Shown here: piece after piece, positions 1 to 64,000 of the stretch
Position numbering within the stretch: the first letter of the stretch is position 1
How the letters are laid out: the number at the start of each line of letters is the position of its first letter
From: an uncultured Gemmatimonadota bacterium
GTDB lineage: Bacteria; JAAXHH01
NCBI GenBank assembly: GCA_951812955.1
Contig: OX638340.1
Coordinates: 32,001 to 96,000, forward strand
Direction of reading: 5' to 3'
DNA: 64,000 nt
Made by a program: the position numbers and the translations under genes
Notes under the pieces: generated by a model
Seen by the model: only the letters and a program-made list of their open reading frames with translations
What the model was told of the DNA's origin: nothing
The model's database searches: none

Positions 1-5
1 GGCCG

Positions 6-464
6 GTGGTCAGGACCATAGAGCTGGTGCGGCGGGAGATGGAACCGGTATTCATGACGGTCTCCTTTGTGGGGAGCAACGCCCTGGCGAACGCGTTGGG
101 GTCCTCCGGGACCGGCGTGTACGTTACGCAAGTAGTCCCTCTCCCCAATGATGAAAACATCCCCGTGGTGGCTCGATATCAACGCGCCCTCTCCGAGTAC
201 GACCCCAAGGCCGAGCCCGGTTTCGTTTCACTGGAGGGTTACCTGGCCGGACGCCTGGCCGTCGCCGGTCTCAAGGCTTGCGGCCCCGACCTGAGTCGAG
301 CGTGCCTGCTCCAGTCGGTACGAAATGCCGGCGCCATAGAAATCGACGGCATCCAGCTCGAATACGGGCCGGACGATAACCAGGGTTCCAATGCCGTGTT
401 CTTGACCGTGATTGGTGCGGACGGCAAGTATCACGGGGTCGAAGACCTGAGAGGCTCGTACTGA
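6..464 (+). CDS. ABC transporter periplasmic substrate-binding protein, Leu/Ile/Val-binding (LivJ-like) family, C-terminal fragment; 5' end lies outside the window
   Basis: ORF open from the window edge. C-terminal region resembles family-I periplasmic binding proteins (VYVTQVVP...EGYLAG...VFLTVIGADGK). Confidence 0.55.
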   Translation: MVRTIELVRREMEPVFMTVSFVGSNALANALGSSGTGVYVTQVVPLPNDENIPVVARYQRALSEYDPKAEPGFVSLEGYLAGRLAVAGLKACGPDLSRACLLQSVRNAGAIEIDGIQLEYGPDDNQGSNAVFLTVIGADGKYHGVEDLRGSY

Positions 465-484
465 AGTCCCCCTGAACTGCACCA

Positions 485-2257
485 GTGGAGAACCACAAGA
501 TGTCCATGGAAGGCTTCTCGCTCCAAGAGATAGTGGATCTGTTCAGATTAGCTGAGCACACGCCCGAACTGCACCAATCGTTGCTGACGCTCGGTATGCT
601 CATCATCGTTGCCAAGTTGGCCGAGGGCGCTTTTCGCAGGCTGCGGCTGAACTCCATCATAGCCTATGCAGCGACAGGTATGTTCCTTGGTCCGGTTTTG
701 GAATTGACCGGTGTCTGGTGGATTGAGTCTACGCTGCACCTCGAGTTGGTTTTGGCGCTGGGCGTGTTCATCTTTTTTTTCCTGATCGGCCTGGACGAAG
801 TGGATATTTCCAGTTTCATGTCGTCCCTCAAGGGCCATTACTTCCTCGCGGCTATACTGTCCGTGATCGTGTCACTCGGCATATCTATGCTGGTCACCAC
901 CGAATTGGTTTTCGATTTCGGTCTGAAACTGAATTTCACCGAGTCGCTGGCGCTGGCCGGCGTACTGTCGATGACCAGTCTGGGCATCGTGGCCAAAGTG
1001 CTGACAGATGGTGGATACCTGAAACAGCCGGTCGGACTGCAGATTTTCACCGTGGTGATCATCGCCGAGTTGATTGCCCTGCTGCTGATCGGCTTCAGCA
1101 TCGGTGAGCACGCCCACCAGGTTTCACCTCTCGGCATTCTGGTTTTGCTGTGCAAAGTGGCCGGTTTTTCGGTGGTGACCTGGATATTGTCGTCGCGGGT
1201 GCTGCCGCCGTTGGTGGCGCTGTTGCAGCGGGTGATCCAGGTGCCCCAACTCTCCCTGGGTCTGCTGCTTGGCATGCTCTTCCTGATCGTGTACGGCGCG
1301 GAAGCAGTGGGGCTCCACGGCTCACTCGGCGCTTTACTGTTCGGAGCGTCGCTGTCGAGCCTTCCCTACCAGGTGCAGCGGGAGATTATTCCTGGGATTC
1401 GCAGCGTGGCCGAAGGGTTTTTCGTACCGCTCTTCTTTGCTTCCGTCGGATTGAGCTTCAGCTTTACCTTCGTAACCTTGCCGCTGGCGGCCATGGCGGG
1501 GTTGGCGCTGATCCCTCTAATTGGCAATTTCACCGGCGCCTTCATCGGGGCATACGTGTCGCGCCTCACCGTTCCCTACGCCGTGGCAACCGGGTTGATG
1601 GGCAAAGGAGTGGCTGAAATCGCGCTGTTGCTGGTTATGTGGGGATCTGGAATCATCGACGAGGTGGTATTCTCATTCCTTGTGCTGGTCATGTTCTGCT
1701 ACATCCTGTTCATGCCGGCGGTGATTAACTACGCGGTAGGCCGGGCCAGCCGCAGGACCGACCTGCCAGCGCAACTTGACGACATTCCGATGGGAATAGT
1801 CCGCTTCGCGCTGGAAGACATCAGGATTGATGACATTCTGGACCGCTCGCATGGGTATCCTGCGTCTTCGGTCTCAGTGCGTGATTTCACTGAGCAGTGG
1901 GTCGTTCCGCACCAGTCCCACTATGTCGTGGCAGATAAGGAAGCGCTGGTTGGGATCGTGTCCCTGGAGATGCTCCGCTACCTGCCTAAGGACGATTGGG
2001 GCAAGACCAGGCTAGACACCGTGGTACGCCGCCAAACCCCCAAGGCCTGGCCTGATGAGCAAGTCGAAGACATACTGCACCGAATGTCGGAGAGTTCTCT
2101 TTCCGTCATGCCCGTCGTGGAAAGGGATACGGAAAAGTTCATAGGCGCGGTCACCAGCAGCGACATCATCCAGCTCATGACCATGGATGCCATGGGCGAG
2201 AGCAGACCGCCGCACCGCTCGGTCAACACCTCGACAAGATCCCTGCAGGACCATTGA
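485..2257 (+). CDS. Cation:proton antiporter (Na+/H+ exchanger family) with a C-terminal CBS-domain pair
   Basis: 590 aa. Multiple hydrophobic helices typical of CPA-type exchangers. C-terminal about 150 aa has CBS-like repeats (VADKEALVGIVSLEMLRYL; VMPVVERDTEKFIGAVTSSDIIQLM). Confidence 0.7.
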   Translation: MENHKMSMEGFSLQEIVDLFRLAEHTPELHQSLLTLGMLIIVAKLAEGAFRRLRLNSIIAYAATGMFLGPVLELTGVWWIESTLHLELVLALGVFIFFFLIGLDEVDISSFMSSLKGHYFLAAILSVIVSLGISMLVTTELVFDFGLKLNFTESLALAGVLSMTSLGIVAKVLTDGGYLKQPVGLQIFTVVIIAELIALLLIGFSIGEHAHQVSPLGILVLLCKVAGFSVVTWILSSRVLPPLVALLQRVIQVPQLSLGLLLGMLFLIVYGAEAVGLHGSLGALLFGASLSSLPYQVQREIIPGIRSVAEGFFVPLFFASVGLSFSFTFVTLPLAAMAGLALIPLIGNFTGAFIGAYVSRLTVPYAVATGLMGKGVAEIALLLVMWGSGIIDEVVFSFLVLVMFCYILFMPAVINYAVGRASRRTDLPAQLDDIPMGIVRFALEDIRIDDILDRSHGYPASSVSVRDFTEQWVVPHQSHYVVADKEALVGIVSLEMLRYLPKDDWGKTRLDTVVRRQTPKAWPDEQVEDILHRMSESSLSVMPVVERDTEKFIGAVTSSDIIQLMTMDAMGESRPPHRSVNTSTRSLQDH

Positions 2258-2296
2258 AGCGGCAGTCTTTCTGCGGCCACCGCGCCAGGGATATTC

Positions 2297-3496
2297 CTAC
2301 ATCAGCAGGCCCGCCACGGTGGCGGTCATGTTGGCGGCCAGGGCGCCGCCGATCATGGACCGTATACCGAACCGGGCGATGTCCTTGCGACGCTCCGGCA
2401 CCAGCCCGCCGATCCCCCCGATCATGATCGCGATGGTACCGAAGTTGGCGAAACTGCACAGCGCGTAGGTGGCGATGACGAATGATCGCTCCGACAACTG
2501 TGCCTCCATCGCGCTGAGGTCCTGGTAGGCAAGAAATTCGTTCAGAATGGTCTTCTTGCCGATCAGCATGCCCACGGCCTGGGCGTCTTCCCACGAAACG
2601 CCCATGAGCAGCGCCAGCGGCGCGCAGACCCATCCCAGGATGCGTTCGAGGGACAGCGGCGCGCCGTCCAGATGGGGGGCGAGTCCCACAGCCCAGTTGA
2701 ACAGGCTGACGAAGGCGATGGCCACGATAAGCATGGCGGCCACGTTCAGTGCCAGTCTCAAACCGTCCGACGCTCCGCTGCAGGCTGCGTCGATAAAGTT
2801 GACGCCCGGTTTCGGCACGTCCACGGTCACCACGCCCAGGGTACGTGACGTTTCGGTCTCGGGCGTCATGATCTTGGCGATGACCAGCGCCGCGGGCGCC
2901 GACATGAGCGATGCGGCCAGGAGATGGCCCGCGTCGGCGCCCAGGGCGACATAGGCGGCGAGCACGGATCCGGCCACGGTCGCCATGCCCGAAGTCATCA
3001 TGGCCATGATCTCGGACCGGGTCATGGTCTTCAGGTAGGGCAGGATGACGAGGGGCGCCGTGGAGGCGCCGAGATAGACGTTCGCCGCCGCAGCCATGGA
3101 TTCCGAGCCGGACGCGCCCATGGCGCGCACCATGACCTTGGCCATCTGCCGGACGACCCACTGAATCCACCCCAGGTAGAACAGGATCGAAGTGATGGAG
3201 GAAACGAAGATGATCATCGGGAGCACGGAGAAGCCGAACAACGCCGTTTCCACCAGGTCGCCGAAGACGAATCGCGCCCCTTCGTTGGAGAAGGCGATTA
3301 CCTTGTTAATGGCCAGCCGGGCCAGGTCGAAGACCAGTTGGCCTGGCGCCGTGTGCAGCAGCAGCAGGGCGAGCAGGGCTTGAAGACCCAGGCCGCTTCC
3401 GATCAGCCGCCAGTTCAATCGCCGCCGGTTCTCCGAGAGAAGCCAGGCTATACCCAGAAGGACCAGCAAGCCTAAAAGGCCAATTACGCGTTCCAT
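2297..3496 (-). CDS. Concentrative nucleoside transporter, NupC/CNT family
   Basis: 399 aa polytopic membrane protein. N-terminus MERVIGLLGLLVLLGIAWLLSENRRRLNWRLI and overall composition are typical of NupC-family transporters. Confidence 0.7.
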   Translation of the reverse strand: MERVIGLLGLLVLLGIAWLLSENRRRLNWRLIGSGLGLQALLALLLLHTAPGQLVFDLARLAINKVIAFSNEGARFVFGDLVETALFGFSVLPMIIFVSSITSILFYLGWIQWVVRQMAKVMVRAMGASGSESMAAAANVYLGASTAPLVILPYLKTMTRSEIMAMMTSGMATVAGSVLAAYVALGADAGHLLAASLMSAPAALVIAKIMTPETETSRTLGVVTVDVPKPGVNFIDAACSGASDGLRLALNVAAMLIVAIAFVSLFNWAVGLAPHLDGAPLSLERILGWVCAPLALLMGVSWEDAQAVGMLIGKKTILNEFLAYQDLSAMEAQLSERSFVIATYALCSFANFGTIAIMIGGIGGLVPERRKDIARFGIRSMIGGALAANMTATVAGLLM

Positions 3497-3499
3497 TGG

Positions 3500-4981
3500 T
3501 TATCCCCGGCTGGCGGTTCGCGGCCACAGGGAGGCCAGGCCGACGTACAGGAATCCGGCGAAAAACAGGCAGAGGAAGGGGATGGAAGGGTAGATGCCGT
3601 TGATGGCCGTGTAGTATATCAACAGGCCGAAGTGCACGGCGAACAGCAGCTCCAGCGCCGGAAGCCAGTTCCGGATCCCCCGGTAGCGCAGCCTGCGCCA
3701 CCGGACCGCCTGCTCCGTCCTGCTTAGGATGCCGTATTTCGGCGTCCGTTGAAAACCCGACTTGAGGTTCAGCAGCGCTTCCATGACGGCCCGCGTGTTG
3801 TTGAGGCAGATGCCAATGCCGATGGACATGAGCACAGGGAGATAAAGGGGACACCAAATCCACCGGGTGCGGTTTATTTCGAACTGCGCAAACAGGTAGA
3901 AGAGCGATACGGATACCGTGGCCGCGCAAAGAAAGGGCAGGTCGATCCAGAAGGAATTGATCCACCCGGCCTGCACCCGGATTACTATTGATGGAAAGAT
4001 CAGGACCGACAGCAGCAGCATGAGCATGTAGGCCATGTTGTTGGTGAGGTGATAGGTCGCCTCAAGCTTGTTGCGGAAGGGCAGCGAGCTGCGCCATACC
4101 GATGGAAGCATTTTCTTCGCGGTCTGGATGGATCCCTTGGACCACCGGTGCTGCTGGGTCTTGAATGCGTTCATTTCCACCGGGAGTTCAGAGGGGGTGG
4201 ATACATCTTCCAGGAACAGGAACCGCTGGCCCTGGAGTTGCGCCCGGTAGCTGAGGTCGAGATCCTCGGTCAGCGTGTCGTGCTGCCAGCCGCCCGCCGC
4301 ATCGATGCAATCCCGCCGCCAGATCCCCGCCGTCCCGTTAAAGTTGAAGAACCTGCCCGACCGGTTTCGCGCGCCGTGCTCCATGACGAAGTGTCCGTCC
4401 AGCATGATCGCTTGGACTCTGGTCAGGATCGAGTAGCCGCGGTTGAGATAGGACCAACGGGTCTGCACCATGCCCACCCGTTCGTCACCGAATCGGTGCA
4501 TCGTGTTCCTCAGGAATCCCGTAGGCGGGATGAAGTCTGCGTCGAAAATGGCGATGAATTCTCCCCTGGCCGCCTGCATTCCCGCCTGCAACGCACCCGC
4601 TTTGTAGCCCGTACGATCCGTCCGGTGCAGGTAGTGGATGTCGAAGCCGGCTTCCCTGTATCTTGTCACGCACCGGGCCGCTATTTCGCGGGTCTCGTCG
4701 GTAGAGTCGTCCAGGACCTGGATTTCCAGGCAATCGCGTGGATAGTCGATCCGGCAGACGGCGTCGATCAGCCTTTCCACCACGTACTGTTCGTTGTAAA
4801 GGGGTAGTTGTACGGTAACCGAGGGGGGCGGATCTGCGAGGGCTTCCGGCTTTACAGGCCGGGCCCGTTTCTTATATTTATAATACAGATACACCATGAG
4901 GTAACGGTGCATGCCGTAGACTGCGAGCAGGAACAGGACGAAGAAGTAGAGGATAATGAAGATCAGCGAAAGATAGCTCAT
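3500..4981 (-). CDS. Family-2 glycosyltransferase, processive cellulose-synthase-like type, membrane-embedded
   Basis: 493 aa. Has the DDSTDET and DAD motifs and the QxxRW signature (QQHRWSKG). N- and C-terminal transmembrane segments. Confidence 0.75.
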   Translation of the reverse strand: MSYLSLIFIILYFFVLFLLAVYGMHRYLMVYLYYKYKKRARPVKPEALADPPPSVTVQLPLYNEQYVVERLIDAVCRIDYPRDCLEIQVLDDSTDETREIAARCVTRYREAGFDIHYLHRTDRTGYKAGALQAGMQAARGEFIAIFDADFIPPTGFLRNTMHRFGDERVGMVQTRWSYLNRGYSILTRVQAIMLDGHFVMEHGARNRSGRFFNFNGTAGIWRRDCIDAAGGWQHDTLTEDLDLSYRAQLQGQRFLFLEDVSTPSELPVEMNAFKTQQHRWSKGSIQTAKKMLPSVWRSSLPFRNKLEATYHLTNNMAYMLMLLLSVLIFPSIVIRVQAGWINSFWIDLPFLCAATVSVSLFYLFAQFEINRTRWIWCPLYLPVLMSIGIGICLNNTRAVMEALLNLKSGFQRTPKYGILSRTEQAVRWRRLRYRGIRNWLPALELLFAVHFGLLIYYTAINGIYPSIPFLCLFFAGFLYVGLASLWPRTASRG

Positions 4982-4983
4982 AC

Positions 4984-6363
4984 ATGTCCGTTTCTGCTTA
5001 CAGATTCCATGCCCGTCTCCCCGGCCGGATCGCGATCCCCGGAATCCTGCTCGTGGCCGCCTGTGTCTGCATAGCGGCCATCGGGGACCTGAGGACCGGA
5101 CTGTTCGATCCCAACGCGTACCTGCCCGGGTTCGCGGCCACCCTGGTAACCCTGCCCGACGCCCTGCTGCTTTTCTGGATTCCCTTTGCCGCTGCTTTCG
5201 TCGTCTATACGATCGCCGTCGTACACCAGGTCCGTGCCGACGCTACGCCGGATCGGAGTCCACTCTGGTTCATCCTGGCCGCGGCCATCCTCTGCCGCAT
5301 CGTCCTGCTGTTCAGTCCACCCACGCTTTCCGACGACATCAACCGGTATTTGTGGGACGCCCGGATGCAGTTCCACGGCGTCAATCCCTATGTATATGCG
5401 CCGGAAAGCGAAGATATCGCCCACCTTCGCGATGAATTCCATGGGGGAATCAACAACAAGGATGTCCCGACGGTCTATCCGCCCCTGATGCAGACGGCTT
5501 TCATGGTCGCCGCGTACCTGTGGTACAGTCCAACTTCCATGAAACTGTTCTTCACCCTGTGCGACGTGGGCGTGATCGTGCTCATGATCCTGGTACTCGG
5601 TCGTCGAAACCGTCCGCCGGAGCGGGTGCTCATCTACGCCTGGAATCCCCTCGTCCTCGTTGAAATCTCCGGTAGCGGGCACAACGATTCGCTGCCCGTA
5701 GTCCTCATGCTCGCCGCGTTGCTGGCGGTAGACGGTCAGCGGTCTTACCGGGCGGTAGCCTGGCTCGCCCTTTCCATGCTCGCCAAATGGTTCACCGTCA
5801 TGCTTGTACCGGCCTTCTACCGCAAATTTCGCAGCCTGAAGCCGTTCTGGATCCTGCCGGCCCTGATCTTCGTCTCCTACCTGCCCTATCTCGACGCCGG
5901 TCCGAGCCTGTTCGGCGGACTCCTGGTCTACGGCGACAAATGGCGGTTCAACGACAGTATCTTCTCGATCTTGTTCTATCTGACGGATTCGCTGAACGTG
6001 TCCAAGATCATCGTGGCCACGCTCTTCGCCGGCCTGGTTGCGTATTGCGCGGCCTGGATACCAGATCCATTCCGTTCGGCTTTCATTCTTCTCGGTGCCT
6101 ATCTCGCGCTTACGCCCACGGTGCAACCCTGGTACCTGGTCTGGATCATCCCGTTCCTCTGCCTCTACCCCAACCCGGCATGGATCCTGCTTTCTGGCCT
6201 GGCCGCCCTTTCATACCATGTCGTGATCGGGTTCGTACTCAGCGGGACCTGGCACGAAGAAACCTGGGTTCGCTACGTGCAGTACGTCCCCTTCTACGGC
6301 CTGTTGATCGCGCAGTTTCTGAGGAACGGTTCGTGGCGGAACGCGCTGAAACCGGTTTCCTGA
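4984..6363 (+). CDS. Polytopic membrane protein, DUF2029 / GT87-like putative glycosyltransferase; start codon uncertain
   Basis: 459 aa with 10 or more hydrophobic segments. Divergent to the GT2 gene, with the annotated starts only 3 nt apart. Confidence 0.45.
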   Translation: MSVSAYRFHARLPGRIAIPGILLVAACVCIAAIGDLRTGLFDPNAYLPGFAATLVTLPDALLLFWIPFAAAFVVYTIAVVHQVRADATPDRSPLWFILAAAILCRIVLLFSPPTLSDDINRYLWDARMQFHGVNPYVYAPESEDIAHLRDEFHGGINNKDVPTVYPPLMQTAFMVAAYLWYSPTSMKLFFTLCDVGVIVLMILVLGRRNRPPERVLIYAWNPLVLVEISGSGHNDSLPVVLMLAALLAVDGQRSYRAVAWLALSMLAKWFTVMLVPAFYRKFRSLKPFWILPALIFVSYLPYLDAGPSLFGGLLVYGDKWRFNDSIFSILFYLTDSLNVSKIIVATLFAGLVAYCAAWIPDPFRSAFILLGAYLALTPTVQPWYLVWIIPFLCLYPNPAWILLSGLAALSYHVVIGFVLSGTWHEETWVRYVQYVPFYGLLIAQFLRNGSWRNALKPVS

Positions 6364-6592
6364 TTCACGCTGAAACAAGCGGGAAAACCCGGGCTGCGCA
6401 CGCATCCCGGCGCACCGGCGTAAATTAACCGGCACAGGGGTCGGATGCAAGGGCTAACGCGTCGCGCCGTGCGATGGCAACAGCCGATTTCGATTGACGA
6501 AATCCCGCCGTGAATGTACACTTCTCCGCCGAATTCGGCACCTTGACCGTTTCGATTACATGACCCCGACCACGTGCATCCCGGAGGAATCC

Positions 6593-7360
6593 ATGCCCGA
6601 TACATCCCTGTTCTCCCTGGAAGGCAAAACCATGATCGTTACTGGTGCGAGCAAGGGCATCGGCAAGGCCGTCGCGCTTGCGGCCGCCAGCGCCGGCGCC
6701 GACCTGGCGATCGGAAGCCGCACCCGGGCCGACCTGGAACTCGTGGCTACCGAGATCCGGTCGATGGGCCGTAGTTGCGCCGTTCATACGGTGGACGTGG
6801 GCAAGGTAGACTCGATCCGCGCGTTCGCGGACAAGGTGCTCGCTGAAGCAGGGGAAATCGACATCCTGGTCAACAACGCCGGGTGCAACCGGATCATGCC
6901 GGTGCTCGAAGTCACCGAAGAAGTGTACGACGAGATTATTGATGTGAACCTGAAAAGCGTATTCTTCCTCAGCCAGGCTCTCGCAGCCCACATGATCGAA
7001 CGAGGCCGCGGCGGCCGCATCATCAACGTTTCCTCCCAGGTGGGCGTGGTCGGCGGTCCATTGCGCGCGGCCTATACCGCGGCCAAGGGCGGCGTGTGCA
7101 CGCTGACCAAATCCATGGCGGCCGAATGGGCGGAGCACGGAATCACCGTGAATGCCGTGGCGCCGACCATGACGCGGACTCCTATGGTGGAGAAAGCGAT
7201 GGAGAACCCGGGATTCCGGGCCAATATCAAGAAGATTCTGCTGGGCCGGATTGCCGAACCGGAAGAAATCGCCAGTTCGATCATCTACCTCGCGTCCGAC
7301 GCCAGCGCCATGGTAACCGGCCACACCATGGTCGTGGACGGCGGATATACGGCCGTCTAA
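6593..7360 (+). CDS. Short-chain dehydrogenase/reductase (SDR) family oxidoreductase
   Basis: TGASKGIGKAVA Rossmann motif, NNAG, and the catalytic YTAAKGG (YxxxK) motif. Start set at the internal ATG (MPDTSLF...) rather than the upstream ORF start. Confidence 0.85.
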   Translation: MPDTSLFSLEGKTMIVTGASKGIGKAVALAAASAGADLAIGSRTRADLELVATEIRSMGRSCAVHTVDVGKVDSIRAFADKVLAEAGEIDILVNNAGCNRIMPVLEVTEEVYDEIIDVNLKSVFFLSQALAAHMIERGRGGRIINVSSQVGVVGGPLRAAYTAAKGGVCTLTKSMAAEWAEHGITVNAVAPTMTRTPMVEKAMENPGFRANIKKILLGRIAEPEEIASSIIYLASDASAMVTGHTMVVDGGYTAV

Positions 7361-7465
7361 CGGCGCGCAACGGCCCACACGGCTACTGCGCGGCCGTTTC
7401 CTCACCGCTTCCGGTTCATCCCACATCGAGGCCGGTACCGCATCAAGTTCGGTACCACATCAAGG

Positions 7466-8461
7466 TCAGTTCCGCTGGCTTTTGACCAGGGCCCGGGCCC
7501 GGTTGTGCTCGCGGTTGGTGGTGGAGAAGATGTGCGTGCCGTCGCCTCGGGCTACGAAGAAAAGGTAGGGAACCTCCCGGGGATACAGGGCGGCGTGTAT
7601 GGATGCCATCCCGGGGCTGCAGATCGGTCCCGGCGGCAGCCCGTCATGCACGTAGGTGTTGTAGGGCGACGGGTCCGAAAGGTGCTTCTGGTACAGCCTC
7701 ATGTTGGGTCTTCCGATCCCGTATTGGACCGTTGGATCGGCCTCCAGACGAATGCCCCTTCGCAACCTGTTGTGAAACACCCCCGAAATTACCTCCCTTT
7801 CGTCGTCCACCATCGCTTCCTGTTCAATGATGGATGCCAGAGTAACGATCTCGTGTATGCTGTACCCCAGTTCCTCGGCCCGATTTCGGTACTCCGCCGT
7901 AATGGTTTGCAAATAACGGGACGTCATTTGCTTGAGGATGTCATCGACCGTCATGTCGGGGTACATGTTATAGGTCGCGGGATACAGGTATCCTTCCAGG
8001 GTAGACGCGTCGATCCCCAGCGATCGCACTACAGCCGGATCGGCGGACCGGTGTACGAATGCGGTGGAGTCTATACCTATCTTCGCTCGTAGAGTTCGGG
8101 CCGTTTCCGGTATGGTCAGGCCCTCCGGGACGTTGATACGATTGGCCGCGATCCTGCCCTCGGTGAGCATGCTCAGGATCTGGCCGGGGTCCATGTACGC
8201 CTCGATCTCGTAACGGCCCGCGTTGATCCCATGCTCTACCCCCTTGTAACGCGCCACGAATTCGAACAGGATCGCGTGACGTACGACGCCATGGTCTTCC
8301 AGTCCCCGGGCGACCTCGGACAGGGTCATGCCGGGGTCGACGTTGAAGATCAGGGCGTCTTCGCGGGGTACGGGCGTGGTAATAGACTGGTATGCCGCCG
8401 TGAGCAAGGCCGCTCCGGATAGTACGGCAAGTGCGATGACGCCAGGGATCAGTTTCTTCAA
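7466..8461 (-). CDS. mltG: Endolytic murein transglycosylase MltG (YceG-like)
   Basis: 331 aa. N-terminal membrane anchor MKKLIPGVIALAVLSGAALL followed by a YceG-like domain. Confidence 0.65.
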   Translation of the reverse strand: MKKLIPGVIALAVLSGAALLTAAYQSITTPVPREDALIFNVDPGMTLSEVARGLEDHGVVRHAILFEFVARYKGVEHGINAGRYEIEAYMDPGQILSMLTEGRIAANRINVPEGLTIPETARTLRAKIGIDSTAFVHRSADPAVVRSLGIDASTLEGYLYPATYNMYPDMTVDDILKQMTSRYLQTITAEYRNRAEELGYSIHEIVTLASIIEQEAMVDDEREVISGVFHNRLRRGIRLEADPTVQYGIGRPNMRLYQKHLSDPSPYNTYVHDGLPPGPICSPGMASIHAALYPREVPYLFFVARGDGTHIFSTTNREHNRARALVKSQRN

Positions 8462-9060
8462 TCTAGGGATTCCGTTTCGTCCGCCGTCCGCCGGCGGGCA
8501 TCCAGGTAGTTCTGCAGCATGATCGTGGCGGCGATTCGGTCCAGGCCGCCCTTGTTCCCCCTGACCTCCATGCCCATTTCGTCCATAGCGCGGCGGGCCG
8601 ATATACTGGTCAGTCTTTCATCCCAGGTACGGACTTCACAGGAAACCCGGTCGCGCAGTTGTCTGGCGAAGGCCTCGACCTTTTCGGCCATTCGGCCCGT
8701 GGTCCCGTCCATGTTAACCGGCAGCCCCAGGACGATTTCGAGGACCTGCTCCGCCTCCGCGGCCTCGGCGATGTGCTCGACGGATTCGCCGACACTCCGC
8801 GTAGCCTTCGTTTCCAGGCCGTGGGCGATCAGACCGGCCGGATCGCTCAGGGCGAGACCGATCCGGCGTTCTCCGAAATCGACGCCGAGTATCCTGCCCT
8901 CCGTGACGCGGCCGATCCCGGCGCTCGCGGACGGGTCGGCATAACCGGGATCAACGGGAATCCCGTCCACATGTTGCCGGGACCCTCCGTAACGCCGCTT
9001 GCGCGACGCCCTGCGTCTCCCTTCCGTCGCGGCACTGTTCGTCCTGTTCTTCCTGGGCAT
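8458..9060 (-). CDS. ruvX: Holliday junction resolvase-like RuvX/YqgF, carrying a basic N-terminal extension
   Basis: ILGVDFGERRIGLALSD and LGLPVNMDGT motifs typical of YqgF. The first about 45 aa are Arg-rich, and the true start may be internal. Confidence 0.7.
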   Translation of the reverse strand: MPRKNRTNSAATEGRRRASRKRRYGGSRQHVDGIPVDPGYADPSASAGIGRVTEGRILGVDFGERRIGLALSDPAGLIAHGLETKATRSVGESVEHIAEAAEAEQVLEIVLGLPVNMDGTTGRMAEKVEAFARQLRDRVSCEVRTWDERLTSISARRAMDEMGMEVRGNKGGLDRIAATIMLQNYLDARRRTADETESLD

Positions 9061-9096
9061 GTCTTTCTCCCTGTCTCAGCCGGCAGCGGTACCCGT

Positions 9097-9984
9097 TCAG
9101 TGCTTCATAGCCCGTTCCCGCTCGATCATCGGCGGCAGCCCGGTCACGCTGATGCGCCAGAGCAGGCGGCTGTCACGGGGACCGGTGGCGGGTTCCAGCA
9201 CCGTGGCCTTGTGCAGGGTCGAAAAGGTATCCCACGCCCCCGCTTCGCCCACCCTGAAGTCGTACTCCGTCACGTATTCGGGCTTGATGGCGTGGGCGGC
9301 CAGTTCGTCCAGCAGATCGAAGGCCTCGTCATCCGGCATGCCGACGATGCCGAAGGAACTGCCGCAGACGCCGTATAGCGCCTTTCGTCCGGTGACCGGG
9401 TGGCGTTTGACCAGGGGATGATAAACGTTTTCGATCCGGTCCTTCTGGTCCAGCGTCAGTTTTTCCGCGGAGGTCGTTGATTCTTCGTTCAGGTCCGCCC
9501 GGTTGCCATAGTGATGCAGGACGGTCATGCGGTCTATGGCGTCTTTCGTCTTCGCGGGCAAATCGTCGTAGGCGGCCATCTGGTCGGCGAAGTAGGTCGG
9601 GCAGCCCCCATCGGGCCACTGCCTGCCGTACACGACCGTGGAACTGTTGGGCGGGTCCTGGTAGGCCACGTCCGTGTGCCAGAAGGCCGCGCCTTCATAA
9701 ACGCCGATGGGCTGTCCGTCTTCGAAAATGTTGGAGAGGTTGAGTATGGCCGGGTGGTTTTCGTGGCGCAGATGGTCCAGGAAATGAGGCTTCTGCACGC
9801 CGAACTCCCTGGTGAACGCGTCGTAGCGATCGAAGGTCATTTCCTGACGCGGGATCACGATCAGCCCATGGACGTGAAACACCTGGAGGATTTCCCCCAT
9901 GACGGCGGGCTCCAGCGGGCTGGACAGGTCGACCCCGGAGATCTCCATGCCGAATCCGGGCAGAGGTTTAGTGGAAATACGCAT
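9097..9984 (-). CDS. TauD/TfdA-family Fe(II)/2-oxoglutarate-dependent dioxygenase
   Basis: FWHTDVAY motif and length match TauD-like enzymes. Start placed at the internal ATG (MRISTKPLPG). Confidence 0.55.
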   Translation of the reverse strand: MRISTKPLPGFGMEISGVDLSSPLEPAVMGEILQVFHVHGLIVIPRQEMTFDRYDAFTREFGVQKPHFLDHLRHENHPAILNLSNIFEDGQPIGVYEGAAFWHTDVAYQDPPNSSTVVYGRQWPDGGCPTYFADQMAAYDDLPAKTKDAIDRMTVLHHYGNRADLNEESTTSAEKLTLDQKDRIENVYHPLVKRHPVTGRKALYGVCGSSFGIVGMPDDEAFDLLDELAAHAIKPEYVTEYDFRVGEAGAWDTFSTLHKATVLEPATGPRDSRLLWRISVTGLPPMIERERAMKH

Positions 9985-10030
9985 GGCCTTCACCTCCCGT
10001 ACTTCAAGGCGCCATCCGCAATACGCCAAT

Positions 10031-11014
10031 CTATGTCGGCGCGCCGTAGGGACTGTCCTGAAACATCGACTTGAGGTCCTGCGCCCACCCCGTGTCCGGC
10101 AGAAAACGGACACAGTCGTTCCAGCCCGATTCGAGACCCGCGCGGAACAGCGGTTCCGCGGAATCCCGCGGCCATGCGCCTATCAACCGGAACAGCGAAG
10201 GCGAATAAGCGGTGGGTCTCTCCAATTTAACCGCTTCCGGCCGGATCATGCAATGGGCGGCTGCCGGGCTCAACCGGTTTCCGTACCGCGCAAGCAACTC
10301 GTCTACCGGTGTTCCGGTATTCGGCGCCGGTTCGCCTTCCGTTAGGTAAAGCAGTCGCAACAGGGGGAGCATGGCCCCATCGGGCAGCGCGTCGTCCGGA
10401 CATTCGAGCAGGGAGGCATAGACCTCGTCGCCTGCATATTCCGAACCCAGGTCACCCAACCGGCCGTACCGGTCGACGATTTCCGGCGGCGCGGCGCACG
10501 GAACCGGCGCCAGGGTCCTTTCCGGAGGCAGCTCCGTTCCGGCGTCCGATGGGAAAACCTCCCGGTAAGCCGAAAGGGTGGCCCGCTTGACCTCGTACGG
10601 GTACATGTCCGGGTGGAAGTCCTGGACGCGGTCCGCGGCGTACGTGAGCCATCCAGGCGCGTATACGGCCTCGTCGCGGTAAAGACCGGCACGGACAGGA
10701 ACCGTGGCCTCTCCAGCCAGGACCCGCAACTCGCCGGGATCCAGGGGCAGGCCGCGGATGGCCCGGTGCGCCACGTCGAACAGTATCGCCACCCTGGACA
10801 GATCATCGTCCTCTTCGAGCCGCAATGTTGATCTAATGATCTTCTCGGCAGCTCTTCCAAGCCTGCCCAACGGTTCCACCACCGTCCAACTGCCCTTGAT
10901 TTCAGACTGACCCCGGCCGATCCAGCCGCCCCTGTTGAACCAGTTCGCGATCGATCGGACGAGCATGATGGCGACCACTACGAAGAGAGCGACGATGAGT
11001 ATGCGTTGGAACAT
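10031..11014 (-). CDS. Hypothetical protein with an N-terminal membrane anchor
   Basis: 327 aa. N-terminal hydrophobic helix MFQRILIVALFVVVAIMLV. No recognisable catalytic motif. Confidence 0.4.
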   Translation of the reverse strand: MFQRILIVALFVVVAIMLVRSIANWFNRGGWIGRGQSEIKGSWTVVEPLGRLGRAAEKIIRSTLRLEEDDDLSRVAILFDVAHRAIRGLPLDPGELRVLAGEATVPVRAGLYRDEAVYAPGWLTYAADRVQDFHPDMYPYEVKRATLSAYREVFPSDAGTELPPERTLAPVPCAAPPEIVDRYGRLGDLGSEYAGDEVYASLLECPDDALPDGAMLPLLRLLYLTEGEPAPNTGTPVDELLARYGNRLSPAAAHCMIRPEAVKLERPTAYSPSLFRLIGAWPRDSAEPLFRAGLESGWNDCVRFLPDTGWAQDLKSMFQDSPYGAPT

Positions 11015-11020
11015 GATGTT

Positions 11021-12196
11021 CTACGGGGCGATTCCCAGCATGTCGACGACGATCCCGCAGTAGGCCCGGGCGACGCGGAGCGTGGATTCGATACTGACGA
11101 ATTCGTTGGCCTGGCAGGTGTTCCCCCCTTCGGGTCCGTACACCAGCGTCGGGATGCCTCCGGTCACGGCAAAATGATTCGTGTCGGCCACGCTTCGCGC
11201 CAGGGCGTAACGCACCGGCCGGCCGAGCTGCTCTTCGACCCGCTTCCTGGCGGACCGGACGAACTTCGAACCGGGATCCACGATATACGGCGCCGGAGCG
11301 GGTGTGGGACGGTCATCCCACGAGACGCGCCACTTCGACTCGATCGACAGGGATTGGATCAGTGCCTCGATATTCTCCACGGCCTGGCCGACCGACTGGC
11401 CGGGCAGAATGTGCCGGTCGAGGACGATCTGCGCGTGTTCCGGTACGAGGATGATGTTCCTCCCACCGCTGATTTCGATTACACAGATCGTACCGCCCAG
11501 GTCGTACTCGTCATTCCATCCCAATTCGATCCGATCCAGCGCGGCAATGATCATGGCCGCGTCATGGACCGCGTTGACGCCTTCGCCCGTGTATGCGGCG
11601 TGCGCCGTCTTGCCCGACAGGTCGATCTTGATCACGTGCCGTCCCCGCGAACCGATGCGGAGTCGGCCGGGCGGCGTGGGTTCGGGTATGAGGCAGCCCT
11701 CGCATCCTTCCAGCAGTCCGCTCTCGATCAGCGCGTGGGCGCCCCGCGACCAGTTCTCCTCGTCCGTCGTGGCGGAGACGATCAGGTCGCCGGAGAGTTC
11801 CGCACCGGACCGCACGATGGCCTCCACCGCGGCGAGCACGGCCGCCGCGCCGGCCTTCATGTCGTGGGCGCCGAGTCCGTATAGACATCCGTCCTTCACC
11901 ACCGGAGACCACGGGTCCGTCTCCCACCCGTCACACGCGTCGAAGGTGTCCTGGTGGAAATTCAGCATGAACGCGCGGCCGTTGCCGCGGCCGGTTATCC
12001 GCGCCGCCAGGCTGTCTCCCGATTCGGCAACCGGAATCCGGCGCACGTCGGCAAGCCCGATCTCCTCCAGGTGTCCGTGGATCATGTCGCCCAGGGCCTT
12101 TTCGTTTCCCGTGACCGATGGCACGGAAACCAGCGCCTCAATCAGTTCCGTAATCCGTTCCGCGGTAATGGTGTTGTAGATGGCGCCTGGGGTCAT
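11021..12196 (-). CDS. M20-family metallopeptidase / deacylase (ArgE/DapE-like)
   Basis: GAHDMKAG motif and HQDTF are typical of the M20 family. Start placed at the internal ATG (MTPGAIYN). Confidence 0.75.
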   Translation of the reverse strand: MTPGAIYNTITAERITELIEALVSVPSVTGNEKALGDMIHGHLEEIGLADVRRIPVAESGDSLAARITGRGNGRAFMLNFHQDTFDACDGWETDPWSPVVKDGCLYGLGAHDMKAGAAAVLAAVEAIVRSGAELSGDLIVSATTDEENWSRGAHALIESGLLEGCEGCLIPEPTPPGRLRIGSRGRHVIKIDLSGKTAHAAYTGEGVNAVHDAAMIIAALDRIELGWNDEYDLGGTICVIEISGGRNIILVPEHAQIVLDRHILPGQSVGQAVENIEALIQSLSIESKWRVSWDDRPTPAPAPYIVDPGSKFVRSARKRVEEQLGRPVRYALARSVADTNHFAVTGGIPTLVYGPEGGNTCQANEFVSIESTLRVARAYCGIVVDMLGIAP

Positions 12197-12295
12197 GTCC
12201 CGTAGTATCGTCTCTGTAGAATTTCGTCCGTATCTGCAGGTCTTTCGCTCATTTTCATGATACAACGTAACGTCCTGTCAGACAAGAGAATTATC

Positions 12296-12324
12296 TTGAC
12301 ATTCAGGGCCCCGATCGTTAGTTA
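12296..12324 (+). promoter_or_regulatory. Candidate sigma70-like promoter upstream of lpdA
   Basis: TTGACA at 12296-12301, a 17-nt spacer, then TAGTTA. GGAG ribosome-binding site at about 12364. Confidence 0.25.
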
Positions 12325-12374
12325 TACCAGCGCTTTCAAGGCATTTCGGGTTCATCTATTTTATGGAGTAAGAC

Positions 12375-13769
12375 ATGGCATCAGCGCACTATGACGTGGC
12401 GGTGGTCGGCGGCGGTCCCGGCGGGTATGTTTCGGCGATTCGCGCCGCCCAGCTCGGATTGAAATCGGTTGTGATTGAAAAGGACAAACCCGGCGGCGTG
12501 TGCCTGAACTGGGGATGCATACCCACCAAGGCGTTGCTCAAGAACGCCGAACTCGTCCTTACCATGCGTCACGGGGAAGACTACGGCATCTCCTGCGACA
12601 ACCTCCGGTTCGACATGGGCAAGGCCGTGCAGCGAAGCCGGAAGGCCGCCAACACGCTCGCCGGCGGCATCAAGTTCCTACTCAAGAAGAACAATGTGGA
12701 TCTCGTCAGCGGCCACGGCCGGCTGGCATCGGCCGATTCCGTCGTAGTAACCGATGCTGGGGGTGAAACGCAGACCTTAAAGGCCCGTTCGGTCATTCTC
12801 GCGACGGGTTCGCGGTCCAAGGCCATCCCCGCCGTCCCCGTGGACGGAGAGCGTATCATCACCAGTACGGAAGCCATGCTGATCGAAGAACCGCCCGTTT
12901 CGATGACCATTATCGGAGGCGGCGCGATCGGCGTGGAGTTCGCCTACTATTACGCTGCCTACGGGACGAAGGTCACCATCGTCGAAATGCTGCCCCACCT
13001 CCTGCCCGTGGAAGACGAAGAGATCAGTGAAACGCTGGAGAAGAGCTTCGCGAAGCTGGGTATCGAAATCAAGACCGGGGCGCGTGTCGAAACGGCCGAA
13101 TCGGGTCCGGACGGAACGGCCGTGACCGTTACCGTCAACGGGGAACAGGAGACCCTGAAGGCCGACGTTACGCTGCTGGCCATAGGACGCGACGCGAACG
13201 TCGAGGATATAGGGCTGCAGGAACTCGGCGTGGAGACCGACAGAGGTTTCATCAAGGTGGATGAAAACTGTCAGACGTCGGTATCCGGTGTATACGCCAT
13301 CGGCGACGTCACGGGACCGCCCCTCCTCGCCCACAAGGCCTCTGCGGAAGGGATCAACCTGGTGGAACGGCTCGCGGGCCATTCAGCCCCGCCCATCGAT
13401 CGGGGAAACATCCCCGCGTGCACCTATTGCCAACCCCAGGTAGCCAGTGTCGGACTTACCGAAGCCCAGGCCGCAGAAGAACGCGAAATCCAGGTGTTCC
13501 GCATGCCCTACCGCTCCAGCGGCAAGGCCGTGGCCGTCGGGCAGACGGACGGCATGGTCAAGCTGATCGCTGACGCAAAGTACGGCGAGATACTCGGCGC
13601 GCACATCATCGGCGCGGACGCCACCGAACTGATCGCGGAGATCTGCACCGCGCGCACGTTGGAATCGACCACCCGGGAACTGCACAAGACCATACACGCC
13701 CACCCCACGCTGTCGGAACTGGTCATGGAAGCCGCCGCCGGGATGGAAGGCGCCGCGATCCACATCTAG
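12375..13769 (+). CDS. lpdA: Dihydrolipoyl dehydrogenase (E3 component)
   Basis: GGGPGGY FAD-binding motif, the redox-active disulfide motif CLNWGCIPTK, and the C-terminal HAHPTLSE motif. Confidence 0.9.
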   Translation: MASAHYDVAVVGGGPGGYVSAIRAAQLGLKSVVIEKDKPGGVCLNWGCIPTKALLKNAELVLTMRHGEDYGISCDNLRFDMGKAVQRSRKAANTLAGGIKFLLKKNNVDLVSGHGRLASADSVVVTDAGGETQTLKARSVILATGSRSKAIPAVPVDGERIITSTEAMLIEEPPVSMTIIGGGAIGVEFAYYYAAYGTKVTIVEMLPHLLPVEDEEISETLEKSFAKLGIEIKTGARVETAESGPDGTAVTVTVNGEQETLKADVTLLAIGRDANVEDIGLQELGVETDRGFIKVDENCQTSVSGVYAIGDVTGPPLLAHKASAEGINLVERLAGHSAPPIDRGNIPACTYCQPQVASVGLTEAQAAEEREIQVFRMPYRSSGKAVAVGQTDGMVKLIADAKYGEILGAHIIGADATELIAEICTARTLESTTRELHKTIHAHPTLSELVMEAAAGMEGAAIHI

Positions 13770-13866
13770 GATACCCGCGGTCAACCCGCGCTTCGATCCG
13801 TTCCGTTTCCGCGGGGGCTGGCGCGTCGCCCGATGACGGCCTCCACAGGCCAGGGCGGGTTCGACC

Positions 13867-16398
13867 ATGATACTCGGAAAACCGCCATACGCGGCCCGGA
13901 TGCGTAGCAAATCCCCTTTCCTGGCCGGCGTGTTGTTCTCCGCCTGCGTCTTCATCTCCGGAGTCGCGGGACAGGGGTGCGATTCCGGTTCCGAGCCTCA
14001 CCTGAACAGACTGGCCGGAGAAGCAAGCCCCTATCTGCGCGGCCATGCCCGGAACCCGGTGGATTGGTATCCGTGGGGCGCGGAAGCGATCGGACGCGCC
14101 CGCCGGGAGGGGAGGCCCATCTTCCTTTCCATCGGTTACTCGACCTGCCACTGGTGCCACGTCATGGAACGCAGGGTGTTTTCCGACCCCGGTATCGCCG
14201 CTTTCATGAATGCCCATTTCGTGAACATTAAGGTGGACCGCGAAGAACGCCCCGATGTAGATGAGATCTACATGGCGGCCACCCAGCTCATCACGGGCGG
14301 CGGCGGCTGGCCCAATTCGGTGTTCCTTACACCGGAACTCGAACCGTTTTTCGCCGGTACGTATTTCCCGCCGGAGGACCTGCCCGGCCGGCCCGGTTTC
14401 CCCCGGGTGCTGAACCTGTTGAAGGAGGCGTGGGACGCCCGCAGGGATGACCTGGTCGGACAGGCAGGCCGAGTGGCGGAAGCGATCCGGTCGCTTCAGC
14501 GCGACCAGGTCGCAGGAGACGGGACGGCGGTCCTGGACGAAGGAATACTCTCCGGTGCCCAATCGCACCTGAAAACGCGATACGATGCCGAAAACGGAGG
14601 ATTCGGCCCTGCGCCCAAGTTCCCGGCCCCTTTGCGAATTGAACTGGCGCTGAAAGAATACGAACGCACCGGCGACGGATCCCTGCTGTCCATGGCCACC
14701 CATACGCTGGACGTCATGATGAACGGCGGACTGTACGACCACGTGGGCGGCGGATTTCACCGGTATGCTACAGATTCCGGGTGGCGCATTCCCCACTTCG
14801 AAAAGATGTTGTATAACCAGGCAGACCTGGCCCGTGTCTACCTGCTGGCCTTCGAAATTACCGGCGAAACAGCCTACCGGGCCGTAGCCGAAGACGTGCT
14901 CGCCTTCGTCCAACGGGAGATGCGGGACCCCGGGAGCGCTTTCTATACCGCTGTGGATTCCGAGACCGACACCGTTGAAGGGCGTTACTACCTCTGGTCC
15001 GAGGAGGATATCAGGAAAACGCTTGGCGCAGACGCGGACGTCTTTCTGACACACTACGGCCTGGCGCCCATTTCCGGGACGGTCGCCGGAATCCCTGCCG
15101 TGGGTGACGTGGAAGGTGACGCGGTGGGCGTCGTGGATGGAGGCACGATAGGAGACGCGGAAGGAGATGCAGATGGTGACGCGGATGGTATCACCGGCGC
15201 GGGTGTCCTGTACGTAAGAACGGATAGGGATTCGGTCGGACCGCCCGACGGCCTGGATGAGCTGCGTGAAACGCTCCGATCGGCGCGTTCGAACCGAAAG
15301 CCTCCCGTGGTGGACACCAAGGTAATCACGGCCTGGAACGGCCAGATGATCGACGCCTTCGCCTACGCGGGGCTCGTGACGGACAACGGGCGTTACGTCG
15401 ACACAGCGGCGCGGGCCGCGGACTTCATCCTCGACCGCCTCTGGGACGACGGGTCCGGCCTCCACCGGATCTACCTGGAAGGAGCGGTTCATCGGGAAGC
15501 ATTTCAGGAGGACTACGCCTGCCTGATCCAGGGCCTGCAGAGACTGCATGAGGTCAGTGCGGAGCCGCGTTGGCTCGCCGCGGCCGAAATGCTCACGAAC
15601 CGGATGAACGAACGCTTCTGGGATACCGAGCGGGGCGGGTACTTCTTCGCGGAAGGCGGAGAATACCAGATCGTTCGCACGCGAAACGCCTTTGATGGCG
15701 CACGGGCATCCGGGAACGGCATGGCCGCCCGGTCACTGGTCTCAATGGCGCGCCTCACCGGCGACTATCGGTACCGGGCGCGAGCCGCACGCCTGTTCAA
15801 CGCATATGCTTCGTCGATGCATGAGATCCCCGGCCGGTTTACCTCCATGATCCTTGCGCTGCGGGACTATCTACACGACGAACGGATTCCGGTACAAATG
15901 GCTGGCGCGGATGGAGGGTCCCCCGCCGGGGAGCACGGGCGGAACGGAAGGACAGGCCCGGGAGAGGGGACGGACCCTTCGGGTGCGGGATTCGGCGGCG
16001 AACCAAAGGTCGTGGCCCGGCTGAGCGTCGTGGCGGGCCCGCGCGAGGAATCCTTCAACGCGACCGTATCGATCTCCATCGAGGACGGTTGGCACATTAA
16101 TGGCAATACGACTTCTGTCCCGGGACTGGTTCCCACGGCCCTTACTTTCAACGCGGATATCCCCATCGAGGCCGCCGCGATTTCTTACCCACCGGCTGAG
16201 ACGATGCGGTTCGCATTTGCCGACGCCCCGCTGGAGGTCTATCGTGGCGACGTCCGGCTGGGTGCCGATATCGATGTGGATCCCGGGTCCCTGGCGGAAG
16301 GCATGCTACTCTACGCGACCCTCTACTACCAGCCCTGCGACGACGCCGTGTGCCTCGAGCCGGCGGAGATCACGATGTCGGCCCCGATGCATCCGTGA
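13867..16398 (+). CDS. Thioredoxin-like DUF255/YyaL-family protein with a signal peptide, a Gly/Asp-rich insertion and a C-terminal DsbD-alpha-like domain
   Basis: [18 protein letters not shown] thioredoxin-like CxxC region. The central region is consistent with a GlcNAc 2-epimerase-like fold. C-terminus has HINGN...PT and [13 protein letters not shown], resembling the DsbD N-terminal domain. Confidence 0.65.
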
Positions 16399-16536
16399 TC
16401 GGGTTGAAGTGATCCGCAAGGAGAGTCCGGCACCGGGAGCGCGGGAGGATCGAGCGCGCCGGGAGCGCGGGAAAGAAGTTGCCGGATCCCCATGTACCGG
16501 TGTACAGTACAGGGATAACCGGGCGCGCATGAGGTT

Positions 16537-18330
16537 TTGGAACATCGCGATCCACGACCCGCGCCAGAGGTATATACCGTCACGTGGCCCCTTCCGGTCA
16601 CTTCGCCTTACGTACGAACCGCCATGTCTGAAACGAACTTTGATCCCGATCCGCGGCTGAGCGCGCCGATGCGCCGGCATCTCCGTACCCTCGATCTGGA
16701 TACGGTGGATGCCTACAGGAACTGGTGCCGTGAAAACGGATTCAACGCCCGCCTGAACAAGACTCTGCCACAGCGCCGAAAGGAACTGGCCTCGGCGCGG
16801 AGGACCACGAAACAGCATCGGATCGATTCCGAACTCGAGGCGCATATCCGTGCGCTGGCTCTCGGCACGATCGCGGAGTACCAGGCCTGGTGCCGGACGC
16901 ATGGCGTGGGAGACGGCCTTCAGAAGAGCAAGGCCCAGCGGCGCCAGGAGATCACGCTTGCGCGGCAGTCGCGAAACCGCGAGTTCGCCGAGCGGTCGAC
17001 CACCAGCCAGCACAGGCGTCGCCGAAAGGACATGTTGAAACGGATCGCCGCCGGTGAGATCGGCGACATGGAGCTCACCAGCCCCGTTCTGCTCAGGGTG
17101 CATCACCTCTTTCACAACGCGCCGTTCGATCCGGAGGCCAGGACGGCCTTCCTGTCGCTTCTTCTGCACGTCGAAAAACATGGAAGACTTTTTCATATCA
17201 AACCCGCCGTGCCTCAATACGGGCCGCAGCCGTACAACAATTTCGTGGACGGACTCGCGTCGCTGGCCGCCTGGCATGACCGCTGGATCCGGAAGGTCGA
17301 GGACTGGAAACCGGATAGCCACAACGGAAGGCGGCAGTTCGGCGCGTTGGCGCGCCATCTCCTGGCCGAATACGACGTGCCGTCGTGCATGGATACGGCG
17401 TACTTCACCGGATTGGATCCAGGCGCGAGAATCCGGCAGGGTTGGTTCGTTCACGTCGGTGGAGGCAAGAACATCAGGAAGGCTTCCATTCCGTTGCGAT
17501 TTACGAAGCGCATGGCCCACGAATTCATCGTTTCCGCCCCGTCTCAATACACGGTGGACGCGGCCCTTCGCTGGGCACAGGTGATCGGGATGGGAGGAGA
17601 CGACCTGTTAGCGGAGGCGGTCTGCGACTCGATGCTTGGGGAAGCGGTCGGGGAGGAGCCTTTCTGGGAGACCGTCCTGCACTTTTTCGTGAACAATCCC
17701 ATGCTCGACGTGGCGCATGTCGGTCCGATCATCGATTATGTCCATCACCAGCGGCATGTCGGTCAGGAGCGGCGGAATCCGGACGGAAGCGTTCGTCTCA
17801 TCGATCCCCCCGATCCGGATTTCACCATGAAGGGCCGTACGCCCGAATCCATGTTGCGGCGGGTGGAAGCCTGGCACGCCTCGATATCCAAGGCCTCGGT
17901 GAAGACGCCCAGAACCTGGCCGTCGTCCGGGATCCAGGGATTCGAGTGGGTGGATGAGGACGAAAGGGCGGGCGAGATCCGCAATTGGGCGATCGAGGAG
18001 GTTCTCAACGAACGGGCCCTATCGGAAGAGGGCAAGGCCATGCGGCATTGCGTGGCCACCTACAGGACCTCGTGCGCCAACGGCCACCGGTCCATCTGGT
18101 CATTGAAGGTGAGTTACACGAGTTCCGGCACCGTTCGCCGCGTCCTGACCATAGAACTGATCAATAACAGGAGGTACATCCGGCAGGTGCGCGGCAAAAG
18201 CAATTCCCGGCCCCTGGACGCCCACAGCGGTCGCGCCCAGGAAGGGTGGGACGTATTGCTCCGGTGGGCAAACCAGGAAGGCCTGACGCTACCTAGGGAA
18301 GGGTCGCCGTTCATGAGGAGATTGCATTAG
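16537..18330 (+). CDS. Hypothetical protein with two N-terminal repeats of about 50 aa (YxxWCRxxG...QRRxEl)
   Basis: 597 aa. The repeats are DAYRNWCRENGF...QRRKELASAR and AEYQAWCRTHGV...QRRQEITLAR. The true start may be the internal ATG at about 16624. Confidence 0.45.
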   Translation: MEHRDPRPAPEVYTVTWPLPVTSPYVRTAMSETNFDPDPRLSAPMRRHLRTLDLDTVDAYRNWCRENGFNARLNKTLPQRRKELASARRTTKQHRIDSELEAHIRALALGTIAEYQAWCRTHGVGDGLQKSKAQRRQEITLARQSRNREFAERSTTSQHRRRRKDMLKRIAAGEIGDMELTSPVLLRVHHLFHNAPFDPEARTAFLSLLLHVEKHGRLFHIKPAVPQYGPQPYNNFVDGLASLAAWHDRWIRKVEDWKPDSHNGRRQFGALARHLLAEYDVPSCMDTAYFTGLDPGARIRQGWFVHVGGGKNIRKASIPLRFTKRMAHEFIVSAPSQYTVDAALRWAQVIGMGGDDLLAEAVCDSMLGEAVGEEPFWETVLHFFVNNPMLDVAHVGPIIDYVHHQRHVGQERRNPDGSVRLIDPPDPDFTMKGRTPESMLRRVEAWHASISKASVKTPRTWPSSGIQGFEWVDEDERAGEIRNWAIEEVLNERALSEEGKAMRHCVATYRTSCANGHRSIWSLKVSYTSSGTVRRVLTIELINNRRYIRQVRGKSNSRPLDAHSGRAQEGWDVLLRWANQEGLTLPREGSPFMRRLH

Positions 18331-18337
18331 ACGTGTA

Positions 18338-18391
18338 AAGCGACGGCATATGGGCGGCCGCGTTGGAAGCGGCAAGGTATGCCGTCGCTTT
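18338..18391 (+). terminator. Perfect 14-bp inverted repeat (aaagcgacggcata / tatgccgtcgcttt) with a 26-nt loop, 8 nt past the stop of the 597-aa gene; no T-tract
   Basis: Read directly from the sequence. Confidence 0.3.
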
Positions 18392-18569
18392 GTGATTGGG
18401 TATGCTCCCGCGGGGCGCCGGAGTCATACCGAATCCTTTGACCATTGGCAGGCAATCGATCGTGCCCGTGATGCGATCACAGGTCTCGTTTCCTGCCCTG
18501 TACTACACCATTAGACGCCGAAATGCAAAAAAAGATGCACTAAATCGCTCATCGGGCACCTGATCCCGC

Positions 18570-19130
18570 ATGCGCCAATCCAGGGACCTTTCGGGAATGC
18601 CATATATCGAATCAATAACCTTTCTCGCCGCGATCACAGGCTTTGCCGGGTTGACCGCAAATATGGTCCTGGTCGCGGCAAACCGCCACCGGCGATATCA
18701 CATGATTCCGGTCGCTCTGATCGTTTTCGCCCATGTCCTTCTCGTCTGGCACTTCAGGTACGAATGGGAGATCGCCCAGGCCACGAGAAACGGCTACGCG
18801 GGGTTCGTGATATTTCATACCGCCCTGCTGGGCATCCTGTCCGCCCCGCTGGTCGGAAGCCGGCTGGCAAGGCGGCTCGTGGCCTTCTCGTTCTGCGTCG
18901 CCGCCATGGGCGCCAGCGGAGCCGTACTGCGCTACGAAGAAGTGGCGATCTATCGCCTGCCGGTTCTTGTTTTCGACCTCGCGGGACTAACCGCGCTGGC
19001 CTATTGGATGTTCAGGCCATGCGGACCAGCGAACGAGTTTTACAGACGGTATTTTGGCGTGAACCGGTACGAAAGGGAACCGGGCCGCAGCGTAGGGGCT
19101 GAAAACCGGCAAAACGACCGGGGAGACTGA
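18570..19130 (+). CDS. Hypothetical integral membrane protein
   Basis: 186 aa with about 5 hydrophobic helices. Confidence 0.4.
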   Translation: MRQSRDLSGMPYIESITFLAAITGFAGLTANMVLVAANRHRRYHMIPVALIVFAHVLLVWHFRYEWEIAQATRNGYAGFVIFHTALLGILSAPLVGSRLARRLVAFSFCVAAMGASGAVLRYEEVAIYRLPVLVFDLAGLTALAYWMFRPCGPANEFYRRYFGVNRYEREPGRSVGAENRQNDRGD

Positions 19131-19162
19131 ATCGACCACAGCGATCCGGGAGGGGATGCTAG

Positions 19163-19972
19163 ATGATGAACCTGGCTGAACAGAAGGCCTTTTTCGAGGA
19201 AGAGGGATACCTGATCGTCGAGGACCTGCTGTCGGAAGACGAATTGGCCGGATGCCGCGAGGAAATCGAACGGCTGCACCGGTTTTCCGCGGAACTCGAG
19301 GCCGCCGGCGATCCGAGATCTTCGCGTTTCCAGCGCGAACCCTACGCGAAGGGCGCCAACCGTGCGGACGGCCTGCCCGTGCTTCGGAAAATCGAAAACA
19401 CGCGGGAAACCTCGGCGTTTTTTCGCGATCTCTCCGTCCATCCGAACCTGCTTAGCGTGGTGGGAGGGCTGCTCGGTCCCGACCTGCTGCTGTTCCGAAG
19501 CACCCTGATGCTCAAGCCGGCTTTTCACGGCTCCGCACACGCGCCGCACCAGGATTCGGCCTACTGGCCGATAGAACCACCCGTGCTCGTAACCGTCAGC
19601 ATTGCCCTGAACGATGCCACGACCGAGAACGGCTGTTTCTACGTCATCCCCCGAAGCCATACCTGGGGCATGAAAGACTGGGGACATATCGCACAGGCGC
19701 AGGATACGGAGCCGGCGCATGGGCACGACTTGAAGGAGGCGCCCCAGCTCGAGGTGCCGCTGAAGGCTGGAAGCGCGCTGTTTTTCCACAGCCTGATGGT
19801 GCACGGATCCGGTCCCAACAGGTCTCCCGATCCACGCAATACGGCGCTTTACGCCTACTTTCCGCCCGGCGTCCGCTACGTTCCGGGGGAAGGCAGCCCC
19901 AGGGTGAAAACCTATCCGGTGGCGTGCGGTCTGGACGGAAAGAAGACCTTCACGCTTGAGGCCGCGGGTTAG
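19163..19972 (+). CDS. Phytanoyl-CoA dioxygenase (PhyH) family Fe(II)/2OG oxygenase
   Basis: N-terminal FFEEEGYLIVEDLL, HQDSAYW (HxD) and HGSGPN motifs. Confidence 0.8.
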   Translation: MMNLAEQKAFFEEEGYLIVEDLLSEDELAGCREEIERLHRFSAELEAAGDPRSSRFQREPYAKGANRADGLPVLRKIENTRETSAFFRDLSVHPNLLSVVGGLLGPDLLLFRSTLMLKPAFHGSAHAPHQDSAYWPIEPPVLVTVSIALNDATTENGCFYVIPRSHTWGMKDWGHIAQAQDTEPAHGHDLKEAPQLEVPLKAGSALFFHSLMVHGSGPNRSPDPRNTALYAYFPPGVRYVPGEGSPRVKTYPVACGLDGKKTFTLEAAG

Positions 19973-20519
19973 GGTCGTATTCCGGTTCCGTTACGGCCAT
20001 GCTTGCCTACAAACACACATTTATCGATTTATAGTTCCGGTTACAATAAAAATAAACTATATTATAATTATAAATCACATTTAATGATGGCATCCCGGGT
20101 CCGAAGCGGAACGCCATGGCGAGGGCGATTGGCAGGCAAACCAAGCTCCCGCAATGGATGCCGTCCTTATCGGTTCGTTTTCCTGAGACCAGTCAGCACC
20201 GAGTCGGGGAGATTTCATGCGAAACACAGAAGCGCAACAGATCAACGCGGCACTGAATGAATTGCGTGGAGAACTACGCGAGGTAGTCATCCTGTTGTCG
20301 ACGATAGCCAGGTACATAGACGATTTCCGGTACGAGACGCACAAGTTGAACCGGTACTTGCGGAGAATCCCCCGCGAAGATCAGTCCGGGGCCTGACCCG
20401 CGGTTCCAAGCTGTCCGCGCTGCAGGTGCGCCCCCGTGCTGACCGTGCGATCCATGGAACCCTTGCCGTCCTTGCCCGTCCTTGCCGTCCAGACGATACG
20501 CACCTTCCGTGAGCTTCCT

Positions 20520-21530
20520 ATGTACTATGACCAGGGTTCGTTCGATATTCGATGCGAGTGGGGTGAGGAAGGGCTTCAGGAACTGCTGTCCGGCAGCAGG
20601 GCCGTGGTCATCGTCGACGTCCTGTCGTTTTCCACCAGCGTAGACATCGCGGCGGGCAATGGCGCCCTGGTCTACCCGTGCCGAACGAGGGACCATACGG
20701 CGGCTGCCTATGCCCGGTCGCGTGACGCGCTGTTGGCCAACACCACCCGGGAATTCGAAGGAGGCGGATATTCTCTGTCCCCTTCGTCCCTGGTGAACAT
20801 TCCCGCCGGTACCGCCCTGGTCCTGCCCTCTCCCAACGGGTCGACGCTCTCCCTGTCGACCGGCGATACGCCGACATTCGCGGGTTGCCTAAGGAACGCA
20901 ACGGCCCTTGCGGGCATTTTGCGGCGATACGGAACCGGCATCAGTATAATCCCCGCGGGAGAACGGTGGAAGGAACAACAGACGCTCAGACCGGCGATCG
21001 AAGACCTGGTCGGCGCGGGGGCCGTCATTCACGCGCTGGAGGGCTCCCGTTCACCGGAGGCCGAAACCGCCGCCAGCGCATTTGCGGCGTTCAAGGATGA
21101 CCTGCCGTCGGTCATTGGCGCATCGGGGTCCGGCAAAGAACTGATAGGCAGGGGTTTCGAGGAAGACGTGCGGCTGGCAGCGGCCCTGGACGCGAGCGAC
21201 AGTGTTCCGGTTCTGAAGGATGGGCCTACCGGTCGTCCCGCGAATCCGGCGTCGTGGAGTTGTGACTGCAATGCGGTCTTTGCGGCGGATTCCTTACACT
21301 TCGTAAGCCTTCCACGCACCCAGGCAACCGTGCCCTCGACGGACGTGAAGAAGCCGTTTTCCGGGCTCGGCGATGTACCCGGAAATCGAGTGCATCCCGA
21401 CCGCGCCGTGCCGGCAGATCCCGCTCGGGTCGTTCTCGTGATCGGCCAGAATCTCCTTGATCGTGTCCACGTTGATCGTCCCCCAACGCGACCGGACAAG
21501 CTGCCGGATGCGGTCCAGGCGCGGACATGA
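20520..21530 (+). CDS. 2-phosphosulfolactate phosphatase (ComB)-like protein; the 3' region is questionable
   Basis: VVIVDVLSFSTS motif resembles ComB VIDVLRAST. The ORF runs about 100 aa beyond typical ComB length and overlaps the convergent C45 gene. Confidence 0.5.
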   Translation: MYYDQGSFDIRCEWGEEGLQELLSGSRAVVIVDVLSFSTSVDIAAGNGALVYPCRTRDHTAAAYARSRDALLANTTREFEGGGYSLSPSSLVNIPAGTALVLPSPNGSTLSLSTGDTPTFAGCLRNATALAGILRRYGTGISIIPAGERWKEQQTLRPAIEDLVGAGAVIHALEGSRSPEAETAASAFAAFKDDLPSVIGASGSGKELIGRGFEEDVRLAAALDASDSVPVLKDGPTGRPANPASWSCDCNAVFAADSLHFVSLPRTQATVPSTDVKKPFSGLGDVPGNRVHPDRAVPADPARVVLVIGQNLLDRVHVDRPPTRPDKLPDAVQART

Positions 21531-22325
21531 GTCGGGCAGGTGTCCGGATTCGTGATCGGCGAACTCGGAAGTCAGGTAATGGTTGGTATGCAGGCAGGCG
21601 TCCGGATGGGCGTCCTGGTACCGGGCAATCCCTTCGGGCCGTATTTCCACGGTATCGATGCTTCCCTGTCCGTCGCACAGTACCAGGTTGGCGGCCGAGC
21701 AGGTGCGGTGCCTGGCAAGAAGTCCCACGCAGTCCCCGACCGTCCGCTGTTCCAGGACCAGACGCTTGATCGGGTAGTGGGGCAATCCCATCCGCCACGT
21801 ACATCCGTAGAGGGCATTGGCGAAATGGGCTACGCCGTACTCGTTCATTCCTGAATAACCCAGCTGCCCGGCGAATGTGAACATCAGCGCACGGGGCCGG
21901 CCATCGCAGGGTTTTACCCGCAACAGGATCGCGACATCGGCGTATTCCGGCTCTAGATCCTGGTTTTGTCCGGCCAGCGTGTTCCCATCCGCTGTTGCCG
22001 ACCGCGTGAGCGCGAAGGCGGTACAGGCCCCGACCGCCATTTGCGCGGCTTCGGCGCGGGCCTGGCACAGCACGGCTTCCTCCAGGCTGATGCCCGCGCC
22101 AGCCGCCAGTCCTCGCACCTCTTCGGCGAAGGCAGGACTCAGTTGCTCGAACAGCGGCCAGAAACCCATGGCGTTCCGGCACAGCGCATCCCGGGGCCTC
22201 CCGGTCAGCCGCTCGATCCAGAGCAGGTACCGCTGGACGGGACCGGCTGCCTGCGCGCCATGCTGGTAACCCATTTCGTAGCCGCTGCCTTCGACTTCAA
22301 TCAGGGGGAAAGTATGATCGTTCAT
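21294..22325 (-). CDS. Peptidase C45 / acyl-CoA:6-aminopenicillanic-acid acyltransferase-like protein (Ntn-hydrolase)
   Basis: N-terminus FPLIEVEGSGYEMGYQHG is characteristic of the C45 family. 343 aa. Confidence 0.65.
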   Translation of the reverse strand: MNDHTFPLIEVEGSGYEMGYQHGAQAAGPVQRYLLWIERLTGRPRDALCRNAMGFWPLFEQLSPAFAEEVRGLAAGAGISLEEAVLCQARAEAAQMAVGACTAFALTRSATADGNTLAGQNQDLEPEYADVAILLRVKPCDGRPRALMFTFAGQLGYSGMNEYGVAHFANALYGCTWRMGLPHYPIKRLVLEQRTVGDCVGLLARHRTCSAANLVLCDGQGSIDTVEIRPEGIARYQDAHPDACLHTNHYLTSEFADHESGHLPDSCPRLDRIRQLVRSRWGTINVDTIKEILADHENDPSGICRHGAVGMHSISGYIAEPGKRLLHVRRGHGCLGAWKAYEV

Positions 22326-22379
22326 GGTGCTCTCCTCCGGTTTTGTCCGGGCCCGGTCTGACTGCCGAGCAAAGTGCCT

Positions 22380-25300
22380 TCAACGCGGGTTCCCGGTGTA
22401 CGTCCAAGCCCTCCATCCTTGCAGCATCGGGAAATAAAGACCCAGGTTTACCGGTCCGGAATACATTGACTGCAAGACGCTCGCATAGCCCTCCAACTGG
22501 TCGCGGTACCGCCGCTGTTCATTGTCCAGGAACCCTTCGAGGTCCCCGCCGGTATGGGCGCTGGTCTTGTAGTCGATGATCCAGCGCCTGCCCTCGGACA
22601 CGAAAGTCCGGTCCACGACGTATCGTTGGATCCTTCCGTCTAGAAACGTGGTAAGGGCAAGCTCTCTTTCGTCGCTCGGGTGCCGCGTCAGGATCCAGCG
22701 GCCTCGTTCGTCAGCGACGGTATTGCCGAGGGCGGACGTCGCCCTAGCAACCGCCTCGTCCAGCTTCTCACCGGCCAGTCCTTCCTGCCTGAGCGCAATG
22801 CGGAGCGTGTCCTCCCGGAAGTTCAGAAGATCCGGTGCGTACATGCGCTGAAGCATCCGATGCACGACAACCCCGACCCGGCGCTGAAGTTCGGTTACCC
22901 ACTCGAAGGTGGGATGCGCCGATTCGTGGCCTACCGGATCCGAGGGGTCAAGCCGCGGTTTAAGGTCGACGTTTTCAGGTAAAGGTCCGGGCGTCCAGCC
23001 CGCAACCAGGCGGCGGAGCGGCACGCCCCGGGGCTTCGCGTCGGCCAGATCTTCCTCCGGTTCCTGCTCTCCGCGGTCCTTCATCATCGACTGGAATTCA
23101 GGCTCTACCGCGTTCCAGATTCTTGCCAGCAGCGTTCGTGAGCCCGGCGTTTTCAGCGTTCCGCGCTCTGGATCGGTTTCGGCGTGACCGAGCAGATGCA
23201 GGCATTTCCGCGCCCTGGTGGCAGCTACATAGAGCAGGCGGGTCCGTTCGTGGTCGCGCTTTCGAGATTCAATGCCACCCAGGTAGGCGTAAAGCGGGTC
23301 CTTATCGCCGCCAGTCGCGCGAATAGGCGCCAGCAGAAGCCGGGACCGATCGCCGCGGGCATATTCGTGCCACAGGAGTAATTTCGGATCCTCCGCCCGG
23401 GGAAGCCGGCCCAGCCCCGGAAGGATGACGGTATCGAATTCCAGCCCCTTGGCCCGGTGAATCGTCAGCAATTGCACGTCCCCGCCGGCTTCGACGTCTG
23501 AAGGAGCGAAAAGGCGCTCGACGTCATCGGCGAATTCCTTCTCGTCCGGGATGCCCAGTCCGTCCTGGGCCCGTTCCAGGAGATCGAGAAAAGCGGAAGC
23601 GTCTTCACGTTCCGTCCGCGTTTCCAGACACTCCGGTCCGCCCAGCGCGGTCCAGGCGCCTTCCACCAGCCGTCGTGGCGGCAACCTGCCCCGCAGGGTG
23701 AACGCGTCGGCGAAAATGGGTATCAGGCGGCCGATCCTGGATACGGCGTCAGGAGACAGCCGCTCCCGTCTCTCGCGGTCCTGCAGAAGGTCCCATACGG
23801 CGGATGCGGCGTTGCCTCCAACCAGGATTTCCAAATCCTTCAACGTGAGGCCGCACCACGGAGCGCGCAATATCGCCAGCCAGGCCAACCGGTCGCCGGG
23901 ATGCAGGAGCGCCTGTGTCAGTGACATCAAGTCCCGCACCACCGGACGGTCCCCCAGGGCGTCGATCTCCACGGCCCGGAATCTCTTGCCGTTTTCTCGC
24001 AGGGCGGAAACGATACCGGTCAGATGACTGCGGGCGGAGACCAGGACGGCGATGGTCTCGCCCGGTCGCTCCGCCTGCGCCTCGGAGATAACTTCGACCA
24101 CCCGTTCGGCTTCGGCGTCCTGGTCACGGACCAGGAAGGGGTGGAAGCGCACGCAACTGTCCGCTTTCTCGGACTTGAAGGCCACGGAAGGCTCGTAAGT
24201 TACCGCGCCCGACAGGATGTCCTCGTCAGGGGGGAACGCGTCACGCAGCGCGCGGTTCACCCAGACCACGACCCGAGGATACGAGCGGAAGTTCACCGAC
24301 AGCGCGAGGGGGATCGGCCGGATGGCGCCGACCCCGTTTTTCCGGGCCTGAAGAAAGAGCCCCACCTCCGCTTCGCGGAAACCGTATATCGACTGCATGG
24401 GATCGCCCACCAGGAACAGCGTCCGGCCGTCTCCGGGGCGCCAGTCCCTGATCAGGCTGGTGAGCAGGCCGTACTGGCTCTGGGAGGTATCCTGAAACTC
24501 GTCGATGAGCAGGTGCCGGATGTGAAAGTCCAGGCTGCGGGCCAGGTCGGTGGGCACCTTGTCGGGACCCAGCGCGGCCCGCGCCCCGATGCCGATCTCC
24601 GTGAAGTCGACGCACCCTTCTTCCCGGAACACGAGCCTGAGCTGCGCCACGGCCACGGGCAGCAGGAGCATCAGCGCGTTCAGGACGTCCCACTGTCCAT
24701 CTTCGAAACGCGGAGCGGGCAGCGACCGCAGCTCATGCAACGACTCGGCGAATACCGGGTCCAGGTCGATGCGGGCGAGCCTTTCTTTGGCGGCGCGTCC
24801 GGCATCGGTGGGGGGGAATCCATGGTTCCTGTTGACCGCCCTGCGCCGGGTTCCCTGAGCGGTCAGGAACAATTCCGCGAAACCGATCCAGCAGGGAAGG
24901 GATTCGGCATCGGAACCTGGAAATCCGGAAAGTCCGATGCATGCATCTATCGCGCTCGCCCGGTTCTCCGCACGCAGATTCTCTGCCGCGAAACCGGCGA
25001 GTTCAACGGTTTCGTTTCGGTGCTGTTCCGCGAATGCGCTGCGGACATGCTCCAGGGCGCTTTCGATAACCAGCCTGAGGGATGACTCCAGGTCCCTGCG
25101 CAATGCTTCGTGCTTTCGAGGCGCCGCGGATTCGCTCATCGCACCGGGATTCGCAGGATCGGACAGGTGCCGCATCCACTGGTCCCGGGTGCCCAGCATG
25201 ATACTCAGCAGACGCTCGACTCTACCGAAGTGGTTGTCCAGGTGGGAAAGCAGTCTGGACAAAGCCCCCGTCACGTCTGGCGGTGTCTCATCTGCGTCCA

Positions 25301-25787
25301 GCATGGCCACTGTGCGGCGTGCCGCACGGGCGTACAGGTGTCCTGCATTGTCCACCGGCCGAGGCGCCGCGCCCATGCGTGAAACCCAGGGCATCCGCCG
25401 TACCAGCATGGCACAGAGCGAATCGATCGTTTGTATTCGAAGGCGCGCGGGATGCTCGGCCAGCCGCCAGTCCAGCGCGTCGTTGCGGGCAACGGCATCC
25501 CTCGCAAGCTGCCAGGTATGGATTTCGTGAGGCGTCGCAGGGCGCGGTCCCGCGGCGCTTCTCAGGGCCGCGACGATCCGATGGCGCATCTCCGCGGCCG
25601 CCTTCCTGGTAAAGGTAATGGCCACGACGGCCTCCGGACGGTCCACCTGTGCCAGCAAGGCCAGGTATCGCTGTATAAGCAATTCGGTCTTGCCGGACCC
25701 CGCGGGCGCCTGGACGATGAACGACCGGGTATGGTCGAGCGCTTGTAGGCGTTGCGCCTGGTCTGCCACGCGTTCAGCCACGGTCAT
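22380..25787 (-). CDS. addA: Double-strand break repair helicase AddA (UvrD-type helicase with a C-terminal PD-(D/E)XK nuclease)
   Basis: AGSGKTELLIQRY Walker A and UvrD motifs. C-terminal IIDYKTS nuclease motif. Start set at the internal ATG (MTVAERV), which reduces the overlap with addB to 14 nt. Confidence 0.85.
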   Translation of the reverse strand: MTVAERVADQAQRLQALDHTRSFIVQAPAGSGKTELLIQRYLALLAQVDRPEAVVAITFTRKAAAEMRHRIVAALRSAAGPRPATPHEIHTWQLARDAVARNDALDWRLAEHPARLRIQTIDSLCAMLVRRMPWVSRMGAAPRPVDNAGHLYARAARRTVAMLDADETPPDVTGALSRLLSHLDNHFGRVERLLSIMLGTRDQWMRHLSDPANPGAMSESAAPRKHEALRRDLESSLRLVIESALEHVRSAFAEQHRNETVELAGFAAENLRAENRASAIDACIGLSGFPGSDAESLPCWIGFAELFLTAQGTRRRAVNRNHGFPPTDAGRAAKERLARIDLDPVFAESLHELRSLPAPRFEDGQWDVLNALMLLLPVAVAQLRLVFREEGCVDFTEIGIGARAALGPDKVPTDLARSLDFHIRHLLIDEFQDTSQSQYGLLTSLIRDWRPGDGRTLFLVGDPMQSIYGFREAEVGLFLQARKNGVGAIRPIPLALSVNFRSYPRVVVWVNRALRDAFPPDEDILSGAVTYEPSVAFKSEKADSCVRFHPFLVRDQDAEAERVVEVISEAQAERPGETIAVLVSARSHLTGIVSALRENGKRFRAVEIDALGDRPVVRDLMSLTQALLHPGDRLAWLAILRAPWCGLTLKDLEILVGGNAASAVWDLLQDRERRERLSPDAVSRIGRLIPIFADAFTLRGRLPPRRLVEGAWTALGGPECLETRTEREDASAFLDLLERAQDGLGIPDEKEFADDVERLFAPSDVEAGGDVQLLTIHRAKGLEFDTVILPGLGRLPRAEDPKLLLWHEYARGDRSRLLLAPIRATGGDKDPLYAYLGGIESRKRDHERTRLLYVAATRARKCLHLLGHAETDPERGTLKTPGSRTLLARIWNAVEPEFQSMMKDRGEQEPEEDLADAKPRGVPLRRLVAGWTPGPLPENVDLKPRLDPSDPVGHESAHPTFEWVTELQRRVGVVVHRMLQRMYAPDLLNFREDTLRIALRQEGLAGEKLDEAVARATSALGNTVADERGRWILTRHPSDERELALTTFLDGRIQRYVVDRTFVSEGRRWIIDYKTSAHTGGDLEGFLDNEQRRYRDQLEGYASVLQSMYSGPVNLGLYFPMLQGWRAWTYTGNPR

Positions 25788-28452
25788 CCTCCGGTTCCTC
25801 CGTCCCCTGTCCAATTCGGCACAGCGACGGCAGCGCGCAGTGCCTGCAGGTCTGAGCCGGGTCTTTGGGATCCACATGGGCCCGGCCCTCCCGGAAGTCG
25901 CGGCCGAGGCGGTCCAGCACCGTCCTCCAGTCGCCTATGGTCTGTTCCATCGGCGGCTGCTCCTCGGGTACCCGGACCCCCGGCACGATGCCCGGGGACT
26001 CGGCCAACCCCCTGAATCCGGCTTCTCCCGTCCTCAGCCTGGCGAACACGACACCCGCTACCGGCGCATCCGCGCAAACGGCGTATATGGGCAGCTGGGG
26101 ATCATCCGGTCTCGCGCCTTTCCAGTCTGATGGCCCGCATTCGCCGGTCTTGTAATCGAGGATGACCAGTTTCCCGTCCTCCAGGCGATCCACCCGGTCC
26201 GCCCGTATATTCACCTCGATGCCGCCGACTTCAACCGTCCGTCTTTCCTCCTGGTCGACGACCGTGAAGGGCTGCCGAAGGCGTTCCAGGCGCAGCCAGT
26301 CTCCGATGACGGAAATCAACCTGGCCTGCTCGATTTCCGCGAACCGGGGATTTCGCAGGATCCGGCCGCCCAGCATGCCCCGGACTTCGGGTTCGACGTG
26401 CGAACGCACGATTTCCGTCAGCTCCTCTTCAGTCACTTCGAGCAGCCCCCCGTGAGACTTGAGCCGTCCCCACACCCGTTCGAGAACGCGATGGACGAGC
26501 AGTCCCCGCTCGAGTGCGTTCAGTCCGGATTCAGGTTCCTCCAGCGCCCTGGCGCCAAGGCGCATTTCTGCAAATGCCTTGAATGGACAGGCCGCCTGGA
26601 GCTTGAACAGGAAGGTCCCGCCCCCGAGCGCCATATCGTCGCACGGCGGTCCGTAGTGGTCGTCCACCATCTCCAGCACGGAAGCGCTTCGGAGTCGTTC
26701 CCCGTCACCGGGCGACAGCTGGATCCCCAGTTCAGCAGCCGAGGTTTCGGGCAACATGCTTACGAGCGGGCTGACGCGCAGGTCCGTGTCCTCTTCCCGC
26801 TCCGGATAGCTGACGACGACGGAACGCGCGGCCGAAAGAAGGCGTCCTGTGAGCGTCCGGGTGAGTTCGAGTTCCCGTTCAGGCGACGATCCGGGGAGGT
26901 CGTAACGGCGTTGAAGACGAAGTGGAATGAACGGATCCGGTGCGGGATCGGCCGGCCACGCGCCGTCATGCATGCCCATCATCCAGAGCCGGTCGAAACG
27001 CAGGCCCGAGCTTTCTAAAACACCCAGAATCTGCACGGGGGCCGGCGTGGATTCCGGTTGAAACAACCTGGCCGAAGCGAGATTTCTCAGCATGGACACC
27101 GCCGCGTGGCGTGTTACGCGGCCGGACACGGCGTCCAGACCGGCCAGCTCGGAGAGCAACTCGTGCCAGACTTCCAGGGTCTGGTATTCGATACTGTCGA
27201 GCGTGCGGTCACCGGGCCATCCAATGTCGCGTAGGAACCCCGACAGGACCGGAGCCCAGTCGCTTGGCAGCCGCGGGGCCTGAATCGCCTTGTACTTCTC
27301 TGCCCATGTCCCACACAGGGACGTGAATACGGGACACCCGTCGGCGTCCCCTCGTCTGCCGGCCAACCCGATCAACTCCGATATGGAGACATCCGGTGCT
27401 CCTCGGGCGCGCAGAGCGGCGTCCAGCATGGCCCGGCGGGTCATTTCCTCCGCGGCCCCGGGTAGAAACGGAGACCGGAGTACACGGCCCGCAAGCTCGA
27501 CGGCGATATCCCCGGGGTCGATACCGAGGAACAGCAACGCCGTCTCGATTACGGGGTATTCATCGAGAGGCAGCCCCAGGGAGATGTTGAAGCATCGCGC
27601 CGGGTCGAGGTCAGGCCGGAGCCGGTCGCGGGGATGAAACACCTCGCCGAATACGCGCTCGATCTCACTTCTACGCCGTTCCAGTCCGGGCACGATGATG
27701 CCGATTCGGTACGCCGGGTCATGGGCGTCCGGATCGATTTCCACACACCCGCGGGCCCATTCTGCGGCGGCACGGAGCTCGCGGCCGGCGTCGGCAAGGC
27801 CCAGGCGCGCGGCGTCGCCGGCTTCATCAGGGCGCGCGCTTTCCCGGATCTCCACGCCGCGCCTTGCGAGGGCGTCGATCAGGCTCTGTTGGACAGGCGA
27901 GAGTTCCAGGAATCCCGCGAATTCGACTTCTTCGGGAACGGGAAACGCTTCCTGGTCGATGAGGTCACCCACAGCCGCGGTCAGTTCGGCGTTCGAAATC
28001 CAGTCGTTGCGGCGGCAACGATCGCGAAACGCTTCGGCCCAAGACAGAAAGGTCCGGGCGTCCGCGGATTCATTCCACGCCTCGTCGTCGACCGGCAGCG
28101 CCCAGCCGCACAGATGGTCCCAGGACCTGGTGGCGGCCTCAACGGTCGAAGGGACGTCCAGCAGGCTTTCAGATTCTACAGGCCCATCAGGCCCGGATCG
28201 AATGATGTTTTCCCAAATCAACCGTTCTTCAGCCGGCCGGAGCAGGCGTGCCAGCGTGGCCGGGTGATCGTAGAACAGCCCGTTCTGCCAGGTCTCCGAA
28301 AGCCATGCGGAGAGCGGCAGGATCTGTGCGGTTGGCCACGTGGTTTGCCCCGCCGTCTCCTGGTCCCGGTCATGGCTCAGGCGGAGATCGCGTGCGAGGC
28401 GCGTGGTCGCAGTGATAACGGTCATGGAGGCAATATCCGGATTACACGGCAA
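25774..28452 (-). CDS. addB: Double-strand break repair protein AddB (inactive helicase-like domain plus Fe-S PD-(D/E)XK nuclease)
   Basis: C-terminal ILDYKTGE nuclease motif and the Cys cluster CRHCALPSLC. Immediately upstream of addA on the same strand. Confidence 0.8.
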   Translation of the reverse strand: MPCNPDIASMTVITATTRLARDLRLSHDRDQETAGQTTWPTAQILPLSAWLSETWQNGLFYDHPATLARLLRPAEERLIWENIIRSGPDGPVESESLLDVPSTVEAATRSWDHLCGWALPVDDEAWNESADARTFLSWAEAFRDRCRRNDWISNAELTAAVGDLIDQEAFPVPEEVEFAGFLELSPVQQSLIDALARRGVEIRESARPDEAGDAARLGLADAGRELRAAAEWARGCVEIDPDAHDPAYRIGIIVPGLERRRSEIERVFGEVFHPRDRLRPDLDPARCFNISLGLPLDEYPVIETALLFLGIDPGDIAVELAGRVLRSPFLPGAAEEMTRRAMLDAALRARGAPDVSISELIGLAGRRGDADGCPVFTSLCGTWAEKYKAIQAPRLPSDWAPVLSGFLRDIGWPGDRTLDSIEYQTLEVWHELLSELAGLDAVSGRVTRHAAVSMLRNLASARLFQPESTPAPVQILGVLESSGLRFDRLWMMGMHDGAWPADPAPDPFIPLRLQRRYDLPGSSPERELELTRTLTGRLLSAARSVVVSYPEREEDTDLRVSPLVSMLPETSAAELGIQLSPGDGERLRSASVLEMVDDHYGPPCDDMALGGGTFLFKLQAACPFKAFAEMRLGARALEEPESGLNALERGLLVHRVLERVWGRLKSHGGLLEVTEEELTEIVRSHVEPEVRGMLGGRILRNPRFAEIEQARLISVIGDWLRLERLRQPFTVVDQEERRTVEVGGIEVNIRADRVDRLEDGKLVILDYKTGECGPSDWKGARPDDPQLPIYAVCADAPVAGVVFARLRTGEAGFRGLAESPGIVPGVRVPEEQPPMEQTIGDWRTVLDRLGRDFREGRAHVDPKDPAQTCRHCALPSLCRIGQGTEEPEDDRG

Positions 28453-28895
28453 GCGGTCTCAGGAATAGATTGGGCGGCGGTGCTGGCAGTCCGCTCGATT
28501 GTGCAGAAAATGCGGGGATAGACGCGCTTGAGGAAAGCAGTTTTTGACCTGGCCGGAATTTGGGGTTGTAATCGAAAGCATTCGCAGATCAAGAATCTCA
28601 TTACGGACCATGTTTGAAATAGATGCGTTACGTCGAGTATAACCGTACAGAAGCTATCTTGCGCAAAAAATTAAATAAAATACATCTAAGTTAAAAATAT
28701 TTGTTACGTATTATTCATTTATCGGATATATTGCTTGACATAGCCTAATTGTCACCGGCATAAGTATATATGAAACCCATGCATGTCGTGTTCCGGTCCG
28801 CTCCGCGCTGCGGTACAGACCGGATTTCGGAACTGCAAGAGATCTAATATCCTGTGGTTGGCGTGACGGGACATGAGCAGCGCGAGCGAGTCATC

Positions 28896-29369
28896 ATGAA
28901 TAAACATCAGAGAAGGAAGTTAACGGACAGGTTCGTGTTTGCCGTGGAACAGCTGAATCGCCAGATGTCCGGCGGGCATTGGGTAAAACTGCGGACAATG
29001 AACCTGAATGTTCACCAGGTCAACACGCTTCTGGTACTGAACCATTACGGTCCGCTGTGCATGAGCGCGATTGCCGGGCTGTTGGGCAGTACGCAGTCAC
29101 ACACCACGAACGTTGTGCGTAAACTGGTCGGCAAGAAGTACATGAAGCGAAAATCGGACCCGAATGATCGAAGAGTCGTGATCGGTGAAATCACAGACCT
29201 GGGTAAGCAAGCCGCGAATCGGTACCAGGATATCATCAGGCAACGAGCGACCATGGTGTCCGAAAGATGGGACGTGGAGCAATTGGAATCCGTTGTCACC
29301 TCATTGGAGTTACTGGGGCGCGGCGATGGGGAATCACAGTACAAGCCCGATTCCGGCCAATCCGGATGA
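28896..29369 (+). CDS. MarR-family transcriptional regulator
   Basis: Winged-helix region LNVHQVNTLLVLNHYGPLCMSAIAGLLGSTQSHTTNVVRKLVGKKYMKRKSDPNDRR. A 350-nt AT-rich divergent intergenic region lies upstream. Confidence 0.75.
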   Translation: MNKHQRRKLTDRFVFAVEQLNRQMSGGHWVKLRTMNLNVHQVNTLLVLNHYGPLCMSAIAGLLGSTQSHTTNVVRKLVGKKYMKRKSDPNDRRVVIGEITDLGKQAANRYQDIIRQRATMVSERWDVEQLESVVTSLELLGRGDGESQYKPDSGQSG

Positions 29370-29437
29370 GCACGAAGCATGTCGAGGCCGACTGGTCATC
29401 CGGTTAGGTGAACGTGAACATAGCTCCGGGATTACTT

Positions 29438-30574
29438 TCAGGCCGTCTCGCCGGCCAGGGTCGTGATTGCCTCCACCAGCGTATTCAACTCGGAATCACT
29501 GGTGTAGAACGCCACCGAAATCCGTACACCGGTCGGTTTGTTGATGTGGGTAGCCCGCTGGGTGATTTGCCAGCGGTTGCGGAGCGCTTCCGAGACCTCG
29601 TTTCCCTCCATGCCCTCGATTGCGAAAGCGACGATGCCGGACTGGGTTTCGGCGTGGCGTGAGCTGGTGACCCGCACGCCGGGAATGGCGTCGAAGCGCG
29701 AGCGCAGTGATTCCGCCTTTCGTCCCGCCTCCGCGGCGATGGCTTCCGGCCCGCCGATGCCGGTCATGAAGTCAAGGCTGGCGGCAAGACCCTGGTAGAG
29801 CATGCAGGCCGGGGTTCCTGTCTCGTACTGACGGGCCGTGCCATCGGGCTCGTGCGGCCGCCGCAGCGGTTTTAGTACTTGCTGCGCGCCTTTCCGAACA
29901 AATAGAAACCCGGTGCCCATCGGCGAGAGCATCCACTTGTAGCAGTTGGTGGCGTAGAAATCGCAACCCATATCGTGCAGATCCACCGGAAACTGTCCAA
30001 TGGCCTGGCAACCGTCCCAGAGCGTGAGAATGCCGCGTTCTCGAGCCAGTGCGCAGATCTCCCTGGCGGGCAGCCGGGTCCCGGTATCCGTCGTGACGTG
30101 GCTGAAACAGAATAGCCGGGTACGGGGGGTGATGGCCTGTTCCAGCCGATCCAGGATCAGGTCCGTATCCTGGTCGATATCGACCACCTTGATGACCGCC
30201 CCTTCCCGGTCTGCCAGACCCTCGGCGGCCTGCAGGGGGACCGGATGTTCTTCGTTGGTAATAATCACTTCGTCGCCCGGTTGCCAGCGAAGCCCGCCGA
30301 GAACCATGCCGTAACCCTCGCCGGTGCTCATCGACAACGCGATCTCCTCTGTTTCGGCGCCGAAGAAGCCGGCGATCGTGGCCGGCATTTCGGAAGCCGC
30401 CCGCTCCATCTCGGTGTACCAGTCGAACGTGCTCACACTGCCGCTGAGCAACTGCTGATAGCTATCGGCTATCGCTCCGTTCACGCTGACAGGGGGCTGA
30501 CCGAATCCTCCAGTGTTGAAATAAACACCGTGTTGCAGGCCCGGAATCTGATCTCGTATCCGTGCGACATCCAT
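29438..30574 (-). CDS. Class-V aminotransferase-fold PLP-dependent enzyme (cysteine desulfurase / isopenicillin-N-epimerase-like)
   Basis: MDVARIRDQIPGLQHGVYFNTGGFGQ start, the overall class-V pattern, and a PLP-lysine region. Start placed at the internal ATG. Confidence 0.7.
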   Translation of the reverse strand: MDVARIRDQIPGLQHGVYFNTGGFGQPPVSVNGAIADSYQQLLSGSVSTFDWYTEMERAASEMPATIAGFFGAETEEIALSMSTGEGYGMVLGGLRWQPGDEVIITNEEHPVPLQAAEGLADREGAVIKVVDIDQDTDLILDRLEQAITPRTRLFCFSHVTTDTGTRLPAREICALARERGILTLWDGCQAIGQFPVDLHDMGCDFYATNCYKWMLSPMGTGFLFVRKGAQQVLKPLRRPHEPDGTARQYETGTPACMLYQGLAASLDFMTGIGGPEAIAAEAGRKAESLRSRFDAIPGVRVTSSRHAETQSGIVAFAIEGMEGNEVSEALRNRWQITQRATHINKPTGVRISVAFYTSDSELNTLVEAITTLAGETA

Positions 30575-30591
30575 GGGCTTCCCTCTCCTCG

Positions 30592-31479
30592 TTAAATCGC
30601 CAGATGTTTCCTGAAGAATCCGACGGTGCGGTTCCACGCCAGCGCGGCCGCCGTCTCGTTGTACCGGGGTGTCGAGTTGTTGTGGAAACCGTGCAGCGTC
30701 CCCTCGAACATGTGCATTTCGTAGGTCACGCCGTTCGCTTCGAGTGCCGCTTCGTACTCGGGCCACATGGCGTTGATACGCGGATCGGTTCCCGCGTAGA
30801 TGATCATCAAGGCCGCCTCGATCTTCGGCACGTCCTCGCTCGCGGCCGTGGCACCGTAGTACGGCACGCCGGCGTTCAGTTCGCTGCCGAGGGCGACCGC
30901 CAGGCGATTGGTCATCCCCCCTCCCCAGCAGAATCCCGTGGCGCCGAGGCGCCCGTTCGACAGTTCGTGCGCCTTAAGATACCGGGCACTGTTGATCATG
31001 TCCTGATCCAGCTTCGCCGGGTCGAGACTCCGCTGCAAGGTACGGCCATCGTCATCGTTACCGGGGTACCCGCCGACCGGAGCCAGTCCATCCGGTGCCA
31101 GCGCGAGGAATCCGGCCACGGCCGCGCGCCGCGCCACGTCCTCGATGTAGGGATTGAGGCCGCGATTCTCGTGGAAAACCACGACGGATGGAAAGGGCCC
31201 GTCGCCGGTGGGTTGCACGAGGTATCCGCGCATAGTCCCGGACGTGCCTCCGGGAGACGGGTACTCGACGTACCTGCCCTTGATCCGCCGGTCGGTGAAG
31301 GAGATCGTCTGGGCCTCGGCGTAGCGCGGCAGGAGCGATTCGGCCATCCAGAGCGCGGAGGCGCCGCCGATCGTGATCGCCGAGGCGCGCTTGAAAAACG
31401 TGCGCCGGTCGATATGGCCGTGACAATATTCGTCATACAGGACGAAGATGCGCGGGTCGATCTTTTTTTCAGAAGACAT
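30592..31479 (-). CDS. Dienelactone hydrolase-family protein with a twin-arginine (Tat) signal peptide
   Basis: RRTFFKRASAITIGGASALWMA Tat-like signal. DLH-family alpha/beta hydrolase features (GFCWGG). Confidence 0.7.
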   Translation of the reverse strand: MSSEKKIDPRIFVLYDEYCHGHIDRRTFFKRASAITIGGASALWMAESLLPRYAEAQTISFTDRRIKGRYVEYPSPGGTSGTMRGYLVQPTGDGPFPSVVVFHENRGLNPYIEDVARRAAVAGFLALAPDGLAPVGGYPGNDDDGRTLQRSLDPAKLDQDMINSARYLKAHELSNGRLGATGFCWGGGMTNRLAVALGSELNAGVPYYGATAASEDVPKIEAALMIIYAGTDPRINAMWPEYEAALEANGVTYEMHMFEGTLHGFHNNSTPRYNETAAALAWNRTVGFFRKHLAI

Positions 31480-31806
31480 GGGTCTTTGCTCCTTAAGGCT
31501 GGCGATTTGCTCACTTGCTCACTCGTTCGCGCCGCACGGCCGAGATTCGCACCGGATGAGGTTCTGCACCGGGCTAGGTCCTTCCAGGACTATTGCCTAC
31601 TCCAATAGTGACTAACCGGCATTTTAGTGACGAATAACGGCATGCCCAACGGATCACCAGTATAAAATACAATCTGGACCCGCGATTTCAAGGAGGATGC
31701 AGGGGACTTGCCAGAATGGATAGTGCTTGATGTTGGCATTGTCCGCTGTAATTTGCATGACCGTTCACCTGTTATACTAGTGGATACTGGTAGAGGAGTA
31801 TTGTGT

Positions 31807-32943
31807 ATGACAAGCACGCTTCCGGATCTCACGGCAAAACTCGTTTCGATTGACTCGACGAACCCCTCGCTGGTCTCGTCCGGAGCGGGCGAAGCGGAAA
31901 TTGCCGCCTTCGTAGCGGACTGGTGCCGGGATCAGGCCCTCGATGTTCGAATCATAGAGGCCGATGGGCGTCCGAACGTGGTTGCTGTCGCGAAGGGTAC
32001 GGGAGGCGGCCGTTCGATCATCCTGAATGGCCATCTCGATACGGTCGGAGTCGACGGCATGGACGATCCGTTCCGACCGAGGGTCGAAGGCGGCAGAATG
32101 TACGGCCGTGGCACAATCGACATGAAAGCGTCAATCGCCGCGATGATGGCCACTTTGGCCAGGGTGCGGAGAAACCCGTTGAGAGGGAACGTCGTCATGA
32201 CGGCTGTCGCCGACGAAGAGGCCTACAGCGTCGGCACCACCGCCGTGCTGGACAGCGGCGTGACGGCTGATGCCGCCATCGTGACCGAACCCACAAGCGG
32301 GGACGTCGTCGTCGCGCACAAGGGATTCTCATGGGCCGACGTCATCGCCCAGGGTCGCGCCGCCCATGGCTCCCTGCCGGCCGAGGGGCTCGATGCCATC
32401 ACGAAGATGGGTGCGTTCCTTCAAGGGCTTGAAAATCTCCAGGCCGAATTGCATAAACACCCGGGTGATCCTATGCTCGGACCGGGTTCGGTTCATGCTT
32501 CGACGATCAGCGGCGGCCGTGAAATGTCGAGTTATCCCGCGACCTGTCACCTCGGCGTGGAAAGGCGCACGATCCCGGGTGAGACCGCCCGGGACTTCAT
32601 TGCGGAGCTGGAAGGAATCGCCGAACGGTGCCGCCAGGCCGATCCGGGTTTCCAGGCCGAGATCACTCTGACCTTCGATCGACAGCCATTTTCGATTGAG
32701 GCAGATCATGAAATCGTCGAGCTGGTCAGGACGGTCGCTACGGAGACAACCGGTCGAGCGCCAGACATATGCGGGAAAGCCGGCTGGATGGATGCCGCGC
32801 TGCTGAGCGAGCGCTCGATTCCGACCGTTATCTACGGTCCGGCAGGAGGCGACTTCCACGGGGATAACGAATGGGTGGACCTGGCGTCGATCGAAGTGTG
32901 CGCCGATGTCCTCACAGATGTTGCCAGCGAGTTCTGTGCATGA
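31807..32943 (+). CDS. M20-family metallopeptidase / deacetylase (ArgE/DapE-like)
   Basis: GHLDTVGV, GTIDMKAS and the His/Asp/Glu metal-ligand pattern. Start at the internal ATG (MTSTLPDL). Confidence 0.8.
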   Translation: MTSTLPDLTAKLVSIDSTNPSLVSSGAGEAEIAAFVADWCRDQALDVRIIEADGRPNVVAVAKGTGGGRSIILNGHLDTVGVDGMDDPFRPRVEGGRMYGRGTIDMKASIAAMMATLARVRRNPLRGNVVMTAVADEEAYSVGTTAVLDSGVTADAAIVTEPTSGDVVVAHKGFSWADVIAQGRAAHGSLPAEGLDAITKMGAFLQGLENLQAELHKHPGDPMLGPGSVHASTISGGREMSSYPATCHLGVERRTIPGETARDFIAELEGIAERCRQADPGFQAEITLTFDRQPFSIEADHEIVELVRTVATETTGRAPDICGKAGWMDAALLSERSIPTVIYGPAGGDFHGDNEWVDLASIEVCADVLTDVASEFCA

Positions 32944-33622
32944 CCGGGAGCCCGGGGCGCGATGCACGAACCATATATCCAGATTAAACTCATCCAAAAA
33001 CATGGCGCCAAGATTCCGGGGTTTTATTGGGTACGGGTATGGTTCGGAACTGATCAGACTTGACAACAACTTAGTTCAGAGATTAAACTGATGTACAAAT
33101 AACTTATAGAACGCGTCCAGGCCGTTCTCGCCTGGGCACTTGTATTTACACCGTAACAGGATCAGGCGGAACGATGATTCGGACGGTAAGACGCGGTATC
33201 GGTACGGTCGTGATTTGGTTGATCACAACGCTGGTTCGATTGGGGAAACGGTTAATGCGGAATCGGAAACGAGGCGTTGCCTAGCGGAGGATGTGGCGCG
33301 GGCAGCACGGTAGGCAACGAGGGTCGAACCGGAAATCGGATGACGATTGGCAAACGGCCGGTAGTAACGTTAATCACCGATACGATATGCCAGCCGGGGG
33401 GGTGGTACAATACCCGGCGGCGATACAATAGCCGACTACCACATCGAGTATGACTCGCGAGATGGGACCACAAAAGGCGGAAGGATTCGCCGGTTGTGGT
33501 TTTTTTTGTGCGTGGATCCCGGCTCGGTACCTTAGTCATCAAACAGCGTACTTATTCCGAGAACTATACCGATGCTTCCGCTCAATAGATATATAGTCGA
33601 CATACAAAACCATATTGAGACT

Positions 33623-34693
33623 CTATTGACGAGCATTCGTCAGGTCTTCCAATTCATCTTCTTTGTAGGTGGCAGGTACCCATTCACGCGACAGGTATGG
33701 CTTGTCAATTTCGTCCAACTGTAATGCATCACGGTACCATTTGGGTAGGCCAGCTGTCGGCGGATTATCTGGATGGTAAATCGGCCGGTTCCATTGCGGC
33801 ATGCCGACTTCCGGCCAATGATCCTTGTCGTACTTCATAGGATATACCCACCAGAGTCCCAAATTAGATTCAACCAGGAAAATCTCGTCAGGCAAATAAG
33901 TACGCCCAGCAAGTAGAGTTGGTAACTGGTTCCCGATGAGGTCGAATCTCGTATGAGCTGCGTCCTGGCTTTCTAAAACCAGGACGGTTCGTGCTCCATC
34001 AGCACGACACTTCGCCAACTTTGGAAACTTGTCAGCAAAAGCTCTACGGATCCGTTCCGTCCGACAGCTTTCCAAGTCTTCGGGATAGTCAAGTACCGTT
34101 TGAACAAAGCCCGGCTTTCGTCCTGCCTTAATCCCATTCCGCCACCTCAGCAATTCGACTGTACAGTTTATACACGAGAGATCGTCTTTGATGCTATCGT
34201 CGGGAAAACAGTAAAGGCTGATTGGGATTCCATGGCAGTCGATAGGTAAAGACAGTAAGGTATTCCTCTCGTACATGGTCTGGGCACTGCTTAGAATCCA
34301 TTCGGCAAGGTTCTTCAAAGCCCTAACTCGTTTGACTTTCCCCCTGGGCAGACAAACATCTGTTGGTACTTGAAGCACGTAGTACATGGGATCTGGTAAC
34401 TGGCCGGCGAGGCTTTGTATCAAGTACTGTCTAATCTCCACGACGGTTAACTCAGTTTTAATATTGTTCTCAAAGGGTTCAATTATTGTGTGCTCAATCG
34501 CGTATTCTTGTTCACCCAATTTCATACGCAATTCCACTGGCGGCCCTACTCGATCACTCTCAGGATGACGTATTTCAGATCGTTTCTTCCGAGTGCGTCT
34601 TTCCATAGTCTTCACAACCGCGTCGCACGCCTTGCCCTCGTTTTTAGGTACGATTACGTGCGGTTTACTGTATGGAGTCTCGTTATTCTTCAT
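33623..34693 (-). CDS. Hypothetical protein at the island edge
   Basis: 356 aa, low GC, no recognisable motifs. Standalone gene with intergenic regions of 450 nt or more on both sides. Confidence 0.4.
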   Translation of the reverse strand: MKNNETPYSKPHVIVPKNEGKACDAVVKTMERRTRKKRSEIRHPESDRVGPPVELRMKLGEQEYAIEHTIIEPFENNIKTELTVVEIRQYLIQSLAGQLPDPMYYVLQVPTDVCLPRGKVKRVRALKNLAEWILSSAQTMYERNTLLSLPIDCHGIPISLYCFPDDSIKDDLSCINCTVELLRWRNGIKAGRKPGFVQTVLDYPEDLESCRTERIRRAFADKFPKLAKCRADGARTVLVLESQDAAHTRFDLIGNQLPTLLAGRTYLPDEIFLVESNLGLWWVYPMKYDKDHWPEVGMPQWNRPIYHPDNPPTAGLPKWYRDALQLDEIDKPYLSREWVPATYKEDELEDLTNARQ

Positions 34694-35149
34694 CGTTTCC
34701 TAATCTAAATGTAATTAACGGAAAATCGCTGTTGATGGCTGAGTCAGACCCTTTCACCAGTCTTCCGATCCGGTAGCCTTCTGTAGCCTTCTACTGATTA
34801 CAACTTCCAAACCTAATCCAGGAGCCATGCGCCTTGTGGAGATTGCCCCTCTGCAGTAGGGCGGCAGGTCACGAAAGAATCCGTGGACCACTCCAGTAAG
34901 ATTTCACGTAGCATCGCCTACTCGCCCTGACTGTCAAATGCAACCTAGCCATCGGTAACACCAAGCGTGATTCACTAAAGACGGTAAGCCCATGAAGTCT
35001 TCACGGTTCAAAGAAACTCCGAATTCCCTTATCTACGGGTTTTAAAGGGTTATGTAGGGGAGGTGTTGGCAACTGCTAATGGATGTTTCAGAGGGTGGGA
35101 ATGCGGTGTTGAGGCAACTCATAATAGTCCTGGTGATATCTAATCCCCA

Positions 35150-35635
35150 TCACAAGTTGTTTGTACGTCGGAGTAATTTGGATGATACCCAACTCCATGC
35201 TTTCCAAACAAACGAGGTTTTAGTTAGTAAGCCTTGCTCTTTATCAGTCTCCATACGGTCATCGGAGTTGAAAAACCGGTTGATTTCCAATCTATGGTTA
35301 CTTCGCTCCTCAAGAATCTCACGTGTAGACCATCGGCGTGACCAATGAACTTTGTTATTTTCGATCCAATAATGTGATTGACACTCCTCACTCCAATTTC
35401 CCACAGAGGGCCGGAGACTTATAGATAACCCATTGTAAATAAACGCCCACCCAGTGGGATGTAACGGTGTGTTTATCTCGCTACCACACCCACATGCACA
35501 TTTATGGATTACAGTACGGTACTTCAGCGAAATGTAAATTCGACCGTCTTCTAAACGGTTGGGTACAACATCCGAGAAGACCGGGGTAAATTCAGTCGTT
35601 TTTGAAGACCGTTCTAATCGTTTTGTTTTGCACAC
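35150..35635 (-). CDS. Small Cys-rich (HKCACGCG) predicted metal-binding protein, last gene of the E1/Ubl operon
   Basis: 161 aa. Its start overlaps the E1 gene stop by about 22 nt. CxCxCx cluster plus two further Cys residues. Confidence 0.45.
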   Translation of the reverse strand: MCKTKRLERSSKTTEFTPVFSDVVPNRLEDGRIYISLKYRTVIHKCACGCGSEINTPLHPTGWAFIYNGLSISLRPSVGNWSEECQSHYWIENNKVHWSRRWSTREILEERSNHRLEINRFFNSDDRMETDKEQGLLTKTSFVWKAWSWVSSKLLRRTNNL

Positions 35636-36831
35636 TCGACGTAGTCCCGGTTTATTATCTTGTTTCCGTCCATTATATATCCGGAATCACCCTCATGAAC
35701 TAAGTCTTGAAATACACCTCGGATTTTCTTCCATTTTATTACTGCCAATGCTGCATTGAGGGCGTTTAGTTCTGCCAATTGTATGTTTCTTTCGTACTCT
35801 CCAACATCTCCTCCTGCCATATCGATACGATTCTTCTCTGTCACATGGCCCCTATTGCCCGGTTCACTAGTAGTCGTTCGGAGTATCCCGCCTAGTCTAT
35901 CTCCTTCACGATAAATCCCCATCCCGGTATCAATACAAACGCTCTCGGCATCTTCGCAAATCCTAAATATAGATTGTTTTATGGCATGGCCATCAATACA
36001 CAGGAAAACTGTATCGTGTCCTTTTAACTCATTAACGTTTTCCTCCACAATCTTAGTGGGATGTGCAACAATACCGCGACGCATACGACTGTAGCGTTCG
36101 AAATGAAACTCTGATTTGATGGGGCCTCCTTCCAATTCTTCAACCGCTACTGCTCCCGGTGCTCGAAATGAGTTGTGCTGAAGAAAACGGTCATCGTCAT
36201 ACAGATGGATCTCTTTAACCCATGTCTTAGCAACATAGTCGAGAACGTAAGCCCCGGTCCCACCTAAACCAACAATTGCTACAGTCTCCCCTTCCAATCT
36301 CGAAGATATATCTGTTGTATTTTGACGGGCTGACGCTGTTTCCATAAACGCGAATACATTCGAATTGCTCTCGGATTTCGCGACTTTCCACTTCTGCGCC
36401 GACGTTGACGAGTCGATTTTCCTAGCTTCTCGCGTTATGATTTCAATATAGGTTCTTACTTTGTGTTCATAATCTATGTACCGCCCGCCTTCCGGCTTGG
36501 CTGAAAACATATAGGTTAACTTTAGACCATTGCTCAGAATCTGGTTGTGGCCGCTTTCACCCAGAACCTCAAGCTTCTGTGAATTCCCGTCATACGGAAA
36601 TTCTCCTGTCCAATAGGCCACGTGGTCACCTGGTTGACTAGTTCTCTCGCCTCTGAGGTCAAGTTGCATTACTAATGTTGCCTCTGCAATTCCTCCAACA
36701 CTGGTAACATAAGGCACATCTTGTATTAGAAGGTAGCCATCTATAAATCGGATTGTATATCCGGATTCCTCTATGCGTTTCAGATCCGTATTACGAGCGA
36801 TCAGTGCGTGTGACATTGAATACTGTCCCAT
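35614..36831 (-). CDS. E1-like ThiF/MoeB-family adenylyltransferase with a cysteine-free N-terminal domain of about 190 aa (possible E2/UEV-like)
   Basis: ThiF Rossmann motif VAIVGLGGTGAYVLDYVAKTWVKEIHLYDDD. The N-terminal half contains no Cys. Confidence 0.7.
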   Translation of the reverse strand: MGQYSMSHALIARNTDLKRIEESGYTIRFIDGYLLIQDVPYVTSVGGIAEATLVMQLDLRGERTSQPGDHVAYWTGEFPYDGNSQKLEVLGESGHNQILSNGLKLTYMFSAKPEGGRYIDYEHKVRTYIEIITREARKIDSSTSAQKWKVAKSESNSNVFAFMETASARQNTTDISSRLEGETVAIVGLGGTGAYVLDYVAKTWVKEIHLYDDDRFLQHNSFRAPGAVAVEELEGGPIKSEFHFERYSRMRRGIVAHPTKIVEENVNELKGHDTVFLCIDGHAIKQSIFRICEDAESVCIDTGMGIYREGDRLGGILRTTTSEPGNRGHVTEKNRIDMAGGDVGEYERNIQLAELNALNAALAVIKWKKIRGVFQDLVHEGDSGYIMDGNKIINRDYVECAKQND

Positions 36832-37060
36832 CCTTTATCTTCACATTTTCGCCTTCGCTCAAACCACCTTCTTGTTCACGTCCACCACCTTCATAAAACA
36901 GCACTGTGTAACTAATTAAAGCGCCACGACCACCATCCGGGTAAGCTAAATCCACTATTTCGTCAAAAGTCACTTCGTCATGGTCTACGGTGTACGGACG
37001 TGCATTGATTATGATATCAAAACCCTTGTTCTCTAGACTTTGCTGAGGTTCTTTTTCCAT
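36791..37060 (-). CDS. Small beta-grasp ubiquitin-like protein, multiubiquitin-family-like
   Basis: About 89 aa from the internal ATG (MEKEPQQ). Pattern FDIIINARPYTV..VTFDEIVDLA...ENVKIKDGTVFNVTRTDRS resembles the Multi_ubiq family. Its 3' end overlaps the E1 start. Confidence 0.45.
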   Translation of the reverse strand: MEKEPQQSLENKGFDIIINARPYTVDHDEVTFDEIVDLAYPDGGRGALISYTVLFYEGGGREQEGGLSEGENVKIKDGTVFNVTRTDRS

Positions 37061-37089
37061 ATTAATGGCTTCCGCCTCCTTATCGGGAT

Positions 37090-37629
37090 TCAGGCTATGT
37101 CCCTGATGCCCAATGTCAACCCTCCTGAGCGAACGAATTCCCTCCATAGAGGTGACAACAATTGAGCTGCAACTGGAGCTTCACGAGAAGAAAGTATAAT
37201 TTGTAATTCTCTCCTTTCATCTAAAGGTGCCTCTTTCCATATATTGTACAAATCCCAGCAGTTTCCGTCCGTCAAAATACCGTACCTTACCCCGACCTCA
37301 GTACAGTATGTCAACATCTGAGTGCGGTGTGTGTTGAGATCCTCGTTCAGTTTTTTTGCCTCGACTAGAACCAGTGGCTTTCTATCTTCTCCAAGTAATG
37401 CGTAGTCAACACGCTGATTCGCTTGATTTCCTGTACGGAATTCAACTTCTACATGCTCTACGATGCTAACGTCCCAAGCAAGGGCTTTCAATACCGGATC
37501 CACTAATACATTCCTTGTCCTTATCTCATTTTTCTGGAGGTATTCTCCGTGTTTTACTATTACCTCACGTGCTCGTTGTAGCGTGCTTACCAAGGGTTCT
37601 AACAAATCAGTCATAAACTCCCTCACCAC
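37090..37629 (-). CDS. PD-(D/E)XK restriction-endonuclease-like protein (HsdR N-terminal-domain-like), first gene of the operon
   Basis: 179 aa. RVDYALLGEDRKPLVLVEAKKL gives the D...EAK catalytic motif, followed by QMLTY...GILTDG. Confidence 0.6.
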   Translation of the reverse strand: MVREFMTDLLEPLVSTLQRAREVIVKHGEYLQKNEIRTRNVLVDPVLKALAWDVSIVEHVEVEFRTGNQANQRVDYALLGEDRKPLVLVEAKKLNEDLNTHRTQMLTYCTEVGVRYGILTDGNCWDLYNIWKEAPLDERRELQIILSSREAPVAAQLLSPLWREFVRSGGLTLGIRDIA

Positions 37630-37982
37630 TAAGTGAGCGATTCCCCAGTTGAACTTCTCTACTATAATATACGGCTAGCGGATCTGTACATATTACTTAA
37701 CGTATGATTCGTATGGAACTCTGTCAAATAGATTTCAACTTGAATACAATGTCATTGCTGAATAGATCGTAGCCATATCTCATCTACACCATTGAGTAGC
37801 ATATTGGATTACGCGCGGCGGTTTGGTAATATCGCGCATTCAGGTAGTTGGCGATGCACTTGGCACGCCGCACGGTCCCTGCAGATACGCCACAGAGCCA
37901 ACTCAGGCATGCACGAGTCATTTAACATCAGCCCTAGAAAATGCCCTTGACATCATATGATTTATGAGTCATGTTATGATGT

Positions 37983-38351
37983 ATGAAATGGGAAGTCGAT
38001 TTCCATCCGGCGTTTGATCCCGAGTTTGCCGCCATGGCACTGAAGGTGCAGGACGAACTGCTTACACAAGCAAAGCTCTTGGAGGAGTTCGGACCAACAT
38101 TAGGTCGTCCGCGGGTGGATACGCTAAATGGTTCGCGGCATGCTAATATGAAGGAACTTCGTTTTACTATGACTGGCGGAGTCTGGCGGGTCGCATTTGC
38201 TTTCGACCCCGAACGTAAGGCCATGCTACTGGTTGCCGGCGATAAATCGGGAGTCGGTGAACAACGGTTCTACCAGCAACTGATCAGGAAGGCGGATCAC
38301 CGCTTCGATCTACATCTTGAACTGTTGAAAGCTGAGAGGAGGCCAAGATGA
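37983..38351 (+). CDS. Type II toxin, RelE/HigB-like (phage Gp49-like addiction-module killer)
   Basis: 122 aa. KELRFTMTGGVWRVAFAFDPERKAMLLVAGDK matches the HigB/Gp49 family pattern. Confidence 0.7.
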   Translation: MKWEVDFHPAFDPEFAAMALKVQDELLTQAKLLEEFGPTLGRPRVDTLNGSRHANMKELRFTMTGGVWRVAFAFDPERKAMLLVAGDKSGVGEQRFYQQLIRKADHRFDLHLELLKAERRPR

Positions 38352-38698
38352 GTACGTTGACGGACAGAATGGACAAGCTGTCCCCGTCCCGACGGAAGAA
38401 GGTAGAAGAACGGGCCAGGGCGTTGATCGCCGAAGAAATGTCGCTACGGGACTTGCGCAAGGCTCGAAAGCAGACGCAGATGCGGGTCGCCGAGAAGCTC
38501 GGGATCAATCAGGAAAACGTGTCCCGCCTTGAACAGCGCAGTGATCTCTTGATTTCCACCCTCAGCGGCTATGTCGAGGCGATGGGGGGTAAACTGAGTC
38601 TGGTGGCGGAGTTTCCGGACCGGCCGCCAGTGGCGCTGACTGGCATTGCGGCACTCGACGACCTTTTGGAGCGGCCTGCAGAATCTCGTACCGGATGA
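38348..38698 (+). CDS. HTH (XRE-family) antitoxin, HigA-like
   Basis: 116 aa. HTH region MSLRDLRKARKQTQMRVAEKLGINQENVSRLEQ. 4-nt ATGA overlap with the toxin gene. Confidence 0.7.
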   Translation: MSTLTDRMDKLSPSRRKKVEERARALIAEEMSLRDLRKARKQTQMRVAEKLGINQENVSRLEQRSDLLISTLSGYVEAMGGKLSLVAEFPDRPPVALTGIAALDDLLERPAESRTG

Positions 38699-38964
38699 AG
38701 AGAGGATCGCGATATGGTCGCAGGCGGGTCGCTAAACGTCGAAAACACACCGGTTCCCGGGTGTCGCGAATCTCAGATTTGGGATATATAACTACAGTGA
38801 GGCGGGACCGGCCTTGGCCTTAGTGGCAAAACGCCTACGATCGATCAGTTCGCATTCCACGCTTGTGAAGATTCTCTTGCACAGCACGTTGTCATAGTAG
38901 TCGTTTACCGAGCCCATAGATGGCCAGATGCCAGCCGTGCAAACCGGTGCCCGTCGGAGCGAAC

Positions 38965-40140
38965 TCATCCACTAGGCGTTCGTCCACCGACCTCCGTCGA
39001 GATTTGTAGAATATACATCAGTGACGGATCGGATTTGAGGAGAATGGCCCGCAGCTGTTCGTCGGTTAGCTTTGTCTCCAATTCGTGGACCCGGTTGAAA
39101 AACTCGATCAGCTTCACCAGTGCTTTGGTGTCTTGGATCACGAATTCAGACAGCGGATCGTTGTACAACTCCCGACAGACGTACAGTACCCTCGCTCGAC
39201 GGGTTGGCTTGCCCTCATGTAGCAGATCCTTCTGATTAGCTAGGCTCAGAATCCATGCAGTAACTAGATCGTCGGGGGCTAATCGTCGGAGCAAATGGTT
39301 CCACAGCTCCCTGAGGGAGGTCAGAATGTGCCGTGCCCGGTCGGCACTGTTTCCATTCAGGGCATCTCGAGCGCCGATGTATGGCCCAGCGAGACTTGGA
39401 TCGACCTGTTGCAGCAGAATGATGCAGTCGGATGTTTCTAACTCTGCCTCGGCGACAAACTGGAATTCCGTTTCGGCCTCTTCTTCGTCCCGTTCACCCC
39501 AGGGGCGAAGAGTTTTGAGCGCGAAGCTGGTAGTGTAGATTTCACGAGTGGCGCCTGGCAAAACGAAAGCAGGTAAGCGCGTAATGTCCGAGACCTCCCG
39601 CAGTGAACCGGCCAAACTTCCATATGAGGCAGCCACCTGGGCAATCGAACTCTCCAGCCCTGAAATGGCGGGCATCTTGATTTGGAATTGACTCCCTATG
39701 GCCTTGAAATCGATGTTCGCCATGAGTCGTTCCGTGGCGATCAATTGCAAAGAAGTATCGCCCAGGGCCAACTTAGCGGATGCTTGAAGCTGGAAAAGTT
39801 GGGAAACTCCCTGTTGAAGAAGATTCGACTGGTCAAGCCAGGATTCATGAGTGGTATGCAGACTCTCGGCAATCCAGTTAGAAGCGGTAGTCTGTTTGAT
39901 CACATCATGCCAGTGTTGATTGGCGTTGGCGATCTCTTTAATCCCGGCCACTGCTTCAGGTATTTCGAGGGCACGACTGATTTCCATTTGATGGAGACGG
40001 AATGGTTCTATCGTGCGTTCTAACTGTTCTATAACGCCTAGGTAGGATGGCTTGGCCAAACGGTTGGAAGCCTCCATGTCCTGACGGAGTTTGCCGATGG
40101 CGGATTTTGCGGACATCAGATCTTCGGAGAGAATATCCAT
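38965..40140 (-). CDS. Hypothetical protein, third gene downstream of SIR2-HerA
   Basis: 391 aa soluble protein with no recognised motifs. 83 nt downstream of herA on the same strand. Confidence 0.45.
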   Translation of the reverse strand: MDILSEDLMSAKSAIGKLRQDMEASNRLAKPSYLGVIEQLERTIEPFRLHQMEISRALEIPEAVAGIKEIANANQHWHDVIKQTTASNWIAESLHTTHESWLDQSNLLQQGVSQLFQLQASAKLALGDTSLQLIATERLMANIDFKAIGSQFQIKMPAISGLESSIAQVAASYGSLAGSLREVSDITRLPAFVLPGATREIYTTSFALKTLRPWGERDEEEAETEFQFVAEAELETSDCIILLQQVDPSLAGPYIGARDALNGNSADRARHILTSLRELWNHLLRRLAPDDLVTAWILSLANQKDLLHEGKPTRRARVLYVCRELYNDPLSEFVIQDTKALVKLIEFFNRVHELETKLTDEQLRAILLKSDPSLMYILQISTEVGGRTPSG

Positions 40141-40223
40141 ATTTTGATGTTAGTCCCGGAGTTGTCAAATTGCAAGGCTGTGTGGATGTTTGGGTATGCT
40201 GGTACCTTCAACCTCAATTGAAA

Positions 40224-41915
40224 TCATCGGCGCTGATATCTCCAACGCTTAACAACATCTTGAATTTCCGAGTCAGGAGTTGCATCGTTTTGCCACCCCT
40301 TATCGAAGTCAATGTCATTTGATTTCGGTAGCTGATCAGGATTTAAATCACGTATTAGGATGCGCGACGGCAACATTGCAGCTTGGCCAACGAAAATTGC
40401 CTCTTGCCTCCGTAAACCAGAAAGCATCTTTGTCAGACCAGACATCGAATCTGGTAGAATGGATCGAACATGCTCCCTGTCGGCGTCATTGGTGATTCGC
40501 ATAACAATCCAGCTATTGCATTGTGAAAGAACCGTTGCCTCAACTTCGCTTGGGCGCTGGGATACCAACAGGAGCCCTACACCATACTTTCGACCTTCCT
40601 TAGCAACACGCCTGATTGCTTCTTGAGCAGCCTCATATTGCGCTTCGCCCCGATTTGGAACGTAGCGATGAGCTTCTTCACATACCAGTAAAACTGGGTC
40701 AGATTCGCGCTCTGATTGGGTTTGCCAAATCTTCAGATTGAATAAAGTTCGAGCAATTACCGCACTTGATACACCGGCTACTTCATTGGGGACACCGGAC
40801 AGATCTACTATTCTTGGTTGAGACCCATCCCCGATAAGTTGCTTGATAACAGTAAGAAAAGGATCGTTATTTTCCCATTCTGACATCATGAATCGGAGTC
40901 GAGCATCGGTCATTAAGACTTCGAGTTTTTGGAGTATCGAGTTATGAGAATCTTGTTTGCTGAGCGCAGTTGGCTTATCCGCTTCAATCTTTTCTATAAG
41001 CCTCGATAACTTGTATGGTACGGGGGAATCAACAGTTATGAGATTGACATCAAGACCTAGCTGATGCGCACCTTCTTCGCGGGCGTAGATTAAGGCTCTC
41101 TTTACGATGTTAGCTTGTGAGGTCGCAACAAATTCAGTTCTTCCGATCAACAAGGCAACCGTCTCTTGAAAGTTCAAGAGCCAGTATGGAAGTGTTAGTG
41201 TTCCGTCATCAGAGGAAAGTTTAGTATGATCAGTAAATGCGCTGCCGTATTCACCATGGGGGTCGAGTATAATAACCCTGGGCTTCCATTTCGTATATGA
41301 TCTAGTGTCACCTCTATCAAGAATACTGTGAATGATAGCTGCGACCGTACCTGACTTGCCAGCGCCAGTGGAGCCGAGAACGGCTGTGTGTTTACCAAGT
41401 AGTTCATTCAAATCTGCAAAACATGGGGTCCCGCCTGAACCTACATGCTGCCCGAGCTGAACAACGGCACTTTTCGCTTTCCCGTAAATAAAACGCAATT
41501 CAGCTTTTGGAGTCAGATAGACAGTTTGCTGTGGGAGTGGATAGGTTGATACCCCACGTTCAAAAAAAAGCTTCCATTCACTAGATGTCCCATGAATCCA
41601 TTCGCCTTCGCCGAACAGGTCTGCTTCGACGATTCTTTCATCCGAAGATGATGCTGACACCAATCCTCGTTCTGCTTGAAATTCTGATTTCATCCTTAGT
41701 CGGCCGACCAACGCGTAGACGGTTTGACGCCCGAAATGGACTTTGACAATGGAACCAAATTGTCCGATGGGATAGGTTTCTCCCGCATACACACGCGAGA
41801 GTTCAGAAAGAGTCGGATTTAACTCGGCAACAAGGTGAGATCCATCAACTTCAATTATCTTGCCGATTGCCAGATTCTCAATTGGCTCATTGGGATTGCG
41901 AGTCGAAACACTCAT
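40224..41915 (-). CDS. HerA/FtsK-like ATPase (DUF87) of a SIR2-HerA defence pair
   Basis: Walker A LGSTGAGKSGT. Walker B LLVCEEAHRY, followed by LLLVSQRPSEV. 563 aa. 4-nt start/stop overlap with the sir2 gene. Confidence 0.8.
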   Translation of the reverse strand: MSVSTRNPNEPIENLAIGKIIEVDGSHLVAELNPTLSELSRVYAGETYPIGQFGSIVKVHFGRQTVYALVGRLRMKSEFQAERGLVSASSSDERIVEADLFGEGEWIHGTSSEWKLFFERGVSTYPLPQQTVYLTPKAELRFIYGKAKSAVVQLGQHVGSGGTPCFADLNELLGKHTAVLGSTGAGKSGTVAAIIHSILDRGDTRSYTKWKPRVIILDPHGEYGSAFTDHTKLSSDDGTLTLPYWLLNFQETVALLIGRTEFVATSQANIVKRALIYAREEGAHQLGLDVNLITVDSPVPYKLSRLIEKIEADKPTALSKQDSHNSILQKLEVLMTDARLRFMMSEWENNDPFLTVIKQLIGDGSQPRIVDLSGVPNEVAGVSSAVIARTLFNLKIWQTQSERESDPVLLVCEEAHRYVPNRGEAQYEAAQEAIRRVAKEGRKYGVGLLLVSQRPSEVEATVLSQCNSWIVMRITNDADREHVRSILPDSMSGLTKMLSGLRRQEAIFVGQAAMLPSRILIRDLNPDQLPKSNDIDFDKGWQNDATPDSEIQDVVKRWRYQRR

Positions 41916-43072
41916 CTTTCACCTCCAAGCAGGCGGGTCAAGTTTTCAAATTTCCACCAAAGTAGGTCGGTGTCGGATGGTGCTTTTTTGCTGCCGTGAA
42001 AGAAGCCAAGATTAGCAAAAATAAGTACTTGCTCGGTTATGGAGTCATCATCATGCCATCTCTTAAGTAGGCCTTTTGGTTCATCATCAGAGGTAAACAC
42101 CACGACGGTAAGACGACCGTCAGATTCACGTAACGCCCGGTCGATTTCGAGATTGATGTGTGAATCACCAAAGCGGTACCCGCACGTAATCAGTATTTTT
42201 TGCGAACCTGAAACAGCCGTTAGTGCTTTCCGCCCATATTCTGCCAATTGAGCATAGGGGTCTCTTTGAGTTTCACGGTATTTGGTGGATGCTGGCCAAA
42301 TGAGAATCTTGTTTTTACCCCCGGATTGTACTTTGACATTACCGGAAACTCGGCGAGGGAGTGGATCACCATCGAACTCGCACCAGTTTATTGAACCGTG
42401 CAGTTTGAAGATCCTCGACGAGAGTCCATCACGCTCAAAATCCGCAGGATTCCACCATCCGGTGACTCCGCCTTCCAGACCATCTGAAAAGGAAACTCGC
42501 TCAAGCGCGAGTGCATCTTCAAGAAGCGTGTCGTAGTTGAGGCAGAGATAGTCCACACGATCAAAGTTGCCCGTTTTACCAGGCCGAATTGGGCGATGAA
42601 CCGCCTTTACGAATTTGCGATGAACCACTACATCGATTTGCTCGTCATTGTGCTCGATTATATTGGAAATGATACGCTTTATATCTTCTGCAGATTCCCT
42701 TAGTTGCTGGCCAGAATATCGATTGTCTTTGATAGTGATCTGGTCATCGGTTGCGCCTCGCTCCGCCCTTCTTTCAGCGATGGCCAGAAGGTCGATTATT
42801 TCACTAAGGTAGTCCTCAATATCTGGATCACTCGCACCGGTGAAACCTTCCTTAATTCCCTTGAGGATCTCTGTGGTATAGTCACTCAAAGCACCTATTT
42901 CCAGTACTTTAGTAGTTAGTTCTTCCATCAATGGTAAACCCGCGCATTTGCTACAACCTGCACCAATTAGGAACACTTTCCCATGCTGGACCATAAGTTC
43001 GTCTAGCGTATCATAAGCTTCAACTAATTGAGGGGTATCCCATATTGCGTCAAGATTGTCAGGTGCGCTCAT
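41912..43072 (-). CDS. SIR2-family (DHS-like NAD-binding) protein, putative NADase effector
   Basis: VFLIGAGCSKCAGLP (a sirtuin GAGxS-like motif) and KLHGSINW. 386 aa. Confidence 0.75.
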   Translation of the reverse strand: MSAPDNLDAIWDTPQLVEAYDTLDELMVQHGKVFLIGAGCSKCAGLPLMEELTTKVLEIGALSDYTTEILKGIKEGFTGASDPDIEDYLSEIIDLLAIAERRAERGATDDQITIKDNRYSGQQLRESAEDIKRIISNIIEHNDEQIDVVVHRKFVKAVHRPIRPGKTGNFDRVDYLCLNYDTLLEDALALERVSFSDGLEGGVTGWWNPADFERDGLSSRIFKLHGSINWCEFDGDPLPRRVSGNVKVQSGGKNKILIWPASTKYRETQRDPYAQLAEYGRKALTAVSGSQKILITCGYRFGDSHINLEIDRALRESDGRLTVVVFTSDDEPKGLLKRWHDDDSITEQVLIFANLGFFHGSKKAPSDTDLLWWKFENLTRLLGGER

Positions 43073-43405
43073 ATTAACCCTTTCTCATTTTATCATACTC
43101 CAATTTCCTGACTTCATTGCTATTCATGTGTCGCTATGCCATTAACTTCAACAACACGTCGTCTAGACCAAACCGATCATTCAAGGATTTAGCTATCCGA
43201 ACGAGTTTCGGACTTGGTCCGGAGTAAATAGAGAATCAGTCGCCCAAAGTGAGAGAATGTGTGACGGACAGGGAAAATCGACGATGTGGAACGGTTGTTC
43301 GAGAGGACATTAACAGACGCAATCTCTTAGAAACAAGTGCAAAAAACCCGTCATCCCCGAGAATGAGCCAGACCCTAGAGAGACGGGTTGTCTTTTTAGA
43401 ATTGA

Positions 43406-43766
43406 TGGAGGTGGGGGGAATCGAACCCCCGTCCGAAAGTGCCTAAGCGGAAACTTCTACATGCGTAGCCTGTTGTTTAATCTCGTTCCGGAGAACTCCA
43501 GCAGGCAGGATTTAACCGGAACCAGCCTCAGTTGAGTCTCGCCTGGCGCCCTGAGGCGCGACGCCCGGCCAGCCTGCTTTATCGACGCTTTTGACCATCC
43601 CGCAGGCGGGGCTGATCAAAAACGGGCCGGCCTAAGTTACCTTAGGCAGCCATTGCATACGAAGGTTCGTCTGCAGATAAATTGTTCCCAATGGTTTTAC
43701 GAGGTTATCGGGGACCTCGGCACGCGATTCCCGCCGCATCCACTCCCGTCGAATCCTTTCACCCCC
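43406..43766 (-). ncRNA. ssrA: tmRNA (SsrA); the predicted tag reading frame encodes ADEPSYAMAA followed by TAA
   Basis: On the minus strand the 5' end reads GGGGGTGAAAGGATTCGACGGG and the 3' tRNA-like end reads TTTCGGACGGGGGTTCGATTCCCCCCACCTCCA. The internal frame is GCA GAC GAA CCT TCG TAT GCA ATG GCT GCC TAA. Confidence 0.85.
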
Positions 43767-43880
43767 ATGTCAAAGAACATAGGCCATTTGGGCGCTTCTG
43801 TCAAATTCGCCCGGCCGCGATGGTTCGGTTGCATCATGATACGGCAGCACCATGGTACGGCTGCATCGCGGTTTGGCCAG

Positions 43881-43953
<73 letters not shown>

Positions 43954-43959
43954 ATTCCA

Positions 43960-44032
43960 TGAGCGCGGAAGGAATCGAACCTTCGACCCACAGATTAAAA
44001 GTCTGTTGCTCTGCCAACTGAGCTACGCGCCC
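43960..44032 (-). tRNA. tRNA-Lys (anticodon TTT)
   Basis: Minus strand: GGGCGCGTAGCTCAGTTGGCAGAGCAACAGACTTTTAATCTGT...GGTTCGATTCCTTCCGCGCTCA. Confidence 0.85.
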
Positions 44033-44131
44033 TCGCAGGCGTAGCATAATAAGCGATTACACCTACTTCGTCAACCGATTTCCGGTTAGGACAGGATGGC
44101 CAATGAGCACGAACGCGGGGCCCGCGAAACC

Positions 44132-45409
44132 TTACATGAAAATGGTCGCGTCTCGATGCGAACCCACGGAAACGAGGTCCACTTTGGCCTTCACCAGTTC
44201 CGATATGCGCTCGATGTATGCCTGGGCTTCCTTCGGCAATCCGTCCCAGGTCCGTATGTGGCCGGTGGGCCGATCCCAGCCCTCCATCTCCTCGTATACG
44301 GGCTCGCATCGGCGCAGGACGTTCGCGTCGTTGGGCAGATGAGGGACCACCTCGCCGTTCAGCCTGTATCCGACGCACAGCCTCAGCGTCTGGAGCGTGT
44401 CCAAGGTGTCGAGGCGGGCGAGGGCCAGCCGGTCGATGCCGTTCACCATGACCGCGTAGCGAACCACCATGGCGTCGAACCAGCCGCACCGGCGCGGGCG
44501 GCCCGTCGTAGCGCCGAATTCACCCGCCATGCGCCGGAATTCGTCTCCCCACCTGGAAGGAAACTCAGTGGGGAAGGGGCCGTTGCCTACCCGGGTGGTG
44601 TAGGCCTTGGCCACGCCGATGACTTCGTCGATGCGGGTGGGACCGACGCCGGCGCCCATGCAGGCGGCACCCGTGGTCGTGTTGGAGGACGTGACGTAGG
44701 GATAGGTCCCGTGGTCCACGTCCAGCAGGGTGCCCTGGCTGCCCTCGAACAAGATCTCCTTGTCGGCATCAATAGCGTCGTTGAGATATTCCGACGTATT
44801 CGTCACGAATGGACCGATCCGGTCAGCAAATGCCATGTACTCCTCGATGATCCGGTCGGCGTCGAGCGTCTCGGCCTGGTATATGGCGTCGAGAATCCTG
44901 TTCGCCTCGTCGATATTGCGCTGAAGCTTCTCGCGAAGCACGGACCGATCGTGCAGGTCGCCGATGCGAATACCCTTGCGGGCAGCCTTGTCCGCATAAG
45001 CGGGACCGATACCCCTTCCCGTGGTACCGATCCGCTCTTCCTCCTGCAACTGTTCTTCCCCGACCCGGTCGATCAGCTTGTGGTACGGCATGATAACGTG
45101 GGCGTTGTGGCTGATGAAAAGGCGTCCCTCCACGTCGATGCCGTGAGACCCGAGCATCTCGATCTCTTCCATCAGCGCTTCCGGATCGATCACCGTGCCG
45201 TTGCCGATGACGCAGGCCTTGTCCTGCCGGAGGATGCCGACTGGTATGAGGTGGAGGATGTACTCCTGGTCTCCGATCTGAACGGTGTGCCCGGCATTGG
45301 CCCCGCCCTGGAACCGCACGACGATATCGGCCCGCTCACTCAGGAAATCGACGATCTTTCCCTTGCCTTCATCTCCCCACGCTGCGCCTACGAGTATGCG
45401 AACGGCCAT
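44132..45409 (-). CDS. purA: Adenylosuccinate synthetase
   Basis: N-terminal GAAWGDEGKGKIVD P-loop, GGANAGHTV, and 425 aa length. Confidence 0.9.
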   Translation of the reverse strand: MAVRILVGAAWGDEGKGKIVDFLSERADIVVRFQGGANAGHTVQIGDQEYILHLIPVGILRQDKACVIGNGTVIDPEALMEEIEMLGSHGIDVEGRLFISHNAHVIMPYHKLIDRVGEEQLQEEERIGTTGRGIGPAYADKAARKGIRIGDLHDRSVLREKLQRNIDEANRILDAIYQAETLDADRIIEEYMAFADRIGPFVTNTSEYLNDAIDADKEILFEGSQGTLLDVDHGTYPYVTSSNTTTGAACMGAGVGPTRIDEVIGVAKAYTTRVGNGPFPTEFPSRWGDEFRRMAGEFGATTGRPRRCGWFDAMVVRYAVMVNGIDRLALARLDTLDTLQTLRLCVGYRLNGEVVPHLPNDANVLRRCEPVYEEMEGWDRPTGHIRTWDGLPKEAQAYIERISELVKAKVDLVSVGSHRDATIFM

Positions 45410-45482
45410 CTTTCTTCCATCTCCCTGTTGATTCCCGGACTGTCTGAATCCCGCTTCGAAGTCGACCGGTATCCGGGTCCAT

Positions 45483-45517
45483 AAACAATAAAAGGGCGAG
45501 TCATAAGACCCGCCCTC
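45483..45517 (-). terminator. Intrinsic-terminator-like hairpin on the minus strand (GGGCGGGTC-TTAT-GACTCGCCC followed by TTTTATTGTTT), 75 nt upstream of purA
   Basis: 9-bp GC-rich stem plus T-tract, read from the reverse complement. Confidence 0.4.
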
Positions 45518-45631
45518 AAGACCGTTAGATCTTACAGTTCATTGTATGCGGTATGGGCGTGGGAGGTCAAGAAAAAAACGGCTGAAAAACGGGCAGGTTC
45601 ACGGTACCGGCGCGCCGCCGAATAGATCGGT

Positions 45632-45660
45632 TGACATTCGCGCCGTGGGTGATACTAATG
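45632..45660 (+). promoter_or_regulatory. Candidate sigma70-like promoter (TTGACA, 16-nt spacer, TACTAAT) facing the sugar-isomerase gene
   Basis: ttgacattcgcgccgtgggtgatactaat. Confidence 0.3.
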
Positions 45661-45847
45661 CATGTTATACATTAATCGGGCGGTAACATAGTTTGTAGCG
45701 GATTGGATTGCGGCCGGACGCGGGCTGGGAGCGTGCAGCAACGCAGCTGGACACGGACCATAAGCGGATTGTGTCACGGCCGGATCCAATCTGGGAGCAT
45801 GGCCGTACTTGCCCCATCCCAATAAGAACAGAAAAGAGAGCCTTCCC

Positions 45848-46654
45848 ATGTACGCATGCATCAACGGCGCGACGACCATGCCCTATACCCTGGAGCAGGA
45901 CCTGGCCGCCGCGGCGACGGCGGGTTTCGAAGCCGTCGAAATCTGGTCCAGGAAACTCGACGCGTACCTGGAGGAACACGATTCCGTCGAGTTGAAAGCA
46001 CTCCTGGACTCCCACGGGTTGTGCGCGGCCTCGCTCTGTCCCTACGGGCTGGTCGGTTTCGCCGACAACAGGAAAGAACTGGAATCAATCGAACGTGCGG
46101 CGACGGTCGCCGCGGCGATCGATTGTCCGGTCCTCCTCGTCTGCGCCGACGCGCCTCCGAAGGGCATGGACAGGGATGAAGCCTTCGATACCATGGCAGC
46201 CGCGGCCCGGACATACGCCGAACGGGCCGCCGCCCACGGGGTGAAGATCGCCATCGAACCCCTCGGACGCCATCCCTTCATCCCCGGTCCCCGCGAGGCC
46301 CTGGAGGTGATCGATCGAGCCGGACACGGCAGCCTGGGGCTGATGATGGATTTCTTCCACTACTACAAGTCGGGCGTTACATTCGAGGACATACGGGCGA
46401 TCCCCGCCGAACTGCTGCTGATCGTCCACGTGGACGACTGCGAGGATCTGCCGGCTGAATCGTTGACCGACCAGCATCGTGTCTACATGGGCGAGGGCGT
46501 GCTGCCCCTGCGGAATATGCTGGGTGCGCTCCGTGAAAAGGGCTACTCGGGCGCCCTGTCGGTCGAGATCTTCCGGGAGGAATACTGGAAGAATTCCCCT
46601 GTGGAAATTTCCACCTCAGCTAAGGCTGCCTACGACCGGATGATGGAGGCTTGA
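45848..46654 (+). CDS. Sugar phosphate isomerase/epimerase (xylose-isomerase-like TIM barrel) family protein
   Basis: MYACINGATT start and overall AP-endonuclease-2 / TIM-barrel pattern (FEAVEIW, HVDDCED). Confidence 0.65.
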   Translation: MYACINGATTMPYTLEQDLAAAATAGFEAVEIWSRKLDAYLEEHDSVELKALLDSHGLCAASLCPYGLVGFADNRKELESIERAATVAAAIDCPVLLVCADAPPKGMDRDEAFDTMAAAARTYAERAAAHGVKIAIEPLGRHPFIPGPREALEVIDRAGHGSLGLMMDFFHYYKSGVTFEDIRAIPAELLLIVHVDDCEDLPAESLTDQHRVYMGEGVLPLRNMLGALREKGYSGALSVEIFREEYWKNSPVEISTSAKAAYDRMMEA

Positions 46655-46760
46655 GTCCGGCACTTCGTTTAACCTTAGTATCCGCAATCCAGGTTGGCCA
46701 TTCCACTACCGGCCCGGCAACGGGCCATAGGACCGCCAGCCGCCCGAAAGCCTGAAGGGC

Positions 46761-48278
46761 CTACTCCGCCAGTGACTTCCGGTACCGCAGGTTCAGGGAC
46801 TTCGGATGGGCGGCGCGGGCCTCGTCGAGCCGGCTCACCGGTGTGGTGTGGGGGGCGTTCCGGACCAGGTCCGGATCCTTCTCCGCCTCTTCGGCAATAG
46901 CGAGCATGGCGTCGATGAACCGGTCGATGGATTCCTTGCTTTCGGTTTCCGTGGGTTCGACCATGGCCGCCTCGGGAACGATGAGCGGGAAGTAGATCGT
47001 CGGCGCGTAGAAACCGTAGTCGAGCAGGCGCTTTGCGATGTCGAGCATCCTGACGCCGTGTTCACGGAACCGGGTGCCGGAAGCCACGAACTCGTGCTGG
47101 CAGGGCACTTCGGCGGGGATGGGCGTCTCCTTCTGGGTTCCGTGTAACAGGACGGTCCGGGGGTAATGGCGCTCCAGGCGACGCATGATGTAGTTGGCGT
47201 TCAGGATGGCGTTCTCGCTCACCTGGCGCAGGCCGTCGGGACCGTTGGCCCGGATGTAGGCGTAGGCCCGAACCATCATGCCGAAGCTCCCGCCGAAACT
47301 GCGCACGCGGCCGATGGATTCCGGCCTGTCGTAGTCGAGCCTGTACGCGTCGCCGTCCTTCACCGGCAGAGGCGTCGGCAGGAAGTCGACCAGGTCGCTC
47401 CGCACGCCGACGGGACCGGCACCAGGTCCTCCGCCCCCGTGGGGCGTGGAAAAGGTCTTGTGCAGGTTGAAGTGAACGACGTCGAAACCCATGTCGCCGG
47501 GCCGGGTGATGCCCAGAACGGCGTTCAGGTTCGCCCCGTCCATGTAGAGCAGGGCCCCCGCGTCGTGGACGATGTCCGCGATGGTGCGGATTTCGGATTC
47601 GAACAGGCCCAGTGTATTAGGATTCGTGAGCATGAAGGCGGCCGTTTCTTCGTCGATCAGTTCCGCCAGCCGTCCGGTGTCCACGAGTCCGTGGGCATTC
47701 GTCGGTATCTGTACCGTATCGTATCCCACCAGCGTGACACTGGCCGGGTTGGTGCCGTGGGCCGAATCGGGGATGATGACCTTGCGCCGGGCGTGTCCGC
47801 GGCGCTCGTGGTAGGCCCGCATGATCATCAGGCCGGTCAGTTCGCCGTGGGCGCCGGCCGCGGGCTGCAACGTGACCCCGTCCATCCCCGCGATTTCCGC
47901 GAGATCACTCGACAGTTCGTAAAGTAGCCGCAGGCTGCCCTGGCAGGTCTCGTCCTGCTGCAGAGGATGCAGCCGCGCGAACCCCGGCAGGGCCGCCATG
48001 TCCTCGTTGACCTTCGGATTGTGCTTAATGGTGCACGAACCGAGGGGATACATGGCCCGGTCGGGATGGTAGTTCAGGGTGGACAGCCGGGTATAGTGGC
48101 GGACGACGTCGACCTCGCTGACCTCGGGCAGATCAGGGGCCGCGGTCCGGATATCCGATTCGGGCAGGTAGGTAGAAATCGGCTTGACCGGCACGTCCGG
48201 CGCGGGCAGCCTGACGCCCCGTCTACCGGGGGAGCTCAGTTCGAAAATCAGCGGTTCCGACAATGGGTGTCCTCTCAA
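46761..48278 (-). CDS. gcvPB: Glycine dehydrogenase (decarboxylating) subunit 2
   Basis: PLIFELS N-terminus and the PLP-lysine region [16 protein letters not shown]. Confidence 0.9.
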
Positions 48279-48281
48279 TGC

Positions 48282-49631
48282 TCAGCTGAACCGGCCCAGG
48301 GCTTCGACGAGCCGGTCGATCTGCGAACGCGTTCGTCTTTCCGTGACCGCGATCAGCAGGCCGTTGTCCAGTTCAAGCGACGGGAAGCGTGCCAGGTCGA
48401 CCCCGGCCAGCAACCCTTCGTCAGCGAGCCGGGTCACGATCTCACCTGCAGGCGCCGGCGTCCGTACCGCGAATTCCTTGAAGAACGGCCGGTCGAATGC
48501 GAGCTCGTAGCCGGGCAGCCTGGTAATCCGTTCGGCCGCGTAGTGGCTCTTGTGGAGACACAGCTCCGCGACTTCTTTCAACCCCTGTTTTCCGATCAGC
48601 GAAAGGTAGATCGTAGCCATCAGAGCGTTGAGCTGCTGGCTGGTGCAGATGTTCGACGTCGCCTTGTCCCGGCGGATGTGCTGTTCGCGGGCCTGCAGCG
48701 TCAGGACGAACCCCCGGCGATCCTCCTGGTCGACGGTCTGCCCCGCGATGCGGCCTGGCATGCGCCGGACGAAGCGGTCCCGCGCTGCGAAGAATCCCAG
48801 GGCCGGTCCGCCGTAGCTCACCTGGTTGCCCATGGATTGGCCTTCCCCCACGGCGATGTCCGCGCCGTAGGCACCCGGCGATTCGATGACGCCGAGGGAA
48901 ATCGGGTCTACGGCCATGACCAGTAGGGCGCCCGCGCCGTGAACGACCCGTTCCAGGTCCCCCATGGATTCCAGGCAGCCGTAGAAGTTGGGATGCTGGA
49001 CGATGACGCAGGCCGTGTCGTCGTCCAGGGCGGACGCCAGCCGGTCGGGATCCAGCGTGCCGTCCGTGCAGGAAACCGTCTCCACCCGGATGCCGGGCCC
49101 GTGGGCGTAAGTACGGACTGTTTCGACGTAATGGGGGTGCAGGCTGCCCGCCAGGATCACGCGGTCGCGCCGCGTCGCCGCGCGGGCCAGCATGGCCGCC
49201 TCCGCCGCCGCGGATGCGCCGTCGTACAAGGAGGCGTTGGCCACGTCCAGGCCCGTCAGTTCGCAGATCATCGTCTGGAACTCGTAAATCCCCTGGAGCG
49301 TACCCTGGCTCACTTCCGGCTGGTAGGGCGTGTAGGAAGTCAGGAATTCCGAGCGGCCGGCAAGGTGGCCTATGGCGCTGGGAACGAAATGATCGTACAT
49401 GCCGCCGCCCACGAATGAAGCCAACCGGTCGGCCGAATCGTTACAGGCGGCCATCTCGCCCATCGTGTCGTGGAGCTCGAGTTCCGAAAGGGCGGGGGGG
49501 AGATCCAGCGGACCGTCGAGCCGAACGTCTTTCGGGATGACGCTCAGCAGCTCTTCGACAGAATCGATGCCGATAGCGGCCAACATCGCCTGCCGGTCGG
49601 CATCTGTATTGGGTATGTACGCCATGGACAC
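48282..49631 (-). CDS. gcvPA: Glycine dehydrogenase (decarboxylating) subunit 1
   Basis: MAYIPNTDADRQAMLAAIG N-terminus. Located immediately upstream of gcvPB. Confidence 0.9.
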   Translation of the reverse strand: MSMAYIPNTDADRQAMLAAIGIDSVEELLSVIPKDVRLDGPLDLPPALSELELHDTMGEMAACNDSADRLASFVGGGMYDHFVPSAIGHLAGRSEFLTSYTPYQPEVSQGTLQGIYEFQTMICELTGLDVANASLYDGASAAAEAAMLARAATRRDRVILAGSLHPHYVETVRTYAHGPGIRVETVSCTDGTLDPDRLASALDDDTACVIVQHPNFYGCLESMGDLERVVHGAGALLVMAVDPISLGVIESPGAYGADIAVGEGQSMGNQVSYGGPALGFFAARDRFVRRMPGRIAGQTVDQEDRRGFVLTLQAREQHIRRDKATSNICTSQQLNALMATIYLSLIGKQGLKEVAELCLHKSHYAAERITRLPGYELAFDRPFFKEFAVRTPAPAGEIVTRLADEGLLAGVDLARFPSLELDNGLLIAVTERRTRSQIDRLVEALGRFS

Positions 49632-49650
49632 TCCGCGGTGACCGGCCGCC

Positions 49651-50031
49651 TCAGGCGCCGGTGAAGGAACTGTAGTCCGCGGCGGTCATCAGGCTTGTGA
49701 ATGCGCCCGCGTCATCTACCTGGAGCTTGATCATCCATCCGTCGCCGTAGGGGTCCTGGTTGACTGCTTCCGGGTTGTCTTCCAGGTCGTCGTTGACCTC
49801 CGTCACGGTCCCGCCCAGCGGACTATAGAGGTCCGAAACGGTCTTCACGGCCTCCACCGCCCCGAAAACGCCCATCTCGGCCACGGTATCGCCTTCCGTG
49901 GGCAGTTCCACGAAGACGATGTCGCCGAGTTCGGATTGCGCGAAATCGGTGATGCCGACGGTGGCGATGTCGCCCTCCATGCGCACCCACTCGTGTTCGG
50001 AAGAATAGCGGAGATCCGAGGGCGTGTTCAT
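49651..50031 (-). CDS. gcvH: Glycine cleavage system H protein
   Basis: YSSEHEWV and the lipoyl-lysine region EAVKTVSDLYSP. Confidence 0.9.
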   Translation of the reverse strand: MNTPSDLRYSSEHEWVRMEGDIATVGITDFAQSELGDIVFVELPTEGDTVAEMGVFGAVEAVKTVSDLYSPLGGTVTEVNDDLEDNPEAVNQDPYGDGWMIKLQVDDAGAFTSLMTAADYSSFTGA

Positions 50032-50117
50032 ACGTTCCTTTCTCCGGCGTTTCGGTCCGTTGCGGGCCGCTTCCGCCGGTCAAATCTTCAACTCAGGGGT
50101 ACACACCGGTCATATTG

Positions 50118-51464
50118 TCAACTCAAGTGGCTCATCGATTCAACGAAGGCCGTATCCGCCTCCCCGGAACGGAAGGTCGGGTGCTTCAACATGTACTGAT
50201 GGAACGGTATCGTCGTGTTGATGCCTTCGACGATGAACTCGTCCAGGGCCCGTTCGGCCCGTGTAAGCGCTTCCTCCCGGTCCTTTCCCCAGACGATCAG
50301 CTTCGCCAGCATGGAATCGTAAAACGGCGTGACGACATACTGGGCGTACACGTGGCTGTCCACCCGCACACCATAGCCGCCCGGCGTGTGAAAACTGGTG
50401 ATCTCTCCCGTGGAGGGCATGAAGTTCCGGTCCGGGTCCTCGGCGTTGATCCTGCATTCGATGGCGTGTCCACGCAGTTCAACGTCTTCCTGCGAGAACC
50501 CCAGGGGACAGCCCGCGGCGACGCGGATCTGTTCCTTGACCAGGTCCTGTGAAACGACCATTTCCGTCACGGGATGTTCTACCTGGATTCGCGTGTTCAT
50601 TTCCATGAAGTAGAACTGCCGGTCATCCGTCACCAGGAATTCCACGGTGCCGGCGTTTTCATAGTCGATGGACCGTGCCGCTCTCAGGGCCGCGTCGCCG
50701 AGACCGGACCGCAGTTCGTCGTCTACGAAGGGGGAGGGCGACTCTTCGATGAGCTTCTGCCGTCTCCGCTGAATCGAGCAGTCCCGCTCGCCCAGGTGGA
50801 CCACCTGGCCGTGCTGGTCGCCCAGGACCTGCACCTCGATGTGCCGGGCTTTCTCGATATATCGTTCCAGATACAGCGCGGAATTGTTGAACGCGTTCTG
50901 GGCCTCCCGGGAGGCCTGCCGGAAGGCTTCTCGCAGTTCGTCGGCGTTGCGCACGATGCGGATGCCCCGTCCGCCGCCGCCTGCCGAAGCCTTGATCACC
51001 AGGGGGAAACCGATGTCCTCCGAGGCCGCCAACGCCGCATCCTCGTCGGCCACGGTGTCCTCAGTCCCCGGAATGGTGGGCACGTCGGACGCCGCCACCG
51101 TCTTCCGCGCTTCGGCCTTGTCGCCCATGAGGCGGATGGCCCTCGACGCCGGTCCGATGAAGGCAATGTCGCAGGATTCGCACACTTCGGCGAAGTGGGG
51201 GCTTTCGGAAAGGAATCCGTACCCGGGATGCACAGCTTCGGCGTTCATGATTTCCGCCGCGCTGATGATGCGGGGTATGTTCAGGTAACTGTCGTTGGGC
51301 GAGTTACTGCCGATGCAGACCGCCTCGTCGGCGAAGCGTACGTGGAGAGAGTCCTGGTCCGATTCGGAGTGGACGGCCACCGTCGCGATATTCAACTCTT
51401 TGCAAGAGCGGATTACGCGCAGGGCGATCTCGCCGCGGTTTGCGATGAGGATCTTCTGGAACAT
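50118..51464 (-). CDS. accC: Acetyl-CoA carboxylase biotin carboxylase subunit
   Basis: MFQKILIANRGEIALRVIRSC, with ATP-grasp motifs. Confidence 0.9.
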   Translation of the reverse strand: MFQKILIANRGEIALRVIRSCKELNIATVAVHSESDQDSLHVRFADEAVCIGSNSPNDSYLNIPRIISAAEIMNAEAVHPGYGFLSESPHFAEVCESCDIAFIGPASRAIRLMGDKAEARKTVAASDVPTIPGTEDTVADEDAALAASEDIGFPLVIKASAGGGGRGIRIVRNADELREAFRQASREAQNAFNNSALYLERYIEKARHIEVQVLGDQHGQVVHLGERDCSIQRRRQKLIEESPSPFVDDELRSGLGDAALRAARSIDYENAGTVEFLVTDDRQFYFMEMNTRIQVEHPVTEMVVSQDLVKEQIRVAAGCPLGFSQEDVELRGHAIECRINAEDPDRNFMPSTGEITSFHTPGGYGVRVDSHVYAQYVVTPFYDSMLAKLIVWGKDREEALTRAERALDEFIVEGINTTIPFHQYMLKHPTFRSGEADTAFVESMSHLS

Positions 51465-51470
51465 CGATGC

Positions 51471-51938
51471 CTATGCCGGTTCGATCAGAAACAACGGTTG
51501 GCCGTATTCGACGGGCTGGGCGTCTTCTACCAGGATGGCCATCACCCGTCCGTTCAATTCGGACTGGATGGGGTTCATCAGCTTCATGGCTTCGATGATG
51601 CACAGCTGTTGGCCGGCACTGATCCGGTCCTGCTCCTTTACGAAGGGCTCGGCTTCAGGTTCGGATGACCGGTAGAAGGTGCCCACCATGGGCGAGGTCA
51701 CCTCGATATAAGTACTGTCGGCGGAATCTGCCTGACCGTTATCCGACGGGCTGCTTGCCGCGGGCGTAGCGGCGGCCGGCGCATGGGCTTCCGCCGCGGG
51801 AGCGGGAACGACGGCCGCTGTCGTGCCGGGCGCCATTCGGACGACCCGGATCCTGCGGTCGCCCTCGGCCACCTCGACCTCCAGGATGTCGGTGTCCCGC
51901 AACGACTCGATCAGCTTGAGCACCTCATCGATTCCCAT
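51471..51938 (-). CDS. accB: Acetyl-CoA carboxylase biotin carboxyl carrier protein
   Basis: Biotinyl-lysine motif [10 protein letters not shown]. Ala/Pro-rich linker. Confidence 0.85.
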
Positions 51939-51984
51939 GTCTGACTCCTCGGTAGGGCGGTTACACCCACTATCGGTAGGGCGG

Positions 51985-52542
51985 TTACACCCGCTCTACG
52001 TACTCCCGGGACCGCGTATCGATGCGCAACACGTCGCCCGGGTTAATGAACAGCGGGACCTGAACCACGGCGCCGCTCTCGAGCGTGGCCGGTTTGGTGC
52101 CTCCCGACGCGGTATCGCCACGGACGCCCGGGTCGGTCTGCGTCACTTCCAGCTCGATGAAATTCGGCATCTCAATGCCCACGACGCCCTGGTCCGCGGT
52201 GAGCAACTCGAGCGTCATGCTGTCCTTGATGTAATCTTTATTGTCGCCGATGATTGCCGCGCCTACCGGTACCTGTTCGTAGGTCTCCAGGTCCATCATG
52301 TAGTACATGTCGCCGTCGGCGTACTGGAATTGGGCCTTGCGCCGTTCCACACGCACGTCTTCCAGCTTGTCCGAGGCCTTGTAGGTCTTATCGATAACGG
52401 ACCCGGTGTGGAGATGTTTCAGGCGGGTGCGCGAAAAGGCCGTCCCCTTGCCAGGCTTGATGTGTTCGCAACCCGTGATGAAGTATATGGACCCATCAAT
52501 CCGTATAGCCATACCGGTGCGCAATTCCGTAGCGTTTACCAT
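51985..52542 (-). CDS. efp: Elongation factor P
   Basis: [44 protein letters not shown]. Start at the internal ATG. The upstream part of the listed ORF reads across the tRNA-His gene. Confidence 0.9.
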
Positions 52543-52660
52543 TTGATTCGGCGGGTCTCCTTGACCAGCCCTGTCGGCTGGTACGCGAAAACCGGGTAAT
52601 CGGCGGATATACGGCGCGCCGAGGATCCTGTCCGGACGGGAAGAATACATCCCATTTGCA

Positions 52661-52735
52661 GGGTGGGCAACGGGATTCGAACCCGCGACCTCCAGAGCCA
52701 CAGTCTAGCGCTCTAACCAACTGAGCTATGCCCAC
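52661..52735 (-). tRNA. tRNA-His (anticodon GTG) with an encoded G(-1)
   Basis: Minus strand: G-GTGGGCATAGCTCAGTTGGTTAGAGC...CTGTGGC loop...GGTTCGAATCCCGTTGCCCACC. Confidence 0.85.
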
Positions 52736-52892
52736 CATCACCGACGAATGGAGCAAGCAATATAGGCGCGATACCAAACTTCTGTCAAGGGATTTGTCCG
52801 AGATCCGGCACCCGTTCGGCGAGGTGGCGAGGCAAGGTCTTCGTTCCATGTCCGGCCGCCGAATTCACGCGGAGCGTAACGGGGGAAACCGC

Positions 52893-53789
52893 TCAAAATC
52901 GCCCACTCCGGTCCGATGCGCCATCATCCGATGCGCCATCCTTCGAAGCGCCATCTATTGATTCGAAGACCGGCGCCGCCTCTTCAAGGGGACGTCGGAC
53001 GACGGTTTCGGGCAGGCGCACGTCGATGTCCGCCGGCTTCAATCCGCGATTGACCGACTGCGTCCGGTAGTTCAACTCGAACGTCCCCGCTTGATGGCCC
53101 TCGCGGGTTATCCGGATGCGGTCTGGTCTCCAGATCCCATTCCGTCTGCGAAAGCGTTCGTACGTCCTGGTGACGGTTGCACGGTTCACAGGAGATTCCG
53201 ACACCTCCCGCGTGACCGACATGGTCTTCGTGTCGATCCACAGCGATCTCCGGCCGTTGCCGACCACGAGCGTGACGGCCGCCGAACCTCCGTCCTGGCG
53301 GTAGTCCGCTACGGGCAGCCCGCCGTATCTTCCCGGCGCTACGGTCCCGGTCACGGCGGCGCGCACGTCCTCCAGGGTCAGGTCCAGACCGGGAATGGTG
53401 GCGTCGCCTGTCCCGACCGTGCCTTCGAACACCGTGTTTTCCCGGGGTATGTACAGACGTACCTGGCGGTCGTGAATGAGGAGAACGGCGAGGATCTGGA
53501 AGAGGGATCCATGCACGTCGATACGGAATCGCGCCGGGTTGAGATATCGAATTCGAAGCGATGCGCGGCCCCGGCGGTTCGCGAAGGATGTCTCGACAAC
53601 CGCACTGCCCCTGAAATCCTGAAGGCGCGCGGAGGCCGCATCGATCTCCCGCAGAAGCATTTCGACCGGTAATTGAGGCGGCGCTGCGGCCGGCGGCCGG
53701 CAGGACAGCAACAGGAGGCCTATGCTGGCGAGCAACCAGGATCGGCCGGCCCGGTGCGGGCCATGCGGACCGGGCGTCTTACCTTGCAT
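52893..53789 (-). CDS. Hypothetical secreted protein or lipoprotein
   Basis: Signal peptide with the Cys-containing sequence LLASIGLLLLSC. C-terminal DGAS repeats. Confidence 0.4.
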   Translation of the reverse strand: MQGKTPGPHGPHRAGRSWLLASIGLLLLSCRPPAAAPPQLPVEMLLREIDAASARLQDFRGSAVVETSFANRRGRASLRIRYLNPARFRIDVHGSLFQILAVLLIHDRQVRLYIPRENTVFEGTVGTGDATIPGLDLTLEDVRAAVTGTVAPGRYGGLPVADYRQDGGSAAVTLVVGNGRRSLWIDTKTMSVTREVSESPVNRATVTRTYERFRRRNGIWRPDRIRITREGHQAGTFELNYRTQSVNRGLKPADIDVRLPETVVRRPLEEAAPVFESIDGASKDGASDDGASDRSGRF

Positions 53790-56100
53790 CCTGGAGTTTT
53801 TGCAGAATCTCTTCGGATTCCTCGGGGGTTATGTCTTCCATCTCGAGGGCGCGCTCCCAGAAACGGACGGCGCGATCGCGCATGCCGAGCTGATTGTAGA
53901 TGTCTCCGAGGTGGTCGTGCACCGTCGCGCTGGTGTCTTCGAACTGAATGGCTTTTTCCACATACAGCCGCGCATTACGGTAGTCGCCCTGCCTGTAATA
54001 CACCCATCCCAGGCTGTCCAGGAACGCTCCGTTCTCCGGGCTCTGCTCGAGCGCTTTTTCGATCATCACCTTGGCTTCTTCGAGCCGCAGGCCCCGGTCG
54101 GCCAGGATATAACCCAGGTAGTTCAGCGTGTAAATGTCGTCGGGATCGATTTCCAGGGCGGTCTCGAAGGTGGCCACGGCTTTCTCGAACTGTCCCGACT
54201 GGTCGTAGTTCTGCGCCAGCAGGAAGAGGAGGCGGTGATGTCCCTCGAACCGATCGACCGCTTCTTCCGCGATCTCGATGGCCTCCTCGTAATGCTTCTG
54301 CTCCGTATGGGCGTAACCCAGGTAGAACCACAGGTCGGGGTTTCCGGGAACGATTTCCAATCCGTCGCGAAGGACCTGGATGCCGACTTCGTAGTCCTCC
54401 TGGCGCAGATGGGACAGCCCCAGATTCACCCACCCTCGTCCGTCGTTCGGATTGAGATCCACGACCTTTCGGAATTGTGCGACGGCCTGGTCGAAATCCT
54501 CCCTGGACATGTAACTGACGCCCAGATACAGGTAGAGCTCGGGAATCTCGGGAAGGATCGACATGGCCTGGGTGAGCACGCTTTCCGCCTGTTCGAACTT
54601 GTCCTGCCGGAGGTAGGCCAGGCTCAGGCTGATCCATCCGCGGGGATCATGGCGATTGATGTTTATGCTTTTCTGTGCCTGATCGATGGACTTGTTGTAC
54701 ATCTCGTTATCGAGATAGACGTTCGCCAGGTTCAGGCGCAGGGTGACGTCGTCCGGCAACGATTCCACGCCTTCATGCAATGCGGCGATTCCGTCCTGCG
54801 TCCGTCCTTGTTCCATGAGGGCGTAACCCAGCGAAATCCAGCTTCTGCCGTGGGTGGGATCCGCTGCGATGGCCGACCTGAACGCGTCGACTGCGAGGGG
54901 ATAGGCGCCGGATTCCTGGTATACGAATCCAAGGTGCAGGTAGAGGTCGGCGTGCTCTCCCAGGATGCCCAGGCCGTCTTTCAGTGCGGTCTCGGCCCGT
55001 TCGGCATCCCCGGCGCCGCGGTACGCCAGTCCGAGGCTGATCCGGTATTTCACTTCTCTTGCGTCCAGCGAGATTGCTTTCTTCAGCGGAGCCACGGCCT
55101 CTTCCGGCCTGTCCTGGGTGAGCAGCACTTCTCCCATCGTTCCGTGGAGCACGGCCGCGTCGGGATGTAATTCCAGACCCTCGCGCAGGGTAGCCAGCGC
55201 CTGCTCGGTCTCGCCGAGGTCCTGGTAGGCGTCGCCCAGTTCCGCCCACAGATCCGGAGACGTCCGGTTGTGCTCGAGCAGCAGCCGGTACTCTTCGGCC
55301 GCTTCGCCCGGCCGGCCGAGGAACTTCAGGAGGAGCGCGAGCCGGCGCCGCAGGTCCGCTTCCCGGTCGGGCCCCAGCGCGATAATCTCCCGGTACATGA
55401 CAACGACCCTGTCCCACTGCCGTCTCTCCTCGTAGATCTCCGTCAGGCCTATCCTTGCGGGAATCGAATCGGGATAGTCGTCCAGCACTTTCCGCAACGC
55501 GATGACCGCCTTGTCATACATCCCTCTCCTTTTGTAGGCGTCGGCCAGTTTGAAATGGAATTCAGGATTGCGCGGCGCCAGGCGGCTCAGCGTTTCAAGT
55601 TCCCTGAGGACGGCTTCCGGGTCGTTCAATCGGTCCGCCAGCTGGGAAAGGGCGATATGGGCCTCGATGTGGTTCGGCTCCAGCGTGACGGCCCGTTCGA
55701 ATGCGGCCCGGGCCGGCAGGTACTTGCCCAGGTCGGCTTGGCACTTCCCCAGCACGACCCATGATTCCGTTGCTGTCGAATCGAGGGCTACCGCCGTCCG
55801 GGCGTGCCGCTGCGCCTTGTCGCGGTCGAATACCCGGTAGAAGTTCACGGCGAGCGCGGTGTGGATTTCCGCGGACGAGGGATCGAACTCGAGCGCCTGT
55901 AGATAGGATTTGATTGCGTTATCCGTATCGTTCTGGGCGTCGTAGAGGCCGCCCCGGGCGTAATGCTCCAGGGCCTTGGCCCGGTCTTCCTGGCCATGTA
56001 CATTGCCCTGGGGACACAGGGCGGTCAGCGCCATGAAGACGAGTAGGGCGTACCACCGGGCCGGACCGAACTTGACCGGTCTTCTTCCCGCCCGCATGTG
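53779..56100 (-). CDS. Tetratricopeptide-repeat (TPR) protein with an N-terminal signal/anchor
   Basis: More than 15 TPR-like 34-aa repeats (AxxxxGxxYxxxGxxxxA pattern). Start placed at the internal ATG to avoid overlap with rseP. Confidence 0.7.
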   Translation of the reverse strand, partial: HMRAGRRPVKFGPARWYALLVFMALTALCPQGNVHGQEDRAKALEHYARGGLYDAQNDTDNAIKSYLQALEFDPSSAEIHTALAVNFYRVFDRDKAQRHARTAVALDSTATESWVVLGKCQADLGKYLPARAAFERAVTLEPNHIEAHIALSQLADRLNDPEAVLRELETLSRLAPRNPEFHFKLADAYKRRGMYDKAVIALRKVLDDYPDSIPARIGLTEIYEERRQWDRVVVMYREIIALGPDREADLRRRLALLLKFLGRPGEAAEEYRLLLEHNRTSPDLWAELGDAYQDLGETEQALATLREGLELHPDAAVLHGTMGEVLLTQDRPEEAVAPLKKAISLDAREVKYRISLGLAYRGAGDAERAETALKDGLGILGEHADLYLHLGFVYQESGAYPLAVDAFRSAIAADPTHGRSWISLGYALMEQGRTQDGIAALHEGVESLPDDVTLRLNLANVYLDNEMYNKSIDQAQKSININRHDPRGWISLSLAYLRQDKFEQAESVLTQAMSILPEIPELYLYLGVSYMSREDFDQAVAQFRKVVDLNPNDGRGWVNLGLSHLRQEDYEVGIQVLRDGLEIVPGNPDLWFYLGYAHTEQKHYEEAIEIAEEAVDRFEGHHRLLFLLAQNYDQSGQFEKAVATFETALEIDPDDIYTLNYLGYILADRGLRLEEAKVMIEKALEQSPENGAFLDSLGWVYYRQGDYRNARLYVEKAIQFEDTSATVHDHLGDIYNQLGMRDRAVRFWERALEMEDITPEESEEILQKLQDAR

Positions 56101-56119
56101 TCCGCCCGTCGTCAGGCGA

Positions 56120-57442
56120 TTATCGGAATATCCGTGTAATATCATTGAATACCACGAAAACCATCAGCACCAGCAGCAGGGCCATGCCCGTCTGCTGCCA
56201 TATAAGCCGGTACCTCAGGGAAAGCGGACGCCGGAGCACTTTCTCGACGCCCAGGATGAGCAGTTGGCCGCCGTCGAGCGCAGGAATGGGCAGCAGGTTG
56301 AGAATGGCGAGGTTGATGCTCAGAAAGGCCATGAAGCTGAACAGACTGCTGGCTCCCTGGCGGGCGCTGTCTCCCGCCATCCTTGCGATGGCGATGGGGC
56401 CGCCCACCGAGTCGGTGGACACCTCCCCCAGGACCAGTTTCTTGACGAATCCGAGTATGGTGTAGGTGACGTTGACCAGTTGCGTCCCCGCCAGTCCGGC
56501 GGAGGAGACCAGCCCCGCAGGACTGCGTTTGATATGATCCTGCTGGGTTATGCCGATCTGGCCGATATCGATCACGTCTCCGGTCTCGCGGTCCAGGTCC
56601 TGGGCCGTGATGGGTATGACGATCACCTGGTGGTACTGGCCGTTTCGTGTCCAGGACACCGTGGTTTCCATGCCCGGACGGACGCGTATCAGTTCGACCA
56701 TTTCGTACCACTGCGTGACCGGGGCGCCGTTTACCGAGGTAATGACGTCCCCAGACCGCAGGCCGGCCTTCTCGGCTGGAGAGTCCGGGATGACTGAGCT
56801 CACGGCCGACGCGCGGAAATAGTCCAGGCCGGCCAGGCGTTCCGCCGCGTCGTCGCCGCCGTACCGTACTTCTAACGCGCGTTCCTGTCCCTCCCGCTGC
56901 ACTTTCAGATCGAGGGACGCCGCCGTGCCGGACGCGAGCCGTTCCCTTACATCCTCCCACGTATCGACGGGCGCCTGGTCGATCTCGAGGATTTCATCGC
57001 CGACCTGCAACCCCGCCGCCGCGTAGGGGCTGGCGTTTTCCACCCGGCCAACCGTGGTCGTATCGACGAGCATCACGCCCATGGTCGCGTAGAACAGCCA
57101 GAAGATGATGAAGGCGAGGACGAAATTCATTCCGGGACCGGCCGCGATGACGAAGGCACGCGCTCCCACGGACTTGGATTGGAATTCCCAGGGCTCGTTC
57201 CCGTGCTCTTCTCCATCGGCATCGGGCTGCTCTCCGGCCATTTTCACATACCCACCCAGGGGGATCCAGGAGATGCAATACTCGGTGTCTCCTATGGTCT
57301 TTCCGATCATCTTGGGCGGGAATCCGAGAGAGAACCGCTCCACCCGGATGCCCATGCGCTTGGCGGCCAGGAAGTGACCGAGCTCATGGATGAAGACCAG
57401 CAGCCCCAGGACGAATATCGCCGATAACACGGTTGTCAACAT
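56120..57442 (-). CDS. rseP: RIP zinc metalloprotease RseP (site-2 protease)
   Basis: HELGHFLAAK HExxH motif at the N-terminus, PDZ region, and the LDGG motif. Confidence 0.85.
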   Translation of the reverse strand: MLTTVLSAIFVLGLLVFIHELGHFLAAKRMGIRVERFSLGFPPKMIGKTIGDTEYCISWIPLGGYVKMAGEQPDADGEEHGNEPWEFQSKSVGARAFVIAAGPGMNFVLAFIIFWLFYATMGVMLVDTTTVGRVENASPYAAAGLQVGDEILEIDQAPVDTWEDVRERLASGTAASLDLKVQREGQERALEVRYGGDDAAERLAGLDYFRASAVSSVIPDSPAEKAGLRSGDVITSVNGAPVTQWYEMVELIRVRPGMETTVSWTRNGQYHQVIVIPITAQDLDRETGDVIDIGQIGITQQDHIKRSPAGLVSSAGLAGTQLVNVTYTILGFVKKLVLGEVSTDSVGGPIAIARMAGDSARQGASSLFSFMAFLSINLAILNLLPIPALDGGQLLILGVEKVLRRPLSLRYRLIWQQTGMALLLVLMVFVVFNDITRIFR

Positions 57443-57545
57443 GCCTGCTTCTCCGTTCTAGTCTTGCCGTTTGCGATGCGTTCACCCGGCGTCGCCCGCG
57501 AGGACGCCTGCCCGGATGCCAGAGTGAATATAAGGGTGTGCGGTG

Positions 57546-58733
57546 CTATCCGGCAATCAACTTTTCCCTGCAGTACGTCCTGGTCCACCGGTCCGCCGCC
57601 ACGATGGATTCCAACGTAACCGGTGCCGCGCTACCCGGGGCTGCCCCGTGCCGGTCGCTACCCGGTGCGGCCCCGTGCCGGTCCATGGCATCGGCGATGA
57701 TGCGTGGTATGTCGTTAAACCCGATCCGCTGCTGGAGGAAGGCCTCGACGGCCACTTCGTCGGCCGTGCTCAAAACGGCGGGCAAGGTGGACCCGCGGCG
57801 GATGGCGTCGTAGGCGAGACCCAGGCAGGGAAACATGGCTACATTGGGCGGATCCAGTGTCAGGGACCAGTGCCGCGTGATGTCGAACCGGGGCCACGGT
57901 GTTTCCAGGCGTTCCGGGTACGAGAGGGCATACTGGATCGGTATGCGCATGTCGGTCGGACCCATCTGGGCCAACAGCGATCCGTCTACCATCTCTACCA
58001 TGGAGTGGATGATGGACTGCGGATGGATCACCACGTCGATCTTCGACACGGGGAGGCCGAAGAGCCAGTGGGCCTCGATGACCTCGAATCCCTTGTTCAT
58101 GAGCGTGGCGGAATCGATCGTGACCTTCCGTCCCATGTTCCACGTGGGATGGTTCAGCGCTTCTTTCGACGACATCCGCGACAGTTCATCCGGGTCGCTG
58201 TCGCGAAAGGGTCCGCCCGATGCCGTCAGGACCACGCGCTCGACCCGGTCCGGGTCCTGGCCGGACAGGCACTGGTGCACCGCGCAGTGTTCGCTGTCCA
58301 CGGGCAGGATCTCCACGCCGTGGCGACGCGCCGCCGCCATGACGATCTCCCCGGCCATGACCAGGATCTCCTTGTTGGCCAGTCCGATGGTCTTGCCCGC
58401 TTCGATCGCCCTCAGCGTGGGCACCAGCCCCGCGCTGCCCGGAAGGGCGCTGATAACCAGGTCCACGTCAGGATGGGTGACCGCTTCGATCAGTCCCTCC
58501 ACACCCGTGTGGATCGATGGCGCGCCGGCGCCGCGGGCAAGCGCTGCCGCCCGTTCCGCGTCGTGGACGGCGATCATGCGCGGGCCGAACCGCGCGATCT
58601 GCCGCTCCAGCAGATCGACCCGGCTATGGGCGGTAAGGCTGTGCGCCGCGTACCGGTCCGGGAAGGCCGCGATGACCTCCAGCGTCTGCGTGCCGACTGA
58701 ACCCGTCGAACCCAGGATGGCGATTTGCTTCAT
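57546..58733 (-). CDS. dxr: 1-deoxy-D-xylulose 5-phosphate reductoisomerase
   Basis: MKQIAILGSTGSVGTQTLEVI N-terminus. 395 aa. Confidence 0.9.
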   Translation of the reverse strand: MKQIAILGSTGSVGTQTLEVIAAFPDRYAAHSLTAHSRVDLLERQIARFGPRMIAVHDAERAAALARGAGAPSIHTGVEGLIEAVTHPDVDLVISALPGSAGLVPTLRAIEAGKTIGLANKEILVMAGEIVMAAARRHGVEILPVDSEHCAVHQCLSGQDPDRVERVVLTASGGPFRDSDPDELSRMSSKEALNHPTWNMGRKVTIDSATLMNKGFEVIEAHWLFGLPVSKIDVVIHPQSIIHSMVEMVDGSLLAQMGPTDMRIPIQYALSYPERLETPWPRFDITRHWSLTLDPPNVAMFPCLGLAYDAIRRGSTLPAVLSTADEVAVEAFLQQRIGFNDIPRIIADAMDRHGAAPGSDRHGAAPGSAAPVTLESIVAADRWTRTYCREKLIAG

Positions 58734-58759
58734 GGCTTCAGTTTACTCCGATCGAGGTG

Positions 58760-59602
58760 TCAGCCGACGGCGTAGGCCAGGTAGTAATACACGAAAGGCG
58801 CCGCGAAGAAAACGCTGTCGAACCGGTCCAGTATCCCGCCATGGCCCGGTATGAGGCTAGAAGAATCCTTCAGGCCCGCGTCCCGTTTCACCAGGGACTC
58901 CGCCAGGTCGCCCACTTGGGCGACGATGCCGCCCGCCGCGCCCAGGACGACGCAGTGCAGCGGACTGAGAAAGGGAAACAACGCATATTTGAGCGCGAAC
59001 ATGAAGGCGACGGCGCCGATCAGCCCCCCGATGGCGCCCTCGACGGTCTTGCCCGCGCTGACGCGGGGCAGCAGCTTGCGGCGACCCATCAACCTGCCGG
59101 TAAAGTAGGCGAAGGCGTCGTAGGACCATGGTATGGCGAATGCGAGGAGGACCGGTGCCATGGCCCGGCCTCCCCATGCCGTGACGTCCGGATCGACGAT
59201 GGGCCAGCTGCCCAGGAGGATCAGGTGGCTGCCTAGCAGGCCGATGTAGACGACGCCGAAAACCGTGGCCGCCACGTTATGGAAGTGGGAATGCGCGCCT
59301 TTCCTGAATATCTCCGAAGTGGCGGTCGTAAGCAGGAGGACTGTGAGGATCAGCGGGGCGTGGTTGCCCGCTTCAAGCCAGGCGTCGAGACACAGCAGGA
59401 AAACCGCGGGTACGCCGATGTACCTGTTAGGCGCTGTGTCCCTGGCCGCTGCGATTCCGTGGAATTCGCGCAGGCCGAAGAGCACGACGAGGGTGACGAA
59501 CACGAAGAGGCCCGTTCCGCCCATCCAGCAGAGGAACACGATGCACGGGACGAATACCACGCCCACGATGACACGGACCCACGTCTCCGCGAAGGCGGCC
59601 AT
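58760..59602 (-). CDS. cdsA: Phosphatidate cytidylyltransferase
   Basis: Polytopic membrane protein with the C-terminal motif SxxKRxxxxKDxxxxxPGHGGxxDRxDS. Confidence 0.8.
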   Translation of the reverse strand: MAAFAETWVRVIVGVVFVPCIVFLCWMGGTGLFVFVTLVVLFGLREFHGIAAARDTAPNRYIGVPAVFLLCLDAWLEAGNHAPLILTVLLLTTATSEIFRKGAHSHFHNVAATVFGVVYIGLLGSHLILLGSWPIVDPDVTAWGGRAMAPVLLAFAIPWSYDAFAYFTGRLMGRRKLLPRVSAGKTVEGAIGGLIGAVAFMFALKYALFPFLSPLHCVVLGAAGGIVAQVGDLAESLVKRDAGLKDSSSLIPGHGGILDRFDSVFFAAPFVYYYLAYAVG

Positions 59603-59616
59603 GGAGATCCACTCCG

Positions 59617-60396
59617 TTACGTGTTGTGAGAAGAGACCTGCTCGCCGGTCCGACCGAAACGGCGTTCTCTCGACTGGTAATCCCTGACGGCCGCGATGAA
59701 ATGGCTGCGTGTGAAATCGGGCCAGAGGACCGGTGATACCAGGATTTCGGTATAGGCCAACTGGTAGAGCAGGAAGTTGCTGATCCGCATCTCACCGCTG
59801 GTCCGGATCAACAGGTCCGGGTCGGGAAGGTGCTCCGTGTACAGGTAGGAAGCAAAAAGTGTTTCGTCGATGGCTTCCGGATCCAACCTGCCTGCCTGGA
59901 CGTCCAGGGCGATACATTGCGCGGCTTCGACGATCTCCTGCCTGCCGCCGTAATTCAAGGCGAAATTCAACAGAAGGCGGTCGTTGCCCGCCGTTTGCTC
60001 GGTTATCTGACGTATGACCTGACGATTGGATTCCGGTAGTTCGTCCCACCTGCCCAGGAAGGAGACCCGGATCCCGTGTGTGCTGGCTTCCTCGAAGGCG
60101 CCCTGGAGCGATTCGACGATCAACCGCATGATGGCGGCGACTTCCCGCCTGGGCCGGTTCCAGTTCTCGGTGGAGAACCCAAAGAAGGTGAGGATCCCGA
60201 CACCGAACTCCCCTGCACACCGGATCATTTCGCGAACGGACTTCACCCCCGCGGAGTGTCCCTGGTCCCGCGCGAGCCCCTGCTTCTTCGCCCATCGCCC
60301 GTTGCCATCCATGATGAACGCGATGTGGCGGGGCATGCGCTCCGGATGCAATCCTTCTTCCGAGACCGCCCGGTCTTGCTCTGCGTCTCGACCCAC
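59617..60396 (-). CDS. uppS: Isoprenyl transferase (undecaprenyl-diphosphate synthase)
   Basis: PRHIAFIMDGNGRWA and ILTFFGFSTENWNRP motifs. Confidence 0.9.
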   Translation of the reverse strand: MGRDAEQDRAVSEEGLHPERMPRHIAFIMDGNGRWAKKQGLARDQGHSAGVKSVREMIRCAGEFGVGILTFFGFSTENWNRPRREVAAIMRLIVESLQGAFEEASTHGIRVSFLGRWDELPESNRQVIRQITEQTAGNDRLLLNFALNYGGRQEIVEAAQCIALDVQAGRLDPEAIDETLFASYLYTEHLPDPDLLIRTSGEMRISNFLLYQLAYTEILVSPVLWPDFTRSHFIAAVRDYQSRERRFGRTGEQVSSHNT

Positions 60397-60449
60397 GTCA
60401 CCCCCGTAAGGCCGCCGGCGGGTATGGACCCTGAATGGCCGGATTCCGC

Positions 60450-61028
60450 CTATATCTCCAGGATTTCCTGTTCTTTTGCCGATATGGCGCTGTCGATGGA
60501 GGAGATATGCTGGTCGGTGAGATCCTGGATGGTTTTCTGATGCCGTTTGCTTTCATCTTCCGACAACCGGTGGGCTTTCTCTTCGGCCTTGATGCGCTCG
60601 TTCATTTCCCTGCGGACGTTTCGGATCCCGATCTTGCTGTCCTCGCCGAGTTTCTTGATCAGTTTCACGTATTCGTGCCTGCGCTCTTCGGTCAGCGGAG
60701 GTACCGGCAGGTGAATCACGTTGCCGTCGGAATTCGGCATTAGTCCCAGGTCGGACGTCTGGATGGCCCGGACGATTTCGTTGATCATCTGCTTGTCCCA
60801 CGGCTGTATCGAGATCGTGCGGGCGTCCGGCGTGTTCACGGTGGCGACCTGGTTGATGGGCGTCATGGTCCCGTAGGCTTCGACCTGGATGTTGTCCAGC
60901 AAAGCCGGATTGGCCCGGCCGGCCCGGACGCCGGCGAGTTCCGTGCGCAGCACCTCGACGGACTGATCCATTTTTCGATTGGTCTCTTTGATGATCTCAT
61001 TCGCTTCCACGATACACCTCACTGGCAT
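60450..61028 (-). CDS. frr: Ribosome recycling factor
   Basis: Internal start MPVRCIVEANEIIKETNRKMDQSVEVLRTELAGVRAGRANPALLDNIQVEAYG. 192 aa. The upstream about 100 aa of the listed ORF are an artefact. Confidence 0.85.
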   Translation of the reverse strand: MPVRCIVEANEIIKETNRKMDQSVEVLRTELAGVRAGRANPALLDNIQVEAYGTMTPINQVATVNTPDARTISIQPWDKQMINEIVRAIQTSDLGLMPNSDGNVIHLPVPPLTEERRHEYVKLIKKLGEDSKIGIRNVRREMNERIKAEEKAHRLSEDESKRHQKTIQDLTDQHISSIDSAISAKEQEILEI

Positions 61029-61071
61029 CGGAAAACCGGCATCGATCCTGCCGGTTGGGATGTTCGGTTCG

Positions 61072-61668
61072 CTATTCTCCGCCCAGTTCGTACCGGACGA
61101 ACCGTCTGACCATGATATTCTCGCCCAGGGTGGCCACCGCCTCCGTGACCAGCTCCCGCACCGTCTTGTCGGTATCCCGGATGAACGGCTGTTCCAGGAG
61201 ACAGTTTTCCTGGTTGAATTTCTCGATCTTCCCCTGGACGATCCGGTCGATGATATGGTCCGGCTTGCCCTCGTTCCGGGCCTGATTCCGGTAGATCTCC
61301 CGCTCTTGTTCCAGGACGGCTTCTTCAATCTGGTCCCGGTCCACGGCGATAGGACGCGTGGCCGCCACTTGCATGGCGATATCCCGGGCCAGGGTTTGGA
61401 AGGACTCGTTCCGGGCGACGAAATCGGTTTCGCAGTTGATCTCGACCATCGTGGCGATTCGGCTGCCGGGATGGATATAGGTATGAATGATGCCTTCTTT
61501 CGCTTCCCGCGCGCTTTTCTTCGACGCCGCCATGATGCCTTTTTCTCGCAGGAGCGTGACCGCCTGCTCGATACTGCCGCCGGACTCTTCGAGGGCCCGC
61601 TTGCAGTCCATCATCCCGGCGCCGGTCTGGTTCCTCAGGGTCTTTACGTCACTTGCTGATATAGTCAT
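61072..61668 (-). CDS. tsf: Elongation factor Ts (short form)
   Basis: VKTLRNQTGAGMMDCKRALEESGG UBA-like N-terminus. Confidence 0.85.
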   Translation of the reverse strand: MTISASDVKTLRNQTGAGMMDCKRALEESGGSIEQAVTLLREKGIMAASKKSAREAKEGIIHTYIHPGSRIATMVEINCETDFVARNESFQTLARDIAMQVAATRPIAVDRDQIEEAVLEQEREIYRNQARNEGKPDHIIDRIVQGKIEKFNQENCLLEQPFIRDTDKTVRELVTEAVATLGENIMVRRFVRYELGGE

Positions 61669-61793
61669 GAATGCATATCACTCTTAGCGAATGCGGAACA
61701 TCCGCTACGGCCGCCTTTCTCCGGCCACGTATCCGGCTTCGGGCTCGCTCCTCGAATTCCTCGATTTCCTCGACCGGTTCTTCGTATCCGGTT

Positions 61794-62543
61794 TCAGGCT
61801 TGCTCCTCGACTTCTTCGACTTCCTCGACCGGTTCCTCGTCCGAGGGAACGGGCCGGCCGGAGTTGCGCAGCCCTTCTTCCACGGCGCTCGCGACGACTT
61901 CCGTGATGAGGCCGATGGACCGGAGGGCGTCATCGTTCCCCGGTATGGGATAGTCGATCAGGTCGGGGTCGCAGTTCGTATCCAGAATGCTGACGATTGG
62001 GATCTCCAGGGTATTTGCCTCCGCAACCGCGATACGTTCCTTCCGGGTGTCCACCACGAAAATGACACCGGGCAGGTCGCGCATGTCGCGGATTCCGCCC
62101 AGGACCTTCTGAAGGCGATCGCGCTCCTTTTCCAGGCTCGCGGCCTCCTTTTTCGTGAGCGCCGCCATGGTGCCGTGTTCTTTCATTTTCTCGAGTTCTT
62201 CCAGGCGTTTGACGCTGGTCTGGATGGTCTGGAAGTTCGTCAGCATGCCACCGAGCCAGCGCTCCGCGACGTAGAACATGCCGCACCGCTGCGCCATTTC
62301 GATAATGATGGGCCGAGCCTGCTTCTTCGTACCCACGAAGAGGACGGACTGCCCTTTCTCGACGGCCGTGCGCACGGCTTTGTACGCGATTTCGATCTGA
62401 CCGAGCGTCTTCTTCAGATCGATGATGTAGATATTGTTGCGCTCGGCGAATATGAACTGTTTCATCTTCGGGTTCCAGCGTCGGGTCTGGTGACCGAAGT
62501 GAACGCCGGCGTCAAGTAATTCCTGAATGGTCGGAATCCCCAT
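61794..62543 (-). CDS. rpsB: 30S ribosomal protein S2
   Basis: [18 protein letters not shown]. Acidic C-terminal tail [14 protein letters not shown]. Confidence 0.9.
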
Positions 62544-62595
62544 TGGCGGCTCTGATCTCCTTGTCTGGCAGGCGGATCGGCCTGCGTCCCGTGAA

Positions 62596-63000
62596 TTAAC
62601 GCTTCGAGAACTGGAACCGCTTCCGCGCGCCGGCCAGTCCGTATTTCTTGCGTTCCTTGATACGTGAATCCCGCGTCAGCATGCCCGCTTCGCGCAACGG
62701 GGTGTGCAGGCTTTCATCCATGTCCTTAAGCGCTCTCGCGATTCCGAGCCTCAGCGCCCCGGCCTGTCCGGTCTTGCCTCCGCCGAAGGTCCGGGCAAAC
62801 ACGACCACCTGGTCGTTCATTTCGGTGAGCACCAGGGGTTCCTCGATCGCGGAGACGAGGCCGGCCCGGTCGAAGTATTCGATCAGCGGCTGGTCGTTGA
62901 CCTGGTGGCTCGCTCCCTCCTTCTTCGCGCGCAGCCACACCTTGGCGACGGCACGTTTCCTCCTGCCCACCGCGTGGTGTCCATGGGTATCCGAATTCAT
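62596..63000 (-). CDS. rpsI: 30S ribosomal protein S9
   Basis: [20 protein letters not shown]-terminus ends [17 protein letters not shown]. Confidence 0.9.
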
Positions 63001-63019
63001 GCTTCGTTACGCTCCTTTT

Positions 63020-63448
63020 TTATAATTCCAGCGCGACCGGTTTCTGGGCGCTGTGGGGGTGTTCCGCGCCGGCGTACACGCGGAGTTTACGGAATATCTG
63101 CCGGCCGAGGGCGTTGTGCGGCAGCATGCCCTTGATGGCCATGCGCAACACGCGATCCGGATGGCGGGCGGCCATTCGCTCGTAACTGATTGCCTTCAGG
63201 CCGCCGGGATAGCCGCTGTGGCGATAGTAGATCTTGTTCTGTGGCTTCTTGCCGGTCAGGACCACCTTTTCCGCGTTGATGACGATGACGTGGTCGCCGG
63301 TATCCAGGTGCGGCGAGAAGATCGGCTTGTGCTTGCCGCGCAGGATCTTGGCCACTTCGCTGGCCAGCCTGCCGAGCACCTTGCCGTCGGCGTCCACGAC
63401 GTGCCAGTCGCGCTGCAGGTCTTCTTTCTTAACAGTCGGTGTATTCAT
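63020..63448 (-). CDS. rplM: 50S ribosomal protein L13
   Basis: [30 protein letters not shown]. Start at the internal ATG. Confidence 0.9.
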
Positions 63449-63465
63449 GAATGGTACACGCTCCT

Positions 63466-64000
63466 TTATCCGGTAGCGGCCGGTTGCCATGCGTGGTGTG
63501 ACAACGCGGCGAGACTTTCGGCGTAGGGCCGCCTGGCCACACCGCGTTCAGTGATGATCGCAGACACGTAACGGGCCGGAGTTACGTCGAATGCGGGATT
63601 GTAAACTTCCACCTCTTCGGGCGCGTTGCGTCCGCCCGGCCCCTGGCTGATTTCAGCGGCATTGCGCACTTCGATCGGGATCTCGCTGCCCGACTCGATG
63701 GACAGGTCGATCGACGAGAACGGCGCCGCCACGTAAAGGGGCACGTCGTGCGCATCGGCCAGCACGGCCACGCCATAGGTGCCGATCTTGTTGGCGACGT
63801 CGCCGTTGGCGGCCACACGGTCCGCGCCGACGATCACGCAGTCGATTCGGCCTTCCTTCATGACCTGCGCGGCCATGCTGTCGCAGATGAGCGTCACGCC
63901 GACTCCGGCCTGGGCCAGTTCCCAGGCAGTCAGCCTGGCGCCCTGGAGGACGGGTCTCGTTTCATCCGCGTACACGTGTACGCGCTTTCCTTCATTGTGC
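63466..64000 (-). CDS. mtnA: Methylthioribose-1-phosphate isomerase (eIF-2B alpha/beta/delta-like), C-terminal part; the N-terminus lies beyond the window
   Basis: [43 protein letters not shown] still open at the window end. Confidence 0.65.

What the first reader, a model, noticed from the sequence alone, without database searches (positions are those of the whole stretch)
38965..40140. Uncharacterised 391-aa third gene directly downstream of SIR2-HerA; possible extra component of a three-gene variant
Seen: the 391-aa ORF starts 83 nt after herA on the same strand with no intervening terminator-like hairpin. It is soluble, has no recognisable catalytic motif, and has the same low GC content. 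Established: canonical SIR2-HerA systems are two genes. Inference: this may be a sensor, regulator or anti-anti-defence adaptor forming a three-component variant, or an unrelated standalone defence gene.
Basis: inference. Interest (0 to 1): 0.6.

Follow-up and report, generated by a model that had tools for sequence, protein, structure and literature searches.

The report
BREX-tail nuclease-like gene beside SIR2-HerA
The 391-aa gene is real, but it is not a dedicated third part of SIR2-HerA: it is a conserved, predicted nuclease-like gene that normally marks the end of a mobile BREX defence locus, and SIR2-HerA is only one of about eight defence systems found slotted in just upstream of it.

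Summary
The ORF (38965-40140, minus strand, 391 aa) and the 83-nt gap after herA are confirmed. It is not featureless. Residues 254-368 match Pfam PF18165 (pP_pnuc_1, predicted nuclease). The modelled C-terminal domain resembles HEPN folds.

Across about 110 related loci the gene (X) is a constant flank, not cargo. The recurrent layout is type-3 BREX (BrxHII-PglZ-BrxA), then a slot, then X and DUF2188. The slot runs from the brxA stop codon to the X start codon. It holds GmrSD, Hachiman, Qat, helicase-DUF2290, Wadjet, two SIR2-HerA types, or nothing. X proteins about 90% identical follow five different cargo types.

X matches the BREX genes in GC3, not the cargo. SIR2-HerA relatives with 78-80% identical HerA lack X. 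More distant X relatives follow hsdS or are fused to HsdS.

The window keeps a 13-codon brxA fossil upstream of SIR2 and an IS3 fragment after X. The trio is therefore a remnant of such an element. X is still under purifying selection (dN/dS about 0.3).

The three-gene SIR2-HerA variant is not supported. The most likely function, by inference only, is a latent HEPN-like back-up or guardian effector of BREX and restriction-modification systems.

The parts
38965..40140 (-). Gene X: 391-aa ORF, a member of Pfam PF18165 (pP_pnuc_1). All-alpha protein.
   Evidence: ORF. Pfam. AlphaFold2 model with pLDDT 89.1, pTM 0.90, 18 helices and one small hairpin. Under purifying selection, dN/dS 0.30-0.35 within the window's lineage and 0.09-0.14 among BREX-frame loci.
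39436..40140 (-). N-terminal helical region of X (aa 1-235). Poorly conserved across the family.
38968..39435 (-). C-terminal conserved domain of X (aa 236-391). The Pfam PF18165 match covers aa 254-368 (39037-39381). HEPN-like fold. R270, S275 and H352 are invariant. The R277-x4-H282 stretch 'RELWNH' lies at 39295-39312.
40141..40223 (-). 83-nt herA-X spacer. Its distal part is homologous to the native brxA-X intergenic region of the empty site, so it belongs with X rather than with the cassette.
   Evidence: Alignment A4 of the window, L026, L007, L031 and L048 with empty-site L032. No terminator; a promoter-like hexamer pair at 40168..40141 is not above chance.
40224..41915 (-). herA (563 aa), part of the SIR2-HerA cargo cassette.
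   Evidence: Pfam DUF87; PADLOC HerA 1.6e-138. 88-91% identical to HerA in BREX-frame loci.
41912..43072 (-). SIR2 (386 aa), part of the SIR2-HerA cargo cassette.
   Evidence: Pfam SIR2_2; PADLOC SIR2 1.7e-68. 79-82% identical in BREX-frame loci.
43134..43176 (-). Fossil of the last 13 codons plus stop of brxA (RFGLDDVLLKLMA*), the gene on the left side of the cassette slot in BREX-frame loci.
   Evidence: blastn aligns window 43176..38999 with L031 1814..5999 at 80% identity. Alignment A5. Coordinates. p250 is BrxA (PADLOC PDLC02444, E 2.3e-123).
38792..38932 (-). Fragment of an IS3-family transposase C-terminus just downstream of X. It marks the right-hand truncation: DUF2188 is lost and the X tail is replaced after aa 381 (38999).
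   Evidence: Translation. tblastn to annotated IS3-family transposases, 58% identity over 41 aa, E 4e-10. Pfam gives no hit because the fragment is too short. Homology breakpoint at 38999.

Best explanation
Shown:
- The 391-aa ORF (X) is an intact gene of the pP_pnuc_1 family.
- In its close relatives it is the constant right-hand flank of a defence-cassette slot at the 3' end of a mobile type-3 BREX locus: ...BrxHII-PglZ-BrxA | slot | X-DUF2188.
- The slot runs from the brxA stop codon to the X start codon.
- In different elements the slot holds GmrSD/BrxU-like type IV restriction, Hachiman, QatABCD, helicase-DUF2290, Wadjet, a second SIR2-HerA type plus SbcCD-like genes, the window-type SIR2-HerA, or nothing.
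- In this window the element has been truncated on both sides. Only a 13-codon brxA fossil remains on the left. An IS3 fragment replaces the X tail and DUF2188 on the right. SIR2-HerA-X is what is left, next to the tmRNA gene.
- X is therefore neighbour to SIR2-HerA by cassette insertion, not by functional design.

Inferred:
- X is a latent effector with a variable N-terminal helical sensing or docking region and a conserved HEPN-fold C-terminal domain (predicted nuclease; invariant R270, S275, H352).
- X works with DNA-modification-based immunity (BREX, type I and II restriction-modification) as a back-up or guardian. This rests on more distant relatives that follow hsdS, follow a type II R-M pair, or are fused to the C-terminus of HsdS.
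- In the window X probably persists as an orphan that still confers some benefit on its own.

My confidence is about 0.9 for the evolutionary and architectural part and about 0.35 for the nuclease-guardian mechanism.
For: Variable cargo:
- Among 76 close-relative loci with upstream sequence, the gene immediately upstream of X is SbcC-like (24), GmrSD (16), window-type HerA (13), Hachiman helicase (13), other (5), DUF2290 (2), QatD/TatD (2) or BrxA directly (1). DUF2188 follows X in 57 of 82 loci (cargo identities).
- One cluster of X proteins, about 90% identical to each other, spans five cargo types.

Boundaries:
- Flank DNA identity is about 80-96% up to the brxA stop and again from the X start.
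- The empty site is 81 nt.
- The herA-X spacer aligns with that empty site.

Composition:
- X has GC3 0.61-0.68, like PglZ, BrxA and DUF2188 (0.65-0.75 in most loci). Most cargo has 0.41-0.53. The same step occurs in the window.

HerA side:
- L110 and L111 (HerA 78-80% identical) lack X. L109 has a disrupted X beside an intact SIR2-HerA.

Remnants in the window:
- The brxA fossil and the IS3 fragment.

Selection:
- dN/dS is below 1.

Function:
- Pfam PF18165 match.
- Five HsdS-X fusion representatives, one of them inside an hsd-type operon.
- 16 loci with hsdS followed by X.
- A plasmid locus with MTase-REase followed by an X-like gene.
- X is absent from the phage collection.
- The R-M guardian concept (PrrC, PARIS) is reviewed in PMC12707154. 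Auxiliary or back-up nucleases next to BREX are described in PMC12839542.
Against: - In the window's own lineage (six loci: the window, L023-L026 and L028) X is kept intact beside SIR2-HerA with no BREX or R-M nearby. So it does something without them, or possibly with SIR2-HerA.
- Two of the roughly eight cargo types contain a SIR2-HerA pair, which could hint at an affinity.
- The canonical Rx4-6H histidine (H282) is replaced in about a quarter of family members, and I could not inspect the 3D position of the conserved residues.
- No nuclease activity or protein-protein contact has been shown for any member.
- Contexts of the more distant family members are sparsely sampled.
Confidence: 0.6

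Rival explanations
1. X is a true third component (sensor, regulator or adaptor) of a three-gene SIR2-HerA variant, co-transcribed with and acting on the SIR2-HerA complex.
For: - Same strand, 83-nt gap, no terminator.
- The order SIR2-HerA-X recurs in the window's relatives (L023-L026, L028) and in 8 BREX-frame loci including Desulfobulbus rhabdoformis.
- All 24 contigs read for one HerA cluster carry X downstream.
- A second SIR2-HerA type also lies within 5 kb upstream of X in about 24 loci.
Against: - X about 90% identical follows four unrelated systems.
- Cassette boundaries exclude X, and an empty site exists.
- The GC3 of X matches BREX, not SIR2-HerA.
- SIR2-HerA with 78-80% identical HerA lacks X, and X is disrupted beside an intact SIR2-HerA in L109.
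- The 24 contigs are one and the same BREX element.
- Published SIR2-HerA systems work as two genes (PMC11472057, PMC11514289, PMC13434337).
Confidence: 0.07
2. X is a self-contained defence or toxin gene, possibly paired with the small DUF2188 protein (PADLOC candidate PDC-S16). It merely rides at the edge of defence islands and does not interact with BREX, R-M or any cargo.
For: - X-DUF2188 adjacency in 57 of 82 loci.
- DUF2188 matches PDC-S16 at E 5e-37.
- X persists, under selection, in the window's lineage with neither BREX nor DUF2188.
- X also occurs apart from R-M genes, for example next to T4SS and DRT-like genes on pDSHI01 and in L114.
Against: - HsdS-X fusions in five cluster representatives argue for physical coupling to R-M complexes.
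- DUF2188 is absent from the hsdS-linked clade and from the window.
- If DUF2188 were an antitoxin, its loss here should have been lethal or should have inactivated X.
Confidence: 0.25
3. X is not an effector. It is a non-catalytic helical protein serving the mobile element, for example a regulator of downstream or upstream genes, or a factor that keeps the slot recombinogenic. Alternatively, in this window it is a decaying relic without function.
For: - No catalytic activity is shown for any member.
- H282 of the candidate Rx4H motif is not universally conserved.
- The constant position at a recombination junction.
- Constraint in the window's lineage is relaxed, dN/dS 0.30-0.35 against 0.09-0.14.
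- The C-terminal tail is replaced after aa 381.
Against: - Strongly conserved polar residues R270, H271, S275, R277, T313, R314, Y320, R323, D337 and H352, which is typical of an active or ligand-binding site.
- No HTH or other DNA-binding domain was detected.
- The ORF is intact in all six loci of the lineage, with dN/dS clearly below 1.
Confidence: 0.12

Closest known systems
Pfam PF18165, pP_pnuc_1 (predicted pPIWI-associating nuclease)
   Same: The C-terminal domain of X matches the model well above its curated cut-off, 74.2 against 26.3 bits. It is all-alpha with conserved charged residues, as the family name implies.
   Different: No Argonaute or PIWI gene is nearby, in the window or in any of the related loci examined. 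The contexts here are BREX, R-M and other defence systems. The family has no experimental characterisation that I could find: full-text searches for the family name and accession returned nothing.
HEPN-superfamily RNases used in defence (MNT-HEPN toxins, RnlA/LsoA, the AbiA HEPN domain, the anticodon nuclease PrrC)
   Same: The modelled C-terminal domain is most similar to HEPN structures. An R-x4-H stretch (R277-H282) is present. The genomic setting next to R-M or BREX parallels HEPN back-up effectors (PMC12839542) and PrrC inside EcoprrI (PMC12707154).
Canonical two-gene SIR2-HerA anti-phage system
   Same: The two upstream genes are a typical SIR2-HerA pair, with strong PADLOC matches, a 4-nt overlap and the same strand.
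   Different: X is not part of that system's conserved architecture. It belongs to the flank of the slot into which the pair was inserted.
Defence hotspots and systems embedded in BREX or R-M loci (for example BrxU/GmrSD within a BREX island; P2/P4 hotspots)
   Same: Conserved flanking genes bracket interchangeable defence systems, and GmrSD/BrxU-like genes are among the cargo (PMC12707154 on BrxU).
   Different: Here the slot is defined to the codon, from the brxA stop to the X start. It sits at the end of a type-3 BREX on an element that carries a relaxase. The right flank is a pP_pnuc_1 gene plus DUF2188.

Membership tests
Three-gene SIR2-HerA variant (X as a dedicated component) | X homologs co-occur with SIR2-HerA across independent loci, and X variants track the SIR2-HerA partner | tested here: not met
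   Only 13 of 76 close-relative loci have the window-type HerA upstream. One cluster of X proteins about 90% identical to each other spans five cargo types.
Three-gene SIR2-HerA variant (X as a dedicated component) | SIR2-HerA of this subtype is accompanied by X | tested here: not met
   L110 and L111 (HerA 78-80% identical) have other genes downstream. L109 has a disrupted X beside an intact SIR2-HerA. The loci that do carry X are the same BREX element.
Three-gene SIR2-HerA variant (X as a dedicated component) | X moves together with SIR2-HerA as one cassette | tested here: not met
   DNA homology between elements with different cargo resumes at the X start codon. The GC3 of X matches the BREX flank.
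Three-gene SIR2-HerA variant (X as a dedicated component) | X is required for, or modulates, SIR2-HerA defence | not testable with these tools
   Needs a reconstituted defence assay with and without X.
Pfam PF18165 pP_pnuc_1 | Score above the curated gathering threshold | tested here: met
   74.2 bits against 26.3, E 9.8e-21, residues 254-368. All listed homologs carry the same precomputed domain.
HEPN superfamily | Four-helix up-down bundle of HEPN topology | tested here: met
HEPN superfamily | Conserved Rx4-6H catalytic motif | tested here: inconclusive
   R277-ELWN-H282 is present in the window. R277 is invariant in the 28-sequence C-terminal alignment and at least 90% conserved in the 73-sequence one, but H282 is replaced in about 7 of 28 diverse members. 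The invariant H352 sits in an N-R-x-H context. The 3D placement could not be inspected.
HEPN superfamily | Detectable sequence or profile homology to known HEPN families | tested here: not met
   No HEPN chain appears in PDB profile searches up to E = 10. hhalign to a Ymh-family protein gives probability 0.1. No Pfam HEPN-type family hit.
R-M / BREX guardian or back-up effector (PrrC-like logic) | Encoded inside or directly after an R-M or BREX operon, or fused to one of its subunits | tested here: met
   For the family: BrxA followed directly by X (L032); BREX frame; hsdS followed by X in 16 loci; five HsdS-X fusion representatives; a type II R-M followed by an X-like gene. For the window itself only a 43-nt brxA fossil remains.
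R-M / BREX guardian or back-up effector (PrrC-like logic) | Physical association with the guarded complex, and activation when that complex is inhibited | not testable with these tools
   Needs pull-downs and infection or anti-restriction-protein challenge experiments.
Toxin-antitoxin-like pair X + DUF2188 | Obligate co-occurrence of the two genes | tested here: not met
   DUF2188 follows X in 57 of 82 close-relative loci, but it is absent from the hsdS-linked clade and from the window's lineage, where X stays intact.

The most novel reading that the evidence does not exclude
pP_pnuc_1 proteins such as X are an unrecognised, widespread class of HEPN-fold guardian effectors. In this reading they dock, through their variable N-terminal helical region, onto the specificity or modification module of BREX and type I R-M systems, hence the HsdS fusions. 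They fire when that first-line system is disabled. The brxA|X junction of a promiscuous, relaxase-bearing type-3 BREX element is then a codon-precise slot that collects whole defence systems between the guarded system and its guardian.
Probability: 0.25. Interest if true: 0.65.

Novelty: new member of a known kind. Interest (0 to 1): 0.4.

Why it matters
- It removes a false lead. This locus gives no evidence for a three-component SIR2-HerA, so models of SIR2-HerA sensing need no extra subunit.
- It shows that a tight, same-strand neighbour can be the fixed flank of a cassette slot rather than a partner. This is a general caution for guilt-by-association in defence islands.
- It points to an experimentally untouched family. 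PF18165 has about 1,250 clusters at 50% identity. Its position after BREX and R-M genes and its HsdS fusions make a guardian or back-up-nuclease hypothesis directly testable.
- It describes a mobile type-3 BREX element, found in genomes of at least five phyla at about 90% protein identity, that swaps complete defence systems at one site.

Tried and rejected
- Foldseek against PDB with the full-length model found nothing below E 0.25.
- Sequence-profile searches of PDB, full length and C-terminal, found no meaningful hit.
- hhalign against a Ymh-family protein from L106 was insignificant, although its only aligned stretch pairs RELWNH with RNLYSH.
- NCBIfam and PHROGs give no family for X.
- A literature search for the Pfam name or accession returned zero papers. 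The 2013 pPIWI paper does not describe this domain.
- A search for att-like direct repeats bounding the island next to the tmRNA gene found none of 14 nt or more.
- Phage origin or an anti-defence role: there is no hit in 50,697 phage records and a single IMG/VR contig.
- Context look-ups of distant representatives were mostly uninformative because the contigs are short or the neighbours unannotated.
- The window's own protein could not be located in the contig index, and the source organism was not identified.
- The first attempt at a metagenome scan with the 73-sequence alignment failed for lack of a conserved stretch. It was repeated with a 14-sequence alignment.

Full report
**1. Observation**

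Upstream on the same strand lie herA (40224..41915, 563 aa) and SIR2 (41912..43072, 386 aa). These two overlap by 4 nt. The herA-X gap is 83 nt.

Both upstream genes are bona fide. Pfam gives DUF87/HerA and SIR2_2. PADLOC gives HerA at 1.6e-138 and SIR2 at 1.7e-68. No terminator-like hairpin lies in the gap. A promoter-like hexamer pair is present at 40168..40141, but such matches are no more frequent in this region than in shuffles.

Two parts of the description fail.
- The protein is not featureless. Residues 254-368 match Pfam PF18165 (pP_pnuc_1, 'predicted pPIWI-associating nuclease') at E 9.8e-21, 74 bits against a 26.3-bit cut-off.
- Its composition is not that of SIR2-HerA. X has 52.4% GC and GC3 0.57. 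herA has 46.4% and 0.40, and SIR2 has 46.9% and 0.43.

**2. The protein**

Homologs are abundant. 672 word-indexed hits were found, the best 120 all about 75% identical and drawn from very different taxa. An exhaustive search found 1,250 clusters at 50% identity with E ≤ 1e-3.

Conservation is concentrated in the C-terminal 150 residues. R270, S275 and H352 are invariant. D267, H271, R277, T313, R314, Y320, R323 and D337 are nearly so. The N-terminal 235 residues vary.

AlphaFold2 gives a confident all-alpha model, pLDDT 89.1 and pTM 0.90. Whole-protein fold searches returned only generic helical bundles.

An R-x4-H stretch (R277-ELWN-H282) is present. However, H282 is replaced in about a quarter of diverse members. 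No sequence-profile link to solved HEPN proteins was found. I therefore call the domain HEPN-like in fold. Catalytic equivalence is untested.

**3. Context in relatives**

I collected about 110 loci:
- 16 from species-representative genomes;
- 80 from metagenomes;
- several from exact-protein look-ups.

I mapped the window's proteins and the neighbours' proteins onto them by tblastn. Neighbours were identified with Pfam and PADLOC.

A recurrent layout emerged. It begins with an SNF2 helicase of about 965 aa, corresponding to BrxHII. Then come PglZ (664 aa) and a 250-aa protein that is BrxA (PADLOC E 2.3e-123). Next is a variable segment. Last come X (384-387 aa) and a 77-aa DUF2188 protein, which matches PADLOC candidate PDC-S16. 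The order BrxHII-PglZ-BrxA is the 3' end of type-3 BREX as described in PMC12839542.

The variable segment holds one of the following:
- a GmrSD/BrxU-like gene;
- Hachiman (HamA plus a 1,050-aa helicase);
- QatABCD (QatA E = 0, through to TatD);
- helicase plus DUF2290;
- Wadjet JetC/JetD;
- a second, distant SIR2-HerA followed by SbcD/SbcC-like genes;
- the window-type SIR2-HerA;
- nothing (L032).

Counts for 76 close relatives with upstream sequence are: SbcC-like 24, GmrSD 16, window-type HerA 13, Hachiman 13, other 5, DUF2290 2, TatD 2, BrxA directly 1. DUF2188 follows X in 57 of 82 loci.

**4. X is flank, not cargo**

Four independent lines agree.

(a) Clustering of 99 X sequences puts proteins about 90% identical to each other behind five different cargo types.

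(b) I compared, by blastn, a BREX-frame locus that carries SIR2-HerA (L031) with loci carrying other cargo. Identity is 90-96% up to the brxA stop codon. It is 84-93% again from the X start codon onward, and there is nothing in between. The empty site L032 aligns on both flanks at 79-83%. Its slot is 81 nt long. The distal part of the herA-X spacer, in the window as well, aligns with that 81-nt intergenic region.

(c) In most loci X shares GC3 (0.61-0.68) with PglZ, BrxA and DUF2188 (0.65-0.75). SIR2-HerA, Hachiman and helicase-DUF2290 cargo have 0.41-0.53. The window shows the same step.

(d) From the HerA side:
- HerA proteins 78-80% identical to the window's are followed by a type ISP R-M gene or a PIN_12 gene, not by X.
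- In Methylomarinum sp. Ch1-1 the X gene is disrupted while SIR2-HerA is intact.
- One HerA cluster has X downstream in all 24 contigs read, but those contigs are all the same BREX element. That element also carries NikA-like and relaxase/primase genes.

**5. History of the window's copy**

Window 43176..38999 aligns as one block with L031 1814..5999 at 80% identity.

The left end is a 43-nt fossil of brxA (43134-43176). It still encodes RFGLDDVLLKLMA*, against RYGLDDELLKLKA* in the frame loci.

The right end falls at codon 381 of X. Beyond it the tail differs. A fragment of an IS3-family transposase follows at 38792-38932, in place of DUF2188.

Related genomes carry the same truncated trio beside the same purA, tRNA-Lys and tmRNA neighbours. 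The trio is therefore a remnant of the BREX element, inherited within this lineage.

X remains intact in all six loci of the lineage (the window, L023-L026 and L028). Its dN/dS there is 0.30-0.35. That is relaxed relative to 0.09-0.14 among frame loci, and relative to 0.15-0.23 for herA and SIR2 in the same genomes, but it is clearly below 1.

**6. What X most likely does**

The wider family points to DNA-modification-based immunity rather than to SIR2-HerA.
- A clade about 53% identical to X lies directly after hsdS in hsdR-hsdM-hsdS operons (16 loci). It is followed by an AAA_15/AriA-like ATPase and a protein of about 320 aa.
- Five cluster representatives are HsdS-X fusion proteins. One of them sits in the same operon layout.
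- A Phaeobacter plasmid has Eco57I-type MTase, then PaeR7I REase, then an X-like gene.
- In the empty BREX site, X directly follows brxA.

X is absent from phage genomes. Guardian systems of R-M such as PrrC and PARIS are established (PMC12707154). Auxiliary or back-up nucleases, including HEPN, next to BREX have been catalogued (PMC12839542), although that paper does not mention this family.

My inference is that X is a latent HEPN-fold effector. Its variable N-terminal region would dock on or sense a BREX or R-M module, and it would act as a back-up. This step is inference. No activity or interaction is shown.

**7. Rivals**

- The three-gene SIR2-HerA model (0.07) is contradicted by every test in section 4. 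What favours it is persistence of the trio in one lineage, and the fact that two cargo types contain SIR2-HerA pairs.
- A fully autonomous X, or an X-DUF2188 module (0.25), fits the orphan copy here. It fits the HsdS fusions poorly.
- A non-catalytic role, a role in maintaining the mobile element, or relic status (0.12) cannot be excluded. It fits poorly with the conserved polar residues and the purifying selection.

**8. Verdict**

X is a new member of a known kind: auxiliary predicted-nuclease genes at the edge of BREX and R-M loci, in an already defined but uncharacterised Pfam family. Interest is moderate. The finding as stated dissolves. However, the family's HsdS fusions and the codon-precise cassette slot of a widely transferred type-3 BREX element are concrete and testable.

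Noticed in passing
window 35150-37629 (minus strand): A ubiquitin-like conjugation operon. It comprises Multi_ubiq (36791-37147), a DUF6791-ThiF E1-like protein (35614-36831, NCBIfam PRK06153 type) and DUF6527 (35150-35635). It is preceded by a 179-aa HSDR_N / PD-(D/E)XK-like protein (37090-37629). It is low in GC like the rest of the island, and is probably a bacterial ubiquitination-like defence module.
   Followed up: no
window 37983-38698 (plus strand): A Gp49/HigB-like toxin (122 aa) and an HTH antitoxin (116 aa), convergent with X. The same pair follows X in L026 and L028 at 95-99% identity.
   Followed up: partly
window 43403-44032 (minus strand): The tmRNA gene and two tRNA-Lys genes lie directly next to the low-GC island (about 33.1-43.2 kb). 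This is a classical island insertion site, but no att-like direct repeat of 14 nt or more was found.
   Followed up: partly
window 33623-34693 (minus strand): A 356-aa ORF with no hit in Pfam, PADLOC or NCBIfam. An 83% identical copy lies just downstream of X, after an N6_Mtase fragment, in L023-L025. So the Bub-like operon and the toxin-antitoxin pair are insertions specific to this genome.
   Followed up: partly
L007, L011, L013, L015, L047, L052 (for example L007 11174-12559): A 461-aa protein with no Pfam, PADLOC or PHROGs hit is inserted between X and DUF2188 in six loci, at 81-91% identity. This looks like a second, smaller insertion point to the right of X.
   Followed up: partly
L008 11145-12113; L043 9445-10422; L109 9244-10221: A Na_Ca_ex family membrane protein of about 322-325 aa is inserted between DUF2188 and a conserved terminal segment of about 260 nt. 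This suggests a third variable position and a defined right end of the element.
   Followed up: partly
L093 8001-11766; L094, L095, L101; L117 1091-6233: In type I R-M operons, X (free or fused to HsdS) is followed each time by an AAA_15/AAA_21 ATPase and an unannotated protein of about 320 aa. The ATPase matches PADLOC PDC-M55A, NsnB and AriA-like models. This may be a three-gene module of its own.
   Followed up: partly
L108 8548-11132; L048 10082-12346: The BREX-slot-X element carries NikA-like and relaxase/TraI/RepB-primase genes just downstream. Its genes are about 90% identical between genomes labelled Desulfobacterota, Planctomycetota, Cloacimonadota, Synergistota and Gammaproteobacteria. 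This implies recent spread between phyla.
   Followed up: partly
L109 7730-8949 (Methylomarinum sp. Ch1-1, CP157743.1): X is reduced to a 212-aa C-terminal ORF, with an opposite-strand 94-aa ORF in the gap, while the flanking SIR2-HerA and DUF2188 are intact. This is a natural knock-out of X.
   Followed up: no
L014 71-1987: Upstream of the second SIR2-HerA type plus SbcCD-like cargo lies a helicase/Res-like ORF of more than 638 aa, with a QxxGRxxR motif and a possible C-terminal nuclease. So these elements may start with a type III-like R-M system instead of BREX.
   Followed up: no
window 40132-40140, and the X start region of other loci: In loci with SIR2-HerA cargo the X ORF starts three codons earlier (MDI-MSDDLK) than elsewhere (MSDDLK or MPDDIK). 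In the window the ancestral second ATG has become CTC, so only the upstream ATG can serve as start.
   Followed up: yes

What the first reader, a model, noticed from the sequence alone, without database searches (positions are those of the whole stretch)
40224..43072. SIR2-HerA anti-phage pair on the island
Seen: a 386-aa SIR2-fold protein (GAGCS...LHGSINW), then, with a 4-nt ATGA overlap, a 563-aa HerA/DUF87 ATPase (Walker A GSTGAGKS, Walker B LLVCEEAH). Established: SIR2-HerA two-gene systems are NAD+-depleting abortive-infection defence systems. The low GC content and island context fit horizontal acquisition.
Basis: partly seen in the sequence, partly recalled or inferred. Interest (0 to 1): 0.7.

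Follow-up and report, generated by a model that had tools for sequence, protein, structure and literature searches.

The report
SIR2–HerA anti-phage defence gene pair
This is an intact copy of a known two-gene bacterial anti-virus system (a SIR2 NAD+-destroying enzyme plus a HerA ATPase ring). It sits in a swappable "defence slot" next to the tmRNA gene, so it is a new member of a known kind; its only unusual feature is a third, uncharacterised gene that travels with it.

Summary
On the minus strand, a 386-aa SIR2_2 protein (41912-43072) and a 563-aa HerA/DUF87 ATPase (40224-41915) overlap by ATGA, and all quoted motifs are present. Defence-specific PADLOC models match both proteins full-length (SIR2 1.7e-68, HerA 1.6e-138). 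A profile of the SIR2 clade finds only three solved proteins, the SIR2 subunits of the Paenibacillus, S. aureus and E. coli (Nezha) SIR2-HerA complexes. The catalytic equivalents N179/D181/H225 in SIR2, and K187 and E413/E414 in HerA, are conserved. HerA lies directly downstream of SIR2 in 79 of 80 homologous genomic loci from more than 15 phyla. The conjugation-ATPase rival fails. The island claim also holds: GC is about 0.46 against about 0.62, and close relatives carry BREX-like genes, IS elements or almost nothing at the same site. The pair belongs to a diverged, untested clade, below NCBIfam equivalog cut-offs and about 20% SIR2 identity to the nearest solved homologue, so NAD+ depletion is inferred and not shown. 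One extra: a 391-aa pP_pnuc_1 gene downstream is co-transferred with the pair. The same gene also ends SbcC-, helicase- and GmrSD-containing defence operons elsewhere.

The parts
41912..43072 (-). SIR2 (SIR2_2 family) gene, 386 aa; the predicted NADase effector. It has the Rossmann loop G37-A-G-C-S41 and the catalytic equivalents N179, D181 and H225.
   Evidence: ORF. Pfam PF13289 6.6e-12. PADLOC SIR2 PDLC04088 1.7e-68, residues 21-382 on model positions 11-384 of 390. PDB 8w9l (PsSIR2) 1.1e-12 with the single sequence and 5.5e-19 with the clade profile. N179/D181/H225 align to PsSIR2 N163/D165/H212 (PMC11472057) and are invariant in 21 clade members.
40224..41915 (-). HerA (DUF87) ASCE/RecA-like ATPase gene, 563 aa. 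Walker A is G181-S188 (K187), Walker B is L409-H416 (E413/E414), and there is an SQRP motif at 452-455.
   Evidence: ORF. Pfam DUF87 4.7e-34, full-length on the model. PADLOC HerA PDLC04105 1.6e-138, residues 14-562 on model positions 9-573 of 576. PDB 9c1m 2.1e-70, 8wiv (PsHerA) 4.2e-68, 8xau 4.3e-62, Nezha 8j4u 1.2e-32. K187 aligns to PsHerA K173, whose K173A mutant loses defence (PMC11472057). 227 of 563 positions are at least 97% conserved in 74 clade HerAs.
41912..41915 (-). ATGA stop/start overlap between SIR2 and HerA, which suggests translational coupling. A GGAGG ribosome-binding site lies 6 nt upstream.
   Evidence: Sequence read. The same junction coordinates occur in 59 of 79 homologous loci (tblastn coordinates).
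43073..43176 (-). Upstream untranslated and presumed promoter region that is co-transferred with the cassette.
   Evidence: The blastn alignment to L001 (Kiritimatiellia) and L003 (Planctomycetales) runs to 43176 at about 80-83% identity. No promoter was called above chance, so the function is inferred.
38965..40140 (-). 391-aa pP_pnuc_1 (PF18165) gene, 83 nt downstream of HerA on the same strand. It is co-transferred with the pair in this sub-lineage and is a possible accessory component. Its membership of the system is not established.
   Evidence: Pfam 9.8e-21 on residues 254-368. It is part of the roughly 80%-identical 3-gene block shared with L001 and L002, and is present in the sister genomes L081 and L082. 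It is absent after HerA in the other clade members, for example L005. No terminator-like site lies between HerA and this gene.
33604..43405 (.). Low-GC variable defence island (hotspot) that holds the pair. It is bounded by the 3' end of the tmRNA gene (43406-43766, minus strand) and by the core M20 peptidase gene (31708-32943).
   Evidence: GC profile. tmRNA and two tRNA-Lys genes. Comparison with sister genomes and close relatives.

Best explanation
This is a functional-looking two-gene SIR2-HerA anti-phage system from a diverged, widely transferred clade. It is lodged in a tmRNA-adjacent defence hotspot of an uncultured FCB-group bacterium.

Shown here:
- Both genes are intact, co-oriented and joined by an overlapping stop/start.
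- The SIR2 NAD-binding loop, the SIR2 catalytic Asn/Asp/His and the HerA Walker A/B motifs are conserved.
- The SIR2 is related specifically to the SIR2 subunits of characterised SIR2-HerA complexes.
- The gene pair is kept together across phyla.

Inferred from the characterised homologues (PMC11472057, PMC11514289, PMC13434337):
- HerA forms a hexameric ring that docks onto a SIR2 ring (12- to 14-mer) to give a megadalton complex.
- Complex formation and a phage cue release SIR2 autoinhibition.
- SIR2 hydrolyses NAD+, and HerA ATPase and DNA-directed activities contribute. Cellular ATP acts as a brake in the studied systems.
- NAD+ collapse stops growth of the infected cell, so phage do not propagate (abortive infection).

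The trigger, and which nucleic-acid activity this clade has (helicase plus nuclease, or nickase), are unknown.
For: - ORFs and junction.
- PADLOC SIR2 1.7e-68 and HerA 1.6e-138, both full-length.
- Pfam SIR2_2 and DUF87.
- NCBIfam best names are 'SIR2 family anti-phage-associated protein' and 'anti-phage-associated helicase HerA'.
- The clade profile of SIR2 hits only 8w9l (Paenibacillus, 5.5e-19), 8yhx (S. aureus, 2e-17) and 8j4u (E. coli Nezha, 3.2e-5) among 177,635 distinct PDB sequences.
- Even a weak AF2 model finds only PsSIR2 chains at E of about 1e-7.
- HerA matches defence HerAs at 2e-70 to 3e-26.
- N179/D181/H225 correspond to PsSIR2 N163/D165/H212, and K187 to PsHerA K173 (PMC11472057). 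They are invariant in the clade.
- HerA is directly downstream of SIR2 in 79 of 80 loci from more than 15 phyla.
- Plasmid homologues are SIR2 and HerA neighbours.
- Island context: low GC and variable cargo at the same site in close relatives, including a near-empty site.
Against: - There is no experimental data for this clade.
- Both proteins score far below the NCBIfam equivalog cut-offs: 41 bits against a cut-off of 500 for SIR2, and 300 against 850 for HerA.
- SIR2 is only about 19-21% identical to PsSIR2 in the fold alignment.
- The AF2 model is poor over the catalytic region, with pLDDT below 50 for residues 152-277.
- PsHerA residues that bind SIR2 are not conserved: F39 aligns to R41 and Y60 to R63 in the pairwise alignment. 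Complex geometry therefore cannot be transferred residue by residue.
- HerA is marginally closer to the HerAs of HerA-DUF4297 systems than to PsHerA, so HerA alone does not define the system.
- Subtypes differ in their activities and cannot exchange HerA subunits (PMC13434337).
Confidence: 0.85

Rival explanations
1. The functional unit is three genes, not two. SIR2-HerA works together with the downstream 391-aa pP_pnuc_1 protein, for example as an added nuclease effector or as a sensor or regulator. This would be a three-component variant of SIR2-HerA.
For: - The gene is on the same strand, 83 nt after HerA, with no terminator-like site between them.
- About 80% nucleotide identity to Kiritimatiellia and Desulfobulbus loci spans exactly the three genes, 38999-43176.
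- The arrangement recurs in L001-L003 and L081/L082, and in 8 of 59 informative metagenomic loci, with a conserved 76-89 nt spacing.
- The same gene also ends a second, distantly related SIR2-HerA(714 aa)-SbcD-SbcC operon type.
Against: - Most members of this SIR2-HerA clade lack the gene. The nearest two-gene relative, L005, has 77% SIR2 and 90% HerA identity and no such gene, and no third gene recurs in 79 loci.
- The gene is more often attached to other operons: SbcC-like 23, DEAD helicase 11, GmrSD-like 9, against HerA 8 of 59. It therefore behaves as an independent, promiscuous module.
- Characterised SIR2-HerA systems work as two genes (PMC11472057, PMC11514289, PMC13434337).
- Its fold and activity are unknown: the model has pLDDT 47.6 and there is no PDB relative.
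Confidence: 0.25
2. The HerA-like protein is a conjugative or type-IV-secretion ATPase (VirB4/TraC or TrwB/TraD coupling protein), or an FtsK-like translocase, and the locus is a transfer module.
For: There are weak local matches to TrwB_AAD_bind (7.6e-07, residues 175-231), FtsK_SpoIIIE (1.1e-06, residues 150-200), SXT_TraD (2.2e-04) and EccCb (6.6e-05), all confined to P-loop or Walker regions.
Against: - DUF87/HerA matches the whole model at 4.7e-34, and PADLOC HerA matches at 1.6e-138.
- The best solved relatives are all defence or repair HerAs; FtsK reaches only E 4e-4.
- No T4SS, relaxase or pilus gene is in the island.
- Plasmid homologues are annotated as HerA-like or ATP-binding proteins next to SIR2 genes.
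Confidence: 0.01
3. The pair is a housekeeping DNA-repair or regulatory module: an archaeal-type HerA end-resection helicase, with the SIR2 acting as a protein deacetylase. It would not be an immune system.
For: HerA matches the NCBIfam DNA double-strand-break-repair HerA models (8.5e-39 and 6.1e-32) and Sulfolobus HerA 4d2i (5.2e-20). SIR2 domains include deacetylases.
Against: - The repair HerA scores are far weaker than the anti-phage HerA scores, and there is no NurA, Mre11 or Rad50 neighbour.
- The SIR2 is of the SIR2_2 (PF13289) type, and its only solved relatives are SIR2-HerA subunits.
- The locus is accessory: it is absent from close relatives with 93-98% purA identity, has low GC and is shared across phyla at about 80% nucleotide identity.
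- It sits among other defence genes, including a toxin-antitoxin pair, a Type II Bub operon and a PD-(D/E)xK gene.
Confidence: 0.03
4. The pair is a decaying, non-functional relic of a defence system.
For: The island lacks an integrase and att repeats. Sister genomes show gene fragments in the same hotspot, such as a 133-aa methyltransferase fragment in L081 and IS elements in L094. Decayed copies of the clade exist elsewhere (L059, L065 and the E. coli remnant L177).
Against: - Both ORFs are full-length relative to their clade: 386 aa against 382-387, and 563 aa against 563-600.
- All catalytic and nucleotide-binding motifs are intact.
- The overlapping junction and the ribosome-binding site are preserved.
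- The sister genome keeps the same three intact genes at 88-90% nucleotide identity.
Confidence: 0.05

Closest known systems
Paenibacillus sp. 453MF SIR2-HerA (PDB 8W9L, 8WIV, 8WLD; PMC11472057)
   Same: This is the best solved relative of the SIR2 (5.5e-19 with the clade profile) and one of the two best for HerA (4.2e-68). It has the same gene order, SIR2 of similar size (381 against 386 aa), aligned catalytic N/D/H residues and an aligned Walker A lysine. [quoted passage not shown]
   Different: SIR2 identity is only about 19-21%. PsHerA is 696 aa with a C-terminal arm domain (aa 576-696), whereas this HerA is 563 aa. The PsHerA residues that bind SIR2 are not conserved: F39 aligns to R41 and Y60 to R63. 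The hosts belong to different phyla.
E. coli SIR2-HerA / Nezha (PDB 8J4U, 8SU9; described in PMC13434337 and PMC11472057)
   Same: It is also a two-gene SIR2 plus HerA abortive-infection system. The SIR2 is detectable with the clade profile (3.2e-5) and HerA at 1.2e-32.
   Different: It is much more distant than the Paenibacillus system. EcSIR2 has a unique C-terminal extension (PMC11472057). This clade is absent from 5,426 complete E. coli genomes, apart from a 420-nt HerA remnant.
S. aureus Sir2-HerA (PDB 8YHO, 8YHX; PMC11514289)
   Same: SIR2 matches at 2e-17 with the profile, and HerA at 3.1e-26. The catalytic Asn/His dyad (N226/H287) corresponds to N179/H225 here. NADase activation is HerA-dependent.
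   Different: SaSir2 is a dimer in solution and its complex is about 900 kDa. Sequence identity is low.
HerA-DUF4297 two-gene defence system (PDB 9C1M, 8XAU; bioRxiv 10.1101/2024.10.24.620088, PMC11291478)
   Same: Its HerA is the single best solved match to this HerA (2.1e-70 and 4.3e-62). It uses the same logic of a HerA ring that activates a partner effector.
   Different: The partner there is a DUF4297 (Cap4-like) nuclease. Here the partner is a SIR2_2 protein.
E. coli Sir2-HerA types I-III (PMC13434337)
   Same: They show that Sir2-HerA is a family of deeply diverged subtypes (13-22% identity) with distinct phage spectra. The window's pair is another such diverged lineage.
   Different: It could not be placed relative to types I-III. 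The paper's sequences and supplements are not held, and no intact E. coli member of this clade exists in the collection. The type III trigger (phage SSB) and nickase gating cannot be assumed here.

Membership tests
SIR2-HerA anti-phage systems (broad family) | A SIR2-domain protein of the prokaryotic SIR2_2 type, with a Rossmann NAD-binding loop and catalytic Asn/(Asp)/His | tested here: met
   PF13289 6.6e-12. GAGCS is at 37-41. N179/D181/H225 align to PsSIR2 N163/D165/H212 (PMC11472057) and are invariant in 21 clade members.
SIR2-HerA anti-phage systems (broad family) | A HerA/DUF87 ASCE ATPase with intact Walker A and Walker B motifs | tested here: met
   DUF87 4.7e-34. GSTGAGKS is at 181-188 and LLVCEEAH at 409-416. 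These motifs are conserved in at least 97% of 74 clade HerAs. K187 aligns to PsHerA K173.
SIR2-HerA anti-phage systems (broad family) | The sir2 and herA genes are adjacent and co-oriented, and the pairing is conserved among homologues | tested here: met
   There is an ATGA overlap. HerA is directly downstream of SIR2 in 79 of 80 loci from more than 15 phyla, and 59 of these have the identical junction.
SIR2-HerA anti-phage systems (broad family) | Both proteins match defence-system-specific profiles | tested here: met
   PADLOC SIR2 PDLC04088 1.7e-68 and HerA PDLC04105 1.6e-138, both near full-length.
SIR2-HerA anti-phage systems (broad family) | The SIR2 subunit is related specifically to the SIR2 subunits of characterised SIR2-HerA complexes, and not to ThsA, DSR2 or pAgo-associated SIR2 | tested here: met
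   The clade profile against PDB gives exactly three hits, all SIR2-HerA SIR2 subunits. In the fold search DSR2 appears only at E above 1.
SIR2-HerA anti-phage systems (broad family) | Assembly into a SIR2 ring plus HerA hexamer supramolecular complex | not testable with these tools
   No multimer prediction is available. The monomer model of SIR2 is poor (pLDDT 58.5).
SIR2-HerA anti-phage systems (broad family) | HerA-dependent NADase activity, NAD+ depletion on infection, and phage protection | not testable with these tools
   This needs biochemistry and phage challenge. No literature on this clade was found.
Paenibacillus-type SIR2-HerA (PMC11472057) | The HerA beta-barrel residues that bind the SIR2 alpha-1 helix (F39, Y60, I100, Q110) are conserved | tested here: inconclusive
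   In the pairwise alignment, F39 aligns to R41 and Y60 to R63, so they are not conserved. Identity in this region is low, however, and the interface may have co-evolved.
NCBIfam equivalogs SIR2_antiphage (NF042942) and HerA_antiphage / HerA_antiphage_2 (NF042943, NF042944) | A score at or above the curated equivalog cut-off | tested here: not met
   SIR2 scores 41.2 bits against a cut-off of 500. HerA scores 299.8 against 850, and 173.8 against 800. The pair is related to these reference subfamilies but is not a member of them.
E. coli Nezha subtype | Close sequence relationship to EcSIR2 and EcHerA (8J4U) | tested here: not met
   SIR2 is detectable only with a profile, at 3.2e-5. HerA matches at 1.2e-32, against 4e-68 for PsHerA.
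HerA-DUF4297 system | The partner gene encodes DUF4297 (a Cap4-like nuclease) | tested here: not met
   The partner is SIR2_2. No DUF4297 hit was found in any island protein.
Type IV secretion / conjugative ATPases (VirB4/TraC, TrwB/TraD) | A full-length match to VirB4/TraC or coupling-protein profiles, with T4SS genes as neighbours | tested here: not met
   There are only P-loop-local matches at E 1e-4 to 1e-7. The neighbours are defence, toxin-antitoxin and ubiquitin-like genes.
HerA-NurA DNA end-resection module | A NurA nuclease (and Mre11/Rad50) encoded beside HerA | tested here: not met
   No NurA, Mre11 or Rad50 domain is present in the island. The repair-type HerA models score lower than the anti-phage HerA models.

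The most novel reading that the evidence does not exclude
The 391-aa pP_pnuc_1 protein downstream of HerA could be a portable accessory component, a nuclease-like effector or a sensor/regulator, that plugs into several unrelated NTPase-based defence operons: this HerA clade, SIR2-HerA-SbcDC, DEAD/DEAH helicase operons and PglZ/GmrSD operons. The window's locus would then be a three-component SIR2-HerA variant. Its output would not be limited to NAD+ depletion, and the pP_pnuc_1(+DUF2188) unit would be a previously unrecognised shared module of bacterial immunity.
Probability: 0.25. Interest if true: 0.6.

Novelty: new member of a known kind. Interest (0 to 1): 0.3.

Why it matters
On its own this is a routine defence-system annotation. 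It adds one more SIR2-HerA pair, in a lineage with no cultured representative (nearest named relatives are Latescibacteria and Gemmatimonadota MAGs).

It has three modest points of value:

- **An untested major lineage.** The clade is widespread: 1,923 relatives at E <= 1e-5, in more than 15 phyla at 50-82% SIR2 identity. It is nevertheless far from every experimentally studied SIR2-HerA. SIR2-HerA subtypes differ in trigger and in enzymatic gating (PMC13434337), so this lineage is a gap in current knowledge.
- **A natural comparison set.** The tmRNA-adjacent site is a clean example of a defence hotspot. SIR2-HerA, BREX-like genes, IS debris or an almost empty site are found in genomes with 93-99% purA identity.
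- **A candidate shared module.** The co-transferred pP_pnuc_1 gene ends four different kinds of NTPase-containing defence operons at about 75% protein identity across phyla, and no paper in the searched library mentions it. That makes it a candidate shared accessory module worth testing.

Tried and rejected
- **Island boundaries.** I searched 32000-44100 for direct repeats of the tmRNA 3' end. Nothing of 14 nt or more beyond tRNA-like self-similarity was found, and no integrase ORF is present. The island therefore has no recognisable integration scars.
- **Exact look-up of the SIR2 protein's contig.** It is not on record. The sister genomes were reached through the third gene instead.
- **AlphaFold2 of SIR2 with 21 clade sequences.** The model was poor (pLDDT 58.5, catalytic region below 50). 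It was used only as weak corroboration.
- **AlphaFold2 of the pP_pnuc_1 protein with 36 sequences.** The model was unusable (pLDDT 47.6, pTM 0.29), so no fold search was run. The profile against PDB found nothing.
- **HEPN idea for pP_pnuc_1.** It was based on the invariant R277-x4-H282 motif in an all-helical region. No HEPN-clan Pfam hit appeared even at E <= 10, so it stays as speculation only.
- **Linking the clade to E. coli types I-III.** The paper's supplements are not held. E. coli genomes contain only a 420-nt HerA remnant beside IS30/IS911.
- **Promoter and terminator scan of 38600-43450.** The counts were not above the shuffled expectation. I used only the absence of a terminator-like site between HerA and the third gene, and only weakly.
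- **Search for a conserved third gene across the clade.** None was found.
- **Pfam on the recurrent genes downstream of pP_pnuc_1 (461 aa, 226 aa, 244 aa).** There were no families.
- **Literature search for PF18165/pP_pnuc_1.** No papers mention it.


Full report
**1. The observation**

The six-frame ORF list shows two minus-strand ORFs at exactly the reported coordinates. One is a 386-aa protein at 41912..43072 and the other a 563-aa protein at 40224..41915.

Reading the junction on the minus strand gives ...GGAGGTGAAAG-ATGA-GTG... The SIR2 stop (TGA) overlaps the HerA start (ATG) by four bases, and a GGAGG ribosome-binding site lies just upstream.

All quoted motifs are present. In SIR2, GAGCS is at 37-41 and LHGSINW at 224-230. 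In HerA, GSTGAGKS is at 181-188 and LLVCEEAH at 409-416. The segment has GC 0.46-0.47, against 0.58-0.66 in the flanking chromosome. The only omission is that the genes lie on the minus strand.

**2. What the two proteins are**

- **Pfam:** SIR2_2 (PF13289, 6.6e-12) and DUF87, the HerA central domain (PF01935, 4.7e-34, whole model).
- **PADLOC:** the defence-system models match both proteins almost end to end. SIR2 PDLC04088 scores 1.7e-68 (residues 21-382 on model positions 11-384 of 390). HerA PDLC04105 scores 1.6e-138 (residues 14-562 on model positions 9-573 of 576).
- **NCBIfam:** the best names are 'SIR2 family anti-phage-associated protein' and 'anti-phage-associated helicase HerA'. Both scores are far below the equivalog cut-offs: 41 bits against 500, and 300 against 850. 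The pair is therefore related to NCBI's reference subfamilies but is not a member of them.

Against solved structures, HerA matches defence HerAs strongly:

| PDB entry | System | E-value |
|---|---|---|
| 9c1m | HerA-DUF4297 | 2.1e-70 |
| 8wiv | Paenibacillus sp. 453MF SIR2-HerA | 4.2e-68 |
| 8xau | HerA-DUF4297 | 4.3e-62 |
| 8j4u | E. coli Nezha | 1.2e-32 |
| 8yho | S. aureus | 3.1e-26 |
| 4d2i | Sulfolobus HerA | 5.2e-20 |

The identities of these entries were taken from the papers that deposited or cite them.

The SIR2 alone matches PsSIR2 (8w9l, 1.1e-12) and SaSir2 (8yhx, 1e-9). A profile built from 21 clade members finds exactly three distinct PDB sequences among 177,635. They are the SIR2 subunits of the three structurally characterised SIR2-HerA systems: Paenibacillus at 5.5e-19, S. 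aureus at 2e-17 and E. coli Nezha at 3.2e-5. This is the strongest single piece of evidence that the SIR2 belongs to the HerA-partnered lineage, and not to the ThsA, DSR2 or pAgo-associated SIR2 lineages.

An AlphaFold2 model of the SIR2 was poor (mean pLDDT 58.5, residues 152-277 below 50). Even so, its only significant Foldseek matches were PsSIR2 chains (E of about 1e-7, TM 0.37-0.43, 19-21% identity), followed by the S. aureus complex. I treat this as weak corroboration only.

**3. Catalytic residues**

In the alignment, query N179 and D181 pair with PsSIR2 N163 and D165, and H225 pairs with H212. The Paenibacillus paper names these as the putative catalytic residues (PMC11472057). They also correspond to the S. 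aureus N226/H287 dyad, whose H287 mutation abolishes NADase activity (PMC11514289). All three, and the GAGCS loop, are invariant in the 21-sequence clade alignment.

In HerA, K187 aligns with PsHerA K173, and the K173A mutant loses T7 protection. Across 74 full-length clade HerAs, 227 of 563 positions are at least 97% conserved. These include Walker A (G181-S188), Walker B (L410-H416, with E413/E414) and SQRP at 452-455.

By contrast, two of the PsHerA residues that contact SIR2 are not conserved: F39 aligns to R41 and Y60 to R63. This fits the report that HerA subunits cannot be swapped between subtypes (PMC13434337).

**4. Is the pairing real and conserved?**

The SIR2 has 1,923 relatives at E <= 1e-5, and more than 120 cluster representatives at 58% identity or higher.

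A scan of one genome per species returned 80 loci from more than 15 phyla. These include Kiritimatiellia, Desulfobulbus, Planctomycetes, Verrucomicrobia, Mariprofundus, Acidobacteria, Chloroflexi, Cyanobacteria, Spirochaetes, Bacteroidetes, and Serratia and Proteus among the Enterobacterales. SIR2 identity across them is 49-82%.

tblastn with the window's proteins found a HerA homologue directly downstream of SIR2 in 79 of the 80 loci. In 59 of these the overlapping junction is identical. The exception, L065, has a truncated SIR2. HerA (61-91% identity) is consistently better conserved than SIR2 (49-82%).

**5.

T4SS, FtsK and TraD models match only the P-loop neighbourhood: TrwB_AAD_bind at 7.6e-07 on residues 175-231, FtsK_SpoIIIE at 1.1e-06 on residues 150-200, and SXT_TraD at 2.2e-04. 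No neighbouring gene encodes a secretion or transfer function.

Among 72,556 plasmids, homologues are annotated 'ATP-binding protein' or 'helicase HerA-like' and sit beside 'SIR2 family protein' genes. Examples are CP049732 and the Citrobacter and Enterobacter plasmids. A Shewanella baltica plasmid carries a member of this very clade. The conjugative-ATPase rival is rejected.

**6. Island context**

A tmRNA gene (43406-43766, minus strand) and two tRNA-Lys genes lie immediately upstream of the SIR2 promoter region. purA and the glycine-cleavage genes follow.

The low-GC stretch runs from about 33,600 to 43,400. No integrase and no att-like repeat were found.

The host is uncultured. The nearest named purA relatives are Candidatus Latescibacteria (72%) and Gemmatimonadota (70%) MAGs.

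In close relatives, the interval between purA/tRNA-Lys/tmRNA and a core M20 peptidase holds very different cargo:

| Locus | Relationship to the window | Cargo at the site |
|---|---|---|
| L081 | sister genome (~88% nt identity over the shared segment) | SIR2-HerA-pP_pnuc_1, a methyltransferase fragment and a 356-aa gene |
| L082 | sister genome (~90% nt identity over the shared segment) | as L081, plus a 1,227-aa SIR2_2 protein and DUF4238 |
| L093 | purA 98% | a BREX-like cluster (BrxC/PglY, PglX-type methylase, AAA_15) |
| L094 | purA 97% | IS3 and mutator transposases plus fragments |
| L096 | purA 93% | only a nucleotidyltransferase pair |

At DNA level, the window and L081 share 38801-45577 (88%), 33604-34672 and 30002-32958. 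Positions 34673-38800 are specific to the window.

So the site is a variable defence hotspot and the SIR2-HerA pair is accessory. Further support comes from the roughly 80% nucleotide identity of the cassette to loci in Kiritimatiellia, Desulfobulbus, Planctomycetales, Limisphaerales and Mariprofundus.

**7. A third gene**

A 391-aa ORF (38965-40140) lies 83 nt downstream of HerA on the same strand. Its C-terminal third matches Pfam PF18165, 'predicted pPIWI-associating nuclease' (9.8e-21). No terminator-like site separates it from HerA.

The block of about 80% nucleotide identity shared with L001 and L002 spans exactly SIR2-HerA plus this gene (38999-43176). The Mariprofundus locus L005 shares only the two-gene part (40228-42994). 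No third gene recurs in the other clade members.

The protein family is unusually uniform. There are 672 relatives, with more than 120 cluster representatives at 74-79% identity and 384-387 aa, from several phyla.

Its contexts show that it is not specific to SIR2-HerA. Among 59 metagenomic loci with an identifiable upstream same-strand gene, that gene is:

| Upstream partner | Loci | Gap to pP_pnuc_1 |
|---|---|---|
| SbcC/Rad50-like | 23 | mostly 8 nt |
| DEAD/DEAH helicase | 11 | mostly 25-31 nt |
| GmrSD/DUF262-like (behind PglZ) | 9 | 5-6 nt |
| HerA of this clade | 8 | 76-89 nt |
| something else | 8 | varies |

Where the flank reaches far enough in the SbcC-type loci, the operon reads SIR2-HerA(714 aa)-SbcD-SbcC-pP_pnuc_1. 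A 77-aa DUF2188 gene follows in 25 loci. It is absent from the window.

The fold could not be predicted (pLDDT 47.6), and there is no solved relative. No NCBIfam or PHROG family matches, and the only PADLOC match is weak (Aga_Nuclease, 3.8e-07). No paper in the library names the family. An invariant R277-x4-H282 motif recalls HEPN ribonucleases, but no HEPN profile matches, so this remains speculation.

My reading is that this is a promiscuous, mobile accessory gene of NTPase-based defence operons. Whether it works with SIR2-HerA here is open; I put the probability at about 0.25.

**8. Mechanism**

*Shown here:* the anatomy, the intact active-site and nucleotide-binding residues, the specific kinship to SIR2-HerA subunits, the conserved pairing, and the accessory, horizontally transferred nature of the locus.

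*Inferred from the characterised systems* (PMC11472057, PMC11514289, PMC13434337):
- A HerA hexamer binds a SIR2 ring.
- This assembly, together with a phage cue, relieves SIR2 autoinhibition.
- NAD+ is hydrolysed, while the HerA ATPase and DNA-directed activities contribute.
- ATP acts as an inhibitory checkpoint.
- The infected cell stops growing.

*Unknown for this clade:* the trigger, the oligomeric state, and whether the nucleic-acid activity is helicase plus nuclease (as in the Paenibacillus system and Nezha) or a nickase (as in E. coli type III).

**9. Comparison and novelty**

The closest characterised system is the Paenibacillus sp. 453MF SIR2-HerA. The relationship is remote: about 20% SIR2 identity, and this HerA lacks the 120-residue C-terminal arm of PsHerA.

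The clade is not in E. coli, apart from a decayed fragment, so it is not obviously one of the tested E. coli subtypes.

The clade is already captured by PADLOC models, so a standard defence-annotation pipeline would flag it.

Verdict: a new member of a known kind, and an ordinary annotation of modest interest (0.3). The only less ordinary element is the co-transferred pP_pnuc_1 gene.

Noticed in passing
window 38965-40140 (-); L083, L088-L092, L097-L176: The pP_pnuc_1 (PF18165) gene family is very uniform, about 75% protein identity across phyla. It sits as the last gene of at least four kinds of defence-like operon: SbcC-like 23, DEAD helicase 11, GmrSD-like 9 and HerA 8, out of 59 loci. A 77-aa DUF2188 gene often follows. 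No paper in the searched library mentions the family.
   Followed up: partly
L083 1-9402; also L084, L110, L114, L130: There is a six-gene operon type, SIR2(>443 aa)-HerA(714 aa)-SbcD-SbcC-pP_pnuc_1-DUF2188. Its SIR2 and HerA are only 25% and 33% identical to the window's proteins. It may be an extended SIR2-HerA variant with an SbcCD nuclease.
   Followed up: no
window 35150-37147 (-): This three-gene operon matches the Type II Bub (6E.2) bacterial ubiquitination-like architecture. It has a Multi_ubiq Ubl (36791-37147, 118 aa), a DUF6791-ThiF E2-E1 fusion (35614-36831, 405 aa; NCBIfam PRK06153-type, 4.8e-130) and a DUF6527/BubE protease (35150-35635, 161 aa), with no JAB peptidase. It lies in the segment specific to this genome (34673-38800).
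   Followed up: partly
window 37090-37629 (-): A stand-alone 179-aa protein with an HSDR_N / PD-(D/E)xK nuclease domain (Pfam 2.8e-07). Its 3' end overlaps the start of the Multi_ubiq ORF by 58 nt, so it may be an added fourth gene of the Bub-like operon. HSDR_N fragments also occur at the same hotspot in L094 and L095.
   Followed up: no
window 37983-38698 (+): A HigB/HigA-like toxin-antitoxin pair (Gp49/DUF891, 122 aa, plus an HTH, 116 aa, with a 4-nt overlap). Its GC (0.56) is higher than the rest of the island. Nearly identical copies (HigA 99%, HigB 95%) follow the pP_pnuc_1 gene in metagenomic locus L097.
   Followed up: no
window 33623-34693 (-): A 356-aa ORF with no Pfam, NCBIfam, PHROG or PADLOC family, at the far edge of the island. 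It is conserved at 83-87% in the sister genomes (L081, L082) and is present in L094, so it stays at the hotspot while the other cargo changes.
   Followed up: partly
window 43406-44032 (-); L081, L082, L093, L094, L096: The interval between purA/tRNA-Lys x2/tmRNA and the M20 peptidase gene is a variable defence hotspot in this lineage. It holds SIR2-HerA, a BREX-like cluster, IS debris or almost nothing in genomes with 93-99% purA identity. The window has no integrase and no att repeat.
   Followed up: yes
L001-L080: Within this clade HerA is consistently more conserved (61-91% identity) than its SIR2 partner (49-82%).
   Followed up: no
L005 12852-15800; L042; fragments in L026, L028, L045: In another sub-lineage of the clade, a gene of about 1,000 aa starts at or overlaps the HerA stop (gap -21 to +3). 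It may be a different accessory third gene. It was not characterised.
   Followed up: no
L177 (E. coli EC2, NZ_CP058571.1 4497973-4498384): Fifteen complete E. coli genomes carry a 420-nt remnant of a HerA of this clade (70% nucleotide identity). It is unannotated or lies beside a 'PhoH family' pseudogene, next to IS30 and IS911, between pgaD and fecE. It is a decayed copy of the system.
   Followed up: partly
window 25774-28452 (-): An 892-aa protein with a C-terminal PD-(D/E)XK nuclease domain (PDDEXK_1, 2.7e-26), resembling AddB/RecB-family proteins. It lies in the high-GC core outside the island and was seen only in passing.
   Followed up: no
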